A stretch of 64,000 nucleotides of DNA from Candidatus Omnitrophota bacterium (GTDB taxonomy: Bacteria > Omnitrophota > Gorgyraeia > Gygaellales > Profunditerraquicolaceae): positions 128,343 through 192,342 of the forward strand of contig JBAZTA010000004.1 of the NCBI GenBank assembly GCA_041662125.1, written 5' to 3'. Positions 1 through 64,000 of this stretch are shown piece by piece (the stretch's first letter is position 1; every line of letters begins with the position of its first letter). The notes beneath the pieces were generated by a model. It searched no databases. It worked only from the letters and a program-made list of their open reading frames with translations, and had not been told where the DNA came from. The position numbers and the translations under genes were made by a program.

Positions 1-1064
1 TCGATTCGGGCGCAGCGTATGTGGCTTCCTCAGACGATGAACAAGCGCAGAAACTCGTTAATAAAAAACAGGATGCTATTATTTTTAAGGTCACGCCTCA
101 GAAAATAAAGATCAATGACCTGATCAGGGGAGAGATCGAGTTTGACGCTGAAACGATCAAAGACCAGGTTTTGATCAAATCAGACGGCACGCCGACTTAT
201 AATTTCGCCTGTGTGGTTGATGACGCGGAAATGAAAATAACCCATGTCATCAGAGGCGATGACCATATTTCCAATACTCCCAAGCAAATACTGCTTTACC
301 GGGCGCTCGGATTTGCGCTGCCGGAATTCGCGCATCTGCCGTTAATATTATCAAAAGAAGGCGGCAGGCTTTCAAAGCGAAAAGGCGCGACTGCGATCTC
401 GGAATACCATGCAATGGGTTACCTTGCCGCGGCGCTGGATAATTATTTGCTGCTTTTGGGATGGTCTCCGGGAGGAAACCGCGAGATCGTCAGTATGGAT
501 GAAGCGATCAAGCTGTATGATCTAAAGAATATCAATAAAACCGCGGCGGTCCTTGACCTGGATAAGCTTGACTGGATGAATAACCAGTATCTAAAGAATG
601 AGGATCCAGAGAAGCTTACCGATGAAGTTATTCCTTCGTTAGTTGAGAAAAAATATATTGAAAAAGAGAATTTTGATAGAAATTATGTCGTTTCTTTGGT
701 AAAATTGTTTCAAGGCAGGCTTACCACGATCAGCGATTTTGCTGATTGGGCTGATTTCTTCTTTGTTCAAGACTTAGCGATTGACCCGGCGGCGCAGGAG
801 AAATTCTTAGCGAAAGACCTCTCAAAAGAATTCAGCCTTTTTATTAAAAGGCTTGAGAGTTTAGAGGTTTACGATATTGCCAATATTGAAGCCGCTTTCC
901 GCGAGATGGCAAAGGAACTGAATCTCGAAGCAAAAGTTTTGATTCATCCGATTAGAGTTGCCCTTACCGGAAAAACCATTGGCCCGGGCCTTTTTGAAGT
1001 TATCTATTATTTAGGTAAAGAGCGGACAAAAGCGCGGCTTGGTAAATTTATAAAAAAGGAGTAG
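1..1064 (+). CDS. gltX: Glutamyl-tRNA synthetase (GluRS), 5'-truncated by the window edge; C-terminal ~347 aa present
   Basis: The ORF is open to position 1. The translation contains class-I aaRS/GluRS hallmarks (HVIRGDDHISNTPKQILLYRALG, LSKRKGA KMSKS-like motif) and an anticodon-binding C-terminal domain. Confidence 0.93.
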   Translation, partial: DSGAAYVASSDDEQAQKLVNKKQDAIIFKVTPQKIKINDLIRGEIEFDAETIKDQVLIKSDGTPTYNFACVVDDAEMKITHVIRGDDHISNTPKQILLYRALGFALPEFAHLPLILSKEGGRLSKRKGATAISEYHAMGYLAAALDNYLLLLGWSPGGNREIVSMDEAIKLYDLKNINKTAAVLDLDKLDWMNNQYLKNEDPEKLTDEVIPSLVEKKYIEKENFDRNYVVSLVKLFQGRLTTISDFADWADFFFVQDLAIDPAAQEKFLAKDLSKEFSLFIKRLESLEVYDIANIEAAFREMAKELNLEAKVLIHPIRVALTGKTIGPGLFEVIYYLGKERTKARLGKFIKKE

Positions 1065-1066
1065 GG

Positions 1067-1246
1067 ATGAAAAAAAAGGGTATTTGCGTCGTTTTGGGCG
1101 TTTTTTACTGCCTGGTGTTGCTGAGCGGGTGTCATACGGTATGCAAGTCGACTAAGGGCGCGGTTGCAGGCGCGAAAGAAGGCGCAAAAGAAGATTGGAA
1201 AGCCACTCAGGAAGCAGACGTCTGGATGAAAAAGAATTTGTGGTAG
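1067..1246 (+). CDS. Small lipoprotein (59 aa), entericidin-like in size and composition
   Basis: ATG at 1067 overlaps the gltX stop. The N-terminal signal peptide ends in the lipobox LLSGC, followed by a short Gly/Ala/Lys-rich tail. It is below the ORF-track cutoff and was translated by hand. Confidence 0.4.
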   Translation: MKKKGICVVLGVFYCLVLLSGCHTVCKSTKGAVAGAKEGAKEDWKATQEADVWMKKNLW

Positions 1247-1614
1247 GGGTTTGAGATCCTGGAACTGACACGGATTATTCCTGTAAGCTATTATAAATGT
1301 TATACCTATGCAAGTTTTCTTCTGGTTGCATAGATTTCCTCGTATTATATCTACTTATATTAGAGTTTTATTTATTTTCATTATAACTGCACCATTTTTA
1401 GATTATATTCATTTTCACTGTTTCTTTCCTTCGGGCATAAGAATTTTGTTTAAATAATAGATTGGCTTTTTTGTTATGGTAGTTAAATGAGGTGTTCTTA
1501 GGCACTCCCATTTTTTCATTTGCAGATAAACTATCGTTTAATGCCTGAAAGCCTTGTTTTGTTTCCAGATGAGCATATAATATTATATATAATCATCGGT
1601 ATGGACAGAATGTT

Positions 1615-1655
1615 CCTACAAAAGAAGATGAATAAAGCTTTGCGAAACTCTCCAG
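1615..1655 (+). repeat. Partial copy of the island upstream module (AAGAAGATGAATAAAGC..GCGAAACTC) preceding ORF 1687
   Basis: Sequence identity to the 3' part of modules at 5001-5135 and 6131-6257. Confidence 0.6.
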
Positions 1656-1686
1656 AGAGCTGAAATAGTGAAGGAAAGAGTAAATT

Positions 1687-2538
1687 ATGAGATGTCCTTT
1701 AGCAAAGAGATGGATAAAAAGGCTATTTAGAGATATGTGTCGAAGTTTCTGTAAGCAAAATAAAATAGAGCGTGTTTATTGGATTGTTGTTTGTATCGCG
1801 ATAATAATATTTGGAATCAATATGGGGTTATTTTGGTTCTCGTTATTTATTAGTGTAGTGGTTATTTTGGGAGGAGCTCTCGCTACAAAAGATAATAAAA
1901 ATGTGGGTTTAATGGTAGCAACCCTTCTTTTTGCTATAGTGACATTCCAGAAACAAAACCAAAACTTTAGTAAGCAATTAGATATGCAATCACAAGCTCT
2001 AAAGAAGCAAATTGACAACTTTGAGCTGTCGAAGAAGAATAGCGAAATACAATATACTCCTGACCTTAGAGCGCTTGTAGAATGTAAAGAAATATATGCT
2101 GGCACTAGAGAGATTAATAAAGCTGGCAGAATGGATGATTCTATAGTAATACCCATAAAGATTTATAATAGAGCTTATGGATATGCCAAGGATGTTACTT
2201 TGGCTATGTGTTATAATCATGGGGGAGAAGATAAAATTCTTAAGATAGATGTTCCTTTTATGAAGGGTGGAGAAAGTTACCAGGTTAGCTTTGCTCCATC
2301 TGTTGACAACGGATTTCGCGAATTGTTTCTGAATAGCACGAAAACATTTAAAGTAAAAATAATACTAGATTGGAAAGATACGTCTGGCAAAAAATATAGG
2401 TCCGTTGAGAATTTTACTTTAACTCATGAAAAGCAGGGTTTAGACGCTTCAGAAAGCTTTATTTTTAAATCTTTAGGATTTTTTAGCAGTTTAGATAATG
2501 ATATCCAAACGATTAATAAGCAAGGCGATAACAGGTAA
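1687..2538 (+). CDS. Hypothetical membrane-anchored protein (283 aa; two N-terminal TM helices and a soluble C-terminal domain)
   Basis: Long ORF in the AT-rich island with a hydrophobic N-terminus; no recognisable catalytic motif. Confidence 0.5.
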   Translation: MRCPLAKRWIKRLFRDMCRSFCKQNKIERVYWIVVCIAIIIFGINMGLFWFSLFISVVVILGGALATKDNKNVGLMVATLLFAIVTFQKQNQNFSKQLDMQSQALKKQIDNFELSKKNSEIQYTPDLRALVECKEIYAGTREINKAGRMDDSIVIPIKIYNRAYGYAKDVTLAMCYNHGGEDKILKIDVPFMKGGESYQVSFAPSVDNGFRELFLNSTKTFKVKIILDWKDTSGKKYRSVENFTLTHEKQGLDASESFIFKSLGFFSSLDNDIQTINKQGDNR

Positions 2539-2610
2539 CAAGACGTTTTATATAACTATCTTAGGGTTAATGAGTTGCTAAATAAATATTTCGTTAGGGA
2601 GGGAAATTGT

Positions 2611-2665
2611 TTTGTAACTGTAGGATCTATGTGAAGATTAACAAATGGTCTAGAAAACTCTGAAG
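2611..2665 (+). repeat. Partial copy of the island upstream module (GAAATTGTTTTGTAACTGTA...TCTAGAAAACTCTGAAG) preceding ORF 2673
   Basis: Matches the central and 3' part of modules at 4771-4890, 5001-5135 and 6131-6257. Confidence 0.55.
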
Positions 2666-2672
2666 GGAAAAC

Positions 2673-3167
2673 ATGAAGAGAGTTGCCGTTTTATTGATAT
2701 TTATGGTATTAATTAGCGGGTGTGCGACTGGATATCATCAACAAGGTTTTACGGGTGGCTATACAGATATGAAATTGCAAGATGATATCTACAAGGTTGG
2801 ATTTAGAGGTAACGGTTATTGTCGTAGAGAGAGAGCGGATAATCTGGCTTTATTAAGGTGTGCTGAAGTCACTCTTAATAACGGTTATCAGTATTTTATA
2901 ATCATTGATGAAAAATCTTTAACACAGGCTAGTGCTTATACGGCTCCAGTGACAGCAAATACTCATGGAACAGTTAATACATATGGAAATCAAGCCATTT
3001 ATTCGGGCACAACTTTATATTCTGGTGGGCAAACCTATATTTATCATAAACCTTCAACAACAAATACAATAAAATGTTTTAAGGATAAACCAGAAAATAT
3101 TCCTGTTATTGTTTATGATGCAGATCAGATAAGGAACAATATTAAGGCTCAATACCATATAAAATAG
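2673..3167 (+). CDS. Hypothetical lipoprotein (164 aa)
   Basis: Signal peptide with lipobox LISGC; Tyr/Gly/Thr-rich mature part. Confidence 0.55.
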   Translation: MKRVAVLLIFMVLISGCATGYHQQGFTGGYTDMKLQDDIYKVGFRGNGYCRRERADNLALLRCAEVTLNNGYQYFIIIDEKSLTQASAYTAPVTANTHGTVNTYGNQAIYSGTTLYSGGQTYIYHKPSTTNTIKCFKDKPENIPVIVYDADQIRNNIKAQYHIK

Positions 3168-3267
3168 CTTCATCTGTATAAAAAGATAAATAGGGGACGT
3201 TCCCCCAGGGTGCGCCCTGTTGATTGGTAATGTGCTCGTAGGGTATGGGTTATGGTAAGGTTGTAAT

Positions 3268-3320
3268 TTAAAAAGATTGCTTCACCCGCCACTAAAGCGT
3301 TGGCGGGTTCGCAATGACAC
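3268..3320 (+). repeat. REP-like intergenic hairpin element, copy 1 (AAAAGATTGCTTC - CCGCCAC..GTTGGCGG stem-loop - GTTCGCAATGACAC)
   Basis: Inverted repeat CCGCCA/TGGCGG; the same flanking boxes recur at 3855-3934 and 3964-4028. Confidence 0.6.
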
Positions 3321-3470
3321 GTATTCGGTTAACAGTGGGAAACAGGTTAACAAGACGTTTTATCTAACCGTATAATTCACAATAAATTCTGAAACAATTC
3401 TTTTGATTGTTGGGGTTCAGGGGAAACGGTACTTTATTATCGATGCTTTAGGAGATAGGAGATTTTAACT

Positions 3471-3833
3471 ATGAGGAACGTGAAAGGATTTACCATGCTT
3501 CTTGGATGGATCGCTGTTGTATATTTTCCCATAATATGTTTATTAAGTATGGTAGGGGGCGCGGGAGGCACCCCGTTTAATATAATAATTTCTATTATCA
3601 TCCTTGAGTGCTCGGGTATCGGGCTTTTTATAACCGGGATTGGCATCATATTATTAAGAAAGTGGGCCTGGTGGTCTACCATGGTACTTGCTCCAGTATT
3701 TACACTTTCCGCGCTATATAGCTTATATGAGGGCATTGGGCTTGGACAATTTTTATTTTTTTATTCCTTCCCAAGCTTGCTTTTTATCCTTCTTTTATTT
3801 CCCGAAATTGAGGAGCAGTTTGTGAGGGAATAA
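3471..3833 (+). CDS. Small polytopic membrane protein (120 aa, about 4 TM helices)
   Basis: Hydrophobic segments throughout; RBS-like GGAGATAGGAG upstream. Confidence 0.45.
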   Translation: MRNVKGFTMLLGWIAVVYFPIICLLSMVGGAGGTPFNIIISIIILECSGIGLFITGIGIILLRKWAWWSTMVLAPVFTLSALYSLYEGIGLGQFLFFYSFPSLLFILLLFPEIEEQFVRE

Positions 3834-3854
3834 TTCAGGGTATACATCATTTAA

Positions 3855-3934
3855 CTTAAAAAGCAGATTCCCGCATAAACAGTAAGTAAACAAGGCCCGC
3901 CACAAAGCGTTGGCGGGCAAGCGGGAATGACAAC
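3855..3934 (+). repeat. REP-like hairpin element, copy 2 (GCCCGCCACAAAGCGTTGGCGGGC stem-loop + GGGAATGACAAC)
   Basis: Near-identical stem-loop to 3283-3305 with the shared GCGTTGGCGGG core. Confidence 0.6.
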
Positions 3935-3963
3935 TCTCAGGTTTTTGCCTTTTTGCTTTTTAC

Positions 3964-4028
3964 TTTAAAAGATTGCTTCCTGCCTACCGGCAGGCAGGCA
4001 CCCCTGCGGGGTTCGCAATGACACGGGG
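3964..4028 (+). repeat. REP-like hairpin element, copy 3 (TTTAAAAGATTGCTTC - CCTGCCTACCGGCAGGCAGG hairpin - GGTTCGCAATGACACG)
   Basis: Shares both flanking boxes with copy 1 but has a different GC-rich palindromic core. Confidence 0.55.
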
Positions 4029-4107
4029 GGAGGCTCCCGAAAGGCGAAGGGATTTTATAGAAGATGAATAAAACTTAATTAATAATTGCAGAACAAGAGG
4101 AGGCGAT

Positions 4108-4572
4108 ATGGCTAAAATAGCTAAATTAACAGTAATGGTTGCTATGTTTGTTTTGGTTTGTATTTATTGCAGTGTATCCGCCGAAACCATCACGAACGAA
4201 TTGCAGGAAGGTAGATACGTGTTAATTATGATGAACGGAAGAGCGATCGTTAATAATCGTGTCCCGGGAATGATATTAGATAGTTATAAAGGTATTGTTT
4301 GGACTTGTCAGAATCTGCAAGATGGCAAGCCTTTATGGGTTAAAACAGACCTTGGTCAAAACGGCGACAAGCAAATGACAAGAAAAAGATACATTGCCAA
4401 GATGCTTGAATGGCAAGATGCAGACTTAAGGATGCCCGCTGTTGTTTTAGATACCGATGATGGGATGGTTTGGAACTGTCCTAATATAGTTGATGGAAAA
4501 GCAACTTGGATTCAAAAAGACCTAAATGTAAATTTTCAAGAAGAGGTAAAAAAAGATGATAAGAAAAACTGA
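4108..4572 (+). CDS. Secreted hypothetical protein (154 aa) with an internal tandem duplication
   Basis: N-terminal signal peptide. Two homologous ~45-aa halves (IVWTCQNLQDGKPLWVKTDLGQNG and MVWNCPNIVDGKATWIQKDLNVNF), each with a conserved Cys. RBS AGGAGG. Confidence 0.5.
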   Translation: MAKIAKLTVMVAMFVLVCIYCSVSAETITNELQEGRYVLIMMNGRAIVNNRVPGMILDSYKGIVWTCQNLQDGKPLWVKTDLGQNGDKQMTRKRYIAKMLEWQDADLRMPAVVLDTDDGMVWNCPNIVDGKATWIQKDLNVNFQEEVKKDDKKN

Positions 4573-4770
4573 TTTGTTTTATTTAATAATGCTATTCTCA
4601 ATATCTATTCTGAACATGAGTTGCGCTTCATCTAATAAAAACTTTAGAGATGCTCCAGGTGTTTTAAAAACAGATACTCGTTCTACTTCTGGAGTTAATA
4701 AGTAAATAGCCTAATTAAATTAGGTGACAGCCACTTTGGGGACAGGCATTTGAGTGGGTTTTGTATCCTA

Positions 4771-4890
4771 GACGCTGTATGTAATTATCAGGGGTTGTTC
4801 GGGTTAAAAGCAATTAATTTGCTGAAGTAAGAAATAATTGTTTTGTAAGTCCAAGAACTATAGGGAGATGGATATAGCGTCTAGAAACTA
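4771..4890 (+). repeat. Island upstream module, copy E1 (~120 nt: ACGCTGTATGTAATTA...GAAATAATTGTTTTGTAA...)
   Basis: About 75-80% identical to 5001-5135 and 6131-6257; sits in tandem with E2 in the 600-nt spacer before ORF 5180. Confidence 0.65.
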
Positions 4891-5000
4891 CTTTGATGAA
4901 GCTAGTAAAATTACTGAAATCTTTGGTATATACTTAGAACATATATCTGGAAAACTCGCTTTCGTGTTTGGTGTACATATCCCGAAAGAAACTTTAGGAA

Positions 5001-5135
5001 TATCGTAAACGCTGTATGTAATTAATAGCGATTATTCGATTTATAAAACAATTACTTTGTTATAATAAAACTAAGAGTTTTGTAACTGTAATATCTATAA
5101 GAAGATGAATAAAGCGACTGCGAAATCTCAGAATT
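5001..5135 (+). repeat. Island upstream module, copy E2 (~135 nt), ending ~45 nt before the start of ORF 5180
   Basis: Collinear with copy F (6131-6257). Contains the mini-ORF ATGAATAAAGCGACTGCGAAATCTCAGAATTTTTAG, which is also present in copy A. Confidence 0.7.
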
Positions 5136-5179
5136 TTTAGAAAATAATAAATAGGCGTGGTTCCTGGTCTATAATTACT

Positions 5180-6112
5180 TTGAGTGGAGGGTCGATGAGC
5201 AAGGGAAAATGGGGGGAAAGTTTCTTAAAATCAGGTTTGCCGCTGGAGTATTTGACACTAATGACTTTTAGATCGCTTGGCTGGCATTGTGATACACATA
5301 TCGAATATGAAAGAAAAAATCGAGAGGGTAATAGTTCTTGGTTTGAGTTGGATTTGATGGCTTCTTATCACAAGAGAAATCAAGATACCGAATTGGCTTT
5401 CTTAGTTGAATGCAAATATCACGATTTAAGTAGGTTTTGGTTTTTTTTACCACATATAAAGTCAAGTTGGCATTTTGATGATAGAGTTCTTAACGTCGGC
5501 CCGTTACAAACATTAGCTAAGCCAAGAAACTCAACTTTTTTAGAGTTTGCTCCAACATCAAGTGGGGGTATAGTTGTGGCAGAAAATGGTTCAAAGCAAG
5601 ATAATGCAGTGTGTACGGCAATTCAGCAGCTTACAAATAGTTTCGTTCCAATCTGTATGTCCACGATGTTTAATTATAATATAGATTTTTACAATGTTAG
5701 AGAGGGGCACGACTTTCAGATATATTCTACGGCACTCATTCCCATGGTTGTTACAAATGCCAAAATTTACAGATTAAAATCCACAGTTACAGATATTGAT
5801 ATAATACGGAAAGCAGCGTCACCAAAAGAAATAGCTGATGAAATCCCGTGGACCTGGTGCTATTTTGATCTACCGATGTCTCAGCTTAACAGCAATTATG
5901 TTTCAATTAATGAGCATGAGAAAAAGGAGAAAGAGTTAATTTGTAGGTATGCTCAGATTAAAAATAGCTTATCAAGGTTTGAGAATCGTCCTAATTGGGT
6001 GCTAATTACAAGCATAATAAATTTACAAAATGTCATTGAGACTATTTCAAACAATTTTATGAAGTTGCCCACAATTGCAATTAATAGTGTTCTTAGAAAT
6101 CATAGACGTTGA
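5180..6112 (+). CDS. Hypothetical protein (310 aa) with an N-terminal PD-(D/E)xK (restriction-endonuclease-like) fold signature
   Basis: The motif ...SWFELDLMASY...(20 aa)...LAFLVECKYHD gives a D ... E-x-K arrangement with spacing typical of PD-(D/E)xK nucleases. The C-terminal ~200 aa are unassigned. Start could alternatively be the ATG at 5195, which has an RBS GGAGGG. Confidence 0.5.
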   Translation: MSGGSMSKGKWGESFLKSGLPLEYLTLMTFRSLGWHCDTHIEYERKNREGNSSWFELDLMASYHKRNQDTELAFLVECKYHDLSRFWFFLPHIKSSWHFDDRVLNVGPLQTLAKPRNSTFLEFAPTSSGGIVVAENGSKQDNAVCTAIQQLTNSFVPICMSTMFNYNIDFYNVREGHDFQIYSTALIPMVVTNAKIYRLKSTVTDIDIIRKAASPKEIADEIPWTWCYFDLPMSQLNSNYVSINEHEKKEKELICRYAQIKNSLSRFENRPNWVLITSIINLQNVIETISNNFMKLPTIAINSVLRNHRR

Positions 6113-6130
6113 AAACCCGGACGTTGAGGA

Positions 6131-6257
6131 TATCGTAGACGTTGCACGTAATTAACAGTGACTATTTGATTTATGAAACAATTACTTTGGTACGGTCAGA
6201 AATAATTGTTTTGTAACTGTATGAATTTTAGGAGATAAATAAAGCGTTTAGGAAACT
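6131..6257 (+). repeat. Island upstream module, copy F (~127 nt), immediately preceding ORF 6258
   Basis: Collinear with E2; the conserved AATAAAGCG...GAAACT box lies just before the ATG. Confidence 0.7.
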
Positions 6258-7661
6258 ATGAAAGCATCTGATTTAAAAGATTGGATAGAAATAATACAAA
6301 GAATAAAAAAGATATGGTCAAGTCCTGCAGGGCTGTTATTGTTGAATATCGTTATTTTATCTGCTTATTATGGCCCCCTAAAATGTTTAATCGGTGATTT
6401 TACTGACTTAATCATCCCAAAATACTCATTGCTCTTTATAAAGACTGCTCCTTTTGTTATTGTTATTTTATTGATAATTACATGGTTGTTAAATAGACGA
6501 TTGCCAAAATTTTCTAATAAAGAACTTGGAATTCTATTCTGTCCATTACTTGAAGAGAAAACAAGCGATGTTGTTGATAGATTAAAAAGAAGTTTACATA
6601 GGGAAATTAAGGAATTTGGTTTAGGCTTAAAGTTAAAAACTTTACCAGCTAATTATGAAATTAATGATACTCCTCGTTCATATCAGATAAGAGAAAAAAC
6701 TAATGCGTATCTTGTAATTTGGGGTAATTTTTGTAAGGGAAACATTAACGAACATAAATCAATAGGGTTTCCTAGGTTATCGTTTACTTTCAAGCAGCCA
6801 CCCATTTTAGTAAATTTAGTGCCACATTTTGGGGTAGATATTGGTCTTGGTATGTTTGGGAAGCATTGGTTTGTTCAGGAGAACAACGATTTTTGGGATA
6901 TTGAAAGTCTATCTAATAATATCACAGAAGCTTCCTTAAATATTCTAGGTAAAATACTTTTACTGGCCGAAGATTTTGATAGGGCAATTGTTATTCTTAC
7001 TCATCTTCTAAATAGCTACTTACTGCCCAAAATAGATTCTAATAAGCCTTTTTTGAAAGAATTTATATTTTCAGTTAAGAGAGCCTTGGGGTATTCTTAT
7101 CGTGGAAAGTCATTAAAAATTTATAGAGAAAACATATTCAATAAAATCGGAGATAAAGAACTGCCTTCTGAAGCAATTAAAAAATGCATGGCTTTAATAA
7201 AATCAGCGATAACGTTAGACTCTAAGAATGCTGACCATTATTTAAGCTCTGGTATCTTAAACTTTCTGTTAGGGAATATGAAAGATGCTATTGATGATAT
7301 AGCTAAAGCGAGAACGTATAATTTTAGAGAGGATGGTGTGTCGCATTTGTCTGGTGGTTTTCTTTATTTTTTCAATGGTAATATGAAAAAAGGCTTAGAA
7401 CAATATCGCCGAGCGTTTAAAAAGGAAATTCCCCCTGTTTCGCTAGTTGAGGTCCTTGTATTCATAAATAAGATTCTTGATAAGTATCCTGAAAAAATAC
7501 AATTGCATTTGGCCCTAGGTATAATTAATAAAGAAAGATATGACCAAAAAATTGCTAAACAGGAACTGAGGTTGTTTATAGAGAAGGCAAAGGCAGCTAA
7601 TGTTTTTAATGAATATATTCCAATTGTAGAAGTGATGCTTCGAGAGCTATCCCCTAATTAA
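6258..7661 (+). CDS. Hypothetical 2-TM membrane protein with a cytoplasmic TPR-like C-terminal region (467 aa)
   Basis: Two hydrophobic helices in the first 80 aa; helical-repeat-like sequence in the C-terminal half; no catalytic motif recognised. Confidence 0.5.
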   Translation: MKASDLKDWIEIIQRIKKIWSSPAGLLLLNIVILSAYYGPLKCLIGDFTDLIIPKYSLLFIKTAPFVIVILLIITWLLNRRLPKFSNKELGILFCPLLEEKTSDVVDRLKRSLHREIKEFGLGLKLKTLPANYEINDTPRSYQIREKTNAYLVIWGNFCKGNINEHKSIGFPRLSFTFKQPPILVNLVPHFGVDIGLGMFGKHWFVQENNDFWDIESLSNNITEASLNILGKILLLAEDFDRAIVILTHLLNSYLLPKIDSNKPFLKEFIFSVKRALGYSYRGKSLKIYRENIFNKIGDKELPSEAIKKCMALIKSAITLDSKNADHYLSSGILNFLLGNMKDAIDDIAKARTYNFREDGVSHLSGGFLYFFNGNMKKGLEQYRRAFKKEIPPVSLVEVLVFINKILDKYPEKIQLHLALGIINKERYDQKIAKQELRLFIEKAKAANVFNEYIPIVEVMLRELSPN

Positions 7662-7688
7662 AAGCTCTGATTCTTTAAGGGTAAAGTT

Positions 7689-7830
7689 TTAGAATTTTAA
7701 TAACTCGATAGGTTTAACTTTTAGAGCTTTGGCAAGTCTTTCAATAGTATTAATTTCTGAAGCGGGAAGAGTTTTTTCCCAGACTTTCTTAATAATACCC
7801 TGCAACCCCGGGGGTAAGTTACAATAGAAG
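7689..7830 (-). pseudogene. Truncated XRE-family HTH remnant (C-terminal helix region only)
   Basis: The minus-strand translation ...GLQGIIKKVWEKTLPASEINTIERLAKALKVKPIELLKF* resembles the C-terminal half of Cro/CI-type HTH_3 domains (L.KLAKAL.V..DELL). No intact N-terminal helix-turn-helix or start codon is present. Confidence 0.3.
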
Positions 7831-7990
7831 TAGATTGATATGTTTTTAGGGGATTGCTTTCAAATCTACCGTCTTCTAAAGTAAATTAGAGGTGGTTCTA
7901 AGAGCTACCTATCCGAATTTAAGAGCTATTAATTTCGCTCTATACCTTAGTAATCCCGGGGACACATCACTTAATTGTCACTGTTTTGGT

Positions 7991-8043
7991 TTAAGACCCG
8001 GTCTTGGCTGGTATTAAAAACTGCTTGTTAAGACCGGGTCTTA
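7991..8043. repeat. Two copies of a 13-15-bp perfect palindrome, TTAAGACCCGGTCTT and TTAAGACCGGGTCTTA
   Basis: The self-complementary GC-rich motif AAGACCSGGTCTT occurs twice within 40 nt; the same motif recurs at 52671-52710. Confidence 0.6.
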
Positions 8044-8148
8044 TTGCTTAGGAAATCATGCTTTACAGCACCCAGTAAATCAGGTATAATTAATTTTCGA
8101 TCCCACTATCACCGCTGCTTATTTACGTCTCAAAGTGTCATAGATTAT

Positions 8149-8220
8149 TGCCCTGTCGTCTAATTGGTAGGACTTCAGATTCTGGATCTGACTATCATGG
8201 TTCGATTCCATGCGGGGCAG
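8149..8220 (+). tRNA. tRNA-Gln (anticodon CUG)
   Basis: Hand-folded cloverleaf: acceptor TGCCCTG/CGGGGCA (U1-A72 as in bacterial tRNA-Gln), D-stem GTCT/GGAC, anticodon stem TCAGA/TCTGA with loop TTCTGGA, T-arm CATGG-TTCGATT-CCATG. Confidence 0.8.
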
Positions 8221-8242
8221 TTCTGCTTCGCCCATCAATAAG

Positions 8243-8340
8243 CAAAGCTGCGGTGGGGCTTCGCAGGAACAAGTTCTGTTCGTCGTTCAACATACAAAGC
8301 TGCGGTGGGGCTTCGCAGGAAGTGGGGGCTTCGCTTGGAA
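8243..8340 (+). repeat. tRNA-linked repeat: two direct copies of CAAAGCTGCGGTGGGGCTTCGCAGGAA plus a degenerate third
   Basis: Copies at 8243-8269 and 8295-8321. Each can form a CTGCG...CGCAG stem around the GTGGGGCTT core and is homologous to the elements after tRNA-Glu and at 43866. Confidence 0.6.
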
Positions 8341-8367
8341 GCGTTTTCTTGTTACCCTGTTTTACTA

Positions 8368-8396
8368 TTGACACCAGGCAAATAAAAAGTTATGCT
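8368..8396 (+). promoter_or_regulatory. Consensus-like sigma70 promoter for the S8 protease gene (TTGACA - 17 nt - TATGCT)
   Basis: -35 TTGACA at 8368-8373, a 17-nt spacer and -10 TATGCT at 8391-8396, about 105 nt upstream of the ATG at 8504. Confidence 0.5.
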
Positions 8397-8503
8397 TTGA
8401 TAGCACAATCCAGTCAATTGTGCGGCGTTTTAAGTTTAGTTAAAATTGGAGGTATGCGAGAAGTGTGTGCATACCTTTTTTTATTTTAAGGAGGATACAA
8501 ATT

Positions 8504-11500
8504 ATGGAGAATATAAAGAAGGCGGTATTATTAGCCGGTATTACGGCTGCGTGTTTTTTGTGTGCCCCCGCATTCGCTTTAGTTGACAATAGCCAAGCGA
8601 TAATCGAGCAGCAAACTGTTTCATCACAAGACATACAGCAACCATCCCAGCCCCAACAGCCTCAAGCCCCTGCGTTCGTCCCGGGCGAGCTTATCGTAAA
8701 GATCAAAGACGGCAAAACCATGGATGAACTCAGTGAGCTAAACACTAAATATGATGTTACTTCCACAGAAGGGATTTTCCAAAGCCCGGGTAGTCCCGAG
8801 GAAATGCTTAAGAGCCTTCAACAGAAATTAGCCGATCTTGGTTCTCAACACGACAGCTGGTATTGGCAGATGGATAAAGATTCTAAAGAATATAAGGACT
8901 ATGTCGCTAAGATAGAAGCGCAAAAAGAAACACTAAAAAGCCAAATCAGCGCCGAACAGGCACTTGTCGATCATTTAAACCAGAGACAATCCAGGGCTGA
9001 TAATACAGTAACTACTCCCAACTTAACAAACACCTATGTTTTTAAAACCAATAGCTCAATCAATATTGTCGCAATAGCAGAAGATTACTCTTCGCATCCC
9101 GCGGTAGAATACGCTGAGCCGAATTATGTGTGTAAAGTAGAGCAATCTGCTCCTATTCTTGGGCCTCCTCCTATTCCTGGCTGGCCATATGTCCTGCCTA
9201 ATGATTCGTATGTAGACCCTAACCATACTAATACCTGGACTAAAGGCGCCTGGGGACAGGCCTACGAAGACATGTGGGGCCTCAAGAAGATCCAGGCAGA
9301 TAAAGCTTGGCGATTATCGTTAGGTGAAGGGGTAATTGTGGCTGTAATTGATACCGGCGTTGACTATACCCATGAAGATATATCTGCTAATATCTGGATA
9401 AACACAAGAGAAATACCCGGCAATGGCATAGATGACGAAGGTAACGGTTATATGGATGATATAAGGGGCTGGGATTTTGTTAATGATAGTAACGACCCTA
9501 AGGATGGTTATGGCCATGGCACTCACTGCGCAGGTACTATAGCTGCCATAGGCAATAATAAAATTGGTATTATCGGGGTATCTCCCAAAGCAAAAATTAT
9601 GCCGGTAAAAGGGTTGGATGATTTTGGGTTCGGCAGTGACGCTGCATTAGCCAAAGGTATTTATTATGCCGCCAATAACGGCGCGGATATTCTAAGCAAC
9701 TCCTGGGGTGGGTCGGGAAGCAGCCAGTTAATAACAGATGCTGTTAATTATGCTTATGCTCAAGGATGCGCCGTGGTAGCATCGGCGGGTAATTCAAGCG
9801 CCGATGTTAAATATTTCTCCCCGGCTAATATTGATAAGGTTATAGCAGTCGCAGCTACCGGCCAAAATGATAAATTATGCGTTTTTTCTAACTTCGGTAA
9901 TAAAATTGATGTGACTGCGCCTGGAGGCGATGATATTCCGACGTATATTTACTCCAATTTCAATAATGTCCTTTCATTATTAGCCCCTAATTCATATCTG
10001 GCAAAAAATTATTCCGCGGATATCGTCGGGTATAAATACCTGAAATTAGCCGGCACATCCATGGCCTGCCCGCATGTTTCGGGCTTGGCGGCCCTGCTTA
10101 TAGCCAAATACCCCGCGGATACAAATAAACAGATCAGGGGCAGGATCATGGAGACCGCTGATGTATTGTCCCAGGAGCCTTTGTATTCACAGGGGCTCTT
10201 GGGGTCGGGAAGGATCAATTCTTATCGCGCCTTAAGCGAACCGTTTAAACCATACTTTAAATTTAAGGAACTGTTTCTTAAAGAGCTCACCGGAGACGGC
10301 GACCAGATACCGGAATCCAGGGAAAGAATAAAGCTCGTCATTAAACTGGAATCTATAGGCAAGGATACAAGTTCGGCGAAGTGCTCGATAAGTACAGACA
10401 GCCAGTATATTTCCTGCATAAACATTCCGGTTTCCTCGTTCTATAGGTCTCAAGACGGCACAATGGATAATTCAAACAGCCCATTTGTATTTACGATCGG
10501 CAAAGTAGAATACCAATCGCCGGTGAATATCAAGCTGACAATTAATGCCGGCGGATGTGTCCAGATGTTGAATCTAAAGATAAATTTGGGCATCAGGCAA
10601 CTGCCTATTGATTACAATACCTATAAGATTGGACGGTATTCCTTGTATAAGGATAAAATAACCTGGGATCGTACTACTGTGGATAGTCATGCCGGTTATG
10701 TGTATAGCGGAGAAATCTATCTGTATGACCTGAAGAGTAACCAGGTTAAACAAATATCCGAGAATGACGGCCGCATAAAAGCTTGGCCGGCAATGTATGA
10801 AAACAAAATCGTCTGTATGGACAAGAGCTCGCCCTATTCGAATTGGAACGTCTTCCTGTATGACCTTACCGCAAAAACAGCTACGTTCATAACCCAGGAT
10901 TCATTTAATCACCGGGATCCTTATATTTACAAAAATAAGATCGTATGGTCTGATGACCGTAACGGCAATAATGATATTTACCTGTATGATATCGATAAAA
11001 AGCAGGAGAGAAGGATCACAACGAATCCCGCCGGCCAGATCACTCCGAAAATTTACGGAAATAAGATCGCCTGGATAGATTTTCGCAATGGCCCGTATGA
11101 CTGGTATCGGTATGATATTTGTGTCTATGATTTGGATAAGAACGAAGAGAAGATGATCCCCAGGGGAGGGAGCAATGTCCTTTGGCCGATAGATATTTTC
11201 GGTAATAAGGTCGTATGGGCGGATGATAATAATATTTATCTTTACGACTTAGATAAGAATGAACAGAAACTTATCAGCTCCCGTAACTATCAGTATTATA
11301 TTACTTCTTTGCGGATCTACGGCAATAAAATAATCTGGGATGACAGCGTTTCCGGGAGTTCGCCCCAAGTATACCTTTATGATCTAAATACCAACCAAAA
11401 AAAGATGGTTACTAAAGATCAGTATGTGTTTTCACCGGTTGTTTATGCCAGGAATATTACCTGGCTTAACTGGAGCGATGATGTTTATAAGCCGCATATG

Positions 11501-11809
11501 TATATTACCGAAATTCCCGATATCACGCCTCCCATCGGCTCAATAAGAATAAATAACGGCGCTCTTTACACAAGGTCTCCCGTCGTCATGCTTAATTTAT
11601 ATGCCCAAGATGATGAAAGCGGCATGGGAAATGGCGCGCAGATGCAACTTTCTAATAACGGAACTCAATGGTCAGCTCCTGAACCATACATAGCAAGCAA
11701 ATTGTGGTGTTTGACGCCGGGGACCGGGCTAAAGATCGTATACGTTCGATTTAAAGATGTGGCGGGGAATTGGTCATGTTCCTATTTGGCATATATAAAG
11801 GTATATTAG
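8504..11809 (+). CDS. Secreted multidomain subtilisin-like serine protease (S8 family) with C-terminal beta-propeller repeats and an Ig-like domain (1101 aa)
   Basis: Signal peptide. Catalytic triad motifs VAVIDTGVD (Asp), GHGTHCAGTIAA (His) and GTSMACPHVSG (Ser). At least six repeats of type IYLYDLxxxxxxxIT/KIVWxD (PD40/TolB-like propeller blades). Terminal domain with INNGALYTRSPVVMLNL...NGTQWS (bacterial Ig-like/SbsA-like). RBS AAGGAGG before the ATG at 8504; the ORF-track start at 8465 is likely too early. Confidence 0.9.
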   Translation: MENIKKAVLLAGITAACFLCAPAFALVDNSQAIIEQQTVSSQDIQQPSQPQQPQAPAFVPGELIVKIKDGKTMDELSELNTKYDVTSTEGIFQSPGSPEEMLKSLQQKLADLGSQHDSWYWQMDKDSKEYKDYVAKIEAQKETLKSQISAEQALVDHLNQRQSRADNTVTTPNLTNTYVFKTNSSINIVAIAEDYSSHPAVEYAEPNYVCKVEQSAPILGPPPIPGWPYVLPNDSYVDPNHTNTWTKGAWGQAYEDMWGLKKIQADKAWRLSLGEGVIVAVIDTGVDYTHEDISANIWINTREIPGNGIDDEGNGYMDDIRGWDFVNDSNDPKDGYGHGTHCAGTIAAIGNNKIGIIGVSPKAKIMPVKGLDDFGFGSDAALAKGIYYAANNGADILSNSWGGSGSSQLITDAVNYAYAQGCAVVASAGNSSADVKYFSPANIDKVIAVAATGQNDKLCVFSNFGNKIDVTAPGGDDIPTYIYSNFNNVLSLLAPNSYLAKNYSADIVGYKYLKLAGTSMACPHVSGLAALLIAKYPADTNKQIRGRIMETADVLSQEPLYSQGLLGSGRINSYRALSEPFKPYFKFKELFLKELTGDGDQIPESRERIKLVIKLESIGKDTSSAKCSISTDSQYISCINIPVSSFYRSQDGTMDNSNSPFVFTIGKVEYQSPVNIKLTINAGGCVQMLNLKINLGIRQLPIDYNTYKIGRYSLYKDKITWDRTTVDSHAGYVYSGEIYLYDLKSNQVKQISENDGRIKAWPAMYENKIVCMDKSSPYSNWNVFLYDLTAKTATFITQDSFNHRDPYIYKNKIVWSDDRNGNNDIYLYDIDKKQERRITTNPAGQITPKIYGNKIAWIDFRNGPYDWYRYDICVYDLDKNEEKMIPRGGSNVLWPIDIFGNKVVWADDNNIYLYDLDKNEQKLISSRNYQYYITSLRIYGNKIIWDDSVSGSSPQVYLYDLNTNQKKMVTKDQYVFSPVVYARNITWLNWSDDVYKPHMYITEIPDITPPIGSIRINNGALYTRSPVVMLNLYAQDDESGMGNGAQMQLSNNGTQWSAPEPYIASKLWCLTPGTGLKIVYVRFKDVAGNWSCSYLAYIKVY

Positions 11810-11927
11810 TTATCGCCACTTAAATCTCTTCCTACCAATATTATAGAGATATATAGCTTTTCAAAGCCTAATTTCTTGATATTTGCTTAATTTCCTATAT
11901 AATGAGCTTGCTAGTCAAGGAGAAATT

Positions 11928-12437
11928 ATGCGTAAAATCATTTTAATGATTCTTTTCTTGTCTTTTTCATCGGCTTGTTTTGCCCAGCCTCAAGAACCTG
12001 CTTCCTTAACCAAAGGCAACGCTATTATTATGCGTATTTATGAAGAGATTCAAAAACTCAAAGGCAGCTATCACAAATTAGTTTCTTTCGAGCAGAATGC
12101 TGTCAAAGAGGGAGATTATGAAAGCAGCGTTCGACTTGTTTCAAGCAGGTCTGTCCAGGATAAGAAAACTTTAGCCATTAAATATGGGGAGCCGTGGAAA
12201 AAAGATCCTTACGCAAGAAATGATGGTGCTGTTTATGTTGAGGTTTATTTTACTTCAAACCCTTTTACTAAAGAATCAGCGTTGGTGCAGCAAACCAAGG
12301 ATTTCCAGCCAAAAGAAATATATGTGAGTGGCTCAGGTGTTTATTTGGAGTATTATATTGTTACTGATGAAGAACTGGGCGCTGTCTTGGAGGGTATTAT
12401 CAGGGGCGCGGTGGGAAAAATCGCAGATTTTAAATAA
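11928..12437 (+). CDS. Secreted hypothetical protein (169 aa)
   Basis: ATG at 11928 with RBS AAGGAGAAATT; signal peptide MRKIILMILFLSFSSACFA. Confidence 0.55.
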   Translation: MRKIILMILFLSFSSACFAQPQEPASLTKGNAIIMRIYEEIQKLKGSYHKLVSFEQNAVKEGDYESSVRLVSSRSVQDKKTLAIKYGEPWKKDPYARNDGAVYVEVYFTSNPFTKESALVQQTKDFQPKEIYVSGSGVYLEYYIVTDEELGAVLEGIIRGAVGKIADFK

Positions 12438-12479
12438 TCATGGCATACTTAAATATTCAATGAAATAAGAAAGGTTTTT

Positions 12480-12806
12480 ATGGTAAAAAAGAATTGTTGG
12501 GAAGTTAAAAAATGCGGAAGAGAGCCCGGTGGTGCCAAAGTGAAAGAATTGGGTGTCTGTCCTGCGGCGATTGAAGGCAGCGTCAACGGCGTTAATTGCG
12601 GCAAAAATGCCGGCAGGTGCTGTTGGGCAGTGGCGGGGACTTTTTGTGACGATAAAGTTTCTGGTTCTTTTGCTTCCAAAATAACATCGTGTGTTAATTG
12701 CGATTTCTTTAAAACGGTTGTTTTAGAAGAAGGGCAAGACTTAAAAACGACAAAGGATATTTTAGAAAAATTGTATAGCCAAAAGAAGAGTAACAAAAAA
12801 GATTGA
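12480..12806 (+). CDS. Small cysteine-rich protein with two CW motifs (two-CW-like domain), 108 aa
   Basis: Motifs NCWEVKKCG and RCCWAVAGTFC plus additional CxxC (CVNC). No signal peptide. Likely metal- or redox-binding. Confidence 0.5.
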   Translation: MVKKNCWEVKKCGREPGGAKVKELGVCPAAIEGSVNGVNCGKNAGRCCWAVAGTFCDDKVSGSFASKITSCVNCDFFKTVVLEEGQDLKTTKDILEKLYSQKKSNKKD

Positions 12807-12841
12807 TTCTTGATTTCTAAAAGGATATAATAACAACACTT

Positions 12842-12922
12842 GCGCGGGTGGTGGAATGGCAGACACGCAAGCATGAGGGGCTTGTGCCGAAAGGTATGGG
12901 GGTTCAACTCCCCCCCTGCGCA
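12842..12922 (+). tRNA. tRNA-Leu (anticodon GAG), type II with long variable arm
   Basis: Collinear with E. coli tRNA-Leu: acceptor GCGCGGG/CCTGCGC, anticodon stem CAAGC/GCTTG with loop ATGAGGG, variable arm CCGAAAGG, T-arm GGGGG-TTCAACT-CCCCC. Confidence 0.85.
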
Positions 12923-12934
12923 TAAAATATTCAG

Positions 12935-12980
12935 AAGGCTTACCAAGTCTTGTTTTAAGGCGGGGTAAGCCTTTTTTCTT
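12935..12980 (+). terminator. Rho-independent terminator after tRNA-Leu
   Basis: Stem AAGGCTTACC / GGTAAGCCTT followed by TTTTTTCTT. Confidence 0.7.
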
Positions 12981-12990
12981 CCTTTACTTT

Positions 12991-13217
12991 TAGCACCGTC
13001 TGCTCAGCTCATCTTGTACCGTCTGCAAACCTAATCTTGCACCTGTACCTGCACCTAGAGCACCTTGCCAGTAGTATCTTTAAATCTACCTTAAAGATCC
13101 CGTTTTCAAACGATTGTTGTATCAGAGGAATGGATAAGTATATCTCTTTGATACTTAGGGGACAGGTGCAATCTTGGAAAAAGGGCAGGTGCCCGATTAA
13201 CTTTGCACCTGGTGCTA
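12991..13217 (+). mobile_element. Non-autonomous miniature derivative (MITE-like, ~227 bp) of the IS200/IS605-like element at 17997-18665; lacks the transposase
   Basis: Left end TAGCACCGTCTGC...CTTGCACCTGT and right end CTTAGGGGACAGGTGCAATCTTGGAAAAAGGGCAGGTGCCCGATTAACTTTGCACCTGGTGCTA are about 90% identical to the ends of the full element. It has the same terminal inverted repeat TAGCACCG/CGGTGCTA. The internal segment corresponds to the tnpA 5'UTR. Confidence 0.7.
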
Positions 13218-13467
13218 TTGGTTATAGCTTTCTATTAGAAAACGCTTTCAAAATCCCGCAATATAGCATTGAAAAAAGCAATTTCTTAAGGCATAATTAT
13301 CATACTATATAATTAGTTTGCACAGTCCGGGTCAAGTTGTGCAAACGTCTCTAAAATTATACGATGGAGGTACTGGAGCGATCATTTCGTTCTTAGGTGC
13401 CTCTTTTTTGGTTTATGGGACATACGTAATGCAGATAAAATACAATTTCAATAAAAAGGAGAGATAC

Positions 13468-16400
13468 ATGTTTAGGAGAACAATTTCAATTTTTCTTGTT
13501 GCTTGTTTTTTATTCCAGCAGGTTGGTTTTGCGCAGGTGGCCTCCGAAATAAATATTGCCGGTTATTTAAGCCAGATCCGCACGAGTATCGCGCCGGACA
13601 AGTTTCGCCCTATGCACTTGCGGTATTTTTCCTATGACAACCAGAATAATAATTTTAAGCTTCTTGTTGATCGAGGCGACGCGAAAGATCTCAAAGGAGA
13701 TCAGCTGGAAACATCGAGCCGCCAGCTTTTAAGTTATTTTTTGGTGGGAGTAACCCTTCCGAATGAAAATTTTTGGGTAAACTTAAGGCCTGACAGGGAA
13801 GATCAGATCATTGATGACGCATTGGGCACAACCGATGTGGGAAAGATCATGCTGGAGGCAGACCTTCAGCTTAAAAAAGACACTGCGAAATTTACTTCAC
13901 CGGAAACCGCGGAAGGAAAAGAATATTGGGATAAGTTGTATCAGAAAGCTGGAGAGCTTTTTGGCGCGGATAATGTTACGATACCGACTCTCACTCGTCC
14001 CTGGATAGTCCCCAGCGAAGTCATTATACGGGAAGGTTCAGGAAGCGCATATGTTTATAAAGCTACGCTGAAAGTTATGTTGGAACAGGACCATATAAAA
14101 AACTCGGAGATGTATAATTTTAGCGATGAAAAAGCAAAGGCGTTAAATGAGTATTCTTCTGAGTTGATCCGCCAAATCATTATTCCTAAACTTACAAAAG
14201 AGGTCAATATTTCAAAACGTTACGCATCTCTGCGCCAGGTGTTTTATTCTTTAGTATTATCTCGGTGGTTTAAAGAACGCTTTAGCGGCCAATCCGGTCT
14301 TTATGCGTCTTTGATCGATCAAAAAAATCTCGCGGGATTGACTTCTCAGGAAAACTGGTCAAAATCCGTATACTTTCAGGCATATAAAAAGTCGTTTCAA
14401 GATGGTGAATATAATATTGCGAAGCAGGTGCATACTCCTACCGGGCAGGTCATAAGGACTTATTTTAGCGGAGGTATCGCATTGCAAGAGTCATTGCCCA
14501 ATGTTCAGACGGCAGGAAGTCCGATAGGGACATTTTCTTCTCCCAACGCAGAGCTGCCGAAATTATTGATAAACAGAGGCCAAATTGTGATCAGTGGTCA
14601 TGAAGGCCAGGGGAATGATCCGTTAGGCGGCGCTTATGCTGTTAATGATAATTCTGCTGGTTCTCCTGTGCGGATAGATGATCAAGAGAAAAAAGATATT
14701 CCTTCCGCTTCGCCGATTGACGCGCAGGTATCTACCGATAAGCTTACCTGGAAAGAGGCATTTAATATCGCGGGGTTCTACCGTCCTTTGACTGCCTGGA
14801 GACTGATGAAATTCGACAATCAAAGCGATGCGTTTTTAAATGATGATTTATTGTTTCAGGTCGCATACTTTTTAATGCCTAGGATAAATAAACCGGAAGC
14901 AGCCGCAGTATTGAAAAGATGGATTGAAAGAGGCGAGAGTATAAAATCATTGTTGGTGATACATAGGATTTCCGATTCCGAACAAATTGCCTATGAGCAA
15001 ATTGGAGCCGAGCCGTATCAGCGGATGCTTGTTGAAGCTGTGGAAAGCGGAAATGAAGTATTACAACGCAAAGCAGCTATAGATGTGTATCTTCCCGATG
15101 AGCTGAAACGGGCGCTGTTTGAAAAAGGGAAAGAATACCTTATTGGTAATAAATCCGGCCTGCCGATTGATCTCCAAGAAAAAATAGCCTTATCAGATAA
15201 TGCGAGCCTTAAGCAGCAGTTGGCTTATCAAGAATATACCCATCCCGATGTTTTAAGTTTGTTGGCAAAAGATGAAGATGAGGAAGTCTTACGGGCAGTG
15301 GCATTTCATGAAAAAACAAAGCCGGCAGATTTACAATCATTGGTGGGCAAGCACAGCAACAGGATCGCATCAGCGCTTATACATAATAAAGCGGTGGGGT
15401 ACTCGCTTTTTCAAGAGTGGCTTAAAGAGGAACAAGAAATCAGGCGTCAAAAAACTCTGGAAGAACGAGCAAAAATGCTTACCGCATACGAGGCAAAGAT
15501 AAAGGAACGCGGAGAGCCGTCTAGAGCAGAAATTACAGTGTATGCGGAAGGTGATTGGAGCGAATATAAGCAATTTGTGTTGCCGCTTGCCCCGTTGCAT
15601 AACATTGCGGGCATCGCAGGGTTGATACCGCATAAAAAAGCGGTAAAATTCGTGATAGAAGGAGCAAAGCCGGATATCGAAAACTTTGTAGAAGCGCTTA
15701 GAAAATGGGCAGTGATACAAGATATCGAAGTTAAATGGGGGGAGTATAAAAAAGAATTCTTTGTATTTGGCATCGTAGAAAAAAGCAGAAGGCAATATTA
15801 CTACAGCGATGAAAGCGGCTCCCGCGTTATCGATGATAGTTGGGGGTTAGGCGATTACGTATTGGCAGGGCTTGTGCTGTATACGTTATTTGGTCAAGAT
15901 AATGAGACAACCACGGAGAGCAATATTTCTCCTGCAGTGGGAGGTTTTGAATTCGATAGCCCTGAGGATAAACCTCAATCATCCGTTCATGAAACAGAAG
16001 AAACAAGCAGTTGGGAAGCTCCTGAGCCAAGCGGAAGTAATGACTCTAGTTCTCCCATTACCGCACATCAAGAAATAGCAAAAAGCCTGGAGCAGACAGG
16101 TATTACGTATAGTTATTTAGAGGGGATCACTCGATTTAAGGGGAGACCTCCTTTTGATCTCGGTAAGCCGATCGACGTAGGGGAAAGGCATTATTGGGTA
16201 AAGCTAAACCGTACGCTGTTGGGTGATTTCAAGATAGTCATTGAAGGGTTTAAAGAAGATTTTTTCAAAAACGGCATGCATCTTGAGAAATATTTGACTA
16301 TTAAAGTGACTGAAGATGGGATAAGCGTTACAGGCAGTCTTCAGCTGTCAATAAAAGAGTTAGACAAATTTGTGGCTGATATTAAGCAGTCGGTTAGCGT

Positions 16401-17925
16401 TATGGATACCCCTGTCGCTTCTACACGAGAATTGGAGGAAAGCCTGACGCAGGCAGGCCTTACTTACGGTTATCTGGATAAAATAAACAAGAATAAAGGA
16501 GCGCTTCCTGAGGGTGAGTACGGGAATGTAAAATTATTCAGCTGGGCCGGATATATTATGCCTTATTTAATAAGAGTAAAGGCTGGCGGCATTCTGAATA
16601 ATAATTTTGTAATTCGGGTTGGCCAAATGACTTCAAGCGCGGGTTGGATTATTGATATGTTTGATTTTGCTGAATGCTTCACGATTACCGTGCATCGAGA
16701 TGGCCGCTTGGTGGTCTCTGGTAATGTTCATCCACCAGATGCAGTTGATTTTGCAGCTGATATGATGAAGGTGTTAAAAGATTTTAATTCTTCCAGTTCG
16801 GCGATTGCAGCGAATCAAAAGTCCGGACAATCGTTCCTCAGTTCTGTAGGGACAAATCTAACGTATTATTGGCTGAGGGTGAAGCTGTTCAGGGAGTATC
16901 AAAGATTCGAAAAAGAGTATGGATTTAATAAGAACCAGTTAGAAACAATATTTACCCGTTTGGCTCAAAAGCCCAATGCAAAGGAAGTGGTTGCCCAACT
17001 TATGAGATTTGCGTATTACGCATCTGTGGCTGGGTTTTTAGATGAGCAGAGAATGTTATATTATACCGCGCTTGATGATTGGGATGCGGATGGTTATGCT
17101 GACGGCCCGCATTACGCTCTGGATAAAAATATTTTACATGCTATCGCCAATGAATTAACAGTAGCGCAAGATCAGGGATCAATAATACAAAGAATGATCG
17201 CTATTGATAATGAAAATAAAGAAGCCAAATTAAATGTTACAGAAAGGCAGAATTTAGTGCTGAATGTTTTGAAGCAACGAGTAACATATGAAGTGATCAA
17301 AGCCCGTCTTGAGAGCGTCCCGAGTAGTGAATTCTTTGCTGAAACTAATAAGCTGCGAGAGGAAGGTGTTTTGCCGAAAGACAGTGATGTAGAGAGTTGG
17401 AACGCGCTCAATGCATTGGCCTATGAAGATCCTACGCTTACCACTGCCATGGGCAGGTTTTTGGATGATAATAGACATAGCGCAGAACAAATAGCAAAAG
17501 AATCAAAAGGCGAAAGCGGTGTTTCTCCGGTCTCCGCTTCTTCTGCGATGAAAGAGGAAACTAAAGATGTTCCGGGAACTCCCGGCGGTATTGATTTCCG
17601 CGTTATGGATATCAAATACCAACCGTTGGGGCTTTTTAAAGGGCTCAATTATACGCTTCCTATATTGAATCAGGCAGAGCTCGATAAGATCAACCTTGAT
17701 GAGGAGATAAAACAGATACAAATAATGGTTGAAAGCGGTATTATTCCTTCTGGGCGGAGAATCAAAGAATTAGTGGCGGCGTCTTCTCAAAAGGGGGAAT
17801 TGAATAAAAGAATGAATGACCTCTTGTTATGCCTGGTAGATATTTGCAGGTTGGAAGAAGAGAATGTTTCTGAAAGCGCCCCTGAATTGAGAGAGGCGCT
17901 GGTTATTCTGGATACTGTTGGATAA
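13468..17925 (+). CDS. Giant secreted protein of unknown function (~1485 aa)
   Basis: Uninterrupted 4.6-kb ORF. The best start is the ATG at 13468 (RBS AAAAAGGAGAG), followed by a signal peptide MFRRTISIFLVACFLFQQVGFAQVA. No known catalytic motif recognised; Asp/Glu-rich internal segments; a terminator follows. Confidence 0.75.
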   Translation: MFRRTISIFLVACFLFQQVGFAQVASEINIAGYLSQIRTSIAPDKFRPMHLRYFSYDNQNNNFKLLVDRGDAKDLKGDQLETSSRQLLSYFLVGVTLPNENFWVNLRPDREDQIIDDALGTTDVGKIMLEADLQLKKDTAKFTSPETAEGKEYWDKLYQKAGELFGADNVTIPTLTRPWIVPSEVIIREGSGSAYVYKATLKVMLEQDHIKNSEMYNFSDEKAKALNEYSSELIRQIIIPKLTKEVNISKRYASLRQVFYSLVLSRWFKERFSGQSGLYASLIDQKNLAGLTSQENWSKSVYFQAYKKSFQDGEYNIAKQVHTPTGQVIRTYFSGGIALQESLPNVQTAGSPIGTFSSPNAELPKLLINRGQIVISGHEGQGNDPLGGAYAVNDNSAGSPVRIDDQEKKDIPSASPIDAQVSTDKLTWKEAFNIAGFYRPLTAWRLMKFDNQSDAFLNDDLLFQVAYFLMPRINKPEAAAVLKRWIERGESIKSLLVIHRISDSEQIAYEQIGAEPYQRMLVEAVESGNEVLQRKAAIDVYLPDELKRALFEKGKEYLIGNKSGLPIDLQEKIALSDNASLKQQLAYQEYTHPDVLSLLAKDEDEEVLRAVAFHEKTKPADLQSLVGKHSNRIASALIHNKAVGYSLFQEWLKEEQEIRRQKTLEERAKMLTAYEAKIKERGEPSRAEITVYAEGDWSEYKQFVLPLAPLHNIAGIAGLIPHKKAVKFVIEGAKPDIENFVEALRKWAVIQDIEVKWGEYKKEFFVFGIVEKSRRQYYYSDESGSRVIDDSWGLGDYVLAGLVLYTLFGQDNETTTESNISPAVGGFEFDSPEDKPQSSVHETEETSSWEAPEPSGSNDSSSPITAHQEIAKSLEQTGITYSYLEGITRFKGRPPFDLGKPIDVGERHYWVKLNRTLLGDFKIVIEGFKEDFFKNGMHLEKYLTIKVTEDGISVTGSLQLSIKELDKFVADIKQSVSVMDTPVASTRELEESLTQAGLTYGYLDKINKNKGALPEGEYGNVKLFSWAGYIMPYLIRVKAGGILNNNFVIRVGQMTSSAGWIIDMFDFAECFTITVHRDGRLVVSGNVHPPDAVDFAADMMKVLKDFNSSSSAIAANQKSGQSFLSSVGTNLTYYWLRVKLFREYQRFEKEYGFNKNQLETIFTRLAQKPNAKEVVAQLMRFAYYASVAGFLDEQRMLYYTALDDWDADGYADGPHYALDKNILHAIANELTVAQDQGSIIQRMIAIDNENKEAKLNVTERQNLVLNVLKQRVTYEVIKARLESVPSSEFFAETNKLREEGVLPKDSDVESWNALNALAYEDPTLTTAMGRFLDDNRHSAEQIAKESKGESGVSPVSASSAMKEETKDVPGTPGGIDFRVMDIKYQPLGLFKGLNYTLPILNQAELDKINLDEEIKQIQIMVESGIIPSGRRIKELVAASSQKGELNKRMNDLLLCLVDICRLEEENVSESAPELREALVILDTVG

Positions 17926-17952
17926 AAAAGTGCAGGATCTTGTTTAAAAAGG

Positions 17953-17990
17953 AAATCCCCGGTTCATAATACGAGCCGGGGATTTTTTTA
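17953..17990 (+). terminator. Rho-independent terminator after the giant gene
   Basis: AAATCCCCGGTTCATAATACGAGCCGGGGATTTTTTTATTT. Confidence 0.7.
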
Positions 17991-17996
17991 TTTCGT

Positions 17997-18665
17997 TAGC
18001 ACCGTCTGCAAACCTAATCTCGCACCTGTCCTCTACATAAGCTTTCTGTTATTTTAAAAAAATCTTGTTAGAAAATCGGTTTTCAATCGTCTATTGTATT
18101 AGGAGGTGATATTTATGGTTAATGTCAAAAGATTGCTATTAGATGGCTGCTGTTACCATATAATAACCAGGGGAAACCAAAAGCAAAAGGTTTTCAGATG
18201 TGATGAGGATAATTTGGAATATTTAAAGCTCTTAAAACGCTTTAAGCGAAAATACAAATTCCATTTATATGCGTATTGCCTTATGCCAAATCATGTTCAC
18301 CTGGTCGGAGAAATAAACGACACTCCTTTGATATCCAACTTCATGCATGATTTAAGCAGGACCTATACACTCTATTTTAACAGTAAATACGAACTAGTTG
18401 GCCATCTCTGGCAAGGCAGATTCAAAAGTAAGATCATTTGTAAAGATAGATATTTATTTGATTGTCTTAGATATATTGAATACAATCCTGTGAGAGCAAA
18501 CTTGGCACAGAACGTCTCAGAATACAAGTGGAGTAGTTATCAAGGAAGGGTATTAGACGAACAAAATGGGATAATTGATGAAATGCCACCTTTCTAAAAC
18601 TCTTAGGGGACAGGTGTAATCTTAGAAAAAGGGCAGGTGCCCGATTAGCTTTGCACCCGGTGCTA
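17997..18665 (+). mobile_element. IS200/IS605-family (RAYT-like) insertion element, ~670 bp, with 8-bp terminal inverted repeats TAGCACCG/CGGTGCTA
   Basis: Contains tnpA (18115-18597) and subterminal complementary boxes GCACCTGTCC / GGACAGGTG. The right end abuts the stop codon of the REC-GGDEF gene. Confidence 0.75.
18115..18597 (+). CDS. tnpA: IS200/IS605-family Y1 (HUH) transposase TnpA / REP-associated tyrosine transposase-like
   Basis: HUH motif PNHVHLV, conserved YxxxW/Q region (GHLWQGRF) and typical ~160-aa length. RBS AGGAGG 8 nt before the ATG at 18115. Confidence 0.85.
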   Translation: MVNVKRLLLDGCCYHIITRGNQKQKVFRCDEDNLEYLKLLKRFKRKYKFHLYAYCLMPNHVHLVGEINDTPLISNFMHDLSRTYTLYFNSKYELVGHLWQGRFKSKIICKDRYLFDCLRYIEYNPVRANLAQNVSEYKWSSYQGRVLDEQNGIIDEMPPF

Positions 18666-19595
18666 TTAAGAGACGCGTTTGTCTTTTACGTAGTTACTGC
18701 GTTCTAAATTCTTGGCGTAGGATTTGAGTTCCGCGCCGATCTCGCCTATTTGCGCGACGTGTTCTATGACGCGGAATTCGTTAGTTACTACCCCGATAGA
18801 GATTGATAAGAGTGATATGTTTTGTACCTTACCTTGGCGGTCTTTAGCGACAATAAATCCGCGGTTACGGTCGCTCTCGTTATAAAAAGAAGGGACCGTT
18901 TTATCGAAATCATCAATGATCTTTTTACAAATAGCGTCAGAAGTAGGTATTGAGGTAACGACAATATAATCGTCTCCTCCAATATGGCCGATAAAATCAT
19001 CGGGATTTCCCACGGTTTGGACTGCCCGGATCAGGATGCGGGCAGTTTCTCTGATCACTTCATCTCCGTGCTCAAATCCATAAATATCGTTATATGCCTT
19101 GAATTTATTCAGATCAATATAACAAACCGCAAATTGTGCTTTGTTTGCCAGCTTGAGAGAAAACTCGTTTAAAATGGAAACATTGCCCGGCAGGCGGGTG
19201 AGGGGATTGGCTTCTAAGTCGATGGAGGTGCGCCGTAAGATCATACGGATGTGCGCGAGCAATTCTTTTGGTTCGAAAGGTTTAACGATATAATCATCGG
19301 CACCCGCGTCTATGCCGTCTAATTTATCGGTAATGTCTCCTCTGCCCGTTACCATGATGATAGGCAGATGCCGCAGGAGCAGGTCTTTTTTGATCAGGCG
19401 GCAGACTTCCCTGCCGTCAAGGATAGGCATCTGGTAATCCAGTAAAACCAGGTCTGGGGATTTTGTGTGGATAGCTTTAAGGGCTTCTTCTCCATTTGCG
19501 GCTTCACTGACATCGTAATTTTCCTCTGAAAGCGTAAGTTTCAGCACATCCCGGATATCTGGGTCATCATCAACAATAAGGATTTTTATCGGCAT
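18666..19595 (-). CDS. Response regulator with REC and GGDEF-type domains (non-canonical GGDDY signature, no RxxD I-site)
   Basis: REC: ILIVDDDPDIRDVLK...LLDYQMPILDG...K. GGDEF fold: DPLTRLPGN, YIDLNKFKAYNDIYGFEHGDEVI, HIGGDDYIVV, SISIGVV. Confidence 0.85.
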   Translation of the reverse strand: MPIKILIVDDDPDIRDVLKLTLSEENYDVSEAANGEEALKAIHTKSPDLVLLDYQMPILDGREVCRLIKKDLLLRHLPIIMVTGRGDITDKLDGIDAGADDYIVKPFEPKELLAHIRMILRRTSIDLEANPLTRLPGNVSILNEFSLKLANKAQFAVCYIDLNKFKAYNDIYGFEHGDEVIRETARILIRAVQTVGNPDDFIGHIGGDDYIVVTSIPTSDAICKKIIDDFDKTVPSFYNESDRNRGFIVAKDRQGKVQNISLLSISIGVVTNEFRVIEHVAQIGEIGAELKSYAKNLERSNYVKDKRVS

Positions 19596-19623
19596 AATAT
19601 AAATATATCTTGTGGTTGAGTTG

Positions 19624-21123
19624 TTATGCTGGCTGCGGCAACGTAAAAGAAAAAGTCGATCCTGCTCCCAGCTTGCTGTTGACCCAAATCTTTCCTTTAT
19701 GCGCTTCGATAATATGTTTTACCAGGGCAAGGCCTAATCCGGTGCCTTTGACCTGTTGGTTGATCAAATTGTCGACGCGGTAAAATTCTTCGAATATCGC
19801 TTTTTGCGCTTCCAGGGGGATCCCGGAGCCGGTATCGGTAATGTCGACTTGAATATAGTTGTTTTCTATTTTATTGCAGGTAACGGTAATAGAGCCCTGT
19901 TGAGGGGTGAATTTGATGGCGTTGTTGATAATATTGATGAATACCCTTTGTAATTGGTTGCGGTCCGCTAAAACCGTGATGGTATCATCGGGTATTTTGT
20001 TAGAAAGGTCTATCTGTTTTTCTTTTGCCTGGACCCCGAGAAGATCAATGACTTCATCAGCAGTTTTCTTTAAAGTCTGTTCTACGAGCTTCATGGTGAC
20101 TTTTCCAGACTCGATTCGTGATATATCCAGAAGGTCATTAACGAGTTGCACTAATTCATCGCTGTGCCGGTTTATTTTTTCAAGGCGCAGGTGGACTTCT
20201 TGCGGCAGAGCCCCCAGTTTCCCCGCGAGTAAAATTGAGGCATATCCTTTGATCGAGGTTAACGGAGTCCTGAGTTCATGTGAAACGCTGGAAACAAAAT
20301 CGGTTTTTCTCTGGCTGATATTTTTTACTTCTTCTAAGACGCGGGATAATTCCCGTGTCCTTTCTTCTACCCGTTTTTCCAGTTCCTGATGGGCATGCCA
20401 GGTTTTCTCGAAGAGGCGCGCGTTTTCCAGCGATTGCCCGATTTGATTGGCTAATATCGAGATAGATTCTTGGTCCCCTTCGGTGATAAGGGTATTTTTA
20501 TTGTTAATTCCGACAAAAAGGAATCCTTGGCTTCCGTCTTTTGGCAAGAGAGGGGCAATGACAAATAGGTTTGCCTTGAAAGCAAGGTTGATTTGTTCTT
20601 TAAAAGCATTTGTTTCTGATGAAGAGAGGGAAGAGAGGATCCTTTCTTTTTTAATGAGTTCCGTAAATTCTCCTGTATGCGATGCCACCAAAGAACAAAC
20701 TGCTTGTGTTTCGGCTTCCTGGTATCCGAGGTTTAATTGTATCTCAAACCCTTTTTTTTCTTCATCCCAGAGGAATGCCAGCGCTTTTTCAAAACCGAGG
20801 TCCTCCAGGTAGGAGGAATCAATCCTTTGAAAAATCTGGCTTTCTTCCAGGGTAGTGCTTATTTCCCGTGAGAGCTGCTGCAGGGCATATAACCCGGTTA
20901 TTTTCTTGTCAAGCTCTTCCTGCGTCCTGTTTAATTCCAAGTCCGTGCGTACAACGAGCTTGGACTGTTCGTCCATTTCTTCCAATGATTTATTTAATTT
21001 TTCTACTTCTACCTGTAATTGTCCGGCCTTGTCGATTTTTAAAACCAGCATGATGCTGATCGTGACAATGACCAGGATGCTGATAAATCCACCGACATTC
21101 AACACTATTTCTGGGTTATACAT
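19624..21123 (-). CDS. Sensor histidine kinase (TM + coiled-coil + GAF-like + HisKA + HATPase_c)
   Basis: H-box VSHELRTPLTSIKGY; N, G1 and G2 boxes (NLINNAIKFT, DTGSGIP, GTGLGLALVK). Confidence 0.9.
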   Translation of the reverse strand: MYNPEIVLNVGGFISILVIVTISIMLVLKIDKAGQLQVEVEKLNKSLEEMDEQSKLVVRTDLELNRTQEELDKKITGLYALQQLSREISTTLEESQIFQRIDSSYLEDLGFEKALAFLWDEEKKGFEIQLNLGYQEAETQAVCSLVASHTGEFTELIKKERILSSLSSSETNAFKEQINLAFKANLFVIAPLLPKDGSQGFLFVGINNKNTLITEGDQESISILANQIGQSLENARLFEKTWHAHQELEKRVEERTRELSRVLEEVKNISQRKTDFVSSVSHELRTPLTSIKGYASILLAGKLGALPQEVHLRLEKINRHSDELVQLVNDLLDISRIESGKVTMKLVEQTLKKTADEVIDLLGVQAKEKQIDLSNKIPDDTITVLADRNQLQRVFINIINNAIKFTPQQGSITVTCNKIENNYIQVDITDTGSGIPLEAQKAIFEEFYRVDNLINQQVKGTGLGLALVKHIIEAHKGKIWVNSKLGAGSTFSFTLPQPA

Positions 21124-21124
21124 A

Positions 21125-22381
21125 TTAACCGCCGATATTTAAGATGGTAATGCTTTGATTGTGCAAATATACTTTTCCTAAATAATTTTCCGCTGTCAAT
21201 GGCGCAACTTCTCCGTGGGTGTAAAGGCCTAAAATAGGCGTGTTTTGCCCAAAGCCCTTTTTTATGATTTCCAACTCTTTTTCTGCCCCCCGCCTCAGCA
21301 GTAAATACCGCGACAATGAACTAAACGCAATAATAAAATTGTTTGCGTTTTTCTTATGGTGTTCTGTCATAGGATTATAGATGCTTTTTTTGGAATCGTC
21401 AATGGCCTGCTGGGTAGCCGCCAGGCAGGTCTCTTTGGTGCTGATCATGATGCGTACCATGCTTCCTTGAGGCACATCTCCCTGGAAACGTAAAGAGCCG
21501 TCGTTGTCTACTGAGAGTACGTTACGTAACAGGTATTCTTTTTCTCCGGGCAGGTAGATACCGATCGGATAAAAAATAGAAATGTGTTTTAATTCACGCT
21601 TTAATTTTAATAAATTATACCCCAGGTATGATTCGTAGAACTGCGCCGCCGGCCTATCGTCAATGGTGACGACAATATTGCCTTGCGAGAGGGTAACGGT
21701 ATGCGGTTTTCCTAACGGTTTCCAGCCATGTTTTATGCCCAACCCGAAATTCAATTTCCCTCCCCAGAGCATTCCGATGCAACCGTCGGAAAATGTTTCC
21801 TGGTTATAATAGAGGTTTGTTTTTATTTGGGTTAAATTATCTGCAGCCGAACCGCCGATAAAGGGGAAGCTTTTTCCCAGTTTTTCCTGAAGCCCTGAAA
21901 TAAGGTTTGCGCTTTCTTCAATGAGGGCGTCTGAAAGGATGATGCTGAAGGCTCGGCGCATATTCCCGAATCCCGCGAGTAATTGTTCTCCTAATTCCTG
22001 TCCCGCGGAAAACCCGGATTTGTTTTTTATGTTTTTGACGGCGGAAGTATAAAAATGCACCCCTTCGGGGAAGCTGATCAGCATAATTGCCAGCCCATGC
22101 TTTAAAATGCCCTGGTTTGTCATGATTGCTTCGCCGCTTGAGCCGATGAGGGTCACTCCCGGCAAGTGGTTGGAAATAGTTTTTAAAAGCGTGAAACAGG
22201 AAAGGTCTATTGAACTAAAGCAAATCGCTAAATCGATCTTATTTTTGTTTAAATGTAATGCCGCTTGCATGGTTGCTTCTTTTGCGGCATTCGCGGGATT
22301 TTTATCCAGACTTACGCCTAAGCCTATATTCATATATGTTCGTATCGTTGGTGTCGTTACTATCCTGCCTTTGTCAACCAA
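21125..22381 (-). CDS. Putative FIST-like sensory protein, first gene of the sensor-HK-RR operon (418 aa)
   Basis: Size and two-lobed composition are consistent with FIST_N/FIST_C sensors; the gene is translationally coupled to the downstream HK. No motif-level proof. Confidence 0.4.
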   Translation of the reverse strand: MVDKGRIVTTPTIRTYMNIGLGVSLDKNPANAAKEATMQAALHLNKNKIDLAICFSSIDLSCFTLLKTISNHLPGVTLIGSSGEAIMTNQGILKHGLAIMLISFPEGVHFYTSAVKNIKNKSGFSAGQELGEQLLAGFGNMRRAFSIILSDALIEESANLISGLQEKLGKSFPFIGGSAADNLTQIKTNLYYNQETFSDGCIGMLWGGKLNFGLGIKHGWKPLGKPHTVTLSQGNIVVTIDDRPAAQFYESYLGYNLLKLKRELKHISIFYPIGIYLPGEKEYLLRNVLSVDNDGSLRFQGDVPQGSMVRIMISTKETCLAATQQAIDDSKKSIYNPMTEHHKKNANNFIIAFSSLSRYLLLRRGAEKELEIIKKGFGQNTPILGLYTHGEVAPLTAENYLGKVYLHNQSITILNIGG

Positions 22382-22496
22382 GGAGGGTGAAGGCAGGTAA
22401 GGTGAATAATTATAAAACAGTATATACTACCATAACTTGAGGGTCAATAAATTTATTGACCGAATGAGATGTTTGTATTAAAATTATCACCATTGC

Positions 22497-22571
22497 GGCC
22501 CCATCGTCTAGCCTGGCCTAGGACGAATGGTTCTCAGCCATTAAACACCGGTTCAAATCCGGTTGGGGCTA
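22497..22571 (+). tRNA. tRNA-Glu (anticodon CUC)
   Basis: Collinear with E. coli tRNA-Glu (UCGUCUAG...AGGAC D-arm): acceptor GGCCCCA/TGGGGCT (G1-U72 wobble), anticodon stem AATGG/CCATT with loop TTCTCAG, T-arm ACCGG-TTCAAAT-CCGGT. Confidence 0.7.
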
Positions 22572-22798
22572 TTCTTCTTCGTTCTCTTACAAGTAAAATT
22601 CCGGTGGAACTTCGAAGGAATGGATTAGGTTCTGCGAAGCCGCACCGGAGTTTTCTGTGCTCAACGGCGTAGCAGGCCGGTTGGGGCTATTCTTCTTCGC
22701 CCTCTTGCAAGTAAAGTTGTGGTAGGGCTTCGAAGGAATGTTAATGGGTCCTGCGAAGCCGCAGAGGAGTATTTCTTCTTGGATTCGTGGCGATTGAT
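22572..22798 (+). repeat. Tandem duplication (2 x ~115 nt) of a tRNA-linked element; the second unit begins with a re-duplicated tRNA-Glu 3' end (GGCCGGTTGGGGCTATTCTTCTTCG)
   Basis: Unit 1 is 22561-22686 (starts inside the tRNA) and unit 2 is 22676-22798. Core GGCTATTCTTCTTCGCCCTCTTGCAAGTAAAGTTGTGGTAGGGCTTCGAAGGAATG...CTGCGAAGCCGCA, with nested palindromes. Confidence 0.7.
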
Positions 22799-24226
22799 TT
22801 AAGAATTGGTGTCTTGTCTTCCAGTTGCCTGCTTGATACGTTCGGCGGGCAAAAACGGTTTATCTTGATTTGGCAGCACCTGGTTCAGAATAACATTCGC
22901 TATGTTTTCCGCCATTAGTATATTCCCTCTTGCTGTGCAATGTCCGAATTCTCCACCGAAATTATCGATAAAATAGGCTTCATAAGAAGCGTTGGCGACG
23001 GCATTCTTGAAGACTTCCTCGTTATCAATAAAATAAACGTTCTTTTGCGATTGCATCATTTTTTTAAGAGGCTCAATGCTTTTCATGGGATAATTCATAC
23101 ATATCAGTTTTACGCCTTTCGCTGCGGTTAGTTGAGCAATGCTTCGATAGTTGTTAAACAAGGATATTTTATAATAATTATCGCTTAGCCTCTCGGCCCG
23201 ACAATGATACCATTGCGCCATTTTAGGCTCACCCTGTTGTTGATAGCAGGCAACTAACTTAGTATACAATCTATCATTCAAGGGGTCACGTGAAATTCCT
23301 TCCTTTAAGATTGCCTCTGCCTGCGCAAACTTGCCCTGCTTCATATACATCGACCCTAGGCGAAAATATGGTCCAGCGGTCCAAACTGTCTTTCCCCTTA
23401 TTTGTATCGCCTTTTTAAACATCTTCTCAGCCATAGCAAAATCTTGCTGGGAATCTAAATAAAACTGTCCCAATCTTGAATAAGTTATATTCCCTAATAT
23501 GCCATCCACGCCAATGTCCCCGGCTTTCTTAAACATTTCTGTCGCCAAAGGAAATTTGTTCTCGGGGTACATCCTCAAATAAAGCAACCCTAACATCGCA
23601 AGCGACTTACTGTCCCCCGGGTTCTTTTCTATTGCCTCCTTGAATATTTTTTCTTGTTTCTTGAATTGCTCAGGATTTAAAAATGTATTTGTTCTCTCTA
23701 TGGATTTCTTTATCGCTGTTTCTCTGCCATCGCTGTCTGAATAGAGTCGCCTCTGGGTTGTCAATAGGCCCCAAAGTATCTTTACCAATTTGTATGTTTT
23801 TAGCGCAGTCGTTTCCTCCAGGGGGATATTGCCATAAGGGGCAAATTCACTTATATCGTTTATTCCCGTCATAACAATTACCATATCGGGTTTGTATCTA
23901 TCCAGGCATGCACGTAAAGCCGAAGCTATATACGTTGACGATGACAATACCTTCCCCTTGTCTATTACTTCAAATATTTCCCCTGCAGCTTTCTCATTTA
24001 ATATGTTTTGGAGTACTTTTGGGTATTGATTTGCAGTCATGGATTCTCCGAAACATAGAATTCTATGCGTTTTATTCTGGTTCAGAGATATTTTATTGTT
24101 TGTTTCCTGTATCAATGAAAATGTTAAGACGCTTATCCGTAGCGCCAGCTCAAGGATAGCTATGCTCAATAGTATGCCAAAAATAGTAAAAAGGAGTTTT
24201 GATGGTAAGGTTTTTGCTTTCTTCAT
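22799..24226 (-). CDS. Membrane-anchored SGNH/GDSL-like hydrolase family protein with TPR repeats (475 aa)
   Basis: N-terminal TM; block I ILCFGESMT (GDS-like), block III MVIVMTGINDI (GxND); central TPR-like helical repeats. Confidence 0.6.
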   Translation of the reverse strand: MKKAKTLPSKLLFTIFGILLSIAILELALRISVLTFSLIQETNNKISLNQNKTHRILCFGESMTANQYPKVLQNILNEKAAGEIFEVIDKGKVLSSSTYIASALRACLDRYKPDMVIVMTGINDISEFAPYGNIPLEETTALKTYKLVKILWGLLTTQRRLYSDSDGRETAIKKSIERTNTFLNPEQFKKQEKIFKEAIEKNPGDSKSLAMLGLLYLRMYPENKFPLATEMFKKAGDIGVDGILGNITYSRLGQFYLDSQQDFAMAEKMFKKAIQIRGKTVWTAGPYFRLGSMYMKQGKFAQAEAILKEGISRDPLNDRLYTKLVACYQQQGEPKMAQWYHCRAERLSDNYYKISLFNNYRSIAQLTAAKGVKLICMNYPMKSIEPLKKMMQSQKNVYFIDNEEVFKNAVANASYEAYFIDNFGGEFGHCTARGNILMAENIANVILNQVLPNQDKPFLPAERIKQATGRQDTNS

Positions 24227-24273
24227 TAAATATTCATGGCTTATTGTTGTTTATCAAAAAATATGCCTTAACG

Positions 24274-24504
24274 TTAAATTCCGGCGTAGATAAATGAAAG
24301 TATGACAGTAGGGCCTGCATAATAAGCCAGGAGCGCCAAAATCACTATCATGATGAGCAGGGGCGCGATAAAATAAAATCTATGCTCCTTGATTAAATAT
24401 GCGGCCTCCTTAAATAAATACACTATTTTTTTCATACGTCTTACTATATTTAGGATTCCTTTGATCTCGCATTGATATCGGGCCTGTGTTCCGGCAACAC
24501 GCAT
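24274..24504 (-). CDS. Small membrane protein (54-76 aa) downstream of hemL
   Basis: Single TM helix (FIAPLLIMIVILALLAYYAG). The start is ambiguous between 24504 and 24435 (MKKIVYLF...). Confidence 0.4.
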   Translation of the reverse strand: MRVAGTQARYQCEIKGILNIVRRMKKIVYLFKEAAYLIKEHRFYFIAPLLIMIVILALLAYYAGPTVILSFIYAGI

Positions 24505-24507
24505 TTC

Positions 24508-25806
24508 TTACAAAGTTCCATCATTCTCCTTAAAAACAGCTTTTTTATGTGCCGCCAGAGTTTTTTTGACATCATTATCCTGATGCGCAAAAGATACGAA
24601 ATTAGCTTCAAATTGCGAAGGAGCAAGATTAATTCCCTCTTTTAGCATATTCCAGAAATAACGTGCATATTTCTTGGTATCGGATGATTGAGCAGAGCTG
24701 AAATTATCCACCTTGTGTTTGGTGAAAAAGAGAGTAAACATTGATCCAGCGCGATTAAGTTTAAAATCCACTTTCTTTACCAGTAAAATATCTTCTAAGC
24801 CCCGGCATAGTTTTTCAGCGTTGCGGTTAAGCATAGTATAATCTAAACCGGAAAGCAGCTCAAGGGTTTCTAGTCCTGCGCTCACTGCTATGGGATTTCC
24901 AGATAGAGTGCCTGCCTGATATACGCGGCCCAAAGGTGAAACGCATTCCATAATTTCTCTTCTGCCTCCGTAAGCTCCGATAGGAAGGCCTCCGCCTATG
25001 ATTTTGCCCAAACAGGTCAAATCCGGCTCTATTCCGTAGAGTTTCTGAGCGCCGCCAAAAGTAAGGCGAAAACCGCTTACCACCTCATCAAAGATAAGAA
25101 TGATTTTATGTCTAGCAGTGAGTTCTCTCAGGTCTGATAAGAAATTGTTCTTAGGCAACACTATCCCCATATTCGCACAAACCGGTTCAACAATCACACA
25201 GGCTATTTCTTTGTGTTTGCGCTTAATTAACTCTCCAATGCCGTCGATATTATTAAAAGGCACAACTATCGTATCTTTACTGAGGCTACGCGTTACTCCT
25301 AAGCTGTCTGGAATGCCGAAAGTAGCGCAGCCAGAGCCGCTTTTTACTAAAAGGCTGTCAACGTGGCCGTGATAAGAACCCTCGAATTTGATAATCTTAT
25401 TTTTTCCGGTAAAACCTCGGGCCAGACGTATCGCGCTCATTGTTGCCTCTGTTCCCGAGTTTACGAGCCTCAACATTTCTATGGACGGTATTGTATTACA
25501 GATAACTCTGGCAAGCTTTGTTTCATTTTCTGTAGGTGCCCCGAAACCGGTTCCTGATCCCAAAGCCGCCCTTGCCGCGCTTATAACTTTGGGATGAAGG
25601 TGGCCTAAAATCAACGCCCCCCAACTCATAACATAATCGATGTAAGAGTTGCTATCTTCATCATAGACCCGGCAGCCCTGAGCTCTTTTTATGAAAAGAG
25701 GTGTTCCTCCTACTGCCATAAATGAACGCACGGGACTATTTACTCCGCCGACTAAATACTTTGACGCTTGCTTAAACAATACCGAAGACCTCGTAGTTTT
25801 CTTCAT
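24508..25806 (-). CDS. hemL: Glutamate-1-semialdehyde 2,1-aminomutase
   Basis: Class-III aminotransferase/GSA-AT sequence throughout (NSPVRSFMAVGGTPLFI, PLP-lysine region DEVVSGFRL...). Confidence 0.95.
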   Translation of the reverse strand: MKKTTRSSVLFKQASKYLVGGVNSPVRSFMAVGGTPLFIKRAQGCRVYDEDSNSYIDYVMSWGALILGHLHPKVISAARAALGSGTGFGAPTENETKLARVICNTIPSIEMLRLVNSGTEATMSAIRLARGFTGKNKIIKFEGSYHGHVDSLLVKSGSGCATFGIPDSLGVTRSLSKDTIVVPFNNIDGIGELIKRKHKEIACVIVEPVCANMGIVLPKNNFLSDLRELTARHKIILIFDEVVSGFRLTFGGAQKLYGIEPDLTCLGKIIGGGLPIGAYGGRREIMECVSPLGRVYQAGTLSGNPIAVSAGLETLELLSGLDYTMLNRNAEKLCRGLEDILLVKKVDFKLNRAGSMFTLFFTKHKVDNFSSAQSSDTKKYARYFWNMLKEGINLAPSQFEANFVSFAHQDNDVKKTLAAHKKAVFKENDGTL

Positions 25807-25807
25807 T

Positions 25808-26839
25808 TTACCTTCTTTTTAACGATACGGCAGCGACGCGCTGCATATACTGGTCGATCATCTGTTCGGCCTTTTTTGTTTCCTTCAGCCTTTTTTTCAT
25901 ATGCTCATCGCGCACTTTTGCCAGATCATCGATATTGTAAAGCCGCACATTCTTAATTTTGCCTGTATCAGGTTCGACATTACGCGGAACTCCCAAATCA
26001 ATAATACACAAGGGCCGGCCATGTTTTCTATCCATTATTCTTTTTATTTGTCTTTTCTTTAAGATGAAGCCTGATAAGCTAAGGCAGCTTATAATAATAT
26101 CCGCATCGATTACACTCTCAAGAAAATCTTCAAACTTGACCGCTTTGCCTTTGAGCAGGCAGGCTAACTCTCGGGCTTTCTGAAAGTCGCGGTTTGTTAC
26201 TGCAATGGATTGTATCCCTTGCGCATACAGGATCCTCGCCGTTAGTTCTCCAATTTTTCCCGCTCCCATTATTAGTACTCTTTTACCTTGCATGCTTCCT
26301 AGGGAATTTTTTATCAATTCCACTGTTACTGAACTTATAGAAACAGCGCCCCTGCCTATTTGAGTGCGACGGCGTATTATCCCGCCTGTTTTTATTGCTT
26401 CCGTAAAAATGTTTGACAGTTCTTTTCCCGCTGCCCCGTATTCATTGGCCTTAAGATACGCTTGCTTTACCTGTCCCAGGATTTGAGGTTCGCCTATAAT
26501 CATGGAATCTAAAGAAGCTGCTACCCGGAATAAGTGCCTGATTGCTTTTATGCCATTGAATTGATACGCATAGCGGATAAACTCATTTTGCTTGACTCCG
26601 TGAAAATCGCGGATAAACTTCTTTATTGAAGAGAAACCGGAAACGGTATCGCTTGCCACCGTATAAATCTCCACTCGGTTACAGGTAGATAAAATAAGGC
26701 TTTCCTTGATGGAATCATATTCCTTAAGCGACGATAGGGCTTCACGAATCCTTTCCGGGGAGAAACAAAGCCTTTCTCTTGTTCGTAAAGAAGCAGTCCT
26801 ATGATTTAACCCTACAATTTGCATGTTCATGTAATTCAC
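25808..26839 (-). CDS. hemA: Glutamyl-tRNA reductase
   Basis: Conserved active-site region LILSTCNRVEIY, an NAD(P)-binding GAGKIGE and a dimerisation C-terminus. Confidence 0.95.
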   Translation of the reverse strand: MNYMNMQIVGLNHRTASLRTRERLCFSPERIREALSSLKEYDSIKESLILSTCNRVEIYTVASDTVSGFSSIKKFIRDFHGVKQNEFIRYAYQFNGIKAIRHLFRVAASLDSMIIGEPQILGQVKQAYLKANEYGAAGKELSNIFTEAIKTGGIIRRRTQIGRGAVSISSVTVELIKNSLGSMQGKRVLIMGAGKIGELTARILYAQGIQSIAVTNRDFQKARELACLLKGKAVKFEDFLESVIDADIIISCLSLSGFILKKRQIKRIMDRKHGRPLCIIDLGVPRNVEPDTGKIKNVRLYNIDDLAKVRDEHMKKRLKETKKAEQMIDQYMQRVAAVSLKRR

Positions 26840-28150
26840 CTAATAATCCCATTCTCTGTATTTTTTCCTTAGTTGATAGCAAAAGGAAAACCAGTAAGTT
26901 AGGCTCACCAGCGTGTCTTTGAAGAAGAATTTAAAATAATTATCGCATTCTATTTTCTTTCTCCCGGAGAAATATACTGCGTAATAGTGTTTAAGCATTT
27001 CAGAAATGCCCGGCAACCGTCTAGTTTTTCTGGAACGTAACGCCCATCGTTTAAACGCCGCTTTCGGCAGAGAAAACAAATATAAAATAAATACAAAAAT
27101 GTCCTGCATAGGATAAACGAAGATAACATTCGTCTCGTCTACGGCTTCCGGCACTTCCACCGCGGTATTACGGAAAAGAGACAGCGATATCAACGGCCTG
27201 TTAACGCCCATTCTCATTTCTGTCCAGGTACCCCTGCCGATACGCACGTTTATTTCCATCAATTTGTGTGCGCCGCAGCGCGAGTCAATTTTGAACTGGG
27301 CATGAGCATACCCAAAGTAATTCTTATCTCGCAGAAGCGAAACAACTTTTTCATAACAGGGGGGGAACCCTGCCTTGGTATGCACTATCCCGCAGCTCTG
27401 ATGAATAATCAGTTGCGGCCTTCGGCATCCGGAACAGGAAGCAAATAATACGGTGCCGTCCCGTTTCATATAGACACGCAAGTTCACGATTGTATCCCCG
27501 GGGATGTATTCCTGCACCACGAACTTATGTAAATTACTCCTGTTGGCCTCCAGCCATCTTTTCCATCCGCTTTCCTCGTTAACGAAGAAAACGCCCCGGG
27601 AAGCGTTTCCGAACCGCGGTTTAATTATGGCGACAGGCTCAGTGCTGTTTTCTTCTCGCAAGGGCAGTTCTTTTATTTCGGATGCAAGGAAAGTCTTAGG
27701 ATGCGGGATACCTTTTGACTCTGCCAACCGTATTACCTCGAACTTATCCGCAACAGTTTTCAATATTTCGAATTCATTGATAGGAATAAAAACGCCTTTT
27801 TCGGCGAATGCCTTCTTGTGTTTAGATAGAAGGAAGACCTGGTCGTCATCAGTGGGGTAAATCAGATCTATACGCTCGCGCTCGCAGATGTCCATAATTT
27901 CATCTATATATTCTTTCTCCGGGCCAGCCTGGTAACTTTTGCCCAGGATCATTTCCAGGGCTCCGGAAGGCCTGGCGGATTTCAATTGGTAGGTTTTCGT
28001 AACCAACCTTGAATGCGCGGCAGGCGAAAAAAGCGAAGGCAACCTTCCCATCCGCGGGACAGTAATAATAATTTTTCCACAGAGATCATGCAGGGCTCGT
28101 ATAATGTCGTAGGACTGCGGAGTGTAAGGGTCGGTTATTAACAGTCTCAT
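26840..28150 (-). CDS. ATP-grasp domain protein (carboxylate-amine ligase-like)
   Basis: Pre-ATP-grasp plus ATP-grasp layout (VAIIKPRFGNASRGVFFV, QEYIPGD). Translationally coupled to the flippase (upstream) and hemA (downstream). Confidence 0.7.
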   Translation of the reverse strand: MRLLITDPYTPQSYDIIRALHDLCGKIIITVPRMGRLPSLFSPAAHSRLVTKTYQLKSARPSGALEMILGKSYQAGPEKEYIDEIMDICERERIDLIYPTDDDQVFLLSKHKKAFAEKGVFIPINEFEILKTVADKFEVIRLAESKGIPHPKTFLASEIKELPLREENSTEPVAIIKPRFGNASRGVFFVNEESGWKRWLEANRSNLHKFVVQEYIPGDTIVNLRVYMKRDGTVLFASCSGCRRPQLIIHQSCGIVHTKAGFPPCYEKVVSLLRDKNYFGYAHAQFKIDSRCGAHKLMEINVRIGRGTWTEMRMGVNRPLISLSLFRNTAVEVPEAVDETNVIFVYPMQDIFVFILYLFSLPKAAFKRWALRSRKTRRLPGISEMLKHYYAVYFSGRKKIECDNYFKFFFKDTLVSLTYWFSFCYQLRKKYREWDY

Positions 28151-29586
28151 GTATTCTGCGCGAGTTTATAGAAAACTTTCGCTTTCTCCCACATATTTAT
28201 ACCCATTATTTTTAACCCCAAGATATATATTACAGTTACGCTTACCATCTTTAATACTAAATATTCCATTTTCTCCGGAAATAACGTATTCAAGGATACA
28301 AGCAGTAATACCATTATTGTTGTGGCGGCAACAATTGGCATAATATTCTTAAGGTAAGTTTTTGGGGCAATTCCAATCAGCCCGCCGGTTTTCAATATTA
28401 TAATTGGGGAGCAAATGATTTCGCTGATAGTAACCGCTGCCGCAACTCCGACGATACCGTAACGCAACCCTAACAATATAAAGATACAATTCACGATACA
28501 ATAAGAAACCGCCCACTGAAAAGATATATCGGGCCTGCCTTTAGCATATACCACCGCCTTAGTTACGCCACGATAAAGAGACTTCAACAGCCCTCGTATA
28601 CAGAGTATTTGCAATAGCAATACGGTAGTAAGCCATTTTTCACCAAAAATAAGGTAAACAAACTCTTTAGCGTTAATACAGATCACAAGATATAACGGGA
28701 AACTCAACAAGGCCGCACTCTGCACAGTTTTTAAATAAATTTCTTTTAATAAATTATCTTCATTATGGATGCGGCTTAAAAAAGGGAAAAGTACTTTAAA
28801 AAATATCGGAGCAATATAATCGTTAAAATAATGGGTTATGGAAAAAGCAAGGAAGTAATATCCTAGGGAAAGGGCCCCCAAAAATTTGCCGATAACCAGA
28901 TAATCCAGGTTTTCATTGATATAATAAAATAGTCCGGTGCCAAAAGTATTTTTCCCGAACGAAACCATTTTTTTTAGTTCGTCGATTTTAAAAGAGAAAA
29001 ACGGCTTCCAATGGCAAAGACGCAAGCCCGCGAAACATCTTATCAGGCTCTTAAATAATAGTGCCCAAACCAGGCTCCAAACTCCGCAATTAAGAAATGC
29101 TAGTATTACGCCAACCAAGCCATATGCGATAATGCCTCCTAATTGCGGAATTGCCGCCCGTTTATATTCTAATTTTTTATTAATAAGTGCTTCAAAAATG
29201 TAGCTCAGCGAATCGATAAGAAAGATGGGAGAAAGAACTCGCAGGATAAGAGACAGCAAATGATTATGGAAAAAAGCGGCAACGAGCGGGGCAAGGATAA
29301 TGGTAATAACGCTGAGCAGTAGTCCCGCGGCAGCATATGTCAAAAAAGCGGTAGAGATGTCGTCTTCCCCTGTATCTAGCTGTACTATTGCCTCCGACAA
29401 TCCGAGGCTTTGATGAATGGTCTGCATGAGTTTTATATAGATATATGCTGTGGCGATAGTTCCAAAATTTTCCGGCAGCAATATTCTTGCCAGAATAATT
29501 GTAGATAATAACTGCAATGCGTGAGAAAATAATTCTCCCAATGTTATCCAGGTAAATCCTTGAACGATTTTCTGCCGTAATTTCAT
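28147..29586 (-). CDS. Polysaccharide/oligosaccharide flippase (Wzx-like, MOP superfamily)
   Basis: Twelve to fourteen predicted TM helices; ATGA overlap with the downstream gene. Confidence 0.8.
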   Translation of the reverse strand: MKLRQKIVQGFTWITLGELFSHALQLLSTIILARILLPENFGTIATAYIYIKLMQTIHQSLGLSEAIVQLDTGEDDISTAFLTYAAAGLLLSVITIILAPLVAAFFHNHLLSLILRVLSPIFLIDSLSYIFEALINKKLEYKRAAIPQLGGIIAYGLVGVILAFLNCGVWSLVWALLFKSLIRCFAGLRLCHWKPFFSFKIDELKKMVSFGKNTFGTGLFYYINENLDYLVIGKFLGALSLGYYFLAFSITHYFNDYIAPIFFKVLFPFLSRIHNEDNLLKEIYLKTVQSAALLSFPLYLVICINAKEFVYLIFGEKWLTTVLLLQILCIRGLLKSLYRGVTKAVVYAKGRPDISFQWAVSYCIVNCIFILLGLRYGIVGVAAAVTISEIICSPIIILKTGGLIGIAPKTYLKNIMPIVAATTIMVLLLVSLNTLFPEKMEYLVLKMVSVTVIYILGLKIMGINMWEKAKVFYKLAQNT

Positions 29587-29607
29587 AGGAATAGAGTAAT
29601 TATAGAT

Positions 29608-30576
29608 TTAACGTTTAAAAATGGCTGCAAGTATTCTTCCCGACACTCTTTCTCTTGTTCGAAGGTGGATGTCTAAAATGTTTTTTAAACCGAACCAAAA
29701 TAAACCAGCTATTATCCCGAGCCAGTAAAAAAAAGCTATTGAGGTTAGAAACACTAAAGCAACAATGCGTAGAGATATTCCAACATCTAACTGTCTTATG
29801 ATTTGTAACCCCCAAGTTTTTTCTTGGCCCGTGGAATTCTTGACAATGCTGTTTTTAATTAATGAATAGGCTTGTCCAGCACCCTGAAGAAATGACCCTT
29901 GCAGGTAAGATAAGGCTGTTTTGTCCTGGGGCATATGCGATACCGAAAGTTCAGAAATAAAATAAAGTTTCCCTCCATGCTTTATTATCCGGTCGTTTAA
30001 TTCTGTCTCGGAACTTCCATAAGAAAGCCGGTCATCGAAATAGCCATACTTCAGGAATACTTCTTTTCGATAACCGCTTGCTCCTCCCACAAGGGCAGCC
30101 GTTCGATTATCGCCGATCATATTCTGTCTAAGGTAAAAATTATCCAGCTCATTGCGACAGATAACAAAAATATTGTATTTTTTGGTCAAGATGTATCCTC
30201 CACCTAAAGCCATCGCTTCGATATGCAATTGAAAGGCCTTATAAGCTCTCATTAACCAATACTTGTCAGGCAATGCGCAGTCATCATCAAGAAAAAATAG
30301 TATTTCTCCCTTTGCAATCTTTATCCCGGCATTCCTTGTGGCGTTCGCTCCCGGAGAACCGTCCCGGGCAGAAATTACCCGGACCCTTTCTGAATACGTT
30401 TTCTGCCTGAGCCATTTCTCTGTGCGTGCGTCGCATTTATCCACGCTGACTATAATTTCGAACCCCCGTTGCTGTAACTCAATCTCTTGATTTAGGATTG
30501 AATCAAGACAGCATTTAAGCATCGCCGGCCTGTTGCAGGTAGGGATAATAATGGATATATATGGTTGACTGTTCAT
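29608..30576 (-). CDS. Glycosyltransferase family 2
   Basis: ISIIIPTCNRPAMLKCCLDSILNQ ... FFLDDDC (DxD); C-terminal TM. Confidence 0.85.
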   Translation of the reverse strand: MNSQPYISIIIPTCNRPAMLKCCLDSILNQEIELQQRGFEIIVSVDKCDARTEKWLRQKTYSERVRVISARDGSPGANATRNAGIKIAKGEILFFLDDDCALPDKYWLMRAYKAFQLHIEAMALGGGYILTKKYNIFVICRNELDNFYLRQNMIGDNRTAALVGGASGYRKEVFLKYGYFDDRLSYGSSETELNDRIIKHGGKLYFISELSVSHMPQDKTALSYLQGSFLQGAGQAYSLIKNSIVKNSTGQEKTWGLQIIRQLDVGISLRIVALVFLTSIAFFYWLGIIAGLFWFGLKNILDIHLRTRERVSGRILAAIFKR

Positions 30577-30582
30577 TCTACG

Positions 30583-31515
30583 CTACACAAAAATATCTGG
30601 CTTCATGCGTTTATTCGCTGCCAGGTATATTGTTTTATTCCTTAGCCATTCTCCTCTGATAATTAATGTGACATTTAAAATAAACTGTCGGGTATACTCC
30701 CATGATTGTAAACATCTAAAAAAGACCAATATGATCCGGGGAGAGAACAGGTTTAATATGGGCCGCTTAATAAGCAAAGTTCCCCAATTACCAAATACCC
30801 TGTGGCCGCCCTTGAGAAATCCCAATGCATAACGTTTTTGGCAGAAGTAAAAGTTTTCTCTGCGGAAATAATCTTTACCCCGATAATGCGTGATTCTTAT
30901 TTTGGGATTAAAAATAATAGTTTTTCCTGCTCTGATAATAGTATAATTAAATAGGCTGTCTTCAAACCCGATTTCTTTATAGTCTTCCGGGAATAAGTAA
31001 TTTACAACCTCGCATTTTTTATAAGCAATATTACAGGCGGGAATATTATTTACCCGTCGCGCCTTTCCCGCCGGGAACCACGAGGAAAATTCCAAGATAT
31101 ATGATGCCCAGGCAAGGCCCGAATCTGTTCCGTTAATAATGCTTCCGCCTACGGCAGTGGCGTCCGGATATCGTTTGAACGTCCGCGCTATTTCCTTTAG
31201 CCAGTTGTTGTCGGGGCAGCAATCGTCGTCTATAAATGCCAGATATTCTCCATTTGCCGACTGAATACCGGTATTTCTTGCCGCCGCTTGTCCAAGATTT
31301 ACACGCTGTCTTATATAATGCACTCGCGGACTAGAAGAACGCAGGTAACCTTCGCAAACGTATTCCGCGCCGTCCGTAGAGCAATCGTCAATAATAATAA
31401 TTTCGTAAATATTTTTCGGGTAATCCAAGCGTATAAGCGCGTCAAGACACCTGCTTAACAGCTCCTTGCGGTTAAAGGTGGGAATTACAATGCTTATCGT
31501 CGGCCAGTTTAACAT
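30583..31515 (-). CDS. Glycosyltransferase family 2
   Basis: ISIVIPTFNRKELLSRCLDAL ... AFIDDDC. Confidence 0.85.
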   Translation of the reverse strand: MLNWPTISIVIPTFNRKELLSRCLDALIRLDYPKNIYEIIIIDDCSTDGAEYVCEGYLRSSSPRVHYIRQRVNLGQAAARNTGIQSANGEYLAFIDDDCCPDNNWLKEIARTFKRYPDATAVGGSIINGTDSGLAWASYILEFSSWFPAGKARRVNNIPACNIAYKKCEVVNYLFPEDYKEIGFEDSLFNYTIIRAGKTIIFNPKIRITHYRGKDYFRRENFYFCQKRYALGFLKGGHRVFGNWGTLLIKRPILNLFSPRIILVFFRCLQSWEYTRQFILNVTLIIRGEWLRNKTIYLAANKRMKPDIFV

Positions 31516-31516
31516 A

Positions 31517-32929
31517 TTACATCATCTTTCTGATTTCTTTCTGTATCAGATGTTGCCTTAAGGAAGAAAGGACTGTCTGAATATGCATAATAAGAATACT
31601 TTTTAAAACCGATATAATGTCAGAAATGGATGAGGTTCTTAAACAGAAATTAAGCGTTAAGCGTATGAGCCTGCGCTGTACACGAAGCAGCCCTTTTCTT
31701 CCCTCCTTGCGATAAATATATTTCGGGGCAGGCCAAGGCGTAAGCCAGAAACCGTCATTAATAATCCCTTCCGCTTTGGCTTGTTCATAAATGTTTGTTC
31801 CTGGAAAAATAACTAATGTATATATTCTGATTTGATTGGGCCGCATATCATGAATTATCCCCATTGTATCATTAATATCATTTTTCGTCTCTTCCGGCCA
31901 ACCGATAATAATATTAATCCTCGTTTTTATCTCCAGTTTCTTTGAATAATTTACCGCCTTTTTTAATATCTCCAGAGACGGATTACGTCCGGCATTTTTC
32001 AGGATATTCAGCGAGCCGGATTCCATGCCGAATGTAATTCCTCTTAAACCGGCCATCTTCAGTTTCTTTAAAATACCGTAATTTACATATTCCGCTCTTG
32101 TTTGGAAAGCAAAACTCATCTTCAAGTCTTCCTTGAGTATCTTTTCACAAAACTCATCTGCCAGGGCAGGATCAGAACCAAAGGCAGCGTCGCTGAAATA
32201 GATGGCCCGGGCATTAAACCTGTATTTTAAATACTTTAATTCTTCAATTATATTATCCACTCTTCGGCTGCGGGTTCGGTACCCATGAAAATTAGCTCCG
32301 CTGCAGTAGGAACATTTAAAAACGCATCCCCGCGAAGCCATTACAGAAAAATAGTTTGCTTTCCTTAGAAGCGTAATCGGGATATCATCATAGCAGGGGA
32401 AAGGGAGCGAATCAAGGTCTTGGATTATTTCTCCCGGAACGCCTTCCAGAACTTTTCCGCGGGAATCCCTGCAAACAAGTCCGGGTATTTTATTTGTTGC
32501 CTCGCCGCACTTTAGTGTTTCAAGAAGTTTCAGCAATGTTAGCTCGCCCTCGCCCCTCACGATATAATCAATAAAGGGGTAATTTTCCATTAACTGCCGG
32601 TACATAAAGGTAGGGTGATATCCGCCCAAGATTACTTTTATCAGGGGATTGTATTGTTTTATTAAGGATGTGATTGCTAAAGCCTGAATCCTGTCCGCAG
32701 TCAGACTGCTGATGCCTACAATGTCTGGCTTTAAGTCGGAGAGGGCCGAAAATACCTCTTTTTTATCAAAAGCTGAAAACCGCCTTAAAAAAGTACGCGG
32801 ATAGCCGTTTTGTTTAAGATATGCCTGCAGATACATTAAACCCAACGGAACAGGGTAACTGCTTTTTCTATACCAAGCATGCTTGCTGAAATCAAAGGGA
32901 TCAACCAGTAAAACTTTTAAATCGCTCAT
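31517..32929 (-). CDS. B12-binding domain radical SAM protein (class B rSAM)
   Basis: N-terminal cobalamin-binding Rossmann region (KVLLVDP..., GGYHPT) and radical-SAM CxxxCxxC (RGCVFKCSYCSG). Start chosen at MSDLKVLLVDP (32929); the ORF-track start at 33013 would overlap the upstream GT2. Confidence 0.85.
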   Translation of the reverse strand: MSDLKVLLVDPFDFSKHAWYRKSSYPVPLGLMYLQAYLKQNGYPRTFLRRFSAFDKKEVFSALSDLKPDIVGISSLTADRIQALAITSLIKQYNPLIKVILGGYHPTFMYRQLMENYPFIDYIVRGEGELTLLKLLETLKCGEATNKIPGLVCRDSRGKVLEGVPGEIIQDLDSLPFPCYDDIPITLLRKANYFSVMASRGCVFKCSYCSGANFHGYRTRSRRVDNIIEELKYLKYRFNARAIYFSDAAFGSDPALADEFCEKILKEDLKMSFAFQTRAEYVNYGILKKLKMAGLRGITFGMESGSLNILKNAGRNPSLEILKKAVNYSKKLEIKTRINIIIGWPEETKNDINDTMGIIHDMRPNQIRIYTLVIFPGTNIYEQAKAEGIINDGFWLTPWPAPKYIYRKEGRKGLLRVQRRLIRLTLNFCLRTSSISDIISVLKSILIMHIQTVLSSLRQHLIQKEIRKMM

Positions 32930-32981
32930 AATAAGCGTTTGCCTATAATTTTGGTTTTCATGTAATTTTCGTTCATCCTGC

Positions 32982-34007
32982 CTAGGCACCTTTTTGCGCA
33001 AGGATAGAAACATTCCTTGTCCAGCCGAACAGCGGTTTGATAAGCTCTATAACGAATCCTGCTCCATACATCAGGTGGATTGTTGGGAATAATATAAGGG
33101 ATATGGGTAATAATCTTATTTTTCTTTCTAACCATGTATATTTTAAAGAATTATATGCGCAAGGCAGCAGATATATGAAAAGAGTGACCTGTAAATATAG
33201 CGGACGGTATAGGAGAAGGGAGAGTAGATAAATAAGGAAAATGGCCGGCATAAAGTAGATAATGCTATAGGCGCCTGGATAATTCCGTATTGTTTGGTAT
33301 CTCCCCGCTCCGTAAGTAAAAATCTGGCGACAAAATTCGATATAACTTTTTCTGCGTTCATGATAGATAATTAAATCCGGAATATACATAGCTCTGTGGC
33401 CTTTAGCCATCAATTTTCTCAGTAGCAGATTCTCTTCACCGGCAATAACCGAACTATCAAATAAATTGTCTCCATGTTTAAAAATGCTTCTACGGAAAAT
33501 AAGGTTGCAAAGAATCAGCGTTCGCTCATCAGCGGATACTGCCTTGGGGAACTTGTAATAACGCCTGCTCATCCATAATGTAGCAAAGAAAGAACCCAAA
33601 ACGTACCCTTGAGCGGTTTTAAACAGATTACTTCCAGGTGGAGTCAGATTTGGGCCGCCTAAGATATCGACCTGAGGATACCTGTCAATGTTTTCCAAGG
33701 CTACGGACAATGTATCTAAGGGTAGTATTATGTCATCATCCAGGAAATAGACGAACTCGGACTGTGACTCTTGCAAGAGGGTATTTCGAGCCTGCCCGCG
33801 CCCAAGCCTTGCCGATTTTATAAAGTTGATATTATTATATTTTGTGTGGTAGAACTCGAGGATCTTTTCAGTACTATGACTGGCGTCATTCGCCAAAATT
33901 AACGCCTGTACGTCTGCAAAATACCTGCAGGAAACCAGGTTTTTTAAATAACTCTCCAGGGTTTCTTCTCTCCCACAGGTTACGGTTAGAATGGTCAGCT
34001 TATTCAT
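32982..34007 (-). CDS. Glycosyltransferase family 2 with C-terminal TM anchor
   Basis: LTILTVTCGREETLESYL ... FLDDDI. ATG at 34007 forms an ATGA overlap with the upstream rSAM stop. Confidence 0.85.
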   Translation of the reverse strand: MNKLTILTVTCGREETLESYLKNLVSCRYFADVQALILANDASHSTEKILEFYHTKYNNINFIKSARLGRGQARNTLLQESQSEFVYFLDDDIILPLDTLSVALENIDRYPQVDILGGPNLTPPGSNLFKTAQGYVLGSFFATLWMSRRYYKFPKAVSADERTLILCNLIFRRSIFKHGDNLFDSSVIAGEENLLLRKLMAKGHRAMYIPDLIIYHERRKSYIEFCRQIFTYGAGRYQTIRNYPGAYSIIYFMPAIFLIYLLSLLLYRPLYLQVTLFIYLLPCAYNSLKYTWLERKIRLLPISLILFPTIHLMYGAGFVIELIKPLFGWTRNVSILAQKGA

Positions 34008-35542
34008 AACGCACAAGAATCCCTATTTTGGGTGAGCAGGCGTTTAGCCGCAACTGAATGTTGCTGGAAAGCGCCATAAAAATACTGGTCTCTTTCAAAA
34101 CGTTCTTTGTGACGGCTAAAGATTCCGATAAATTTAATACCGCACATAAGCAGGACGCATTGGACCAGCCAGGATTTAAAAAAAAGGAAGGAAACATTGT
34201 ATTCATGGTAATTGAGGCCAAAAACTTTCTTTTCCTGCACTTTGGCGGTCCCGTAATATGACTTATAGTCGTGGTTTTCAGTTAGGCGGTCTATTCTTGA
34301 AAGGAGAAAGCGGGCCGCTCCCGCGCTTTTGAAAAGATTCCGATGTTTCGCTATAAAAGACAATAATTTTATTATATCTCTTGGGGTTTCGCCGGGATGG
34401 CCGATCATAAACATTAAATGATTCCATATCCCTGCTTTGTGGGATGCGTGTAAGGCATGTAAAGTTGAATCAAGCTCGACCTGTTTATTCATTTTACGCA
34501 GCCCTGCTTCGCTTAAAGTTTCAATGCCCCAGCGTAATTGGATGCACCCGGCTTCTTTTAGCAGTTGAAAGTAATCTGGGGGAGCGTCTTCCGGTATAAA
34601 ATAAGCGGACCAAAAAATGCCGAGTTTGCGGCGTATGAACTCTTCGCAAAGCTGGATGGAGAATTTTCTGTCAATATTGATTGCGTTATCCACAAATAAG
34701 AAGCAAGAGGTTTTATGTCGTATTTTGAAGCGTTCAATTTCGTCAGCGATAATTTTAGGTTCCTTGAAATATAACGGTTTTCTGCCGGTAATACAGAAAG
34801 AACAGTTGTTCCTGCATCCCTTGCTGGTTTCATACGGTAGTATTATATTGCTTTCCCTGCGGTAAAGATGAAAAGGCAAATCTTTGAAATCAGGCTCCAT
34901 ACTATCCGCATAATGAGTGGCCGGTGGGTTAATATTTATGCAGTCTCCCGTTCTATATAAAAGGTTTTCTATATTTTGCAACGGTTCACCGCCAATAAGC
35001 TTATCCAAGGGTATTTCCCCCTCGCCTGCGATTATGTAATCAATAAAAGGGTAACGCTTTAGAAGTGAATCCATCCGGAGCGTTAAGAAATTACCTCCTA
35101 GGAGGGTGAACAATCCGTATTTTTCTTTAAGGTATTTGGCAAAACAGAGGCTGGTAGCCAGCTGGCTTTCGCTCATTACGGAAAAGCCTACATGCGTAAA
35201 AGTGGAAGGAGGTTCTACTGTTAACTCTTCCCACTCAGAGAGGATTTTCTGCATACGGCTTTTCAGTATATTAGACTCAAGGTAAGCGCTTACGAGTGGA
35301 GTATCGAGAAATATGCTTTTGGGGTTATTGTAGCGTAGGGGCAATCTCTTTACCAACGGCCTTAGAATCGCCATTGCGGGTTTGTTTCTATCCCAGTATT
35401 TTATTTCAATATCATCAATTCGTATTTCCTTGCCCGCGCGCCTTAGATATCCGGCAAGCACCGTGATTCCCAGAGGGGGAAAAGGTAACATCTTCTGATT
35501 AGCGGTAGGAAGGTATAAAACAAGAATGCGGTTAGCTGCCAT
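34004..35542 (-). CDS. B12-binding domain radical SAM protein (class B rSAM), second copy
   Basis: N-terminal B12-binding region (RILVLYLP...) and CxxxCxxC (KGCRNNCSFCITG). Confidence 0.85.
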   Translation of the reverse strand: MAANRILVLYLPTANQKMLPFPPLGITVLAGYLRRAGKEIRIDDIEIKYWDRNKPAMAILRPLVKRLPLRYNNPKSIFLDTPLVSAYLESNILKSRMQKILSEWEELTVEPPSTFTHVGFSVMSESQLATSLCFAKYLKEKYGLFTLLGGNFLTLRMDSLLKRYPFIDYIIAGEGEIPLDKLIGGEPLQNIENLLYRTGDCININPPATHYADSMEPDFKDLPFHLYRRESNIILPYETSKGCRNNCSFCITGRKPLYFKEPKIIADEIERFKIRHKTSCFLFVDNAINIDRKFSIQLCEEFIRRKLGIFWSAYFIPEDAPPDYFQLLKEAGCIQLRWGIETLSEAGLRKMNKQVELDSTLHALHASHKAGIWNHLMFMIGHPGETPRDIIKLLSFIAKHRNLFKSAGAARFLLSRIDRLTENHDYKSYYGTAKVQEKKVFGLNYHEYNVSFLFFKSWLVQCVLLMCGIKFIGIFSRHKERFERDQYFYGAFQQHSVAAKRLLTQNRDSCAL

Positions 35543-36956
35543 TTTGTATCTTTACAAGCCCACAAACGCTGTCGTTTGTCGCATGTACTTTAAAAAACTT
35601 TCTAAAAAAAGCGAGAATATCAATAAGCTCGACGCTTTTTCCGTCCGGGGACGCCAAATAATAGGGTCGATACAACGTATACATATTATCCGAACGCATT
35701 TTATTATCTGTGGTATCGAGAAAACTTATCTTTTTCTTTTGCGATATATCTTTTTGAATTATCCAGGGTTCTCTGTGCTTTTTATATGAGCCTATTGCCC
35801 GGGTAAAAATCCGTCTGGCGCTTTGCCTCGAGAGGTTTTTAAGCCGATAGACTCTTTGGCCCCCCCAATTTACTTGTAGGTCTAGGCCGGCATATTTTAC
35901 GATAAATTCGCGCTGACGGCGCGGCATGTCGATAATATTATCAATGCTATACTGTGCCCCGTCGAATTCATAGGTCGAATTGTCTTCAATAATATATGAT
36001 TCAGGGAATATCGTTCGCTCCTCTTGCGTAAAATATTCTCTATACTGCGCGTGCCAGAGAAGGGCCATTATGACTTTTTGTTCAAAAAAAATATTTGGTG
36101 CAGGTTCTATGTCAACGGTGCCATTTTTATACCTTTGTATGATTTCAAACCAACTGTTGTAGATAATTTTCTGAAGAAAGGGGGTCCACTTAAATGATAT
36201 TTTGCAAGCGCTGCCCCGATGCCAGAACATTCTTCTGGGGGATATAAGCAGCAGGGTAAAGGAGGAAAGGTCCTGGAGATTCTGCGGCTTGCGATTATGT
36301 ATAATTCCCGGGGAAAAGTATCTTCTGATTTTTATTAATGAATTACCAAAAAGTTCTTTCAACAGATAGTCTATTTCAGGCGCGCAAGTGTAGCCTTTCT
36401 CATCAACACATACAGCCGCCGGTTTCGGCAGCATCCTGTTTTTAAAACAAGACAAATGATTATGCAGGTTTTCAAAAGAGAACGTGCTGCAAGGGGGATG
36501 TGTCTTTTCCATTGTTTTCCTGAAGGCCCACAAATACCCTAATCCCCGTAACCCCGCATGGAATTCGCTGAATTGAACTGAGTCCGGGGAATCTCCCCGG
36601 AAGATAATTGGCAAACAGCGTCTTCCGGAGCAAATTAATTCCCGGTGAAAATCGCGGATTTCCGGGATACGTAAAATCCCGGTTTCCAAAAGTTCGGTAA
36701 GCTGGTTACTTCCTTTAGAAACCGCGCGGCTATAGAGCGTATTTACTTTATTGAGTATATTATAAAGCAGAAATCCTGAACGCGTAATTTTATCGACTGT
36801 TTCTTTTTTTAACGGGTGATACCCCGCTAAGAGGTTCATCCCTATGCGCCGCGGGTCCTTATATCCCAGGTTTAATTTATTTAACTCATCCTTTGGTAAT
36901 TTGATGCCAGCTACGTCGGTTTCGCTTACCATCGTTTGTTGTACGCAGTTTTCCAT
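35532..36956 (-). CDS. Hypothetical protein (474 aa) conserved within the glycan cluster; no recognised motif
   Basis: Long ORF translationally coupled to the downstream rSAM gene; Cys-rich central part. Confidence 0.55.
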   Translation of the reverse strand: MENCVQQTMVSETDVAGIKLPKDELNKLNLGYKDPRRIGMNLLAGYHPLKKETVDKITRSGFLLYNILNKVNTLYSRAVSKGSNQLTELLETGILRIPEIRDFHRELICSGRRCLPIIFRGDSPDSVQFSEFHAGLRGLGYLWAFRKTMEKTHPPCSTFSFENLHNHLSCFKNRMLPKPAAVCVDEKGYTCAPEIDYLLKELFGNSLIKIRRYFSPGIIHNRKPQNLQDLSSFTLLLISPRRMFWHRGSACKISFKWTPFLQKIIYNSWFEIIQRYKNGTVDIEPAPNIFFEQKVIMALLWHAQYREYFTQEERTIFPESYIIEDNSTYEFDGAQYSIDNIIDMPRRQREFIVKYAGLDLQVNWGGQRVYRLKNLSRQSARRIFTRAIGSYKKHREPWIIQKDISQKKKISFLDTTDNKMRSDNMYTLYRPYYLASPDGKSVELIDILAFFRKFFKVHATNDSVCGLVKIQNGS

Positions 36957-36990
36957 AATAGAATGTTTATATAAGGCAAGGAGCGTCTTT

Positions 36991-37986
36991 TTATTTTAAT
37001 TCCGAAGCTATTTCTTTTGCATGGTAGGTGATAATAATATCAGCGCCTGCGCGTTTAATAGCGAGCAAAATCTCCCGCACAATCTTTTTCTCATCTATCC
37101 AGCCCAACTTTCCTGCAGCTTTAACCATAGAATATTCTCCGCTCACGTTATAGGCGGCCAAGGGGAATTTAAATTCCTGTTTTATCCTGCTTATTATGTC
37201 TAAGCAGGCAAGCGCCGGTTTAACCATCACGATATCCGCGCCTTCCCGGATATCCAGCGCTACTTCTCTTAACGCCTCGTCAGAGTTTCCGCTGTCCATC
37301 TGATATGAACTTCTGTCGTCAAATTTGGGAGATGATTTTGCCGCCTGGCGGAAGGGAGAGTAGAAAGCGGACGCGTATTTTGCGCTGTAGGCCATAATGG
37401 GTATATTTGTATAATTGGAGCCATCCAGGGCCTTGCGTATTGCGCTTACCTGGCCGTCCATCATTCCGGAAGGAGCAACCATATCGGCTCCTGCTTCTGC
37501 GTGAGAAAGAGAGATCTTCGTCAAAAGGCCCAGGGTTATATCGTTATCAACACTGTGCGAAGGGAAAGCGCTTCTTCCATAATTCTTAACTACTCCGCAG
37601 TGCCCATGGCTCGTATGTTCGCAAAGACAAACATTTGTAATGACCAGTATATCAGAAATCTTTTCTTTCAGGGTAGCTACAGCTCTTTGCATAATCCCTT
37701 CTTTGGCATAAGCTTGGCGCGCCGAGTCATCCTTTTTGGCGGGCACATCAAAAAGCAGAACCGCCGGAATACCTAATTCCTTAGCTTCTTTTACTTCCTT
37801 AACAAGGTTATCTACTGACAACTGTGACTGCCCGGGCATCGAAGGAATGGGGTTTCTTGTATTTTTCCCTTCTGTAACAAAGAAGGGCATGATCAGATTA
37901 TTCACGCTCAAGGTGTTCTCGCGTATCAAGCGCCGAAAATTATTATTCTGTCTTAACCTTCGTGGTCTATAAATAGGGTAATGCAT
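36991..37986 (-). CDS. hemB: Porphobilinogen synthase (delta-aminolevulinic acid dehydratase)
   Basis: HYPIYRPRRLR N-terminus, active-site Lys region IVMVKPA and Cys-rich metal site (CLCEHTSHGHCG). Confidence 0.95.
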   Translation of the reverse strand: MHYPIYRPRRLRQNNNFRRLIRENTLSVNNLIMPFFVTEGKNTRNPIPSMPGQSQLSVDNLVKEVKEAKELGIPAVLLFDVPAKKDDSARQAYAKEGIMQRAVATLKEKISDILVITNVCLCEHTSHGHCGVVKNYGRSAFPSHSVDNDITLGLLTKISLSHAEAGADMVAPSGMMDGQVSAIRKALDGSNYTNIPIMAYSAKYASAFYSPFRQAAKSSPKFDDRSSYQMDSGNSDEALREVALDIREGADIVMVKPALACLDIISRIKQEFKFPLAAYNVSGEYSMVKAAGKLGWIDEKKIVREILLAIKRAGADIIITYHAKEIASELK

Positions 37987-38231
37987 TTTTCACTTTTTTA
38001 TTTTAGGTATTTCGTATTGAAAGATTATTCGTGGCTTAACTGGGGGCTCTTCAACGCCATATAATCAGCCAAAGCGCAAAATACAACCACGTCTTTCCCG
38101 GATAATTTTAGCCAAGATTAATTTAAAGTATATACCAATCACTTTGAGATGGGAAGGGAAATCTTATTGCAAGAAAACCGTATTTGTAATTACCTTGACA
38201 CCGTTGCCGTGCGTAAAGTAAAATATAGTTT

Positions 38232-39884
38232 ATGAGAAGAAAAATCCTGATAAATATAACCTTGGTTTCAGTAATATTGATAACAGCAGCTGTTGTCAGG
38301 TTCGGCGGAATAGATAAATACGACCTATGGTTTGATGAATTAATAACCGACAATTTTTCTTATCAAAATTTAAATAGTATGGCTCGTTGGTCAAAAATGA
38401 CACCTTTAAACTGTTTCTTGGAAGCACTCCAGAATGATAAGCATCCTCCTTTATATTACGGCCTTGTCTATGGCTATAGCGTTTTTGGGGGAAACGGAAA
38501 GTCTTTGAGAGTCTTATCTGCAATATTTAGCTTTTTTTCTTTAGTCATCATTTATTTTTGTGCATGCCTTTTATTTGGCAGAAAAGCCGGCCTTTACGCA
38601 CTAATTATCATGGCTTTAAGCCCATTTCAGATTTGGTATGCTCAAGAAGCGCGCCCCTATGCGTTATCATGCTTCTTTTCTTTACTTTTAATTTTCTTTT
38701 TCTTGAAAGCCTTAAAGACCGGCAAGACAAAATTTTGGTTTTATTTTATACTATCAGCAATTCTTGCAATTTATACAAGCTATTATAATCTTTTTTTAAT
38801 TGTATTCTCCGGACTCAGTTTATTTTTTAAAGTGAATCGGCAACACTTGAAAAGGTGGTTTTTATCAATCACTGCAGTAGGCGTAGCCTTTTTGCCTTTG
38901 CTGCCTCTTTTAAAAATTCAAATGGGATCTCTGGGGGGGAGTTTCTGGCTGCCCCCCTCTGCCGCGCATTCGATGATATTAACTTTTGCTGTTTTTAACC
39001 TTGGATATTCGGCCTCGTTTTTAGAACTAAACGGTGCCCTGAGCTTATCGTGCCTCTTATTTTCTTTAGGAGCATTTGCATATTATCGCTCAAATAAAGA
39101 GGATGCTCTTTTTCTTGTTTCATGGTTTTTGTTGCCGGTTCTGACAATCTATTTAATTTCTCGCGAATTTGTGCCTGTTTTTATCACCAGGCAGCTAATT
39201 ATCTTTACTCCTTTCTGGTATTTATTTATAGCACAGGGAATTGTTTCACTTAAGAATAGAATGTTAAGACAGCTTTCGATTATAGGTATTTGTTTATTAA
39301 TGGTATCTTCACTTGCAGGCTATTATCGCGGCTTTATGTTTATATCTAAATCCAACCTGGAATTCTACGCGGGAGTTCATAAGAAAAAAAATTACAGAAA
39401 TTTATTAGGGAGTGTTTTTAATGCGTATAAGCAAAGAGATGCCATCGTCGTTTCTGACATTCAGTCGCTTGTTCTTACAAGCCCTCTACGCAGGCAGTAT
39501 AAATATTCTATTGATCGGGATTCCTGCGCCTTCATTTTTTATCCGCACGCACTTAGTAACTATGAAAGAAAAATTTTACAAATAGACGGGGTTATCAAGA
39601 ATCTGCCCAAAAAAGAGCAAAAAGATTTATATATTCTTAAACTGCCGAACCGTAGCGCGATACGCCAGATAGACAAGTTTGAAGCTAATAAGGAATATTT
39701 TGACCGGCTATGGCTGATTTCATCGTCGTGGGGAACCGGTTTATCTCTCTCTTGTAATTCTCAGAAGGCGAGAGCATACATGTTGAGAAACTATGAAAAA
39801 ATTGAAGAGTTGCAACATGATGGGATCATCGCGGAACTTTTTAATATTTCAAAAAAGAAGGTTACACAGCCCTGGTCGCATTAA
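38232..39884 (+). CDS. GT-C family glycosyltransferase (ArnT/PMT-like, GT39/GT83-type) with periplasmic C-terminal domain
   Basis: Polytopic membrane protein with a DE motif in the first periplasmic loop (LWFDELITD); about 11 TM helices followed by a soluble C-terminal domain. Confidence 0.7.
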   Translation: MRRKILINITLVSVILITAAVVRFGGIDKYDLWFDELITDNFSYQNLNSMARWSKMTPLNCFLEALQNDKHPPLYYGLVYGYSVFGGNGKSLRVLSAIFSFFSLVIIYFCACLLFGRKAGLYALIIMALSPFQIWYAQEARPYALSCFFSLLLIFFFLKALKTGKTKFWFYFILSAILAIYTSYYNLFLIVFSGLSLFFKVNRQHLKRWFLSITAVGVAFLPLLPLLKIQMGSLGGSFWLPPSAAHSMILTFAVFNLGYSASFLELNGALSLSCLLFSLGAFAYYRSNKEDALFLVSWFLLPVLTIYLISREFVPVFITRQLIIFTPFWYLFIAQGIVSLKNRMLRQLSIIGICLLMVSSLAGYYRGFMFISKSNLEFYAGVHKKKNYRNLLGSVFNAYKQRDAIVVSDIQSLVLTSPLRRQYKYSIDRDSCAFIFYPHALSNYERKILQIDGVIKNLPKKEQKDLYILKLPNRSAIRQIDKFEANKEYFDRLWLISSSWGTGLSLSCNSQKARAYMLRNYEKIEELQHDGIIAELFNISKKKVTQPWSH

Positions 39885-41577
39885 AAACACGGTCTTCGGG
39901 TTGTGGAACAAAATCAGCCAGGGGAACCTCCAGGCTCTCCCTGCACAACCTGCTATCATATTTTCCGCTAACAAAGAGTTCATTAAATAAATATAAATAA
40001 ACCAATTGTAGGATAGGCTCAGAATAAGCTTCGGGTTTTTTACAAATCGTCCGGACATAAGCCTTTCCTACGATTTTCTCAATAAATGTTGTTTGAATGA
40101 TAGCTAATACAGATTTCAAGTCCTCAAACATAAGATATTCTGTATCGGTGCTGCCGCCGTGTTTCCGATGCGCGAAAACACCAGCTACCCTAGGCAAAAC
40201 TAATCGTTCCACAGATTTCTTAAAAAACATTTTCTTTGAATTTAGTTTTCCCAGCTTTTTACTTATCGCTTGCGTAGTTTTATTGATGTAGACATAAAGG
40301 CCCTGCGTACCAAAGCTATTAAGCATAATCCCATTTTTTTTGAGGATAAAGTCGAAATTCGTATCATATGTTGCTTTTACATTCGGTCGTACCCTGGCGA
40401 TTACTTTTCTATGGATCGGTTCATTTTTTTTCTTAATCAAGTAATACACATCGCCAATAATTGATAATTGAACCAGTAGTTTTATTTTCTCTTTAAGCCT
40501 GTCGAATATTGAAATCCGGTTCTGATCCAATATTTGATCAGCGCACTCTCCCAAAAAAACAGCCAGTGCGTTTTTTTCACATAAAACTTTACCCAACGCA
40601 TACTGCAAGAATATGCCCTTTTCAAATACATACCCTTCAAGCCGCCACAAAATATCCGGTAACGCCTGAATAAGCGCGGGGGAGATTATGTGAACTGCGC
40701 TATCAACTGTGCTATAGAACTTAAGAATCTCTTTAACCTGAGGAATCTCATTTTCTTTCTGGCCGCCAATAGTTACGGCGCAAATTTTATCTGCCCCCGA
40801 ATCCTTTAGAGTATGTAAAATAAAATTCGAATCATATCCAGAACTGAGGGCTAAGAAGCGGGTTTTTTGAACCAATGCGCTACACAATATCCTGGCATTA
40901 TCTTGAATTGAGGCTATTAGATTTTCCTTTGCATCAGATAGAGATGGTTGCTCAATTAATGGCTGGCATTTACAAACATTACAAGCGGACCTTTCTACTT
41001 CAAACGAGATGAATGTGTTAGGAACCAACTTTTTTACATGCTTTATGAGGGTTGATTCTCCCGGAACGGTATTTCCGTTAGACAAAAAAGCAAATATAGA
41101 CGTATAATCTAGCTCGCGGATAAATTTTGAGTTATTTAAGAGCAATTTTAAACTCGTGCTAAACGCGAACCCATCCTCGTTATTTAGATAATACAATGGC
41201 AAATTTGACCCGTGGTTATCCTGAAAACACAACCCCTTGCGAAGCTTATTATCAAAAATTATGACCGTGAATATTCCATCTAGCTTGTCAATGAATTTGA
41301 TCCCTTCCAAACGGTATAACTCTTCAACAACAGCCACATCATCACAAAGGTCAATTTTTATCTGTTTCTTAATCTTACTTAAATTCGAAATATAGCCGAT
41401 GAGAGCGCATAGAATATCAGTTTTTTCATTATAAAAAAAAGGATTTTTACCATGCTTAAGCGCAACAATCCGATTGATGTATAAGTCTATCCAGGTGTTT
41501 CTAAAATGATTACATTCCCGTATTTCTTGACCAACATCCGCTTTTGCCCAGTTTACTTTGCCATAAATGTAATTCAT
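39862..41577 (-). CDS. Asparagine synthetase-like PP-loop amidotransferase (AsnB family; N-terminus lacks the canonical Cys2)
   Basis: PP-loop SGGxDS variant (LALSSGYDSNF) in the central synthetase domain. The N-terminus MNYIYGKV has no MCG nucleophile. Confidence 0.65.
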   Translation of the reverse strand: MNYIYGKVNWAKADVGQEIRECNHFRNTWIDLYINRIVALKHGKNPFFYNEKTDILCALIGYISNLSKIKKQIKIDLCDDVAVVEELYRLEGIKFIDKLDGIFTVIIFDNKLRKGLCFQDNHGSNLPLYYLNNEDGFAFSTSLKLLLNNSKFIRELDYTSIFAFLSNGNTVPGESTLIKHVKKLVPNTFISFEVERSACNVCKCQPLIEQPSLSDAKENLIASIQDNARILCSALVQKTRFLALSSGYDSNFILHTLKDSGADKICAVTIGGQKENEIPQVKEILKFYSTVDSAVHIISPALIQALPDILWRLEGYVFEKGIFLQYALGKVLCEKNALAVFLGECADQILDQNRISIFDRLKEKIKLLVQLSIIGDVYYLIKKKNEPIHRKVIARVRPNVKATYDTNFDFILKKNGIMLNSFGTQGLYVYINKTTQAISKKLGKLNSKKMFFKKSVERLVLPRVAGVFAHRKHGGSTDTEYLMFEDLKSVLAIIQTTFIEKIVGKAYVRTICKKPEAYSEPILQLVYLYLFNELFVSGKYDSRLCRESLEVPLADFVPQPEDRVFNATRAV

Positions 41578-41836
41578 AAAACCTCTATGTTTTTTGGCAA
41601 CAACTCTGTCTTAAGCTTTTTCAGATTGGGGTACCGTTAATGCCTTACACCTATCCGTGCTCATAGCGCGAAGAAATAATACTATAAACACATTAACAAT
41701 AAGAATAATGAGTAAACAAATAAAAAATATGCCCATGCCATTTACTTAAATCTAAACAATCTCTTGCTAAAGAATTGCTAGAACCAAAAAATCCGTATGC
41801 ACCCATTACTGCTATAATTATAAATATTCTTTATTA

Positions 41837-42946
41837 TTAATATTTCAGGGTTTTAAAGAATGAATATAATTCTTGCGCAATCCAGCTATGCCCTTCTGGA
41901 CTCAAGTGAAATTCCTCCGGAATAAATATTCTTAATGGATTGTCCTCTTTCTGTAAATTCGAAAACAAATCTAAAAATTTTATATCATATTCAAGCGCAA
42001 TACGTTTTACATAATTTGACGCGTTCCCTGGTTGATACAAATCATTTCTCAATTCATGATTAAATTCCATTTTCGTGGGCATTACAGTTAAAATCAACTT
42101 ACATTTCTTTTGAATACATAAATTGTTTATTTCTAACAAGGTTGCTTTAAACAGGTCGTAGGATTTTTTAACTTCATCAGGAACCTCTTTCAAAAACAAG
42201 GGGGCATCGATTGAGGGTGCTCCAGCTATATGCCAGAAAACGGTAAAATGGGAAAAGATATTATCAAAATTACCAAAGGTTGTTTTTAACATTTCTTTCT
42301 GTAAGAATTGATAAAATGAAGACCGATTAGAAAGAAACCAGCAAAAACGTTCTTTCCAGGACACAGAAGGAAATTTATTACGCTTCAATGAATTGTTCGC
42401 GCCTAAAACAAAAAAACCTTTTACGTATGTCGCCCTAATATCATTGGGTGCTATTATTAAAAATATATAATCCGGCCTATACTTCGTCCCTTCATTCTGC
42501 AAAAATAATAATTCCTGATCAGTAGCCCATGCAGAGCACGAAATATTCATCACGTCATATTCGTTGCGAACATTAATCTTTTGTGCAAAAAGCTTAGTGA
42601 ATATCTCTTCATCCGATACAAAATCTCCCGCAGTATAAGAATCGCCCAAGAACATTATTCTTTTTATAGCTTCGTCTTTTTTAATAGAGTGCTCTTTATC
42701 TCTAAAGCCGATGCTATTAGTAGAAAAACTAATGGTTTTCTTGCGCGCCATTGAATATCGTCTAACACGAAGACCCTTTACAAATCGCCATCCTAAGTTT
42801 TTGTCATACGCTATTCCAGAAGGTTTGTATTGCGAGTTGATCCTGAATAGGACTTCTGCTGCCAGAAGAATTGAGAATATATAAAAGGCAGATACAATGA
42901 GTATAGTGGTAATTTTAAGAATTTTCGATGAATTCATAAAAAACAT
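41837..42946 (-). CDS. Membrane-anchored SGNH/GDSL hydrolase family protein
   Basis: N-terminal TM helix; block I MFLGDSYTAGDF. Confidence 0.7.
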   Translation of the reverse strand: MFFMNSSKILKITTILIVSAFYIFSILLAAEVLFRINSQYKPSGIAYDKNLGWRFVKGLRVRRYSMARKKTISFSTNSIGFRDKEHSIKKDEAIKRIMFLGDSYTAGDFVSDEEIFTKLFAQKINVRNEYDVMNISCSAWATDQELLFLQNEGTKYRPDYIFLIIAPNDIRATYVKGFFVLGANNSLKRNKFPSVSWKERFCWFLSNRSSFYQFLQKEMLKTTFGNFDNIFSHFTVFWHIAGAPSIDAPLFLKEVPDEVKKSYDLFKATLLEINNLCIQKKCKLILTVMPTKMEFNHELRNDLYQPGNASNYVKRIALEYDIKFLDLFSNLQKEDNPLRIFIPEEFHLSPEGHSWIAQELYSFFKTLKY

Positions 42947-43191
42947 CCTTGTGAAAGTAAAACAGCGCAGCGCCTAAGAAGTTTTACCAAAAGAAGCGAT
43001 AAGCAAAAGAGAAGATGCTTCCCGGGATTTTCGCATTATAAAAACAGTTTCAGTATAGCACTAGCCTTGAAAAATGCCAGGGAACTTAGCGGGAGATACT
43101 ATAATAAACTCTAATTGGCTTGACTATCGGGATATGTGCAGTAAAATAAAATTGGTGTTTGGTGTAAAATAAAGCTTAAAAGGAGGGTGCC

Positions 43192-43677
43192 ATGCTGAAA
43201 AATAAATTATTATTAATTTTATTTCCTTGCCTACTTTTAAGTTTATGTTTCAATTCTGTTTTTGCACAGCAAAACAATGATACTCAAGAGATACAAGAGG
43301 TTATTGAAAGATTTCTTATGGCTTTTGCAAATAATGACCTTGAATATCTAATGCAGCAATTTTCGCCAAATTATTTGGGTGAATCTGAAAATAAACCCAT
43401 GGATTTCGAAGGACTTAAATCTTTTTATAAAGATTTAATGGCCAAGTTCTTTGAGAATAATGAAGGTTATACGTATAGTGATGTGAAGATAAGCAATCTT
43501 GACATAAAAGACGATAAAGCGACTCTAGAATTAGAATCTAAACATAAGATATTGATCTTGGGGACCGCAAAAGCAGAAGTTTCTGTAAAACACAGGAAAA
43601 TAAGCCTGGTTAAAGAAAATGGCTCGTGGAAGATTGTAAATATTGTAACTTTAAAAATTTCAACGCCATCGTCTTAA
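43192..43677 (+). CDS. Secreted NTF2-like (SnoaL/DUF4440-like) protein
   Basis: Signal peptide; EVIERFLMAFANNDLEYLMQQFSPNY is typical of NTF2-fold proteins. Confidence 0.5.
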   Translation: MLKNKLLLILFPCLLLSLCFNSVFAQQNNDTQEIQEVIERFLMAFANNDLEYLMQQFSPNYLGESENKPMDFEGLKSFYKDLMAKFFENNEGYTYSDVKISNLDIKDDKATLELESKHKILILGTAKAEVSVKHRKISLVKENGSWKIVNIVTLKISTPSS

Positions 43678-43865
43678 GAAAGGCTTCGATAATTATCTTT
43701 TTAGTTTTTTTGTCCGCCTTGTTTTTCTCCGCTTATTACTCAAAAACGATTGCTTACTATTCCAAAAATCACCGAGGGATTCTATCTCTAATCTAGAAAA
43801 TTTCTTGATATGAGAAGGTATTACGGATATAATACACTTTGTAAATAAGAGATAACTTGCCGTAG

Positions 43866-43930
43866 TGTTACGGGCAAGGGCTATTCTTCTGCGCCCTCCT
43901 GTAAGTAAAGTTGTGGTAGGGCTTCGAAGA
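43866..43930 (+). repeat. Solitary copy of the tRNA-linked element (GGCTATTCTTCTGCGCCCTCCTGTAAGTAAAGTTGTGGTAGGGCTTCGAAGAAATG)
   Basis: About 90% identical to the unit at 22687-22745; preceded by a hairpin CTTGCCG-TAGTGTTA-CGGGCAAG. Confidence 0.65.
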
Positions 43931-43975
43931 AATGGCAGTAGTCTTAATTTGAGAAGGGGGCCTTTTCAATAGGAT

Positions 43976-44371
43976 ATGAAATTCCAGAAAGGGATAATTC
44001 TTTTCGGCATTATTGAAATCTGTATCGGTATGTTCATGTTCTGTGATACTTTTGTATACATGCTTGCCGGCAAACCCGCCAGGCCTCCCGAAGTTGTCAC
44101 GTTCATTTTAACCACTTCTTTAATCTCCGCTGGCCTTGGTGTCGGGATATTACGTTACCATATCCATAGCTACCATCTCCTTTTGTTCTTTTCTTGCGTC
44201 ATCATATTGAGTAAGATCCTTATTTTCGGGCATATTATTAGTTTAAACGACGCGTTAGAAACGCAGTTCCCGTTTACGCCCAGGAATATTGTCTCTATTA
44301 TGTATCATGGGATCCTGATCGCCTATTTTATTCACCCTGTAATTAAAAAACGATTTAAGGAAATAGTATGA
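43976..44371 (+). CDS. Hypothetical polytopic membrane protein (131 aa)
   Basis: Four hydrophobic helices; overlaps the start of the next gene. Confidence 0.45.
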   Translation: MKFQKGIILFGIIEICIGMFMFCDTFVYMLAGKPARPPEVVTFILTTSLISAGLGVGILRYHIHSYHLLLFFSCVIILSKILIFGHIISLNDALETQFPFTPRNIVSIMYHGILIAYFIHPVIKKRFKEIV

Positions 44372-46638
44372 TGCGGTGGCTACCCGGAAAAAATTTTTGG
44401 TTGCGTTTAGATGGCATCCTTGAAAAAGCAGTGATTTTCGGCTTGTTTTGTTTGATCTTTCTTTTAGTCCACAAAGCGGTTTTTGACCTGGATATATGGC
44501 TGCATTTGAAAGCGGGCGAATTGATCGTCCAGCAAGGGAGAGTCCCGCATAGTGATGTTTTTTCATTCCCGCTTAATGGCAAGCCCTGGCTTGACCATGA
44601 GTGGCTTTTCCAGGTCGCAGTATATTTTGTATATACGAAGTGGCAGGCTGATGGGCTGGTCTTAATGCAATCGTGCTTGATCATGCTCTCGTTTTGGGTG
44701 TTATTTTTAATAGGCCGCCGGTCAGCGAAGTCGTATCTGGAGATCGTTTTCTTGATTTTTATGGTAGCGTATGCCTCTTACACGCGCTACAATATCCGGC
44801 CTGATATGATCAGCCTGCTTTTCTTTGTTCTGTTCTATTATGCCCTGATGTTCTACAGAAACAAAAAAACAATTTGGCTGCTTTTGCCTCTGCAGGTTAT
44901 TTGGGTGAATTGCCATGGATATTTTTTCCTGGGACCGCTCCTGATCTTTTTCTTCATTTTTGCCGAATTTGTCCGGCGAAACAGCCCTTGGCTTCCTTTC
45001 CATTGGAAAGAAGAAGGTGCCGTATCCAATAAAACTTATGATCGGTTAAAGAAGTTGTTATGCTTGGCGGTAGTGTTTTGTTTAGTTAACCCCTATGGCG
45101 TACGCGGCGCGTTATACCCGTTTTTTGTGGTTAAAGAGCTTTTGTTGGGCAAGGTGGGAATTTTCTTAAAGCATATTCATGAGCTGTATCCGACATGGAC
45201 AAGGGGTAACGTGTTGGCGAACTTTCTTTACTTTAAGGTTTTAACGGTGTTTTGTGTCGTTACTGTAGCGGCTCATTTTCGGCGGTTAAAAATTATCGAA
45301 GCTATACTTATTGTTTTCTTTTTCCTGTTTGCGCTTTCGATGCGCAATATCCCGTTCTTCGCGGTTATCTGCTATTGTATCATTATTACTTATATCAGCG
45401 GCAGTATGACGTTGGTATTGACTAAACTTCAGAGGCGGTTTCGTTTGAAAAGCAGCGTTTTCGTGATCGCCCGCGTCTTGATTGCCTGCGCATTTATTCT
45501 CTTAGTTTGGCAGCGTATTCAGGGGATCCTTGACCAGAGCTACTATGATTTTGACAGCTATGAGTTTAAGAGTTTTCTTTCAGGGGTCGATACCCGTCAA
45601 TATCCCGAGAAAGCGGTTACATTTGTATTGGAAAATAATTTTCCCGCGCGAATGTTCAATGATTTTAATTCGGGCGCATATTTTATCGGGAAGACGTTCC
45701 CCCGCCGCAAAGTTTTTATTGACGGCCGCACCGAACTTTACGGCCCGGAATTCTTTAAGCAATATGTGAATATGCTTGATAATGAGGGGGCTGCTTTTGA
45801 TACCGCGGAAAAAACATATCGTTTGGAGGCAGCCTTCATAGAAATTTTAGCAGGCAATTTCCCGGCATTGATTAAACGTTTGTATAAAAGCCCGCAATGG
45901 AAATTGGTGTATTTTGATGACCGGGCAGTTGTTTTTCTGAAAGACACATCATCTAACCGCGTGTTGTTGCAGAAGTTTGGCATTGATCTGCGCGGGTATT
46001 CTTTCCCCCAAGCCGATGTGCGTAAGGTAGGCGCAAAACAGTTATATCCTACGGTACAAATGCAGCTGGCAGCATTATTTAACTTCCTTGAAATCGATGA
46101 TTTGGTGGTGGCCGGTGCCCGTGAGGCTTTGCGCATTATGCCTCATTGCGCTGAAGCGTATACCTTGTTAGGTAAAGTCAATATGCGTAAAAAGCAATAC
46201 GCCCAAGCGTATGAAAATTTTCGCATAGCCGCGGTATATTTGCCAAGGGTTCCCGGGATATTAGTTGATTTGGGCGAAAGTTTGTGTGAGTTAGATGATA
46301 CGAAAAGCGCGCTTACTTATTTTGAACGCGCCCTTAAAGGAAACGCCCTGTATGCTCCGGCGTATCATGGTTTGGGTTGTGTGTATTTGAAGCAGGATAA
46401 CGTGGAAAAGGCCTTGAAAGTTTTGCGCCGGGCAGTACAGCTTGAAGCGAAAGAGCCAAAATATTATCTTAAGCTTGGCGAAGCTTTGTTTGAAAAAGCC
46501 CGAAAAACCGGCGGCGCCGCCATTTTCTTGGAAGCTAAAAAGCAGCTTGATAAAGCGTTAGAGCTGTCCGTCGATAAAGAAGAATTAAAAAAAGACATCT
46601 TGGCCGCGCAAGAAAAGGTGAAAGCGGCCGGCTTTTAA
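44368..46638 (+). CDS. Large polytopic membrane protein with C-terminal TPR repeats (756 aa); possible GT-C-type glycosyltransferase or polymerase
   Basis: At least ten TM helices in the N-terminal 400 aa (loop motif LDHEWLF); C-terminal soluble region with at least four TPR repeats. Confidence 0.6.
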   Translation: MMRWLPGKNFWLRLDGILEKAVIFGLFCLIFLLVHKAVFDLDIWLHLKAGELIVQQGRVPHSDVFSFPLNGKPWLDHEWLFQVAVYFVYTKWQADGLVLMQSCLIMLSFWVLFLIGRRSAKSYLEIVFLIFMVAYASYTRYNIRPDMISLLFFVLFYYALMFYRNKKTIWLLLPLQVIWVNCHGYFFLGPLLIFFFIFAEFVRRNSPWLPFHWKEEGAVSNKTYDRLKKLLCLAVVFCLVNPYGVRGALYPFFVVKELLLGKVGIFLKHIHELYPTWTRGNVLANFLYFKVLTVFCVVTVAAHFRRLKIIEAILIVFFFLFALSMRNIPFFAVICYCIIITYISGSMTLVLTKLQRRFRLKSSVFVIARVLIACAFILLVWQRIQGILDQSYYDFDSYEFKSFLSGVDTRQYPEKAVTFVLENNFPARMFNDFNSGAYFIGKTFPRRKVFIDGRTELYGPEFFKQYVNMLDNEGAAFDTAEKTYRLEAAFIEILAGNFPALIKRLYKSPQWKLVYFDDRAVVFLKDTSSNRVLLQKFGIDLRGYSFPQADVRKVGAKQLYPTVQMQLAALFNFLEIDDLVVAGAREALRIMPHCAEAYTLLGKVNMRKKQYAQAYENFRIAAVYLPRVPGILVDLGESLCELDDTKSALTYFERALKGNALYAPAYHGLGCVYLKQDNVEKALKVLRRAVQLEAKEPKYYLKLGEALFEKARKTGGAAIFLEAKKQLDKALELSVDKEELKKDILAAQEKVKAAGF

Positions 46639-46666
46639 AGATTTCTCTTGCCTTTTAAGAAAAAGT

Positions 46667-46945
46667 ATGGTACAAAATGAAAAAATAGAGAGAGGATTCA
46701 TGCGGAAATATATAGGATTTTTTACCATATCCAGCATAGTTATAAAAATACTTGCCTGGATTTTTTTATGCCTTGGTATTTTGGCAGGCGTTGCAGTGTT
46801 CTATCGGCCGGTGCCGGGATATACCTGGATATCAGGGGCATTTGTTTTGGGTATCTACGGTTTTATCGCTTTTTTATTGTATTTGCTGGGGCTTCTCTCA
46901 GGTGTAGCAGCCAAAATTATTGATAAGATCGAAAAAAGTGAATAA
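46667..46945 (+). CDS. Small membrane protein (92 aa)
   Basis: Two TM helices. Confidence 0.4.
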   Translation: MVQNEKIERGFMRKYIGFFTISSIVIKILAWIFLCLGILAGVAVFYRPVPGYTWISGAFVLGIYGFIAFLLYLLGLLSGVAAKIIDKIEKSE

Positions 46946-46961
46946 TCAGAAGGAGGATAGT

Positions 46962-47879
46962 ATGCGATTCTGGAGTGTCGTGTTAGTAGGAGTTGTCTTT
47001 ATGTTCTCAGGGATTATTGGGTGCGATAAAATAAGCGATATGATGAAGCCTAAGAAGAAAGAAGTTGTATCGGCTCTCGTTGTTACCCCGGCAGTAAAGG
47101 GTACGGTCATTGCCAAGGTAAATAATCTGCCGCTTACATTGGAAGAATTGAACCAGGAAGTTGACGCGGAAAATTCCATGGTTAATAAAGACAGGCCTGA
47201 AGATAAGATAACGACGCGTGACCAGAAGATTAAATATTTGAAGGAGCGTTTGATCCGCCGCGTGCTTCTTTTCCAGGAGGCAAAGAACCGGGGGTTAGAG
47301 AGAAAAGAAGAGATCCTTCAGGCGTTGGAGAAAACCAAGCAGGATCTTTTAGTGGTGGAACTGGTGCGCCAGGAAGCAGAGAAGGTTGATGTGGCATCAT
47401 CTGAAATAGAGGAATATTACAATACGTATCAAGCGCAGTTGAAAGATCCTGAAGAAAGGCGTATCCGGGAAATAGGCGTTAGCTCTGAGCAGGAAGCTAA
47501 AGAAGTATTGATCCAGTCATTGCAGGGAACTGATTTTGCCGCAATGGCCCGTGAGAGGTCAAAATTAGCCAGCGCAAAAGACGGCGGCGACCTGGGTTAT
47601 CTTAAACCAAATGTTAAATCTGCCCAATTTAACGCGATGGCGTTCTCAAGTTCGCTTGAAAAAGGACAGACAAGCAATATTTTTAAGAATTCAGACGGGT
47701 ACTATTATATAGTTAAAATAGAAGATATCCGCGGCGGGGCACAGAAGACCTTGACTGAAATGTGGGAGGATATTAAACGGGGGCTAACTTTTTTAAAGCA
47801 GGAGAGAAAGATCGAAGACCTGATCAGTAAGCTTTCCGGCTCCGCAAAAATAGAGATTTACGAAGGGGAAGTTAAATAG
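46962..47879 (+). CDS. Lipoprotein peptidyl-prolyl cis-trans isomerase (parvulin-type, SurA/PrsA-like)
   Basis: RBS AGGAGG; lipobox FSGIIGC; SurA-like helical N-domain; PpiC domain (GGDLGYLKPN..., GYYYIVKIEDIRGG). Confidence 0.75.
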   Translation: MRFWSVVLVGVVFMFSGIIGCDKISDMMKPKKKEVVSALVVTPAVKGTVIAKVNNLPLTLEELNQEVDAENSMVNKDRPEDKITTRDQKIKYLKERLIRRVLLFQEAKNRGLERKEEILQALEKTKQDLLVVELVRQEAEKVDVASSEIEEYYNTYQAQLKDPEERRIREIGVSSEQEAKEVLIQSLQGTDFAAMARERSKLASAKDGGDLGYLKPNVKSAQFNAMAFSSSLEKGQTSNIFKNSDGYYYIVKIEDIRGGAQKTLTEMWEDIKRGLTFLKQERKIEDLISKLSGSAKIEIYEGEVK

Positions 47880-47924
47880 GTCTTTTTATTGAGTGATACG
47901 CGGTTAATCAAAAAGGCTCCTTAG

Positions 47925-48812
47925 ATGCAAAGACAGAAAATCATGCTTATTGCAGGTATCGTGTTATGCGGTTTGACAGCGTTCATGGTCAAGGTATTCA
48001 TTGACCAGCAGAAACAGGAAGTTATTGAAAAAGCCAAAAAGCAATTGCAGGAAATCCAGGCAAATTCTTCTACGGTATTAGTGGCAAGTGTTGATATTCC
48101 CCGGGGATCGCCTATCAACGCGGACTCTCTGGAAACAACTATTATCCCGAATCAATTTATTCAGCCGAATGCGGTGAACGCGTTAAGCAGGATAGAGGGG
48201 ATGATCACTATGGCGCCGATCGCAAGAGGAGAGCAGGTTACCTTAAGTAAGCTTATGCAGTCCCGCCAAGCTGATGGCCTGGCAGACACCACTCCGATAG
48301 GCAAAAGGGCGATTACTATTACCGTGGATAATATTTCTTCTTTAGCGGGCATGCTGAAACCAGGTGATTATGTGGATGTTATTGCCGCTTTAGCCTTGCC
48401 CATGCAGGGCCCTAATGGAACCGTTGCTTCGCAGCCAGCGGTAATTCCTCTTTTCCAAAATATCCAAGTTCTGGCTGTAGGTCAGGAATTAACCTCAAAG
48501 ACCAAAGGGGAATCGCGGTACAAAAAAGAAGAAACTAAAGAAGCATCGCCCTTGATCACGCTTGCGCTTACTCCGCAGGAATCAAATCTTATTGCTTTTG
48601 TGCAGGAACAGGGCAAGATCCGTTTGGTAGTTCGGTCTCCCGCGGATTCTCAGGTACAGCCGTTTCAGCCGGTCGGCTGGGACGCGCTTATGCAATATAT
48701 TATGCCGCAGCTGGGAGAGCCAAAAGTGGAGGAAGTGAAAGTCCCGGATGAGTATGTAGAGATATACCGCGGTTTAAATAAAGAAACAGTAATTTTGCCT
48801 AAAGAAAATTAA
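47925..48812 (+). CDS. cpaB: Flp pilus assembly protein CpaB/RcpC
   Basis: N-terminal TM anchor; SAF-like domain; position at the head of the tad operon. Confidence 0.75.
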   Translation: MQRQKIMLIAGIVLCGLTAFMVKVFIDQQKQEVIEKAKKQLQEIQANSSTVLVASVDIPRGSPINADSLETTIIPNQFIQPNAVNALSRIEGMITMAPIARGEQVTLSKLMQSRQADGLADTTPIGKRAITITVDNISSLAGMLKPGDYVDVIAALALPMQGPNGTVASQPAVIPLFQNIQVLAVGQELTSKTKGESRYKKEETKEASPLITLALTPQESNLIAFVQEQGKIRLVVRSPADSQVQPFQPVGWDALMQYIMPQLGEPKVEEVKVPDEYVEIYRGLNKETVILPKEN

Positions 48813-48817
48813 AACAT

Positions 48818-50458
48818 ATGAAAAAATATCTTGCTGTATTGCTGGTTGCCGGGGGATTTTTGTTATTCGCGCGGGCTCACGCGTTAAGCGCGAGAGACTC
48901 TGAGCTTCGTATGTATGTGGGGGAGGTCCAGATCATTCAGGTTAATAATCCAACCCGTGTTATGATCGGTAATCCGAATGTGATCGATGTCAGCAATGTG
49001 GGCAGAAAAGAAATGACAGTCAGCGCCAAAGCTCCCGGTAAAACAACGCTTGTGTATTGGGATACCCTCGGGGAACAGTCATTGAATATAAAAGTACTCG
49101 CGGAGGATTTAGACGCAATTAAAGCCCGGGTTGATAATTTGATCGCGACACTGGGGTATCAGGAAGTCGTCAGCCAGGCTGAAGAAGAAGAAGGGAAAGT
49201 TTACCTTTTGGGGAGATTAAAAACATCTGCTGAGAGAGAAAGGCTTCTGAGCGGGTTAGGTTCTTTGAAGGATAAGGTCAATGACCTCATTGTTGTCCTG
49301 GAAGAATCTGCGGTCGTTGAGATCGATGTTCAGGTGCTTGAATTGAACAAGGATGCCAGTAAAAGCCTCGGCTTTACCTGGCCGAGCGCCATCAATCTTC
49401 TTGAACAGGGCTCGCCTGGGTTGAACGATAGCGGCACAAAATTCTCGACGCTCTTTAAGGTTTTAAATTTACAGAGAGGTACTGTTGATGGCGCGGACCC
49501 GTTTACTTTTAAATTATCAGCATTAGTTCAGGAAGGAAAAGCCCGTATTCTTTCCCGCCCAAAGCTTTCTTGTCAAAGCGGCAAAGAAGCAGAAATGCTT
49601 GTCGGAGGGGAAAAGCCGGTGTTTAGTAGTTCAGTTGTATCCGGAGGAGGGACCAGCACGAGTGTTTCCTATAAGGAATACGGGATCAGGTTAAACATTA
49701 AACCTACGGTAACAGCAAAAGAGCAGATCAAGGTCGGCCTCAAGGTGGAGGTAAGTGAAGTTGGGACAGCTGAGACGATCGGCGCTGAGAATGCTCCTTC
49801 GGCAAAAGCCTATCCGCTCCTTAAACGCACTGCTTCAACTGAGCTTTTTCTTGATAACGGCCAGACACTTGCTATCGGAGGATTGATCAAGCAAAAGACC
49901 GAAACAGATGTAAGGAAAGTTGCCGGACTTGGGGATATTCCTGTCTTAGGGATGTTTTTCCGTAATAAAAGTTATAAAGAAGGCGGCGGGCAGGGGGAGC
50001 GGGGTGATTCGGAATTATTCATTACTTTAACGCCTACTATTGTTTCCCGGGATATGGGGGTAGCGCCAGTAATTAAGCACGTTGAAGCTCCATCGGCAGG
50101 GAAGGTAATAGATCTTGAAGCAGAAAAGCCTTCTGCTGAAACGCCGGTACGGGTAGAAAAAGCGCCTGACCCGTTAGATCATTACGCTCGTGTTGTTAAA
50201 GAGCGTATTATGAGCAGCCTGACATATCCGGAAGTGGCCAAATCCGCTGGTTTTCAGGGTACGGTAAAATTAAGCCTGAAACTTACTTATACAGGGCAGC
50301 TTTTAGAGGCGGTACTCAAGAAGTCTTCGGGTTATCAGGTCCTTGATGATCATGCTTTATCGGTGGCAAAAACTATCGCGTATTATCCGCCTTTTCCTCC
50401 CTCGATTGGCCTGCAGGAAATTTGGATAGACGTCCCAATCGGCTATCATTTAGAGTAA
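48818..50458 (+). CDS. cpaC: Tad secretin CpaC/RcpA with a C-terminal TonB_C-like domain fusion
   Basis: Signal peptide and secretin domain (...RPKLSCQSGKEAEMLVGGEKPV..., GDIPVLGMFFRN). The C-terminal ~90 aa (YPEVAKSAGFQGTVKLSLKLTYTGQLLEAVLKKSSGYQVLDDHALSVAKTIAYYPPFPP) match the TonB C-terminal domain consensus. Confidence 0.85.
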   Translation: MKKYLAVLLVAGGFLLFARAHALSARDSELRMYVGEVQIIQVNNPTRVMIGNPNVIDVSNVGRKEMTVSAKAPGKTTLVYWDTLGEQSLNIKVLAEDLDAIKARVDNLIATLGYQEVVSQAEEEEGKVYLLGRLKTSAERERLLSGLGSLKDKVNDLIVVLEESAVVEIDVQVLELNKDASKSLGFTWPSAINLLEQGSPGLNDSGTKFSTLFKVLNLQRGTVDGADPFTFKLSALVQEGKARILSRPKLSCQSGKEAEMLVGGEKPVFSSSVVSGGGTSTSVSYKEYGIRLNIKPTVTAKEQIKVGLKVEVSEVGTAETIGAENAPSAKAYPLLKRTASTELFLDNGQTLAIGGLIKQKTETDVRKVAGLGDIPVLGMFFRNKSYKEGGGQGERGDSELFITLTPTIVSRDMGVAPVIKHVEAPSAGKVIDLEAEKPSAETPVRVEKAPDPLDHYARVVKERIMSSLTYPEVAKSAGFQGTVKLSLKLTYTGQLLEAVLKKSSGYQVLDDHALSVAKTIAYYPPFPPSIGLQEIWIDVPIGYHLE

Positions 50459-50472
50459 GATGATACGATATT

Positions 50473-52635
<2,163 letters not shown>

Positions 52636-52670
52636 GTATAATCAATATATAGTAAGATTCAAGAGTAATA

Positions 52671-52710
52671 TTCAAGACCCGGCCTTATCTGTACAAGACC
52701 GGGTCTTGAA
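52671..52710. repeat. 12-bp perfect inverted repeat TTCAAGACCCGG / CCGGGTCTTGAA containing the recurring AAGACCGGGTCTT palindrome
   Basis: Located right after the cpaEF stop; same motif as at 7991-8043; no U-tract follows. Confidence 0.6.
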
Positions 52711-52721
52711 ATATAACATAA

Positions 52722-53090
52722 ATGCTGATAAAGAACGAAACAAAAAATACGGTCTTAGCTGATAAAGCGGTTATAGCTAATACGCTTTTAAAGCGTATGA
52801 AAGGCTTGCTTGGTGAAAAAGAATTAGCAAGAGGGAAAGCGCTTGTTTTAGAGCCCTGTAATGCAATACATTGTTTTTTTATGCGTTTTACCATAGATGT
52901 TTTGTTTCTTGGGAAAGATAATCGTGTGGTAAAGGCCCTTCCTGAAATAAAACCGTTTCAGTTCTCTAAGATTTATTGGGGAGCTGTTAAAGTAATTGAA
53001 TTGCCTGCCAATACAATCAAGTCTACTCAAACTTCCGATGGTGATATTATCACCTTTGTAAATGTCCAATCTGGTTCTACCCCTTTCTAA
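52722..53090 (+). CDS. DUF192 (COG1430) family protein
   Basis: ...KGLLGEKELARGKALVLEPCNAIHCFFMRFTIDVLFLGKDNRVV matches the DUF192 GLM-R...GMLF...FWMKNT..LDIIF pattern. Confidence 0.55.
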   Translation: MLIKNETKNTVLADKAVIANTLLKRMKGLLGEKELARGKALVLEPCNAIHCFFMRFTIDVLFLGKDNRVVKALPEIKPFQFSKIYWGAVKVIELPANTIKSTQTSDGDIITFVNVQSGSTPF

Positions 53091-53186
53091 TCATTAGGAT
53101 TTGACAAATCAAATTCGCTATGGTATATTATTAATGAGCTTAATAATGTCCAATCTGGTTAATCATTAGTATTCTTAGGAGATAAA

Positions 53187-54767
53187 ATGGGAGTAATTTA
53201 TAAATTACATCAGGATGTGACCGATTATATTTTTGTTATTAAGAAAAAAGACCCATTATTGAGTTGTCGCAAGATTTCTGTGATCATTTCTGAGAAATTT
53301 AAAAGTAAGGTTTCAAAATCAAGTATTAATGCGGTGCTCAAACAAGCTCGTTTGAGTATGCCGGTTGGAAGAAGGCGCAAGCAAAAAAGAAACATTTTTG
53401 AGGCTGTTGGCCTTGGGGCATTTTTCCTCAAAGCCGCTGATTGCCTTACCAATGTCAGCGTCGGGTTCAATGAAATAGTGGCTCAAAAATTGGGTGTTTC
53501 GCTGCAAGATATCGCAGGTAAGACCGACTTTTTGCTTTATAAACAGCTTTTTAGCGATCCACAAAGCCGGGAAACCTTGAATCAGGTCTCTGGTTTAAAA
53601 GCCTTTGTTGGCAGTCGAATTGAAGTGAAGGAAATGGATTCTTATCTTGAAGAAATAAAACAGGTTATGACCTTACCTGCTGTTCTTTGCCAATTAATAA
53701 CGAAATCTTTTCAAGAAATCCGTTGTGTTAAGATCAGATTGATAGATGGTACGTACTTTTTGCTTGATGGCAGGTTATCTACTATTTGGCAATCGGCTGA
53801 GAATATACCTTTCGATTTCTCTGTAACATATAATGAGATAAAGAGTTATATAAAAAATATTATTGCAGGAAAACCGGTCGTTCTATTTATGGGCCCTGAA
53901 AAAAAGCAAGCAATGGGAGAGTTTTTCCGGTTTCTTATGAATTTATATTCGCAAGGTAAAAATATCTCGAATTTAGCTCTTTGTAATAATAGCTCTCAGG
54001 AGCTAGAGGTTATTGATTTTGCTGGTTTGCATGATAAAAAAATGCAGGTTATTTTTGGATTATGGCCTTGGCAATACGGGCAATACCGTAAGATCACATA
54101 TCTTGAAAAATTTAAATTTTATCGTTTCGAACAAATTAAGAAAGATTTTTATATTGCGGATGTTAATGTTGAATTTACGCAACCGATTGTAAACAATAGC
54201 CTTATATTAAGAGGTTGCGCTTTGAAAAACAGTTTAAATGAAAAGGTCAGGCTGGTGATCTTAACTAATGCGTCTGTTTCAGAGTTATCTTCCTCTGATC
54301 TTGTGGCTGCTTACTTGGAACGTTGGCCGAATTTAGAAGAAACGTATGAAGATTATAACCGCAAGAATGAGCTCTTTTTTTATACTGATGCGGCAAAATC
54401 CACCTTTTCTTTAGGGCTTTTAAATGTTAATTTAGAGCCTTCCTTGGGGCTGGATATGCTTTTTAGTTACTATTTGCAGGCGCTTGATTTATACGCGAAA
54501 TGGCGTTTTTTCCCGCAGGGATATAGAAAAAAAGATTTCTCGACGATGAATGAACTGTTTTATCAGTTGCCTTGCCAATTGAAAATAACCAAAAATAAGC
54601 TTTTATTAACATTTATTGTGCCTGCCGAGTACCCTTTTTTGAAAGATCTTTCCTATGCTTGCTGCCGCGTCAATGAAAGGGGCATAGTCTTAAAAAACGC
54701 CTACCGGCTTTTTATGGAAGTATTGCCGCGTTTAATTGATAACCCTATCGCCCTAAATAAATTATAA
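53187..54767 (+). CDS. Hypothetical protein (526 aa) embedded in the tad locus
   Basis: Long ORF with no recognised motif and no signal peptide. Confidence 0.5.
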   Translation: MGVIYKLHQDVTDYIFVIKKKDPLLSCRKISVIISEKFKSKVSKSSINAVLKQARLSMPVGRRRKQKRNIFEAVGLGAFFLKAADCLTNVSVGFNEIVAQKLGVSLQDIAGKTDFLLYKQLFSDPQSRETLNQVSGLKAFVGSRIEVKEMDSYLEEIKQVMTLPAVLCQLITKSFQEIRCVKIRLIDGTYFLLDGRLSTIWQSAENIPFDFSVTYNEIKSYIKNIIAGKPVVLFMGPEKKQAMGEFFRFLMNLYSQGKNISNLALCNNSSQELEVIDFAGLHDKKMQVIFGLWPWQYGQYRKITYLEKFKFYRFEQIKKDFYIADVNVEFTQPIVNNSLILRGCALKNSLNEKVRLVILTNASVSELSSSDLVAAYLERWPNLEETYEDYNRKNELFFYTDAAKSTFSLGLLNVNLEPSLGLDMLFSYYLQALDLYAKWRFFPQGYRKKDFSTMNELFYQLPCQLKITKNKLLLTFIVPAEYPFLKDLSYACCRVNERGIVLKNAYRLFMEVLPRLIDNPIALNKL

Positions 54768-54801
54768 ATCGAAAACGCTTGCAAAATTACCGCAAATCCC
54801 C

Positions 54802-54830
54802 TTGACATTGCTATGGGTAAATGCTATATT
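54802..54830 (+). promoter_or_regulatory. Perfect-consensus sigma70 promoter (TTGACA - 17 nt - TATATT) driving the pilin gene array
   Basis: TTGACA at 54802-54807 and TATATT at 54825-54830, followed by a ~200-nt leader before the first pilin ATG at 55037. Confidence 0.55.
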
Positions 54831-55036
54831 TTGAGTGTCACAGCTACGGCAGCGAAAAGGCAATTCTGCTAGGAGGTAGCAGATGCGCAAAGCCACGGGA
54901 CGAAGTAATGCTCGCCGGAAATATGTGTTTTTTTCCTTTGTTTATTGCATCGGGTCACATGCGAGTACGTTAACCGGGTTACCGAAAGCCGTTAGGGATA
55001 TTTGGTAATGCGGTTTTTTTATTTATGGAGTTTATA

Positions 55037-55240
55037 ATGAGTTTTGAAAAGACTTTTAGAAGTAAGAAGGCACAGGCAGTCGTCGAATATATTGTTATAT
55101 TTGTTGTTTTAACGTTCGCGATCCTTTTGGCTTTTGGAGGGCTTAATTTAGGCGACTCCCGCGGTAATAATTCTAAGGTGAATATGAAATCTACATTTGA
55201 CACGGTAGTGGATAATGCCGTGGCGCAAATAAAGGATTAA
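55037..55240 (+). CDS. flp: Flp-family prepilin (class III signal peptide)
   Basis: KKAQAVVEYIVIFVVLTF matches the Flp motif G/A-xxxx-EY followed by a hydrophobic helix. Confidence 0.65.
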   Translation: MSFEKTFRSKKAQAVVEYIVIFVVLTFAILLAFGGLNLGDSRGNNSKVNMKSTFDTVVDNAVAQIKD

Positions 55241-55241
55241 G

Positions 55242-55553
55242 ATGAATAAAAAAGGAGTTATAACGATCGAGTTTTGTATGTTGATTATCCTGTGCGCGGT
55301 ATCAGGCATTTGTATGATGGGGTATTTAAAAGGCGCTATCGCAGGCGGCTGGCATGCCAACGCGGATAGCTTTTCTGATGACCAATATGATGATGCAAGC
55401 AGCACGCTTAATTATACTAAAACTGAAGGGCCGACTGTCACTATTACTGATGTTATGACGGCTAAGACAGCAGGTGGAACTTCTCTCTCTGAAGGCGCGA
55501 ATGATGATGGGATGATTATTTACAGCAATTGGGGGAGCGCAGGTGCTTACTAA
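55242..55553 (+). CDS. TadE-like pseudopilin (103 aa)
   Basis: KKGVITIEFCMLIILCAV TadE-like N-terminal motif. Confidence 0.6.
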   Translation: MNKKGVITIEFCMLIILCAVSGICMMGYLKGAIAGGWHANADSFSDDQYDDASSTLNYTKTEGPTVTITDVMTAKTAGGTSLSEGANDDGMIIYSNWGSAGAY

Positions 55554-55734
55554 AAGAAAAAAAATTATTTTTAACAAAACTTTTTTCCGAGGGCAAAGTG
55601 TGTTAGAATATGCTTTGTTGATCATTACTGTTGCAGCTGTATTTATCGCCATGAACCTGTATATTCGCAGGTCTGTAAATGCCAGGCTGCATAATATGGA
55701 AATTGAGATCAGTCCGCCTATAGCGGTTAATTAA
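55543..55734 (+). CDS. flp: Flp-family prepilin (63 aa)
   Basis: FFRGQSVLEYALLIITVAAVFIA. Confidence 0.7.
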   Translation: MLTKRKKIIFNKTFFRGQSVLEYALLIITVAAVFIAMNLYIRRSVNARLHNMEIEISPPIAVN

Positions 55735-55772
55735 CCGGGGCGGATTTAACAAAAAACGAGGAGGTGAGAAAG

Positions 55773-55958
55773 ATGATGGTGAGCAAGAAAAAAGGTCAGT
55801 CAACCTTGGAGTATGTATTGATTTTAACAGCGGTTATCGCGGGGATAATATTTGCGACTACTCAGTTTATTCAGCCGCGGGTGCAGTCTTCCGTGAACCA
55901 TGTTACGAATCAGATGAACGCTATGGTAAGCAGGATTTCTTTTCCTAATGGGACCTAA
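55773..55958 (+). CDS. flp: Flp-family prepilin (61 aa)
   Basis: RBS GAGGAGGTG; KKKGQSTLEYVLILTAVIAGIIFA. Confidence 0.75.
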   Translation: MMVSKKKGQSTLEYVLILTAVIAGIIFATTQFIQPRVQSSVNHVTNQMNAMVSRISFPNGT

Positions 55959-55997
55959 GATCGACGCAGGTGTATATTTTATAAGGAGGTGGAAGCA

Positions 55998-56333
55998 ATG
56001 ACTCGAAAATGGAGGAAGAGGGCGCAAACAACTGCCGAGTACGCGATATTGATCGCGCTGGTTATCGGCGCAGTGGTTGCGATGCAAATTTATGTAAAAA
56101 GAGGGATACAGGGCCGGATTAAAGAAACGGTGGATTTTGTCGGGACAAACGGTACTGTAGGCAATAGTAATTTTAGTTTTACGACCAATCAGTATGAGCC
56201 TTATTATATTTGTTCGACATCCAATAGTAATCAGAATATGGTTGAGAACCAAAATTATCAAGCAAACGGCAATGTTGCTAGAAATACAACGGCAAATTCT
56301 AGAGTTAATCGTACGCAAACGATGGGATGGTAA
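55998..56333 (+). CDS. flp: Flp-family prepilin with long Asn/Thr/Ser-rich C-terminal tail (111 aa), type A
   Basis: RBS AAGGAGG; KRAQTTAEYAILIALVIGAVVAMQIYVKRG. Paralog of 56742-57080. Confidence 0.75.
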   Translation: MTRKWRKRAQTTAEYAILIALVIGAVVAMQIYVKRGIQGRIKETVDFVGTNGTVGNSNFSFTTNQYEPYYICSTSNSNQNMVENQNYQANGNVARNTTANSRVNRTQTMGW

Positions 56334-56357
56334 TCTGAAAGCGAGGTGAATAAGACA

Positions 56358-56705
56358 ATGTTTATTCGTTTAACGAAACGAGCTCAAAGCACCTTGGAAT
56401 ACGCGGTGATCATCGCGGTTGTGGTAGGGGCGCTCATTGCGATGCAGGTATATGTAAAAAGGGGTTTACAGGGAAGGCTGCGTCAGGCAAGCGATGATAT
56501 CGGCGACCAATTCTCTCCCGGTGTTACAACAACCAGCTATACTACGGTAAGTAATGTCACTACTCGTGAATGGGTTAATAAGGCTATAAGCGGCGCGACT
56601 AACATGACGGGGACAAAAACAGACAGTACTCAGAATCAAAGACGAAACGGTACTGAAAACGTCGCTGCTCAAAATAGTGAATGGTGGTTTACAAACGGTT
56701 CATAA
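56358..56705 (+). CDS. flp: Flp-family prepilin with long C-terminal tail (115 aa), type B
   Basis: TKRAQSTLEYAVIIAVVVGALIAMQVYVKRG. Paralog of 57103-57444 and 57467-57796. Confidence 0.75.
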   Translation: MFIRLTKRAQSTLEYAVIIAVVVGALIAMQVYVKRGLQGRLRQASDDIGDQFSPGVTTTSYTTVSNVTTREWVNKAISGATNMTGTKTDSTQNQRRNGTENVAAQNSEWWFTNGS

Positions 56706-56741
56706 GTGCGTTTTGGCAGAAGACATAAGGAGGTGGAAGCA

Positions 56742-57080
56742 ATGACGCGAAAATGGAAGAAGAAAGCACAAACAACTGCTGAATACGCGGTATTGATCGC
56801 GTTGGTTATCGGAGCAGTGGTTACGATGCAAATTTATGTAAAAAGAGGCATGCAAAACAGGATAAAAAATGTGGTTGACCATACTGGAGCGGGTAGTTTA
56901 CTGGTTGGCAATCGGACTTTTACTCTTTCCGGCAATCAGTATGAGCCTTATTATGCTAATACTCATGCTAATACTCAGCAAAGGTCGGGAGAAGACGCTC
57001 GAATGCAGTATGGAGGCGCTGTTAATAGGATATCGAATTCACAGTCCAACGCAATAAGAAATGGTACGACGGGTTTTTAA
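56742..57080 (+). CDS. flp: Flp-family prepilin, type A paralog (112 aa)
   Basis: The first ~45 codons are near-identical at nucleotide level to 55998-56130; the C-terminal tail diverges. Confidence 0.75.
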   Translation: MTRKWKKKAQTTAEYAVLIALVIGAVVTMQIYVKRGMQNRIKNVVDHTGAGSLLVGNRTFTLSGNQYEPYYANTHANTQQRSGEDARMQYGGAVNRISNSQSNAIRNGTTGF

Positions 57081-57102
57081 TGTAAAGGGGGTGAATAAGA
57101 CC

Positions 57103-57444
57103 ATGTTTATCCGTTTAACGAAACGAGCTCAAAGCACCTTGGAATACGCGGTGATCATCGCGGTTGTGGTAGGGGCGCTCATTGCGATGCAGGTATATGT
57201 AAAAAGGGGTTTACAGGGAAGGCTGCGTCAGGCAACTGATGATGTTGGAGATCAATTTTCTCCGGGTAACACCAATTACCATTATGTAACAAATAGTTAT
57301 GTTGACAGTGATGAAAGATCTGCCGGCGGGAGTTATTTTTCTAATACGATCCCTACAGCAACGACCATAAGCAACCAAAGCCAGAACCGCACGGGCAATG
57401 AAAGAGTTTTGAATCAAACTAATGAACACTGGATAGCGCCTTAA
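57103..57444 (+). CDS. flp: Flp-family prepilin, type B paralog (113 aa)
   Basis: The first ~55 codons are identical to 56358-56520 at nucleotide level; the tail diverges. Confidence 0.75.
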   Translation: MFIRLTKRAQSTLEYAVIIAVVVGALIAMQVYVKRGLQGRLRQATDDVGDQFSPGNTNYHYVTNSYVDSDERSAGGSYFSNTIPTATTISNQSQNRTGNERVLNQTNEHWIAP

Positions 57445-57466
57445 TAATGGCTGACTCGAAGGGAAT

Positions 57467-57796
57467 ATGCTGATACAATTACGCAACACCAGAGGACAGA
57501 GTATAATGGAATATGCGGTCCTTTTAAGCATTGTGGTCGGGGCTTTAGTTGCCATGCAGGTTTACGTTAAGCGCGGCTTGCAGGGAAGAGTCAGGGATTT
57601 AGCTGACCAGATCAGTCCCACGCAGTACGAAGCAGGCCAGACCGAATCACAATATATGACAGTCCAGAGCGGGACCGTTTCGGAAAGTTATAACCAGGGT
57701 ATTTCCCGCCGCTATCAAGACGGAACGAATAATTCGACCGCGGAAACGATGGTGAAAAATGGATCTGAAACAACATATCCAGAAGAAGCGGATTAA
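57467..57796 (+). CDS. flp: Flp-family prepilin, type B-like (109 aa)
   Basis: NTRGQSIMEYAVLLSIVVGALVAMQVYVKRGLQGR. Confidence 0.7.
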   Translation: MLIQLRNTRGQSIMEYAVLLSIVVGALVAMQVYVKRGLQGRVRDLADQISPTQYEAGQTESQYMTVQSGTVSESYNQGISRRYQDGTNNSTAETMVKNGSETTYPEEAD

Positions 57797-58535
57797 AGGG
57801 CAGGCAACAACAGAACTGGCGGTTGCCGGCGTCATCATTATTATGATGCTGGGGTATTTGATGCAGCAGGGGTTTGTGTATAACAGCCGCCAGGCGCTTG
57901 AGATGTATACGTTCCGCCGCGCCCTGCAGTTAACTAAGAGTTCGGAACGGGGAGTAAACCTTACCGTAACCCGCGACCTGATCGTCCCTTCGTTTTTCTC
58001 AAGCATTGGCCGCCAGCGTATTCAAGCCGCCAGTTCCGTGGAAATAAACCCCTGGATCATCTGGATGGCAAAAGAAGATGAGCCGCAGGATATCGGCACC
58101 TACCAGGTCCTTCAACTCGATGAAAAAATGATCAGGGATAACCAGTATGTATTGATCCCTCCTACATTAGCCAAAATCAAACAGGCAGATGACGAAGAAG
58201 ACCCTGAATGGATGTGGGTCCCTTCGCCGGTACGCGAAATTGACCCGCAAACAGCCCTTACCTTACCGGCTAAAACCGCGGCTTATTCTTATACAACAAA
58301 CATTAGTGAAAACAGGACTACTAAAGAGAAAGAAACTACTAAGACATTGACCAGCCAGGATATTATGCAGAGAGGGATAACGTTTCAAACTGCTGCTAAA
58401 ATGAAAGCGGATTATCTCAAAGACCCTGATATTGCTAGCGCGGAGGTGAATGGAGGGAGTATTCCGGACTCTGCGATTATTACGATCGATGAAACAGTGA
58501 CAAAAACAAAGAACGTAAGGACACCGTATGATTAA
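57759..58535 (+). CDS. TadE/TadG-like pseudopilin (258 aa)
   Basis: KRIKGQATTELAVAGVIIIMMLGY N-terminus followed by a large soluble domain. Confidence 0.65.
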   Translation: MDLKQHIQKKRIKGQATTELAVAGVIIIMMLGYLMQQGFVYNSRQALEMYTFRRALQLTKSSERGVNLTVTRDLIVPSFFSSIGRQRIQAASSVEINPWIIWMAKEDEPQDIGTYQVLQLDEKMIRDNQYVLIPPTLAKIKQADDEEDPEWMWVPSPVREIDPQTALTLPAKTAAYSYTTNISENRTTKEKETTKTLTSQDIMQRGITFQTAAKMKADYLKDPDIASAEVNGGSIPDSAIITIDETVTKTKNVRTPYD

Positions 58536-58547
58536 TAAATTAAAGGA

Positions 58548-60077
58548 GTGTCTATGAACCGCAAGAATAAATCACAGGTGATATTAGAATTTGTGCTGGT
58601 GATTGTAACGCTGGCAATTCTTGCGGTTGCCTCAATGCGTCTTTTTTCAAACTTTAATCTTAATATGATTAATCGTATCGATAAATTCAAGGAAAGCCGG
58701 GTTATCGCGGTCAATACCCCCGGCGCAGCCCCTATTTCTCCGGTTGCTTTCCTTGATTACTCTCCGTATAGAGATATTACTGTGCCCGGAGCGGGGACGA
58801 TCCTTCCACCTTTTATCCCGGGAGAATATGATGATGCGCGCTTTGATGAAGCTAACCGTTTGTTTGAAGAGTCAAATGACCTTATACTCGTAACCATCCC
58901 TTATTTTGCAAGCCGGGCGTATGCATCTTTAGGGGGGGCTAATAATTCTGCCGCCTATATTGAGGCTAATATAACTGAAAGCGTTATGCGCTCAGCTTTA
59001 GCCGATTGCCAAGCTATGGAATCACCCCGGCAACAGGCATATGATGACTTCTTTGAAGATATGAGTGGCGTTGACGCTGACCATGATACTTTTGTTGGAG
59101 GGATCGGTTTATTACAGCAGGTTTTGAGCAATCCTAAAATACCCGGTTTATATGACCCGAATCCGGAGAATAATCCGGCGAAATATGGGTATACTGCCGC
59201 AGACACGGCAGCTTTAGCCGCGCTTAAGGCTAAGAATATTGAAAATCGTGAACAACTTCAAGACATCATTACGAGCATTAAAAGTACTAAGTCTGCTATG
59301 GATAATTTATTGGTTACTACAACAAAACCGTATGGCCTTATACGGCCGGAAATAAATCAATCTATATCGCATCTTGATAATGCTACTACTGATGATGCGA
59401 TAGATCAATGGCAGCGTTGGCAATTCGCGATAAATACGGTTCGTCCACAATGTTTTTGTGGACCACCTCCGGGGACAAGTTGTCATGAGTGTTGTGATGG
59501 TGAATATTGTGTCGGTTGTTCGTATGACAATTGCTATCAAGAGTATGATGATCCTGATACCAAGGTTCATGAGGCCGAGATAATTTATGCTTCAGCGGCA
59601 GCGGTTGAAAGTGGGTATTTAGCGTCGTTTGTTGGGCATATTCAAAGAACAAGTAATTACAGCGATATTTGGCTCGATGCGACTTCTGCAAAAAACGCCT
59701 TAAAACGTATTATTGATTATGCCGGGGAAATCAGCGTTGTGCCTGCGGAAATGGAAAATAATTTGCGTAATAAAGTTGATGAATTAGACGGTTTTGTTAC
59801 CAGTGCTCCTTCCAGGAATGATATTATCCGCGCGGTTACTGCTTGCGATGATATGCTTGTTATTATAAAGCAAGTTGAGATAGAAGATGCAAAAATAATA
59901 TATACGCCCCCGGCTAAAGCCCCGGACTATACCTATTTAAAGAACCTTATCACTCAAATTAAAACCGCGCTTTCCAGTGCCCTGATCAATTGGGAAGATG
60001 CTTCATCGCGCGATACGTATATTGCCAGCGCGCGGAAAAAGATAGATCGTTTGGTAGAGATAATAGCATTACGGTAA
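58548..60077 (+). CDS. Large TadE/G-like pseudopilin (509 aa) with Cys-rich motif; candidate tip adhesin
   Basis: Pilin-like N-terminus NKSQVILEFVLVIVTLAILAVA; central FCGPPPGTSCHECCDGEYCVGCSYDNCY (8 Cys in 28 aa). Confidence 0.6.
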   Translation: MSMNRKNKSQVILEFVLVIVTLAILAVASMRLFSNFNLNMINRIDKFKESRVIAVNTPGAAPISPVAFLDYSPYRDITVPGAGTILPPFIPGEYDDARFDEANRLFEESNDLILVTIPYFASRAYASLGGANNSAAYIEANITESVMRSALADCQAMESPRQQAYDDFFEDMSGVDADHDTFVGGIGLLQQVLSNPKIPGLYDPNPENNPAKYGYTAADTAALAALKAKNIENREQLQDIITSIKSTKSAMDNLLVTTTKPYGLIRPEINQSISHLDNATTDDAIDQWQRWQFAINTVRPQCFCGPPPGTSCHECCDGEYCVGCSYDNCYQEYDDPDTKVHEAEIIYASAAAVESGYLASFVGHIQRTSNYSDIWLDATSAKNALKRIIDYAGEISVVPAEMENNLRNKVDELDGFVTSAPSRNDIIRAVTACDDMLVIIKQVEIEDAKIIYTPPAKAPDYTYLKNLITQIKTALSSALINWEDASSRDTYIASARKKIDRLVEIIALR

Positions 60078-60090
60078 AGGGGAAAAAAGT

Positions 60091-61146
60091 ATGATGCGAT
60101 TTTTGAGGAAGGAAAATGGCCAGGTGTTCCCCTTTATGATCATCATCGTGGTTATCATTATACTGGCCATTGTTGCGACCATGCTCCTGGGAGAAGTGGG
60201 GTTTAATCGTATCCGTTTAAGCAATGTTATTGATTCGGCTGTCCTTTCTCCGACATCAGGGTTTTGCCGCTCGCTTAATCAGATAGTCAAGATCAGTTTC
60301 GGCGATGGAGGGTTACTTCAGAAATATATCGCCCTGCAGGTTTTTTTCCTGAAGCCTTTTAAGCCGGCAATTTGCCCTTGCGACGGGATTCCCTATCCGT
60401 TTACCTGGCAGTTCATTTGGAGTCCGTTTATTATGCCTTTTTACATACAAACTTTAATTGAGATCTTTCAGCTTTATGAATCAGCTGAAGATATTGCGGA
60501 AAAAGCCCCTGAAGATCTACGCAAAGGTATTCTTGACCGCGCAATGGGAGGGGCTTTGATCGATGAGGCTAAGCCTTTTAGATCGAGCGAAGTGACCCGT
60601 GATTCTAACGGCAAGATCACTGCTTTAGATTATAATGCGTATTTGGATCGCGATTCTCATTTTGATGAAGTATACCGTACACAGAAATCAAGCCTCTGGT
60701 CGGGGGATCGTGCGACCTATGCCTGGAATAAAAAATACTGGAAGAATAAATCAGCGGGCACATTCTATAAACCCGGGGTTTTAGAGACGAGCTGTGGGTC
60801 GTGCAGCGATAGCGACTACGGCAGTTATTTAGATGTTAATTTCGTTAATGTTCCTCGCAACGTATCAATTAGCGCGCAGTTCATGCCGTTGTTTTATCTT
60901 TGGCAAAAAGTTATCCCCGGATATCCGAAATGTTATTGTATTGTTTTACCCGGGTTTGCTTTTGATCCCTATGCCTGGATCAGTAACATAAATATCGATA
61001 GCAAATCGTATGGCCTTAACGTGCGTAAGAAACTTGATTATCAGGATTTGACTTTTTTTGGCAGGCAGCCGATTATTACCCACAAGAACCAGGTAAGAAT
61101 TCACGGCTCGGTACAAACAGGGTATGATTTTGGATTGGAGAGTTAA
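60091..61146 (+). CDS. TadG-like pilus assembly protein/pseudopilin (351 aa)
   Basis: KENGQVFPFMIIIVVIIILAIVATMLL Tad_N-like N-terminus; Cys pairs in the C-terminal domain. Confidence 0.6.
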   Translation: MMRFLRKENGQVFPFMIIIVVIIILAIVATMLLGEVGFNRIRLSNVIDSAVLSPTSGFCRSLNQIVKISFGDGGLLQKYIALQVFFLKPFKPAICPCDGIPYPFTWQFIWSPFIMPFYIQTLIEIFQLYESAEDIAEKAPEDLRKGILDRAMGGALIDEAKPFRSSEVTRDSNGKITALDYNAYLDRDSHFDEVYRTQKSSLWSGDRATYAWNKKYWKNKSAGTFYKPGVLETSCGSCSDSDYGSYLDVNFVNVPRNVSISAQFMPLFYLWQKVIPGYPKCYCIVLPGFAFDPYAWISNINIDSKSYGLNVRKKLDYQDLTFFGRQPIITHKNQVRIHGSVQTGYDFGLES

Positions 61147-61149
61147 GAT

Positions 61150-61938
61150 ATGGGAAGGTTTTTGGCAGTAACCATAGTAATGTTTTTTTTCTTGGCGCGC
61201 CACGCTTGCGCGGAAAACCGTGAACTGCGTAATATCCCTTTACCGGACAACTCTGAGGTTGTCGCGCTGGATACGCCGTTCCAGCTTAATGACCGTCAGG
61301 GAAATTTGAGCCGGCTGCGTTCATTTAAAAAACCGCAGGAAATCATTGATTTTTATCAGGGCTATTTTGTAAAGAATGGGTGGGAGTTTGTTTCCTATAA
61401 AGAGGAATGGCGGACACTTTTTTTGAAGAAAGGCGATGAGAATTTGTATGTGCAGGTCAATGATCATGGGGATGCGCTGCCTGCGGATGTGTATATCGCG
61501 ATGAGCCGCCAGGACCTGGCGGTTTGCCCGCAGATGAAAGATGTTTATGCGCAGGAACAGATCGCTCCTGATGTCCTGGGGAAAGACTTTCCCGATATCA
61601 TGCGTTATCCCGGAAGCAAGCGCCGAGTCAATATGTTCCCGGATGCCAATAAAGGAATGGTGGTTTATGAGGCGCAGGCTGAGGTTGCCGAGGCAGCCGC
61701 GTTTTTTTATAATACCCTGAAGGCGCAAGGATGGGATGATAATCCGGCGTTTACTAAAGGTTTCCAGAAGCAGAAGAATCCTGATCTCAAAGATACCAAG
61801 ATCATGTTTTTTGAAAAAAATCTGGAAACGGTGATCATTAATATTTATCGCGTCTCTGAATCGAAAGGGAAGGCGCGCGTCTTAATCTCTATTTTAAAGA
61901 ATATGACCGGAGATGTTGCTATGCCGGCAATGCAGTAA
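61150..61938 (+). CDS. Secreted hypothetical protein (262 aa) within the tad locus
   Basis: Signal peptide MGRFLAVTIVMFFFLARHACA. Confidence 0.5.
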   Translation: MGRFLAVTIVMFFFLARHACAENRELRNIPLPDNSEVVALDTPFQLNDRQGNLSRLRSFKKPQEIIDFYQGYFVKNGWEFVSYKEEWRTLFLKKGDENLYVQVNDHGDALPADVYIAMSRQDLAVCPQMKDVYAQEQIAPDVLGKDFPDIMRYPGSKRRVNMFPDANKGMVVYEAQAEVAEAAAFFYNTLKAQGWDDNPAFTKGFQKQKNPDLKDTKIMFFEKNLETVIINIYRVSESKGKARVLISILKNMTGDVAMPAMQ

Positions 61939-61951
61939 GGAGGAGTAGGAA

Positions 61952-62800
61952 ATGTTTTTTCTTATTATTCTTTTAATCATCGCTTCGATCATGCTGATCA
62001 TTTTCGGGACCATGCCGACATTCTTCGATAAGATGAAGATCTGGAGTGAGAACAAAGAAAAGAATATGGAAATAGAAATGGACCGTCTTTTTTATTATGA
62101 TAAGAGCCCTAAACAGATCATGCGCCTTTATTTTATCCTGCCGCCTATTTTAGGGGCAGCGGGTTTTATCTTCACCCAGAATATGATTTTTGCCGGTATA
62201 GGGGTTTTCTTAGGTTTATTGATCCCCAATGTCGTCTTAAAATTCAGGGATTCGCTGCGCCGGATGAAATTCAACAGCCAGATACTTGACTCGATCCTGA
62301 TCCTTTCCTCTTCTTTAAAAGGAGGGTTGTCTCTTTTACAGGCATTTGAAGTTTTAGTGGATGAGATCCCGCCGCCGATGAGCCAGGAGATGGGGCTGGT
62401 CGTGCGCGAGAATAAGATGGGTGTTTCTATGGAAGAGAGCCTGAGGCGTTTAAGTAAACGAATGACGATGGATGAATTGACCCTTGTCGTTAACTCTATC
62501 CTGGTGGCCCGGGAGACCGGCGGTGACTTGACCAAAGTCTTTAGCCGCCTGACGACCACGATACGGGATAACAATAAATTGAAAGATAATGTCAGGACAT
62601 TAACGCTTCAGGGAAGGCTGCAGGGTATTATCATGTCGGTTATCCCTTTTGTGTTTATCTGGTGGGTTATTACCTTTAACCGCGAGCATTTTAATATTAT
62701 GCTTCAGAGCGATACCGGCAGAGGCCTCTTGGTGCTGGCACTTGTTTTGCAGTCCATTGGCATGGTGTTGATAAAAAGATTTAGCAGCGTAAAGATTTAG
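61952..62800 (+). CDS. tadB: Flp pilus assembly inner-membrane platform protein TadB (T2SSF domain)
   Basis: N-terminal TM helix, T2SSF domain (LLQAFEVLVDEIPPP...LTLVVNSILVARETGGDL) and C-terminal TM helices. Confidence 0.85.
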   Translation: MFFLIILLIIASIMLIIFGTMPTFFDKMKIWSENKEKNMEIEMDRLFYYDKSPKQIMRLYFILPPILGAAGFIFTQNMIFAGIGVFLGLLIPNVVLKFRDSLRRMKFNSQILDSILILSSSLKGGLSLLQAFEVLVDEIPPPMSQEMGLVVRENKMGVSMEESLRRLSKRMTMDELTLVVNSILVARETGGDLTKVFSRLTTTIRDNNKLKDNVRTLTLQGRLQGIIMSVIPFVFIWWVITFNREHFNIMLQSDTGRGLLVLALVLQSIGMVLIKRFSSVKI

Positions 62801-62808
62801 GAGCCGCA

Positions 62809-63687
62809 ATGATCGAAATGATCTATATATGTGTTATCGCAGGGATGGGCCTTATATTCTTTGGTATATTCGGGGTGCCCAGTACAACGATCAGAAGGGT
62901 CAGGCTTCCTGAGGCGGCCAATAAGGAAAAATCCATTAGAATGCACTCTTTCCTTTATTATGTTTTTCCTTTTACCAAGAAATTATTAGAGAGGCTCAGG
63001 CTTCAGGAAAAGACCAAGAATAGGGTGGATGCTGCTCACGTCAAGCTTTTAGCGGAAGAATTCTTTAATCTCAAGATCCTTTCGGCGATTTTGTTCGGAT
63101 CATTGAGTTTTTTCTTTACGAATAAATTCGAGCCGGGAATGGTTACAATTTCTGCTGCGATTGGGTTTATCATTCCGGATATATGGCTTAATAAGAAGAT
63201 CCACCAGCGTAAGAATAGTATTGTCCGGCTTTTGCCTGAAACCGTTGACCTGCTGGGCCTCTGCGTTGAGGCAGGCCTTGATTTTGCCACGGCAGTCAAA
63301 TGGATCATTGAGAAAACCGCGATGAACCCGATGGTGGAAGAGTTAGCCTTTGTTTTAGAGGAGATAAAGTGGGGTAAGCCCCGCAGCCAGGCATTAAAAG
63401 ATATGTCTAAACGGCTGAATATTATGGAAGTCAGTTCTTTTGTGCATACGCTGGTGCAGGCTGAGCGTATGGGAACTCCGGTTGCTGAGGCCTTTGCCAT
63501 ACTTTCTGAAGATGTCAGGCTGCAGCGTTTCAGGAGAGGCGAACGTATTGCTTTGCAGGCTCCGATGAAGATACTTATTCCGCTTATTTTTTGTATTCTG
63601 CCGGTTATTGCCATTATTATCGGCGGGCCTATATACTTGCAGTTTATGGATGGCGGATTACTTAACAGTGTAGGGGTAGGCAAATAA
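62809..63687 (+). CDS. tadC: Flp pilus assembly platform protein TadC (T2SSF domain)
   Basis: T2SSF domain (LPETVDLLGLCVEAGLDFATAV...FVHTLVQAERMGTPVAEAF) with flanking TM helices. Confidence 0.85.
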   Translation: MIEMIYICVIAGMGLIFFGIFGVPSTTIRRVRLPEAANKEKSIRMHSFLYYVFPFTKKLLERLRLQEKTKNRVDAAHVKLLAEEFFNLKILSAILFGSLSFFFTNKFEPGMVTISAAIGFIIPDIWLNKKIHQRKNSIVRLLPETVDLLGLCVEAGLDFATAVKWIIEKTAMNPMVEELAFVLEEIKWGKPRSQALKDMSKRLNIMEVSSFVHTLVQAERMGTPVAEAFAILSEDVRLQRFRRGERIALQAPMKILIPLIFCILPVIAIIIGGPIYLQFMDGGLLNSVGVGK

Positions 63688-63688
63688 A

Positions 63689-64000
63689 ATGAAGAAAATC
63701 GTTTATAGGATAATCAGCTTGGTCTTGGTCTTCACGCTTTGTTTCCAGCCATGCGTACAGCTGGACGCGCGCGCGGAAAAGATCGACTTGCGGGAAGAGT
63801 CCAGCGGCAGCGCGTTCGGGTATTGCGCGGCGATCTTGAGCGGTTTATTGGCCAGCATGTCTACCACCAGCAGTTTTAATGTTATCCAACTGTTTGTACG
63901 GTGTTATTTGGTTCCGACGCTGGTTAAGTATATCGTGCAGGCAATCGGGATTAAAGATTCTAAATTAGCGGCGATCGCCTGTGTGTTTATTTCTACGCTG
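63689..64000 (+). CDS. Secreted hypothetical protein, 3'-truncated by the window edge
   Basis: ATG at 63689; signal peptide MKKIVYRIISLVLVFTLCFQPCVQLDA; the ORF is open to the window end. Confidence 0.45.
   Translation, partial: MKKIVYRIISLVLVFTLCFQPCVQLDARAEKIDLREESSGSAFGYCAAILSGLLASMSTTSSFNVIQLFVRCYLVPTLVKYIVQAIGIKDSKLAAIACVFISTL

Follow-up and report, generated by a model that had tools for sequence, protein, structure and literature searches.

What does it mean when two neighboring pairs of pilin genes begin almost identically but end differently? The question is raised by a complete Tad/Flp (type IVc) pilus locus in the window, the 64,000-nt stretch that was analyzed, from the MAG of an uncultured Candidatus Omnitrophota bacterium. 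A ~745-bp unit with two Flp-like pilin genes occurs there twice in tandem (A1-B1-A2-B2) and is followed by a fifth paralogue, C. A first-pass annotation took this for a recent duplication in which exposed tails are exchanged on a constant assembly domain. The account that is quite probably right is a different one: an old A-B tandem duplication, with diverged tails, gene-converted 5' blocks, and co-assembled pilins. This is ordinary birth and divergence of pilin paralogues with partial concerted evolution, not an antigenic-variation switch.

The duplicated unit is part of an array of nine pilin genes, four short (p1-p4) and five long (A1, B1, A2, B2, and C), located among genes for Tad machinery:

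47925-48812: RcpC
48818-50458: secretin
50473-52635: T2SSE ATPase fused to a ParA/TadZ-like domain (TadZ-TadA fusion)
54802-54830, plus strand: candidate sigma-70-like promoter upstream of the first pilin gene, TTGACA-17-TATATT with TG, 11/12 consensus matches
55025-55240, 55242-55553, 55543-55734, and 55773-55958, plus strand: short Flp-like pilins p1-p4, with leader, (G/A)-x-x-x-x-E-(Y/F), and hydrophobic stretch
55998-56333, plus strand: pilin A1, 111 aa, with orthologues in L001, L006, and L007
56358-56705, plus strand: pilin B1, 115 aa (WDL87_07915; database protein P0001 is 100% identical)
56742-57080, plus strand: pilin A2, 112 aa (WDL87_07920)
57103-57444, plus strand: pilin B2, 113 aa (WDL87_07925; P0009)
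57467-57796, plus strand: pilin C, 109 aa, a B-like paralogue of greater age, used as the control without conversion, with the AMQVYVKRGLQGR motif as in B
57759-58535, plus strand: TadE-like pseudopilin, 258 aa, sub-threshold TadE match
57759 and 60091: weak TadE and Tad matches
61952-62800 and 62809-63687: T2SSF proteins (TadB, TadC)

The A, B, and C pilins are therefore found in a tad-locus context, with a TadA ATPase, a TadB/TadC platform, a secretin, RcpC, and TadE/G-like genes. No match to Peptidase_A24 (the TadV/CpaA prepilin peptidase) was found among the subset of window ORFs scanned, and this gene may lie outside the window. The TadE-like pseudopilin, with 85%–88% identity in L006 and L007, was used as the anchor for locating related loci, and p1-p4 are present in unchanged order in L001, L003, L006, and L007. 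The pilin genes appear to form a single operon, because no terminator-like site was found on the plus strand between 54830 and 57800, and the five long pilins probably share a transcript with the four short genes. A promoter and terminator scan gave no convincing internal promoter or terminator; promoter-like sites numbered 14, against 8.2 ± 2.8 in shuffled sequences (~two standard deviations above), and terminator-like sites were at the shuffle level.

Are the long proteins Flp pilins? All three types have a processing motif and ~20 hydrophobic residues (KRA↓QTTAEYA in A, KRA↓QSTLEYA in B, and TRG↓QSIMEYA in C, with the arrow at the processing site), although position −1 is Ala, not Gly, in A and B. 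The family comprises 722 homologues, and conservation in it is highest in the N-terminal block, with Q10, T12, L13, E14, Y15, Y32, R35, G36, and G39 invariant across 61 homologues. Profile matches are weak: no pilin is above threshold for Pfam PF04964 (Flp_Fap), for which only B2 gives a match (13.2 bits vs a cut-off of 32.2), and matches to PF04021 (Class_IIIsignal) reach 16–20 bits, with A1 at 20.1 bits, below the cut-off of 23.7. No NCBIfam pilin family matched the pilins, the only matches being chance-level ones to unrelated families. Size also separates the two groups, in that p1-p4 fit the very small mature Flp pilin (about 40–60 residues, without a C-terminal domain) but mature A, B, and C, at ~100 residues, do not. 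An AF2 model of B1 has a helix (residues 12–51) and a 45-residue beta-hairpin (57–102), at moderate confidence (pLDDT 73, pTM 0.31). A sequence search of the PDB gave no match at E up to 10. When the B1 model was compared with PDB structures in Foldseek, no match had an E below 0.09, and the best ones were long beta-hairpin stems of pore-forming toxins, a likeness set aside as geometric resemblance only.

The first-pass annotation was correct that a two-pilin unit is duplicated in tandem. Two direct-repeat blocks, with a spacing of about 745 bp, each start at a ribosome-binding site:

55981-56105 and 56725-56849, plus strand: A 5' homogenized block, copies 1 and 2, from the ribosome-binding site through codon 36, 113/125 nt identical
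56344-56492 and 57089-57237, plus strand: B 5' homogenized block, copies 1 and 2, from the ribosome-binding site through codon 45, 144/149 nt identical

At their wider extent, the A blocks (55981-56134 vs 56725-56878) are 85% identical and the B blocks (56336-56522 vs 57081-57267) 93% identical. The B blocks include an exact run of 124 nt (56367-56490 = 57112-57235), and an exact repeat of that length within 4 kb is far beyond chance. The near-identity described earlier was overstated for the A block (83%–90%), and the identity claimed for ~55 codons of the B pilins shrinks, at the protein level, to 44 of the first 45. Past codon ~36 in A and codon ~45 in B, DNA identity drops to about 50%; the A boundary was placed at codon 36 from the site-pattern map, since a 45-codon boundary mixed converted and unconverted codons. 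Divergence in the self-comparison is not uniform, and the sharp conserved/variable boundary is real. The tails, said to “differ completely,” remain alignable: 29/75 residues are shared in A and 26/68 in B (38%–39% amino-acid identity), the motifs NQYEPYY, DDxGDQFSPG, and QNRxGxExV..Q..E.W are held in common, and identity reaches 80% over a 51-nt patch (56157-56207 vs 56904-56954). N-x-S/T sequons are present in the tails.

How did the 5' blocks come to be so similar? Comparison across genomes, limited for this purpose to the four with DNA (the window, w, and three more, r, s, and t, from among L001, L006, and L007, with r and t being close relatives), reveals that the blocks cluster by genome and not by paralogue. 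For B, 5' identity is 97.8% between wB1 and wB2 and 96.2%–96.3% between rB1 and rB2, compared with 86%–89% for w vs r and 86%–92% for w vs r, s, and t. In the four genomes, the B 5' block has 0 sites fixed between paralogues and 11 that covary by genome; the A 5' block has 1 and 8, respectively. Bootstrap values for the 5' blocks are 99% for (wB1,wB2) and 93% for (wA1,wA2). In the w/r quartet for B, concerted and orthology sites number 15 and 0 in the 5' block vs 3 and 53 downstream (Fisher p = 9e-13), and the same contrast between 5' block and downstream sequence in A gives p = 4e-6. This is the pattern of gene conversion; its enzymology we infer. The sequences themselves are corroborated by other contigs, with L028 being 100% identical to window positions 54965-56396 and L013 100% identical to L006, from independent assemblies.

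Conversion may not be the only form of exchange at these blocks. Direct repeats like these are well-known sites of unequal crossing-over, which, operating alongside conversion, would lose or gain whole A-B units, create chimeric pilins, and make copy number vary in populations. We consider this extension rather unlikely. It draws on two short contigs, L026 and L027, that would represent an allele formed by deletion or recombination (p4 - hybrid A - B2 - C). Two assemblies (JGI 3300014208 and ENA ERZ27249449) contain the hybrid protein, P0121, and the junction falls inside the A 5' block, with all 9 mismatches to the window at L021 positions 49–87 and the other ~1240 nt 100% window-like. However, each arm matches a different strain at 100% identity, L001 on the left and the window strain on the right, as in a chimera of co-occurring strains. 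Both hybrid contigs stop at a single base (window 58017), meaning that they are probably not independent data, and the hybrid arrangement is in no long contig. Furthermore, L029, also from the ENA assembly, flips from 100% L001-like to 100% window-like exactly 140 nt (k−1 of k141) from its end, and the case for L021, L026, and L027 as a real recombination junction was downgraded after this strain switch was seen. The hybrid A1/A2 junction is probably an assembly chimera. Were it real, a doubtful prospect, the 5' blocks would double as crossover points at which A-B units are added or deleted, possibly between co-occurring strains, and members of a natural population of a host-dependent nanobacterium would differ in their set of tails.

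A second alternative dispenses with recombination: after an old duplication, the 5' ends would have been kept alike by purifying selection alone, exerted either on the peptide of leader and helix or on the 5' mRNA. The conservation of the N-terminal block across the family, with its nine invariant residues, and a 5' omega of 0.02–0.09 are in keeping with such selection. However, constraint on the peptide leaves silent sites unprotected. Among codons for identical amino acids in B1 and B2, silent differences occur at 1/42 in the 5' block vs 14/25 in the tail (p = 5.5e-7), whereas B1 and C, which share the motif, differ synonymously at 19/27. A fixed nucleotide constraint also fails, given the 11 (B) and 8 (A) genome-specific sites common to both paralogues. 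Of 8 paralogue pairs, 7 show a significant silent-site contrast. The exception is wA1/wA2 (7/29 vs 14/29, p = 0.1), and 5' identity between wA1 and wA2 is 83%, no closer than between wA1 and its orthologues (82%–84%). On these two grounds, A conversion in the window lineage is old or patchy. Within-genome clustering of the 5' blocks thus refutes selection as the sole cause for B and counts against it less firmly for A in the window lineage; taken over the whole locus, selection alone is very unlikely.

Could the tails be moving instead? In the manner of pilE/pilS, a recent duplication would allow exposed tails to be swapped onto an unchanging assembly domain, and the pilus would vary antigenically or functionally. 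The sharp boundary between a conserved N-terminus and a variable C-terminus is genuine, recombination does act at the locus, and the hybrid gene in L026 and L027 joins A1-type upstream sequence and 5' end to an A2 tail. Nevertheless, the idea is hardly credible, for several reasons. First, the duplication is old, not recent as the first-pass annotation had it: the A1-B1-A2-B2-C order is present as DNA in four diverged genomes (the window genome, L001, L006, and L007), and the tails of paralogues have a pS of 0.60 in A and of 0.85, a saturated value, in B. Pooled dS between orthologous pilin genes of these genomes reaches about 0.9–1.1. A fifth contig, from JGI 3300075153, has the same order in gene calls only, and single A-B(-C) arrays are found in L003, L011, L012, L017-L020, L023, and L030. 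The pN between A1 and A2 tails is 0.46, and against the single-copy A of L003 it is 0.41–0.42, such that the duplication may either predate the L003 split, with later loss, or have been followed by fast divergence. Second, the tails keep their own position in all four genomes. Tail DNA identity is 77% for wB1-rB1 and for wB2-rB2 vs 50% for wB1-wB2; the split between paralogues has 100% bootstrap support for A and for B (four genomes, split-based bootstraps); and the A and B tails each have 39 sites fixed between paralogues and 1 covarying by genome. The pooled tail omega of 0.10–0.17 indicates purifying selection, whereas antigenic diversification predicts the reverse. Every tail is a stable, selectively conserved orthologue that has not been swapped. 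The proposal of recombinational pilin variation therefore survives only in part: the footprint of recombination is in the 5' blocks, while the tails are strictly orthologous. Third, the architecture does not match a silent-cassette system. None of A1, B1, A2, and B2 is a 5'-truncated silent cassette: the four genes are full-length, point the same way, and have their own AGGAGG/GGTGA Shine-Dalgarno sequence and ATG. No G4 motif (no run of three G3+ tracts) was found on either strand in 54001-58600, nor any relevant long homopolymer; a search of 54700-58600 for inverted repeats of at least 14 nt found none in the pilin array and only one, in the TadE-like gene; and the ORFs scanned within the locus and next to it (44368-63687) included no site-specific recombinase. 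Fourth, the assembly with the hybrid contigs contains the other strain switch, precisely k−1 = 140 nt from a contig end. Assembly artefact is a separate alternative, and it is scarcely conceivable that the 5' identity results from near-identical repeats being collapsed or cross-polished in MAG assembly: the 124-nt exact B repeat is just under common maximum k-mer sizes and one assembly has mosaic contigs at the locus, but the pattern recurs in four genomes that different projects assembled separately, with lineage-specific substitutions that differ per genome and are common to both paralogues, a Logan contig exactly matches the window over 54965-56396, and collapse would break contigs and not give two in-frame copies with distinct tails.

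The history of an old duplication with gene conversion of the 5' ends runs as follows. Related Omnitrophota have one A, one B, and usually one C, all “long” Flp-like pilins. In one clade, a tandem duplication of the A-B pair produced the order A1-B1-A2-B2-C. The 3' two-thirds of the copies have since diverged to about 38% amino-acid identity. The 5' third, comprising the ribosome-binding site, leader peptide, and whole N-terminal hydrophobic helix, has been overwritten repeatedly, presumably by non-reciprocal homologous recombination between the tandem copies, so that the 5' blocks evolve in concert within each genome. A conversion tract stops where similarity, and with it the recombination substrate, ends, which explains the sharp conserved/variable boundary. 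The pilins would be processed at (A/G)↓Q-S/T-x-x-E-Y and would enter the pilus core through the N-terminal helix that they share. The tails, modelled in B1 as a beta-hairpin, may face outward and provide several fixed surface chemistries that are not switchable.

What are the implications? First, the sharp boundary in this locus reflects concerted evolution of an assembly domain, not a tail-swapping system. Second, this Omnitrophota Tad pilus is encoded with an unusually large and conserved array of four short and three to five long pilins. Third, an extra A-B pair with conserved tails, fixed in one clade, points to added stable surface functions and not to switching of the immune-evasion kind. 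Fourth, homogenized blocks of ~125–150 nt break or scramble short-read assemblies, and apparent recombinant alleles call for read-level confirmation.

Multiple flp paralogues in a tad locus are known from Haemophilus ducreyi (flp1-flp3). Other cases are the differentially regulated type IVb/Flp pilin genes of Bdellovibrio (PMC5430801) and the T4cP pilins of Sinorhizobium (PMC10934763). As in those loci, the pilin genes described here are in tandem at the start of a tad operon or within it, the leader, G/A-XXXX-EY motif, and hydrophobic helix are common to the paralogues while the C-terminal ends differ, and the machinery is of the TadA, TadB/C, RcpA/C, and TadE/F/G-like type. Unlike those loci, there are nine pilin genes, and partial gene conversion can be demonstrated in a duplicated unit of two genes; and unlike the usual Flp, A, B, and C are about twice as long, have a ~65-residue polar tail, and fall below the Pfam Flp_Fap threshold. 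Literature searches turned up neither a description of the pilin array nor any account of Tad-system pilins evolving in concert. Within the phylum, PMC10066038 proposes that the Tad complex of Velamenicoccus archaeovorus and other Velamenicoccia serves attachment to host or prey cells; the machinery is of the same type. That work analyzes TadB/C, RcpA, and TadZ, and its Tad passages do not describe the pilin array, its duplication, or concerted evolution.

Comparison with other recombining gene families places the locus more precisely. Like the invertible pilin systems, it has alternative C-terminal segments behind a shared N-terminal segment, but its repeats are direct and the array has no inverted repeat of at least 14 nt; Moraxella tfpQ/tfpI with Piv, and plasmid shufflons, depend on inverted repeats and a site-specific recombinase. 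Like Neisseria pilE/pilS, it has pilins whose N-terminal assembly domain is constant and whose exposed part varies, and non-reciprocal recombination between linked copies. However, there are no promoterless 5'-truncated cassettes and no G4, the tails are under purifying selection, and the direction is reversed: it is the constant part that is converted and the variable part that is stable. Campylobacter flaA/flaB, a pair of filament-subunit genes, and Salmonella tufA/tufB exemplify concerted evolution of tandem genes by partial gene conversion. As in those pairs, paralogues are closer to one another than to orthologues over part of their length, silent sites are homogenized, and segment phylogenies are discordant. 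Here, by contrast, the tract covers only about 125–150 nt at the 5' end, in two gene pairs of one unit, and the rest of each pilin gene has wholly escaped conversion.

The pilin array lies within a complete Tad/Flp system. Around it are genes for RcpC, a secretin, a TadZ-like domain fused to the TadA ATPase, TadE-like and TadG-like proteins, and two T2SSF (TadB/TadC) proteins. The features of the locus and its neighborhood are as follows.

8465-11809, upstream of the Tad locus: subtilase (Peptidase_S8), 1114 aa
13318-17925, upstream of the Tad locus: ORF of 1535 aa without a Pfam match
18106-18597, upstream of the Tad locus: IS200-like Y1 transposase
48818-50458: Tad secretin, with Secretin and T2SS-T3SS_pil_N domains and a C-terminal TonB_C domain
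50473-52635: TadZ-TadA fusion, 720 aa, with a ParA/MinD-type (TadZ-like) domain and a TadA/T2SSE ATPase
53187-54767: 526-aa protein without a Pfam match, directly ahead of the pilin array
54802-54830: promoter-like site ahead of the array
55025-55958: four shorter pilin-like ORFs (p1-p4) ahead of A1
55998-56333: pilin A1
56358-56705: pilin B1, identical to WDL87_07915
56742-57080: pilin A2
57103-57444: pilin B2, identical to WDL87_07925
57467-57796: pilin C, a fifth, B-like paralogue

The secretin-TonB_C fusion is also present in the related contig L003, the TadZ-TadA fusion is 717-720 aa long in relatives, and homologues of the 526-aa protein (513-526 aa) occupy the same position in L003, L006 (CAZPNW010000085), L007 (JBAZKL010000003) and a JGI contig, 3300075153. 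The promoter-like site ahead of the array, with no terminator-like site on the + strand between it and position 57800, would fit co-transcription of the pilin genes.

In all nine pilin-like ORFs the leader is short and basic, the motif (A/G)-x-x-x-x-E-(Y/F) is present, and ~20 residues form a hydrophobic stretch. Their Pfam matches (Class_IIIsignal and Flp_Fap) are all sub-threshold, and NCBIfam gave no pilin-family match. Database homologues of the family number 722 at E <= 1e-3, the named ones nearly all from Omnitrophota; WDL87_07915 and WDL87_07925 belong to a Candidatus Omnitrophota MAG. Each long-pilin tail (A1, B1, A2, B2, C; 56120-57796) carries 2-4 N-x-S/T sequons, and a PMT_2/ArnT-like glycosyltransferase is encoded ~16 kb upstream (38232-39884). 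Glycosylation of the tails is possible. The last 38 nt of C (57759-57796) are shared with the beginning of the TadE-like gene, an overlap kept in L001 (JGI 3300037810), L003, L006 and L007.

The first-pass annotation described a tandem repeat of a two-pilin unit with conserved 5′ parts, an observation that is largely right. In a self-comparison of 55700-58000, two diagonals stand out, at offsets 744 and 745, with 85% identity for 55981-56134 versus 56725-56878 and 93% for 56336-56522 versus 57081-57267, plus a weaker 51-nt patch at offset 747. Unbroken identity reaches 124 nt at most (56367-56490 = 57112-57235); the ~745-bp repeat is therefore real, far beyond chance. In a global alignment of the two units, both conserved blocks start at the Shine-Dalgarno sequence and extend over roughly codons 1-36 in gene A and 1-45 in gene B, past which DNA identity is ~50%. 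The A block, which had been called near-identical, has a core that is only 90% identical (113/125 nt). Nor are the tails unrelated: A1 and A2 share 29 of 75 tail residues and B1 and B2 share 26 of 68, with common motifs. Modeled in AlphaFold2 from 61 homologues, B1 has a helix (12-51) followed by a long beta-hairpin (57-102) at moderate confidence (pLDDT 73, pTM 0.31). On this model, the conserved block would comprise the leader together with the entire N-terminal helix, and the variable part would form the hairpin. Neither a sequence search nor a fold search of the PDB gave a significant match for B1.

How old is the duplication? The A1-B1-A2-B2-C order occurs between the same neighbors in three other genomes (L001, L006 and L007) and, from gene calls only, on the JGI 3300075153 contig. 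More distant Omnitrophota (L003, L011, L012, L017-L020, L023 and L030) have one A gene and one B gene, in most cases together with C. Within the window, the paralogue tails differ at a pS of 0.60 (A1/A2) and 0.85 (B1/B2; saturated), and between the window and the L001, L006 and L007 orthologues the pooled tail dS is ~0.9-1.1. A gene order common to diverged genomes, together with these distances, indicates that the A-B duplication is older than the radiation of its clade; the proposal that it is recent is wrong. In the distant relative L023 (4749-5600), long poly(Gly-Thr) runs (GTGTGT...) lie inside the A tail and nearly at the end of the B tail, an extreme low-complexity variant. A ~6-kb segment of a 2.31-Mb scaffold labelled Dehalococcoidia (L002/L008, JBGLNK010000001.1) matches L003 in gene calls and encoded pilin sequences; flanked by unrelated metabolic genes and lacking the rest of the Tad locus, it probably reflects scaffold chimerism or contamination of the MAG.

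If slow evolution alone had kept the 5′ blocks alike, their grouping would be expected to follow the paralogues, as in the tails; it does not. The B tails are 77% identical between orthologues of the window and another of these genomes, versus 50% between the window's B1 and B2. By contrast, the B 5′ blocks are 97.8% identical within the window and 96.2-96.3% within the other genome, versus 86-89% between the two (86-92% for the window against all three others). In the same two-genome quartet, informative sites in B between the RBS and roughly codon 46 support within-genome grouping over orthology by 15 to 0, versus 3 to 53 downstream (Fisher p = 9e-13); for A, the counts are 6 to 0 in the 5′ block and 4 to 51 in the rest (p = 4e-6). 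Across the four genomes, split-based NJ bootstraps support the paralogue split at 100% in both tails and 0-1% in the 5′ blocks, where the window's A1 and A2 group at 93% and its B1 and B2 at 99%. Sites fixed between paralogues number 1 in the A block, 0 in the B block and 39 in each tail, and sites identical within each genome and variable among genomes number 8, 11 and 1, respectively.

Protein constraint as the cause of the 5′ identity is removed by a silent-site control restricted to codons encoding the same amino acid in both copies: B1 and B2 differ at 1/42 such codons in the 5′ block and 14/25 in the tail (p = 5.5e-7), and B1 and C, with the same AMQVYVKRGLQGR helix motif, differ at 19/27. 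The contrast is significant in 7 of 8 paralogue pairs, the exception being the window's A1/A2 (p = 0.1); for that pair, conversion must be more ancient or more patchy. Assembly collapse is ruled out by the recurrence of the pattern in four separately assembled genomes, and by independent contigs that exactly reproduce part of the window array (L028) and of the L006 array (L013). The best explanation of these sequence patterns is an old tandem duplication of the A-B pair followed by repeated gene conversion that stayed within the 5′ block, whose similarity suffices for homologous recombination; in this account the tails escaped conversion and became four distinct orthologous lineages. A 22-nt stretch encoding NQYEPYY is exactly identical between the window's A1 and A2 tails (56186-56207 and 56933-56954), and its two copies in L001 carry several differences, both silent and replacement; it may be a micro-conversion patch within otherwise diverged tails.

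A hybrid protein, P0121, is encoded on two short contigs, L027 (= L021; JGI 3300014208; 1330 bp) and L026 (ENA ERZ27249449; 1458 bp). The left arm of these contigs comprises the p4 end, intergenic sequence of the A1 type and ~45-60 nt from the start of an A gene, and over 228 nt (L026 1-228) it matches L001 at 100% identity; from about L021 position 88, identity is 100% to the window's A2-B2-C and the TadE-like gene start. Such a structure might reflect deletion of a unit, or recombination between strains, at a junction within the converted block. However, each arm matches a different strain perfectly, L026 and L027 stop at the same base, and L029, from the same k141 assembly (ERZ27249449), switches from 100% L001 identity (1-140) to 100% identity to the window strain exactly 140 nt (k-1) from the contig end. 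The hybrid is probably an assembly chimera rather than a real allele. Two related strains co-occur in the ERZ27249449 sample, and its assembly is mosaic at the pilin locus.

The first-pass annotation also proposed antigenic or functional variation by tail exchange, as in type IV pilin silent-cassette systems, which is not supported. All pilin copies are complete, in the same orientation and with their own RBS; the array contains no 5′-truncated silent cassettes and no inverted repeats, and a locus scan found neither a G4 motif nor a noteworthy long homopolymer. Tail positions are invariant across the four genomes, and orthologous tails have a pooled omega of 0.10-0.17, indicating purifying selection, so the tails appear functional and stable, not diversifying. 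The arrangement is the reverse of pilE/pilS: here, the recombination footprint lies in the gene's constant portion. Tandem genes for filament subunits are known to undergo partial concerted evolution, Campylobacter flaA/flaB being an example. Tad loci with several flp paralogues are also well known (PMC5430801, PMC10934763), and PMC10066038 presents Tad complexes as a hallmark of many Omnitrophota. A literature search found no earlier description of the A1-B1-A2-B2-C pilin array. What is specific to the Omnitrophota array is its long-tailed class of Flp-like pilins, its duplicated two-gene unit and its clean map of conversion tracts.
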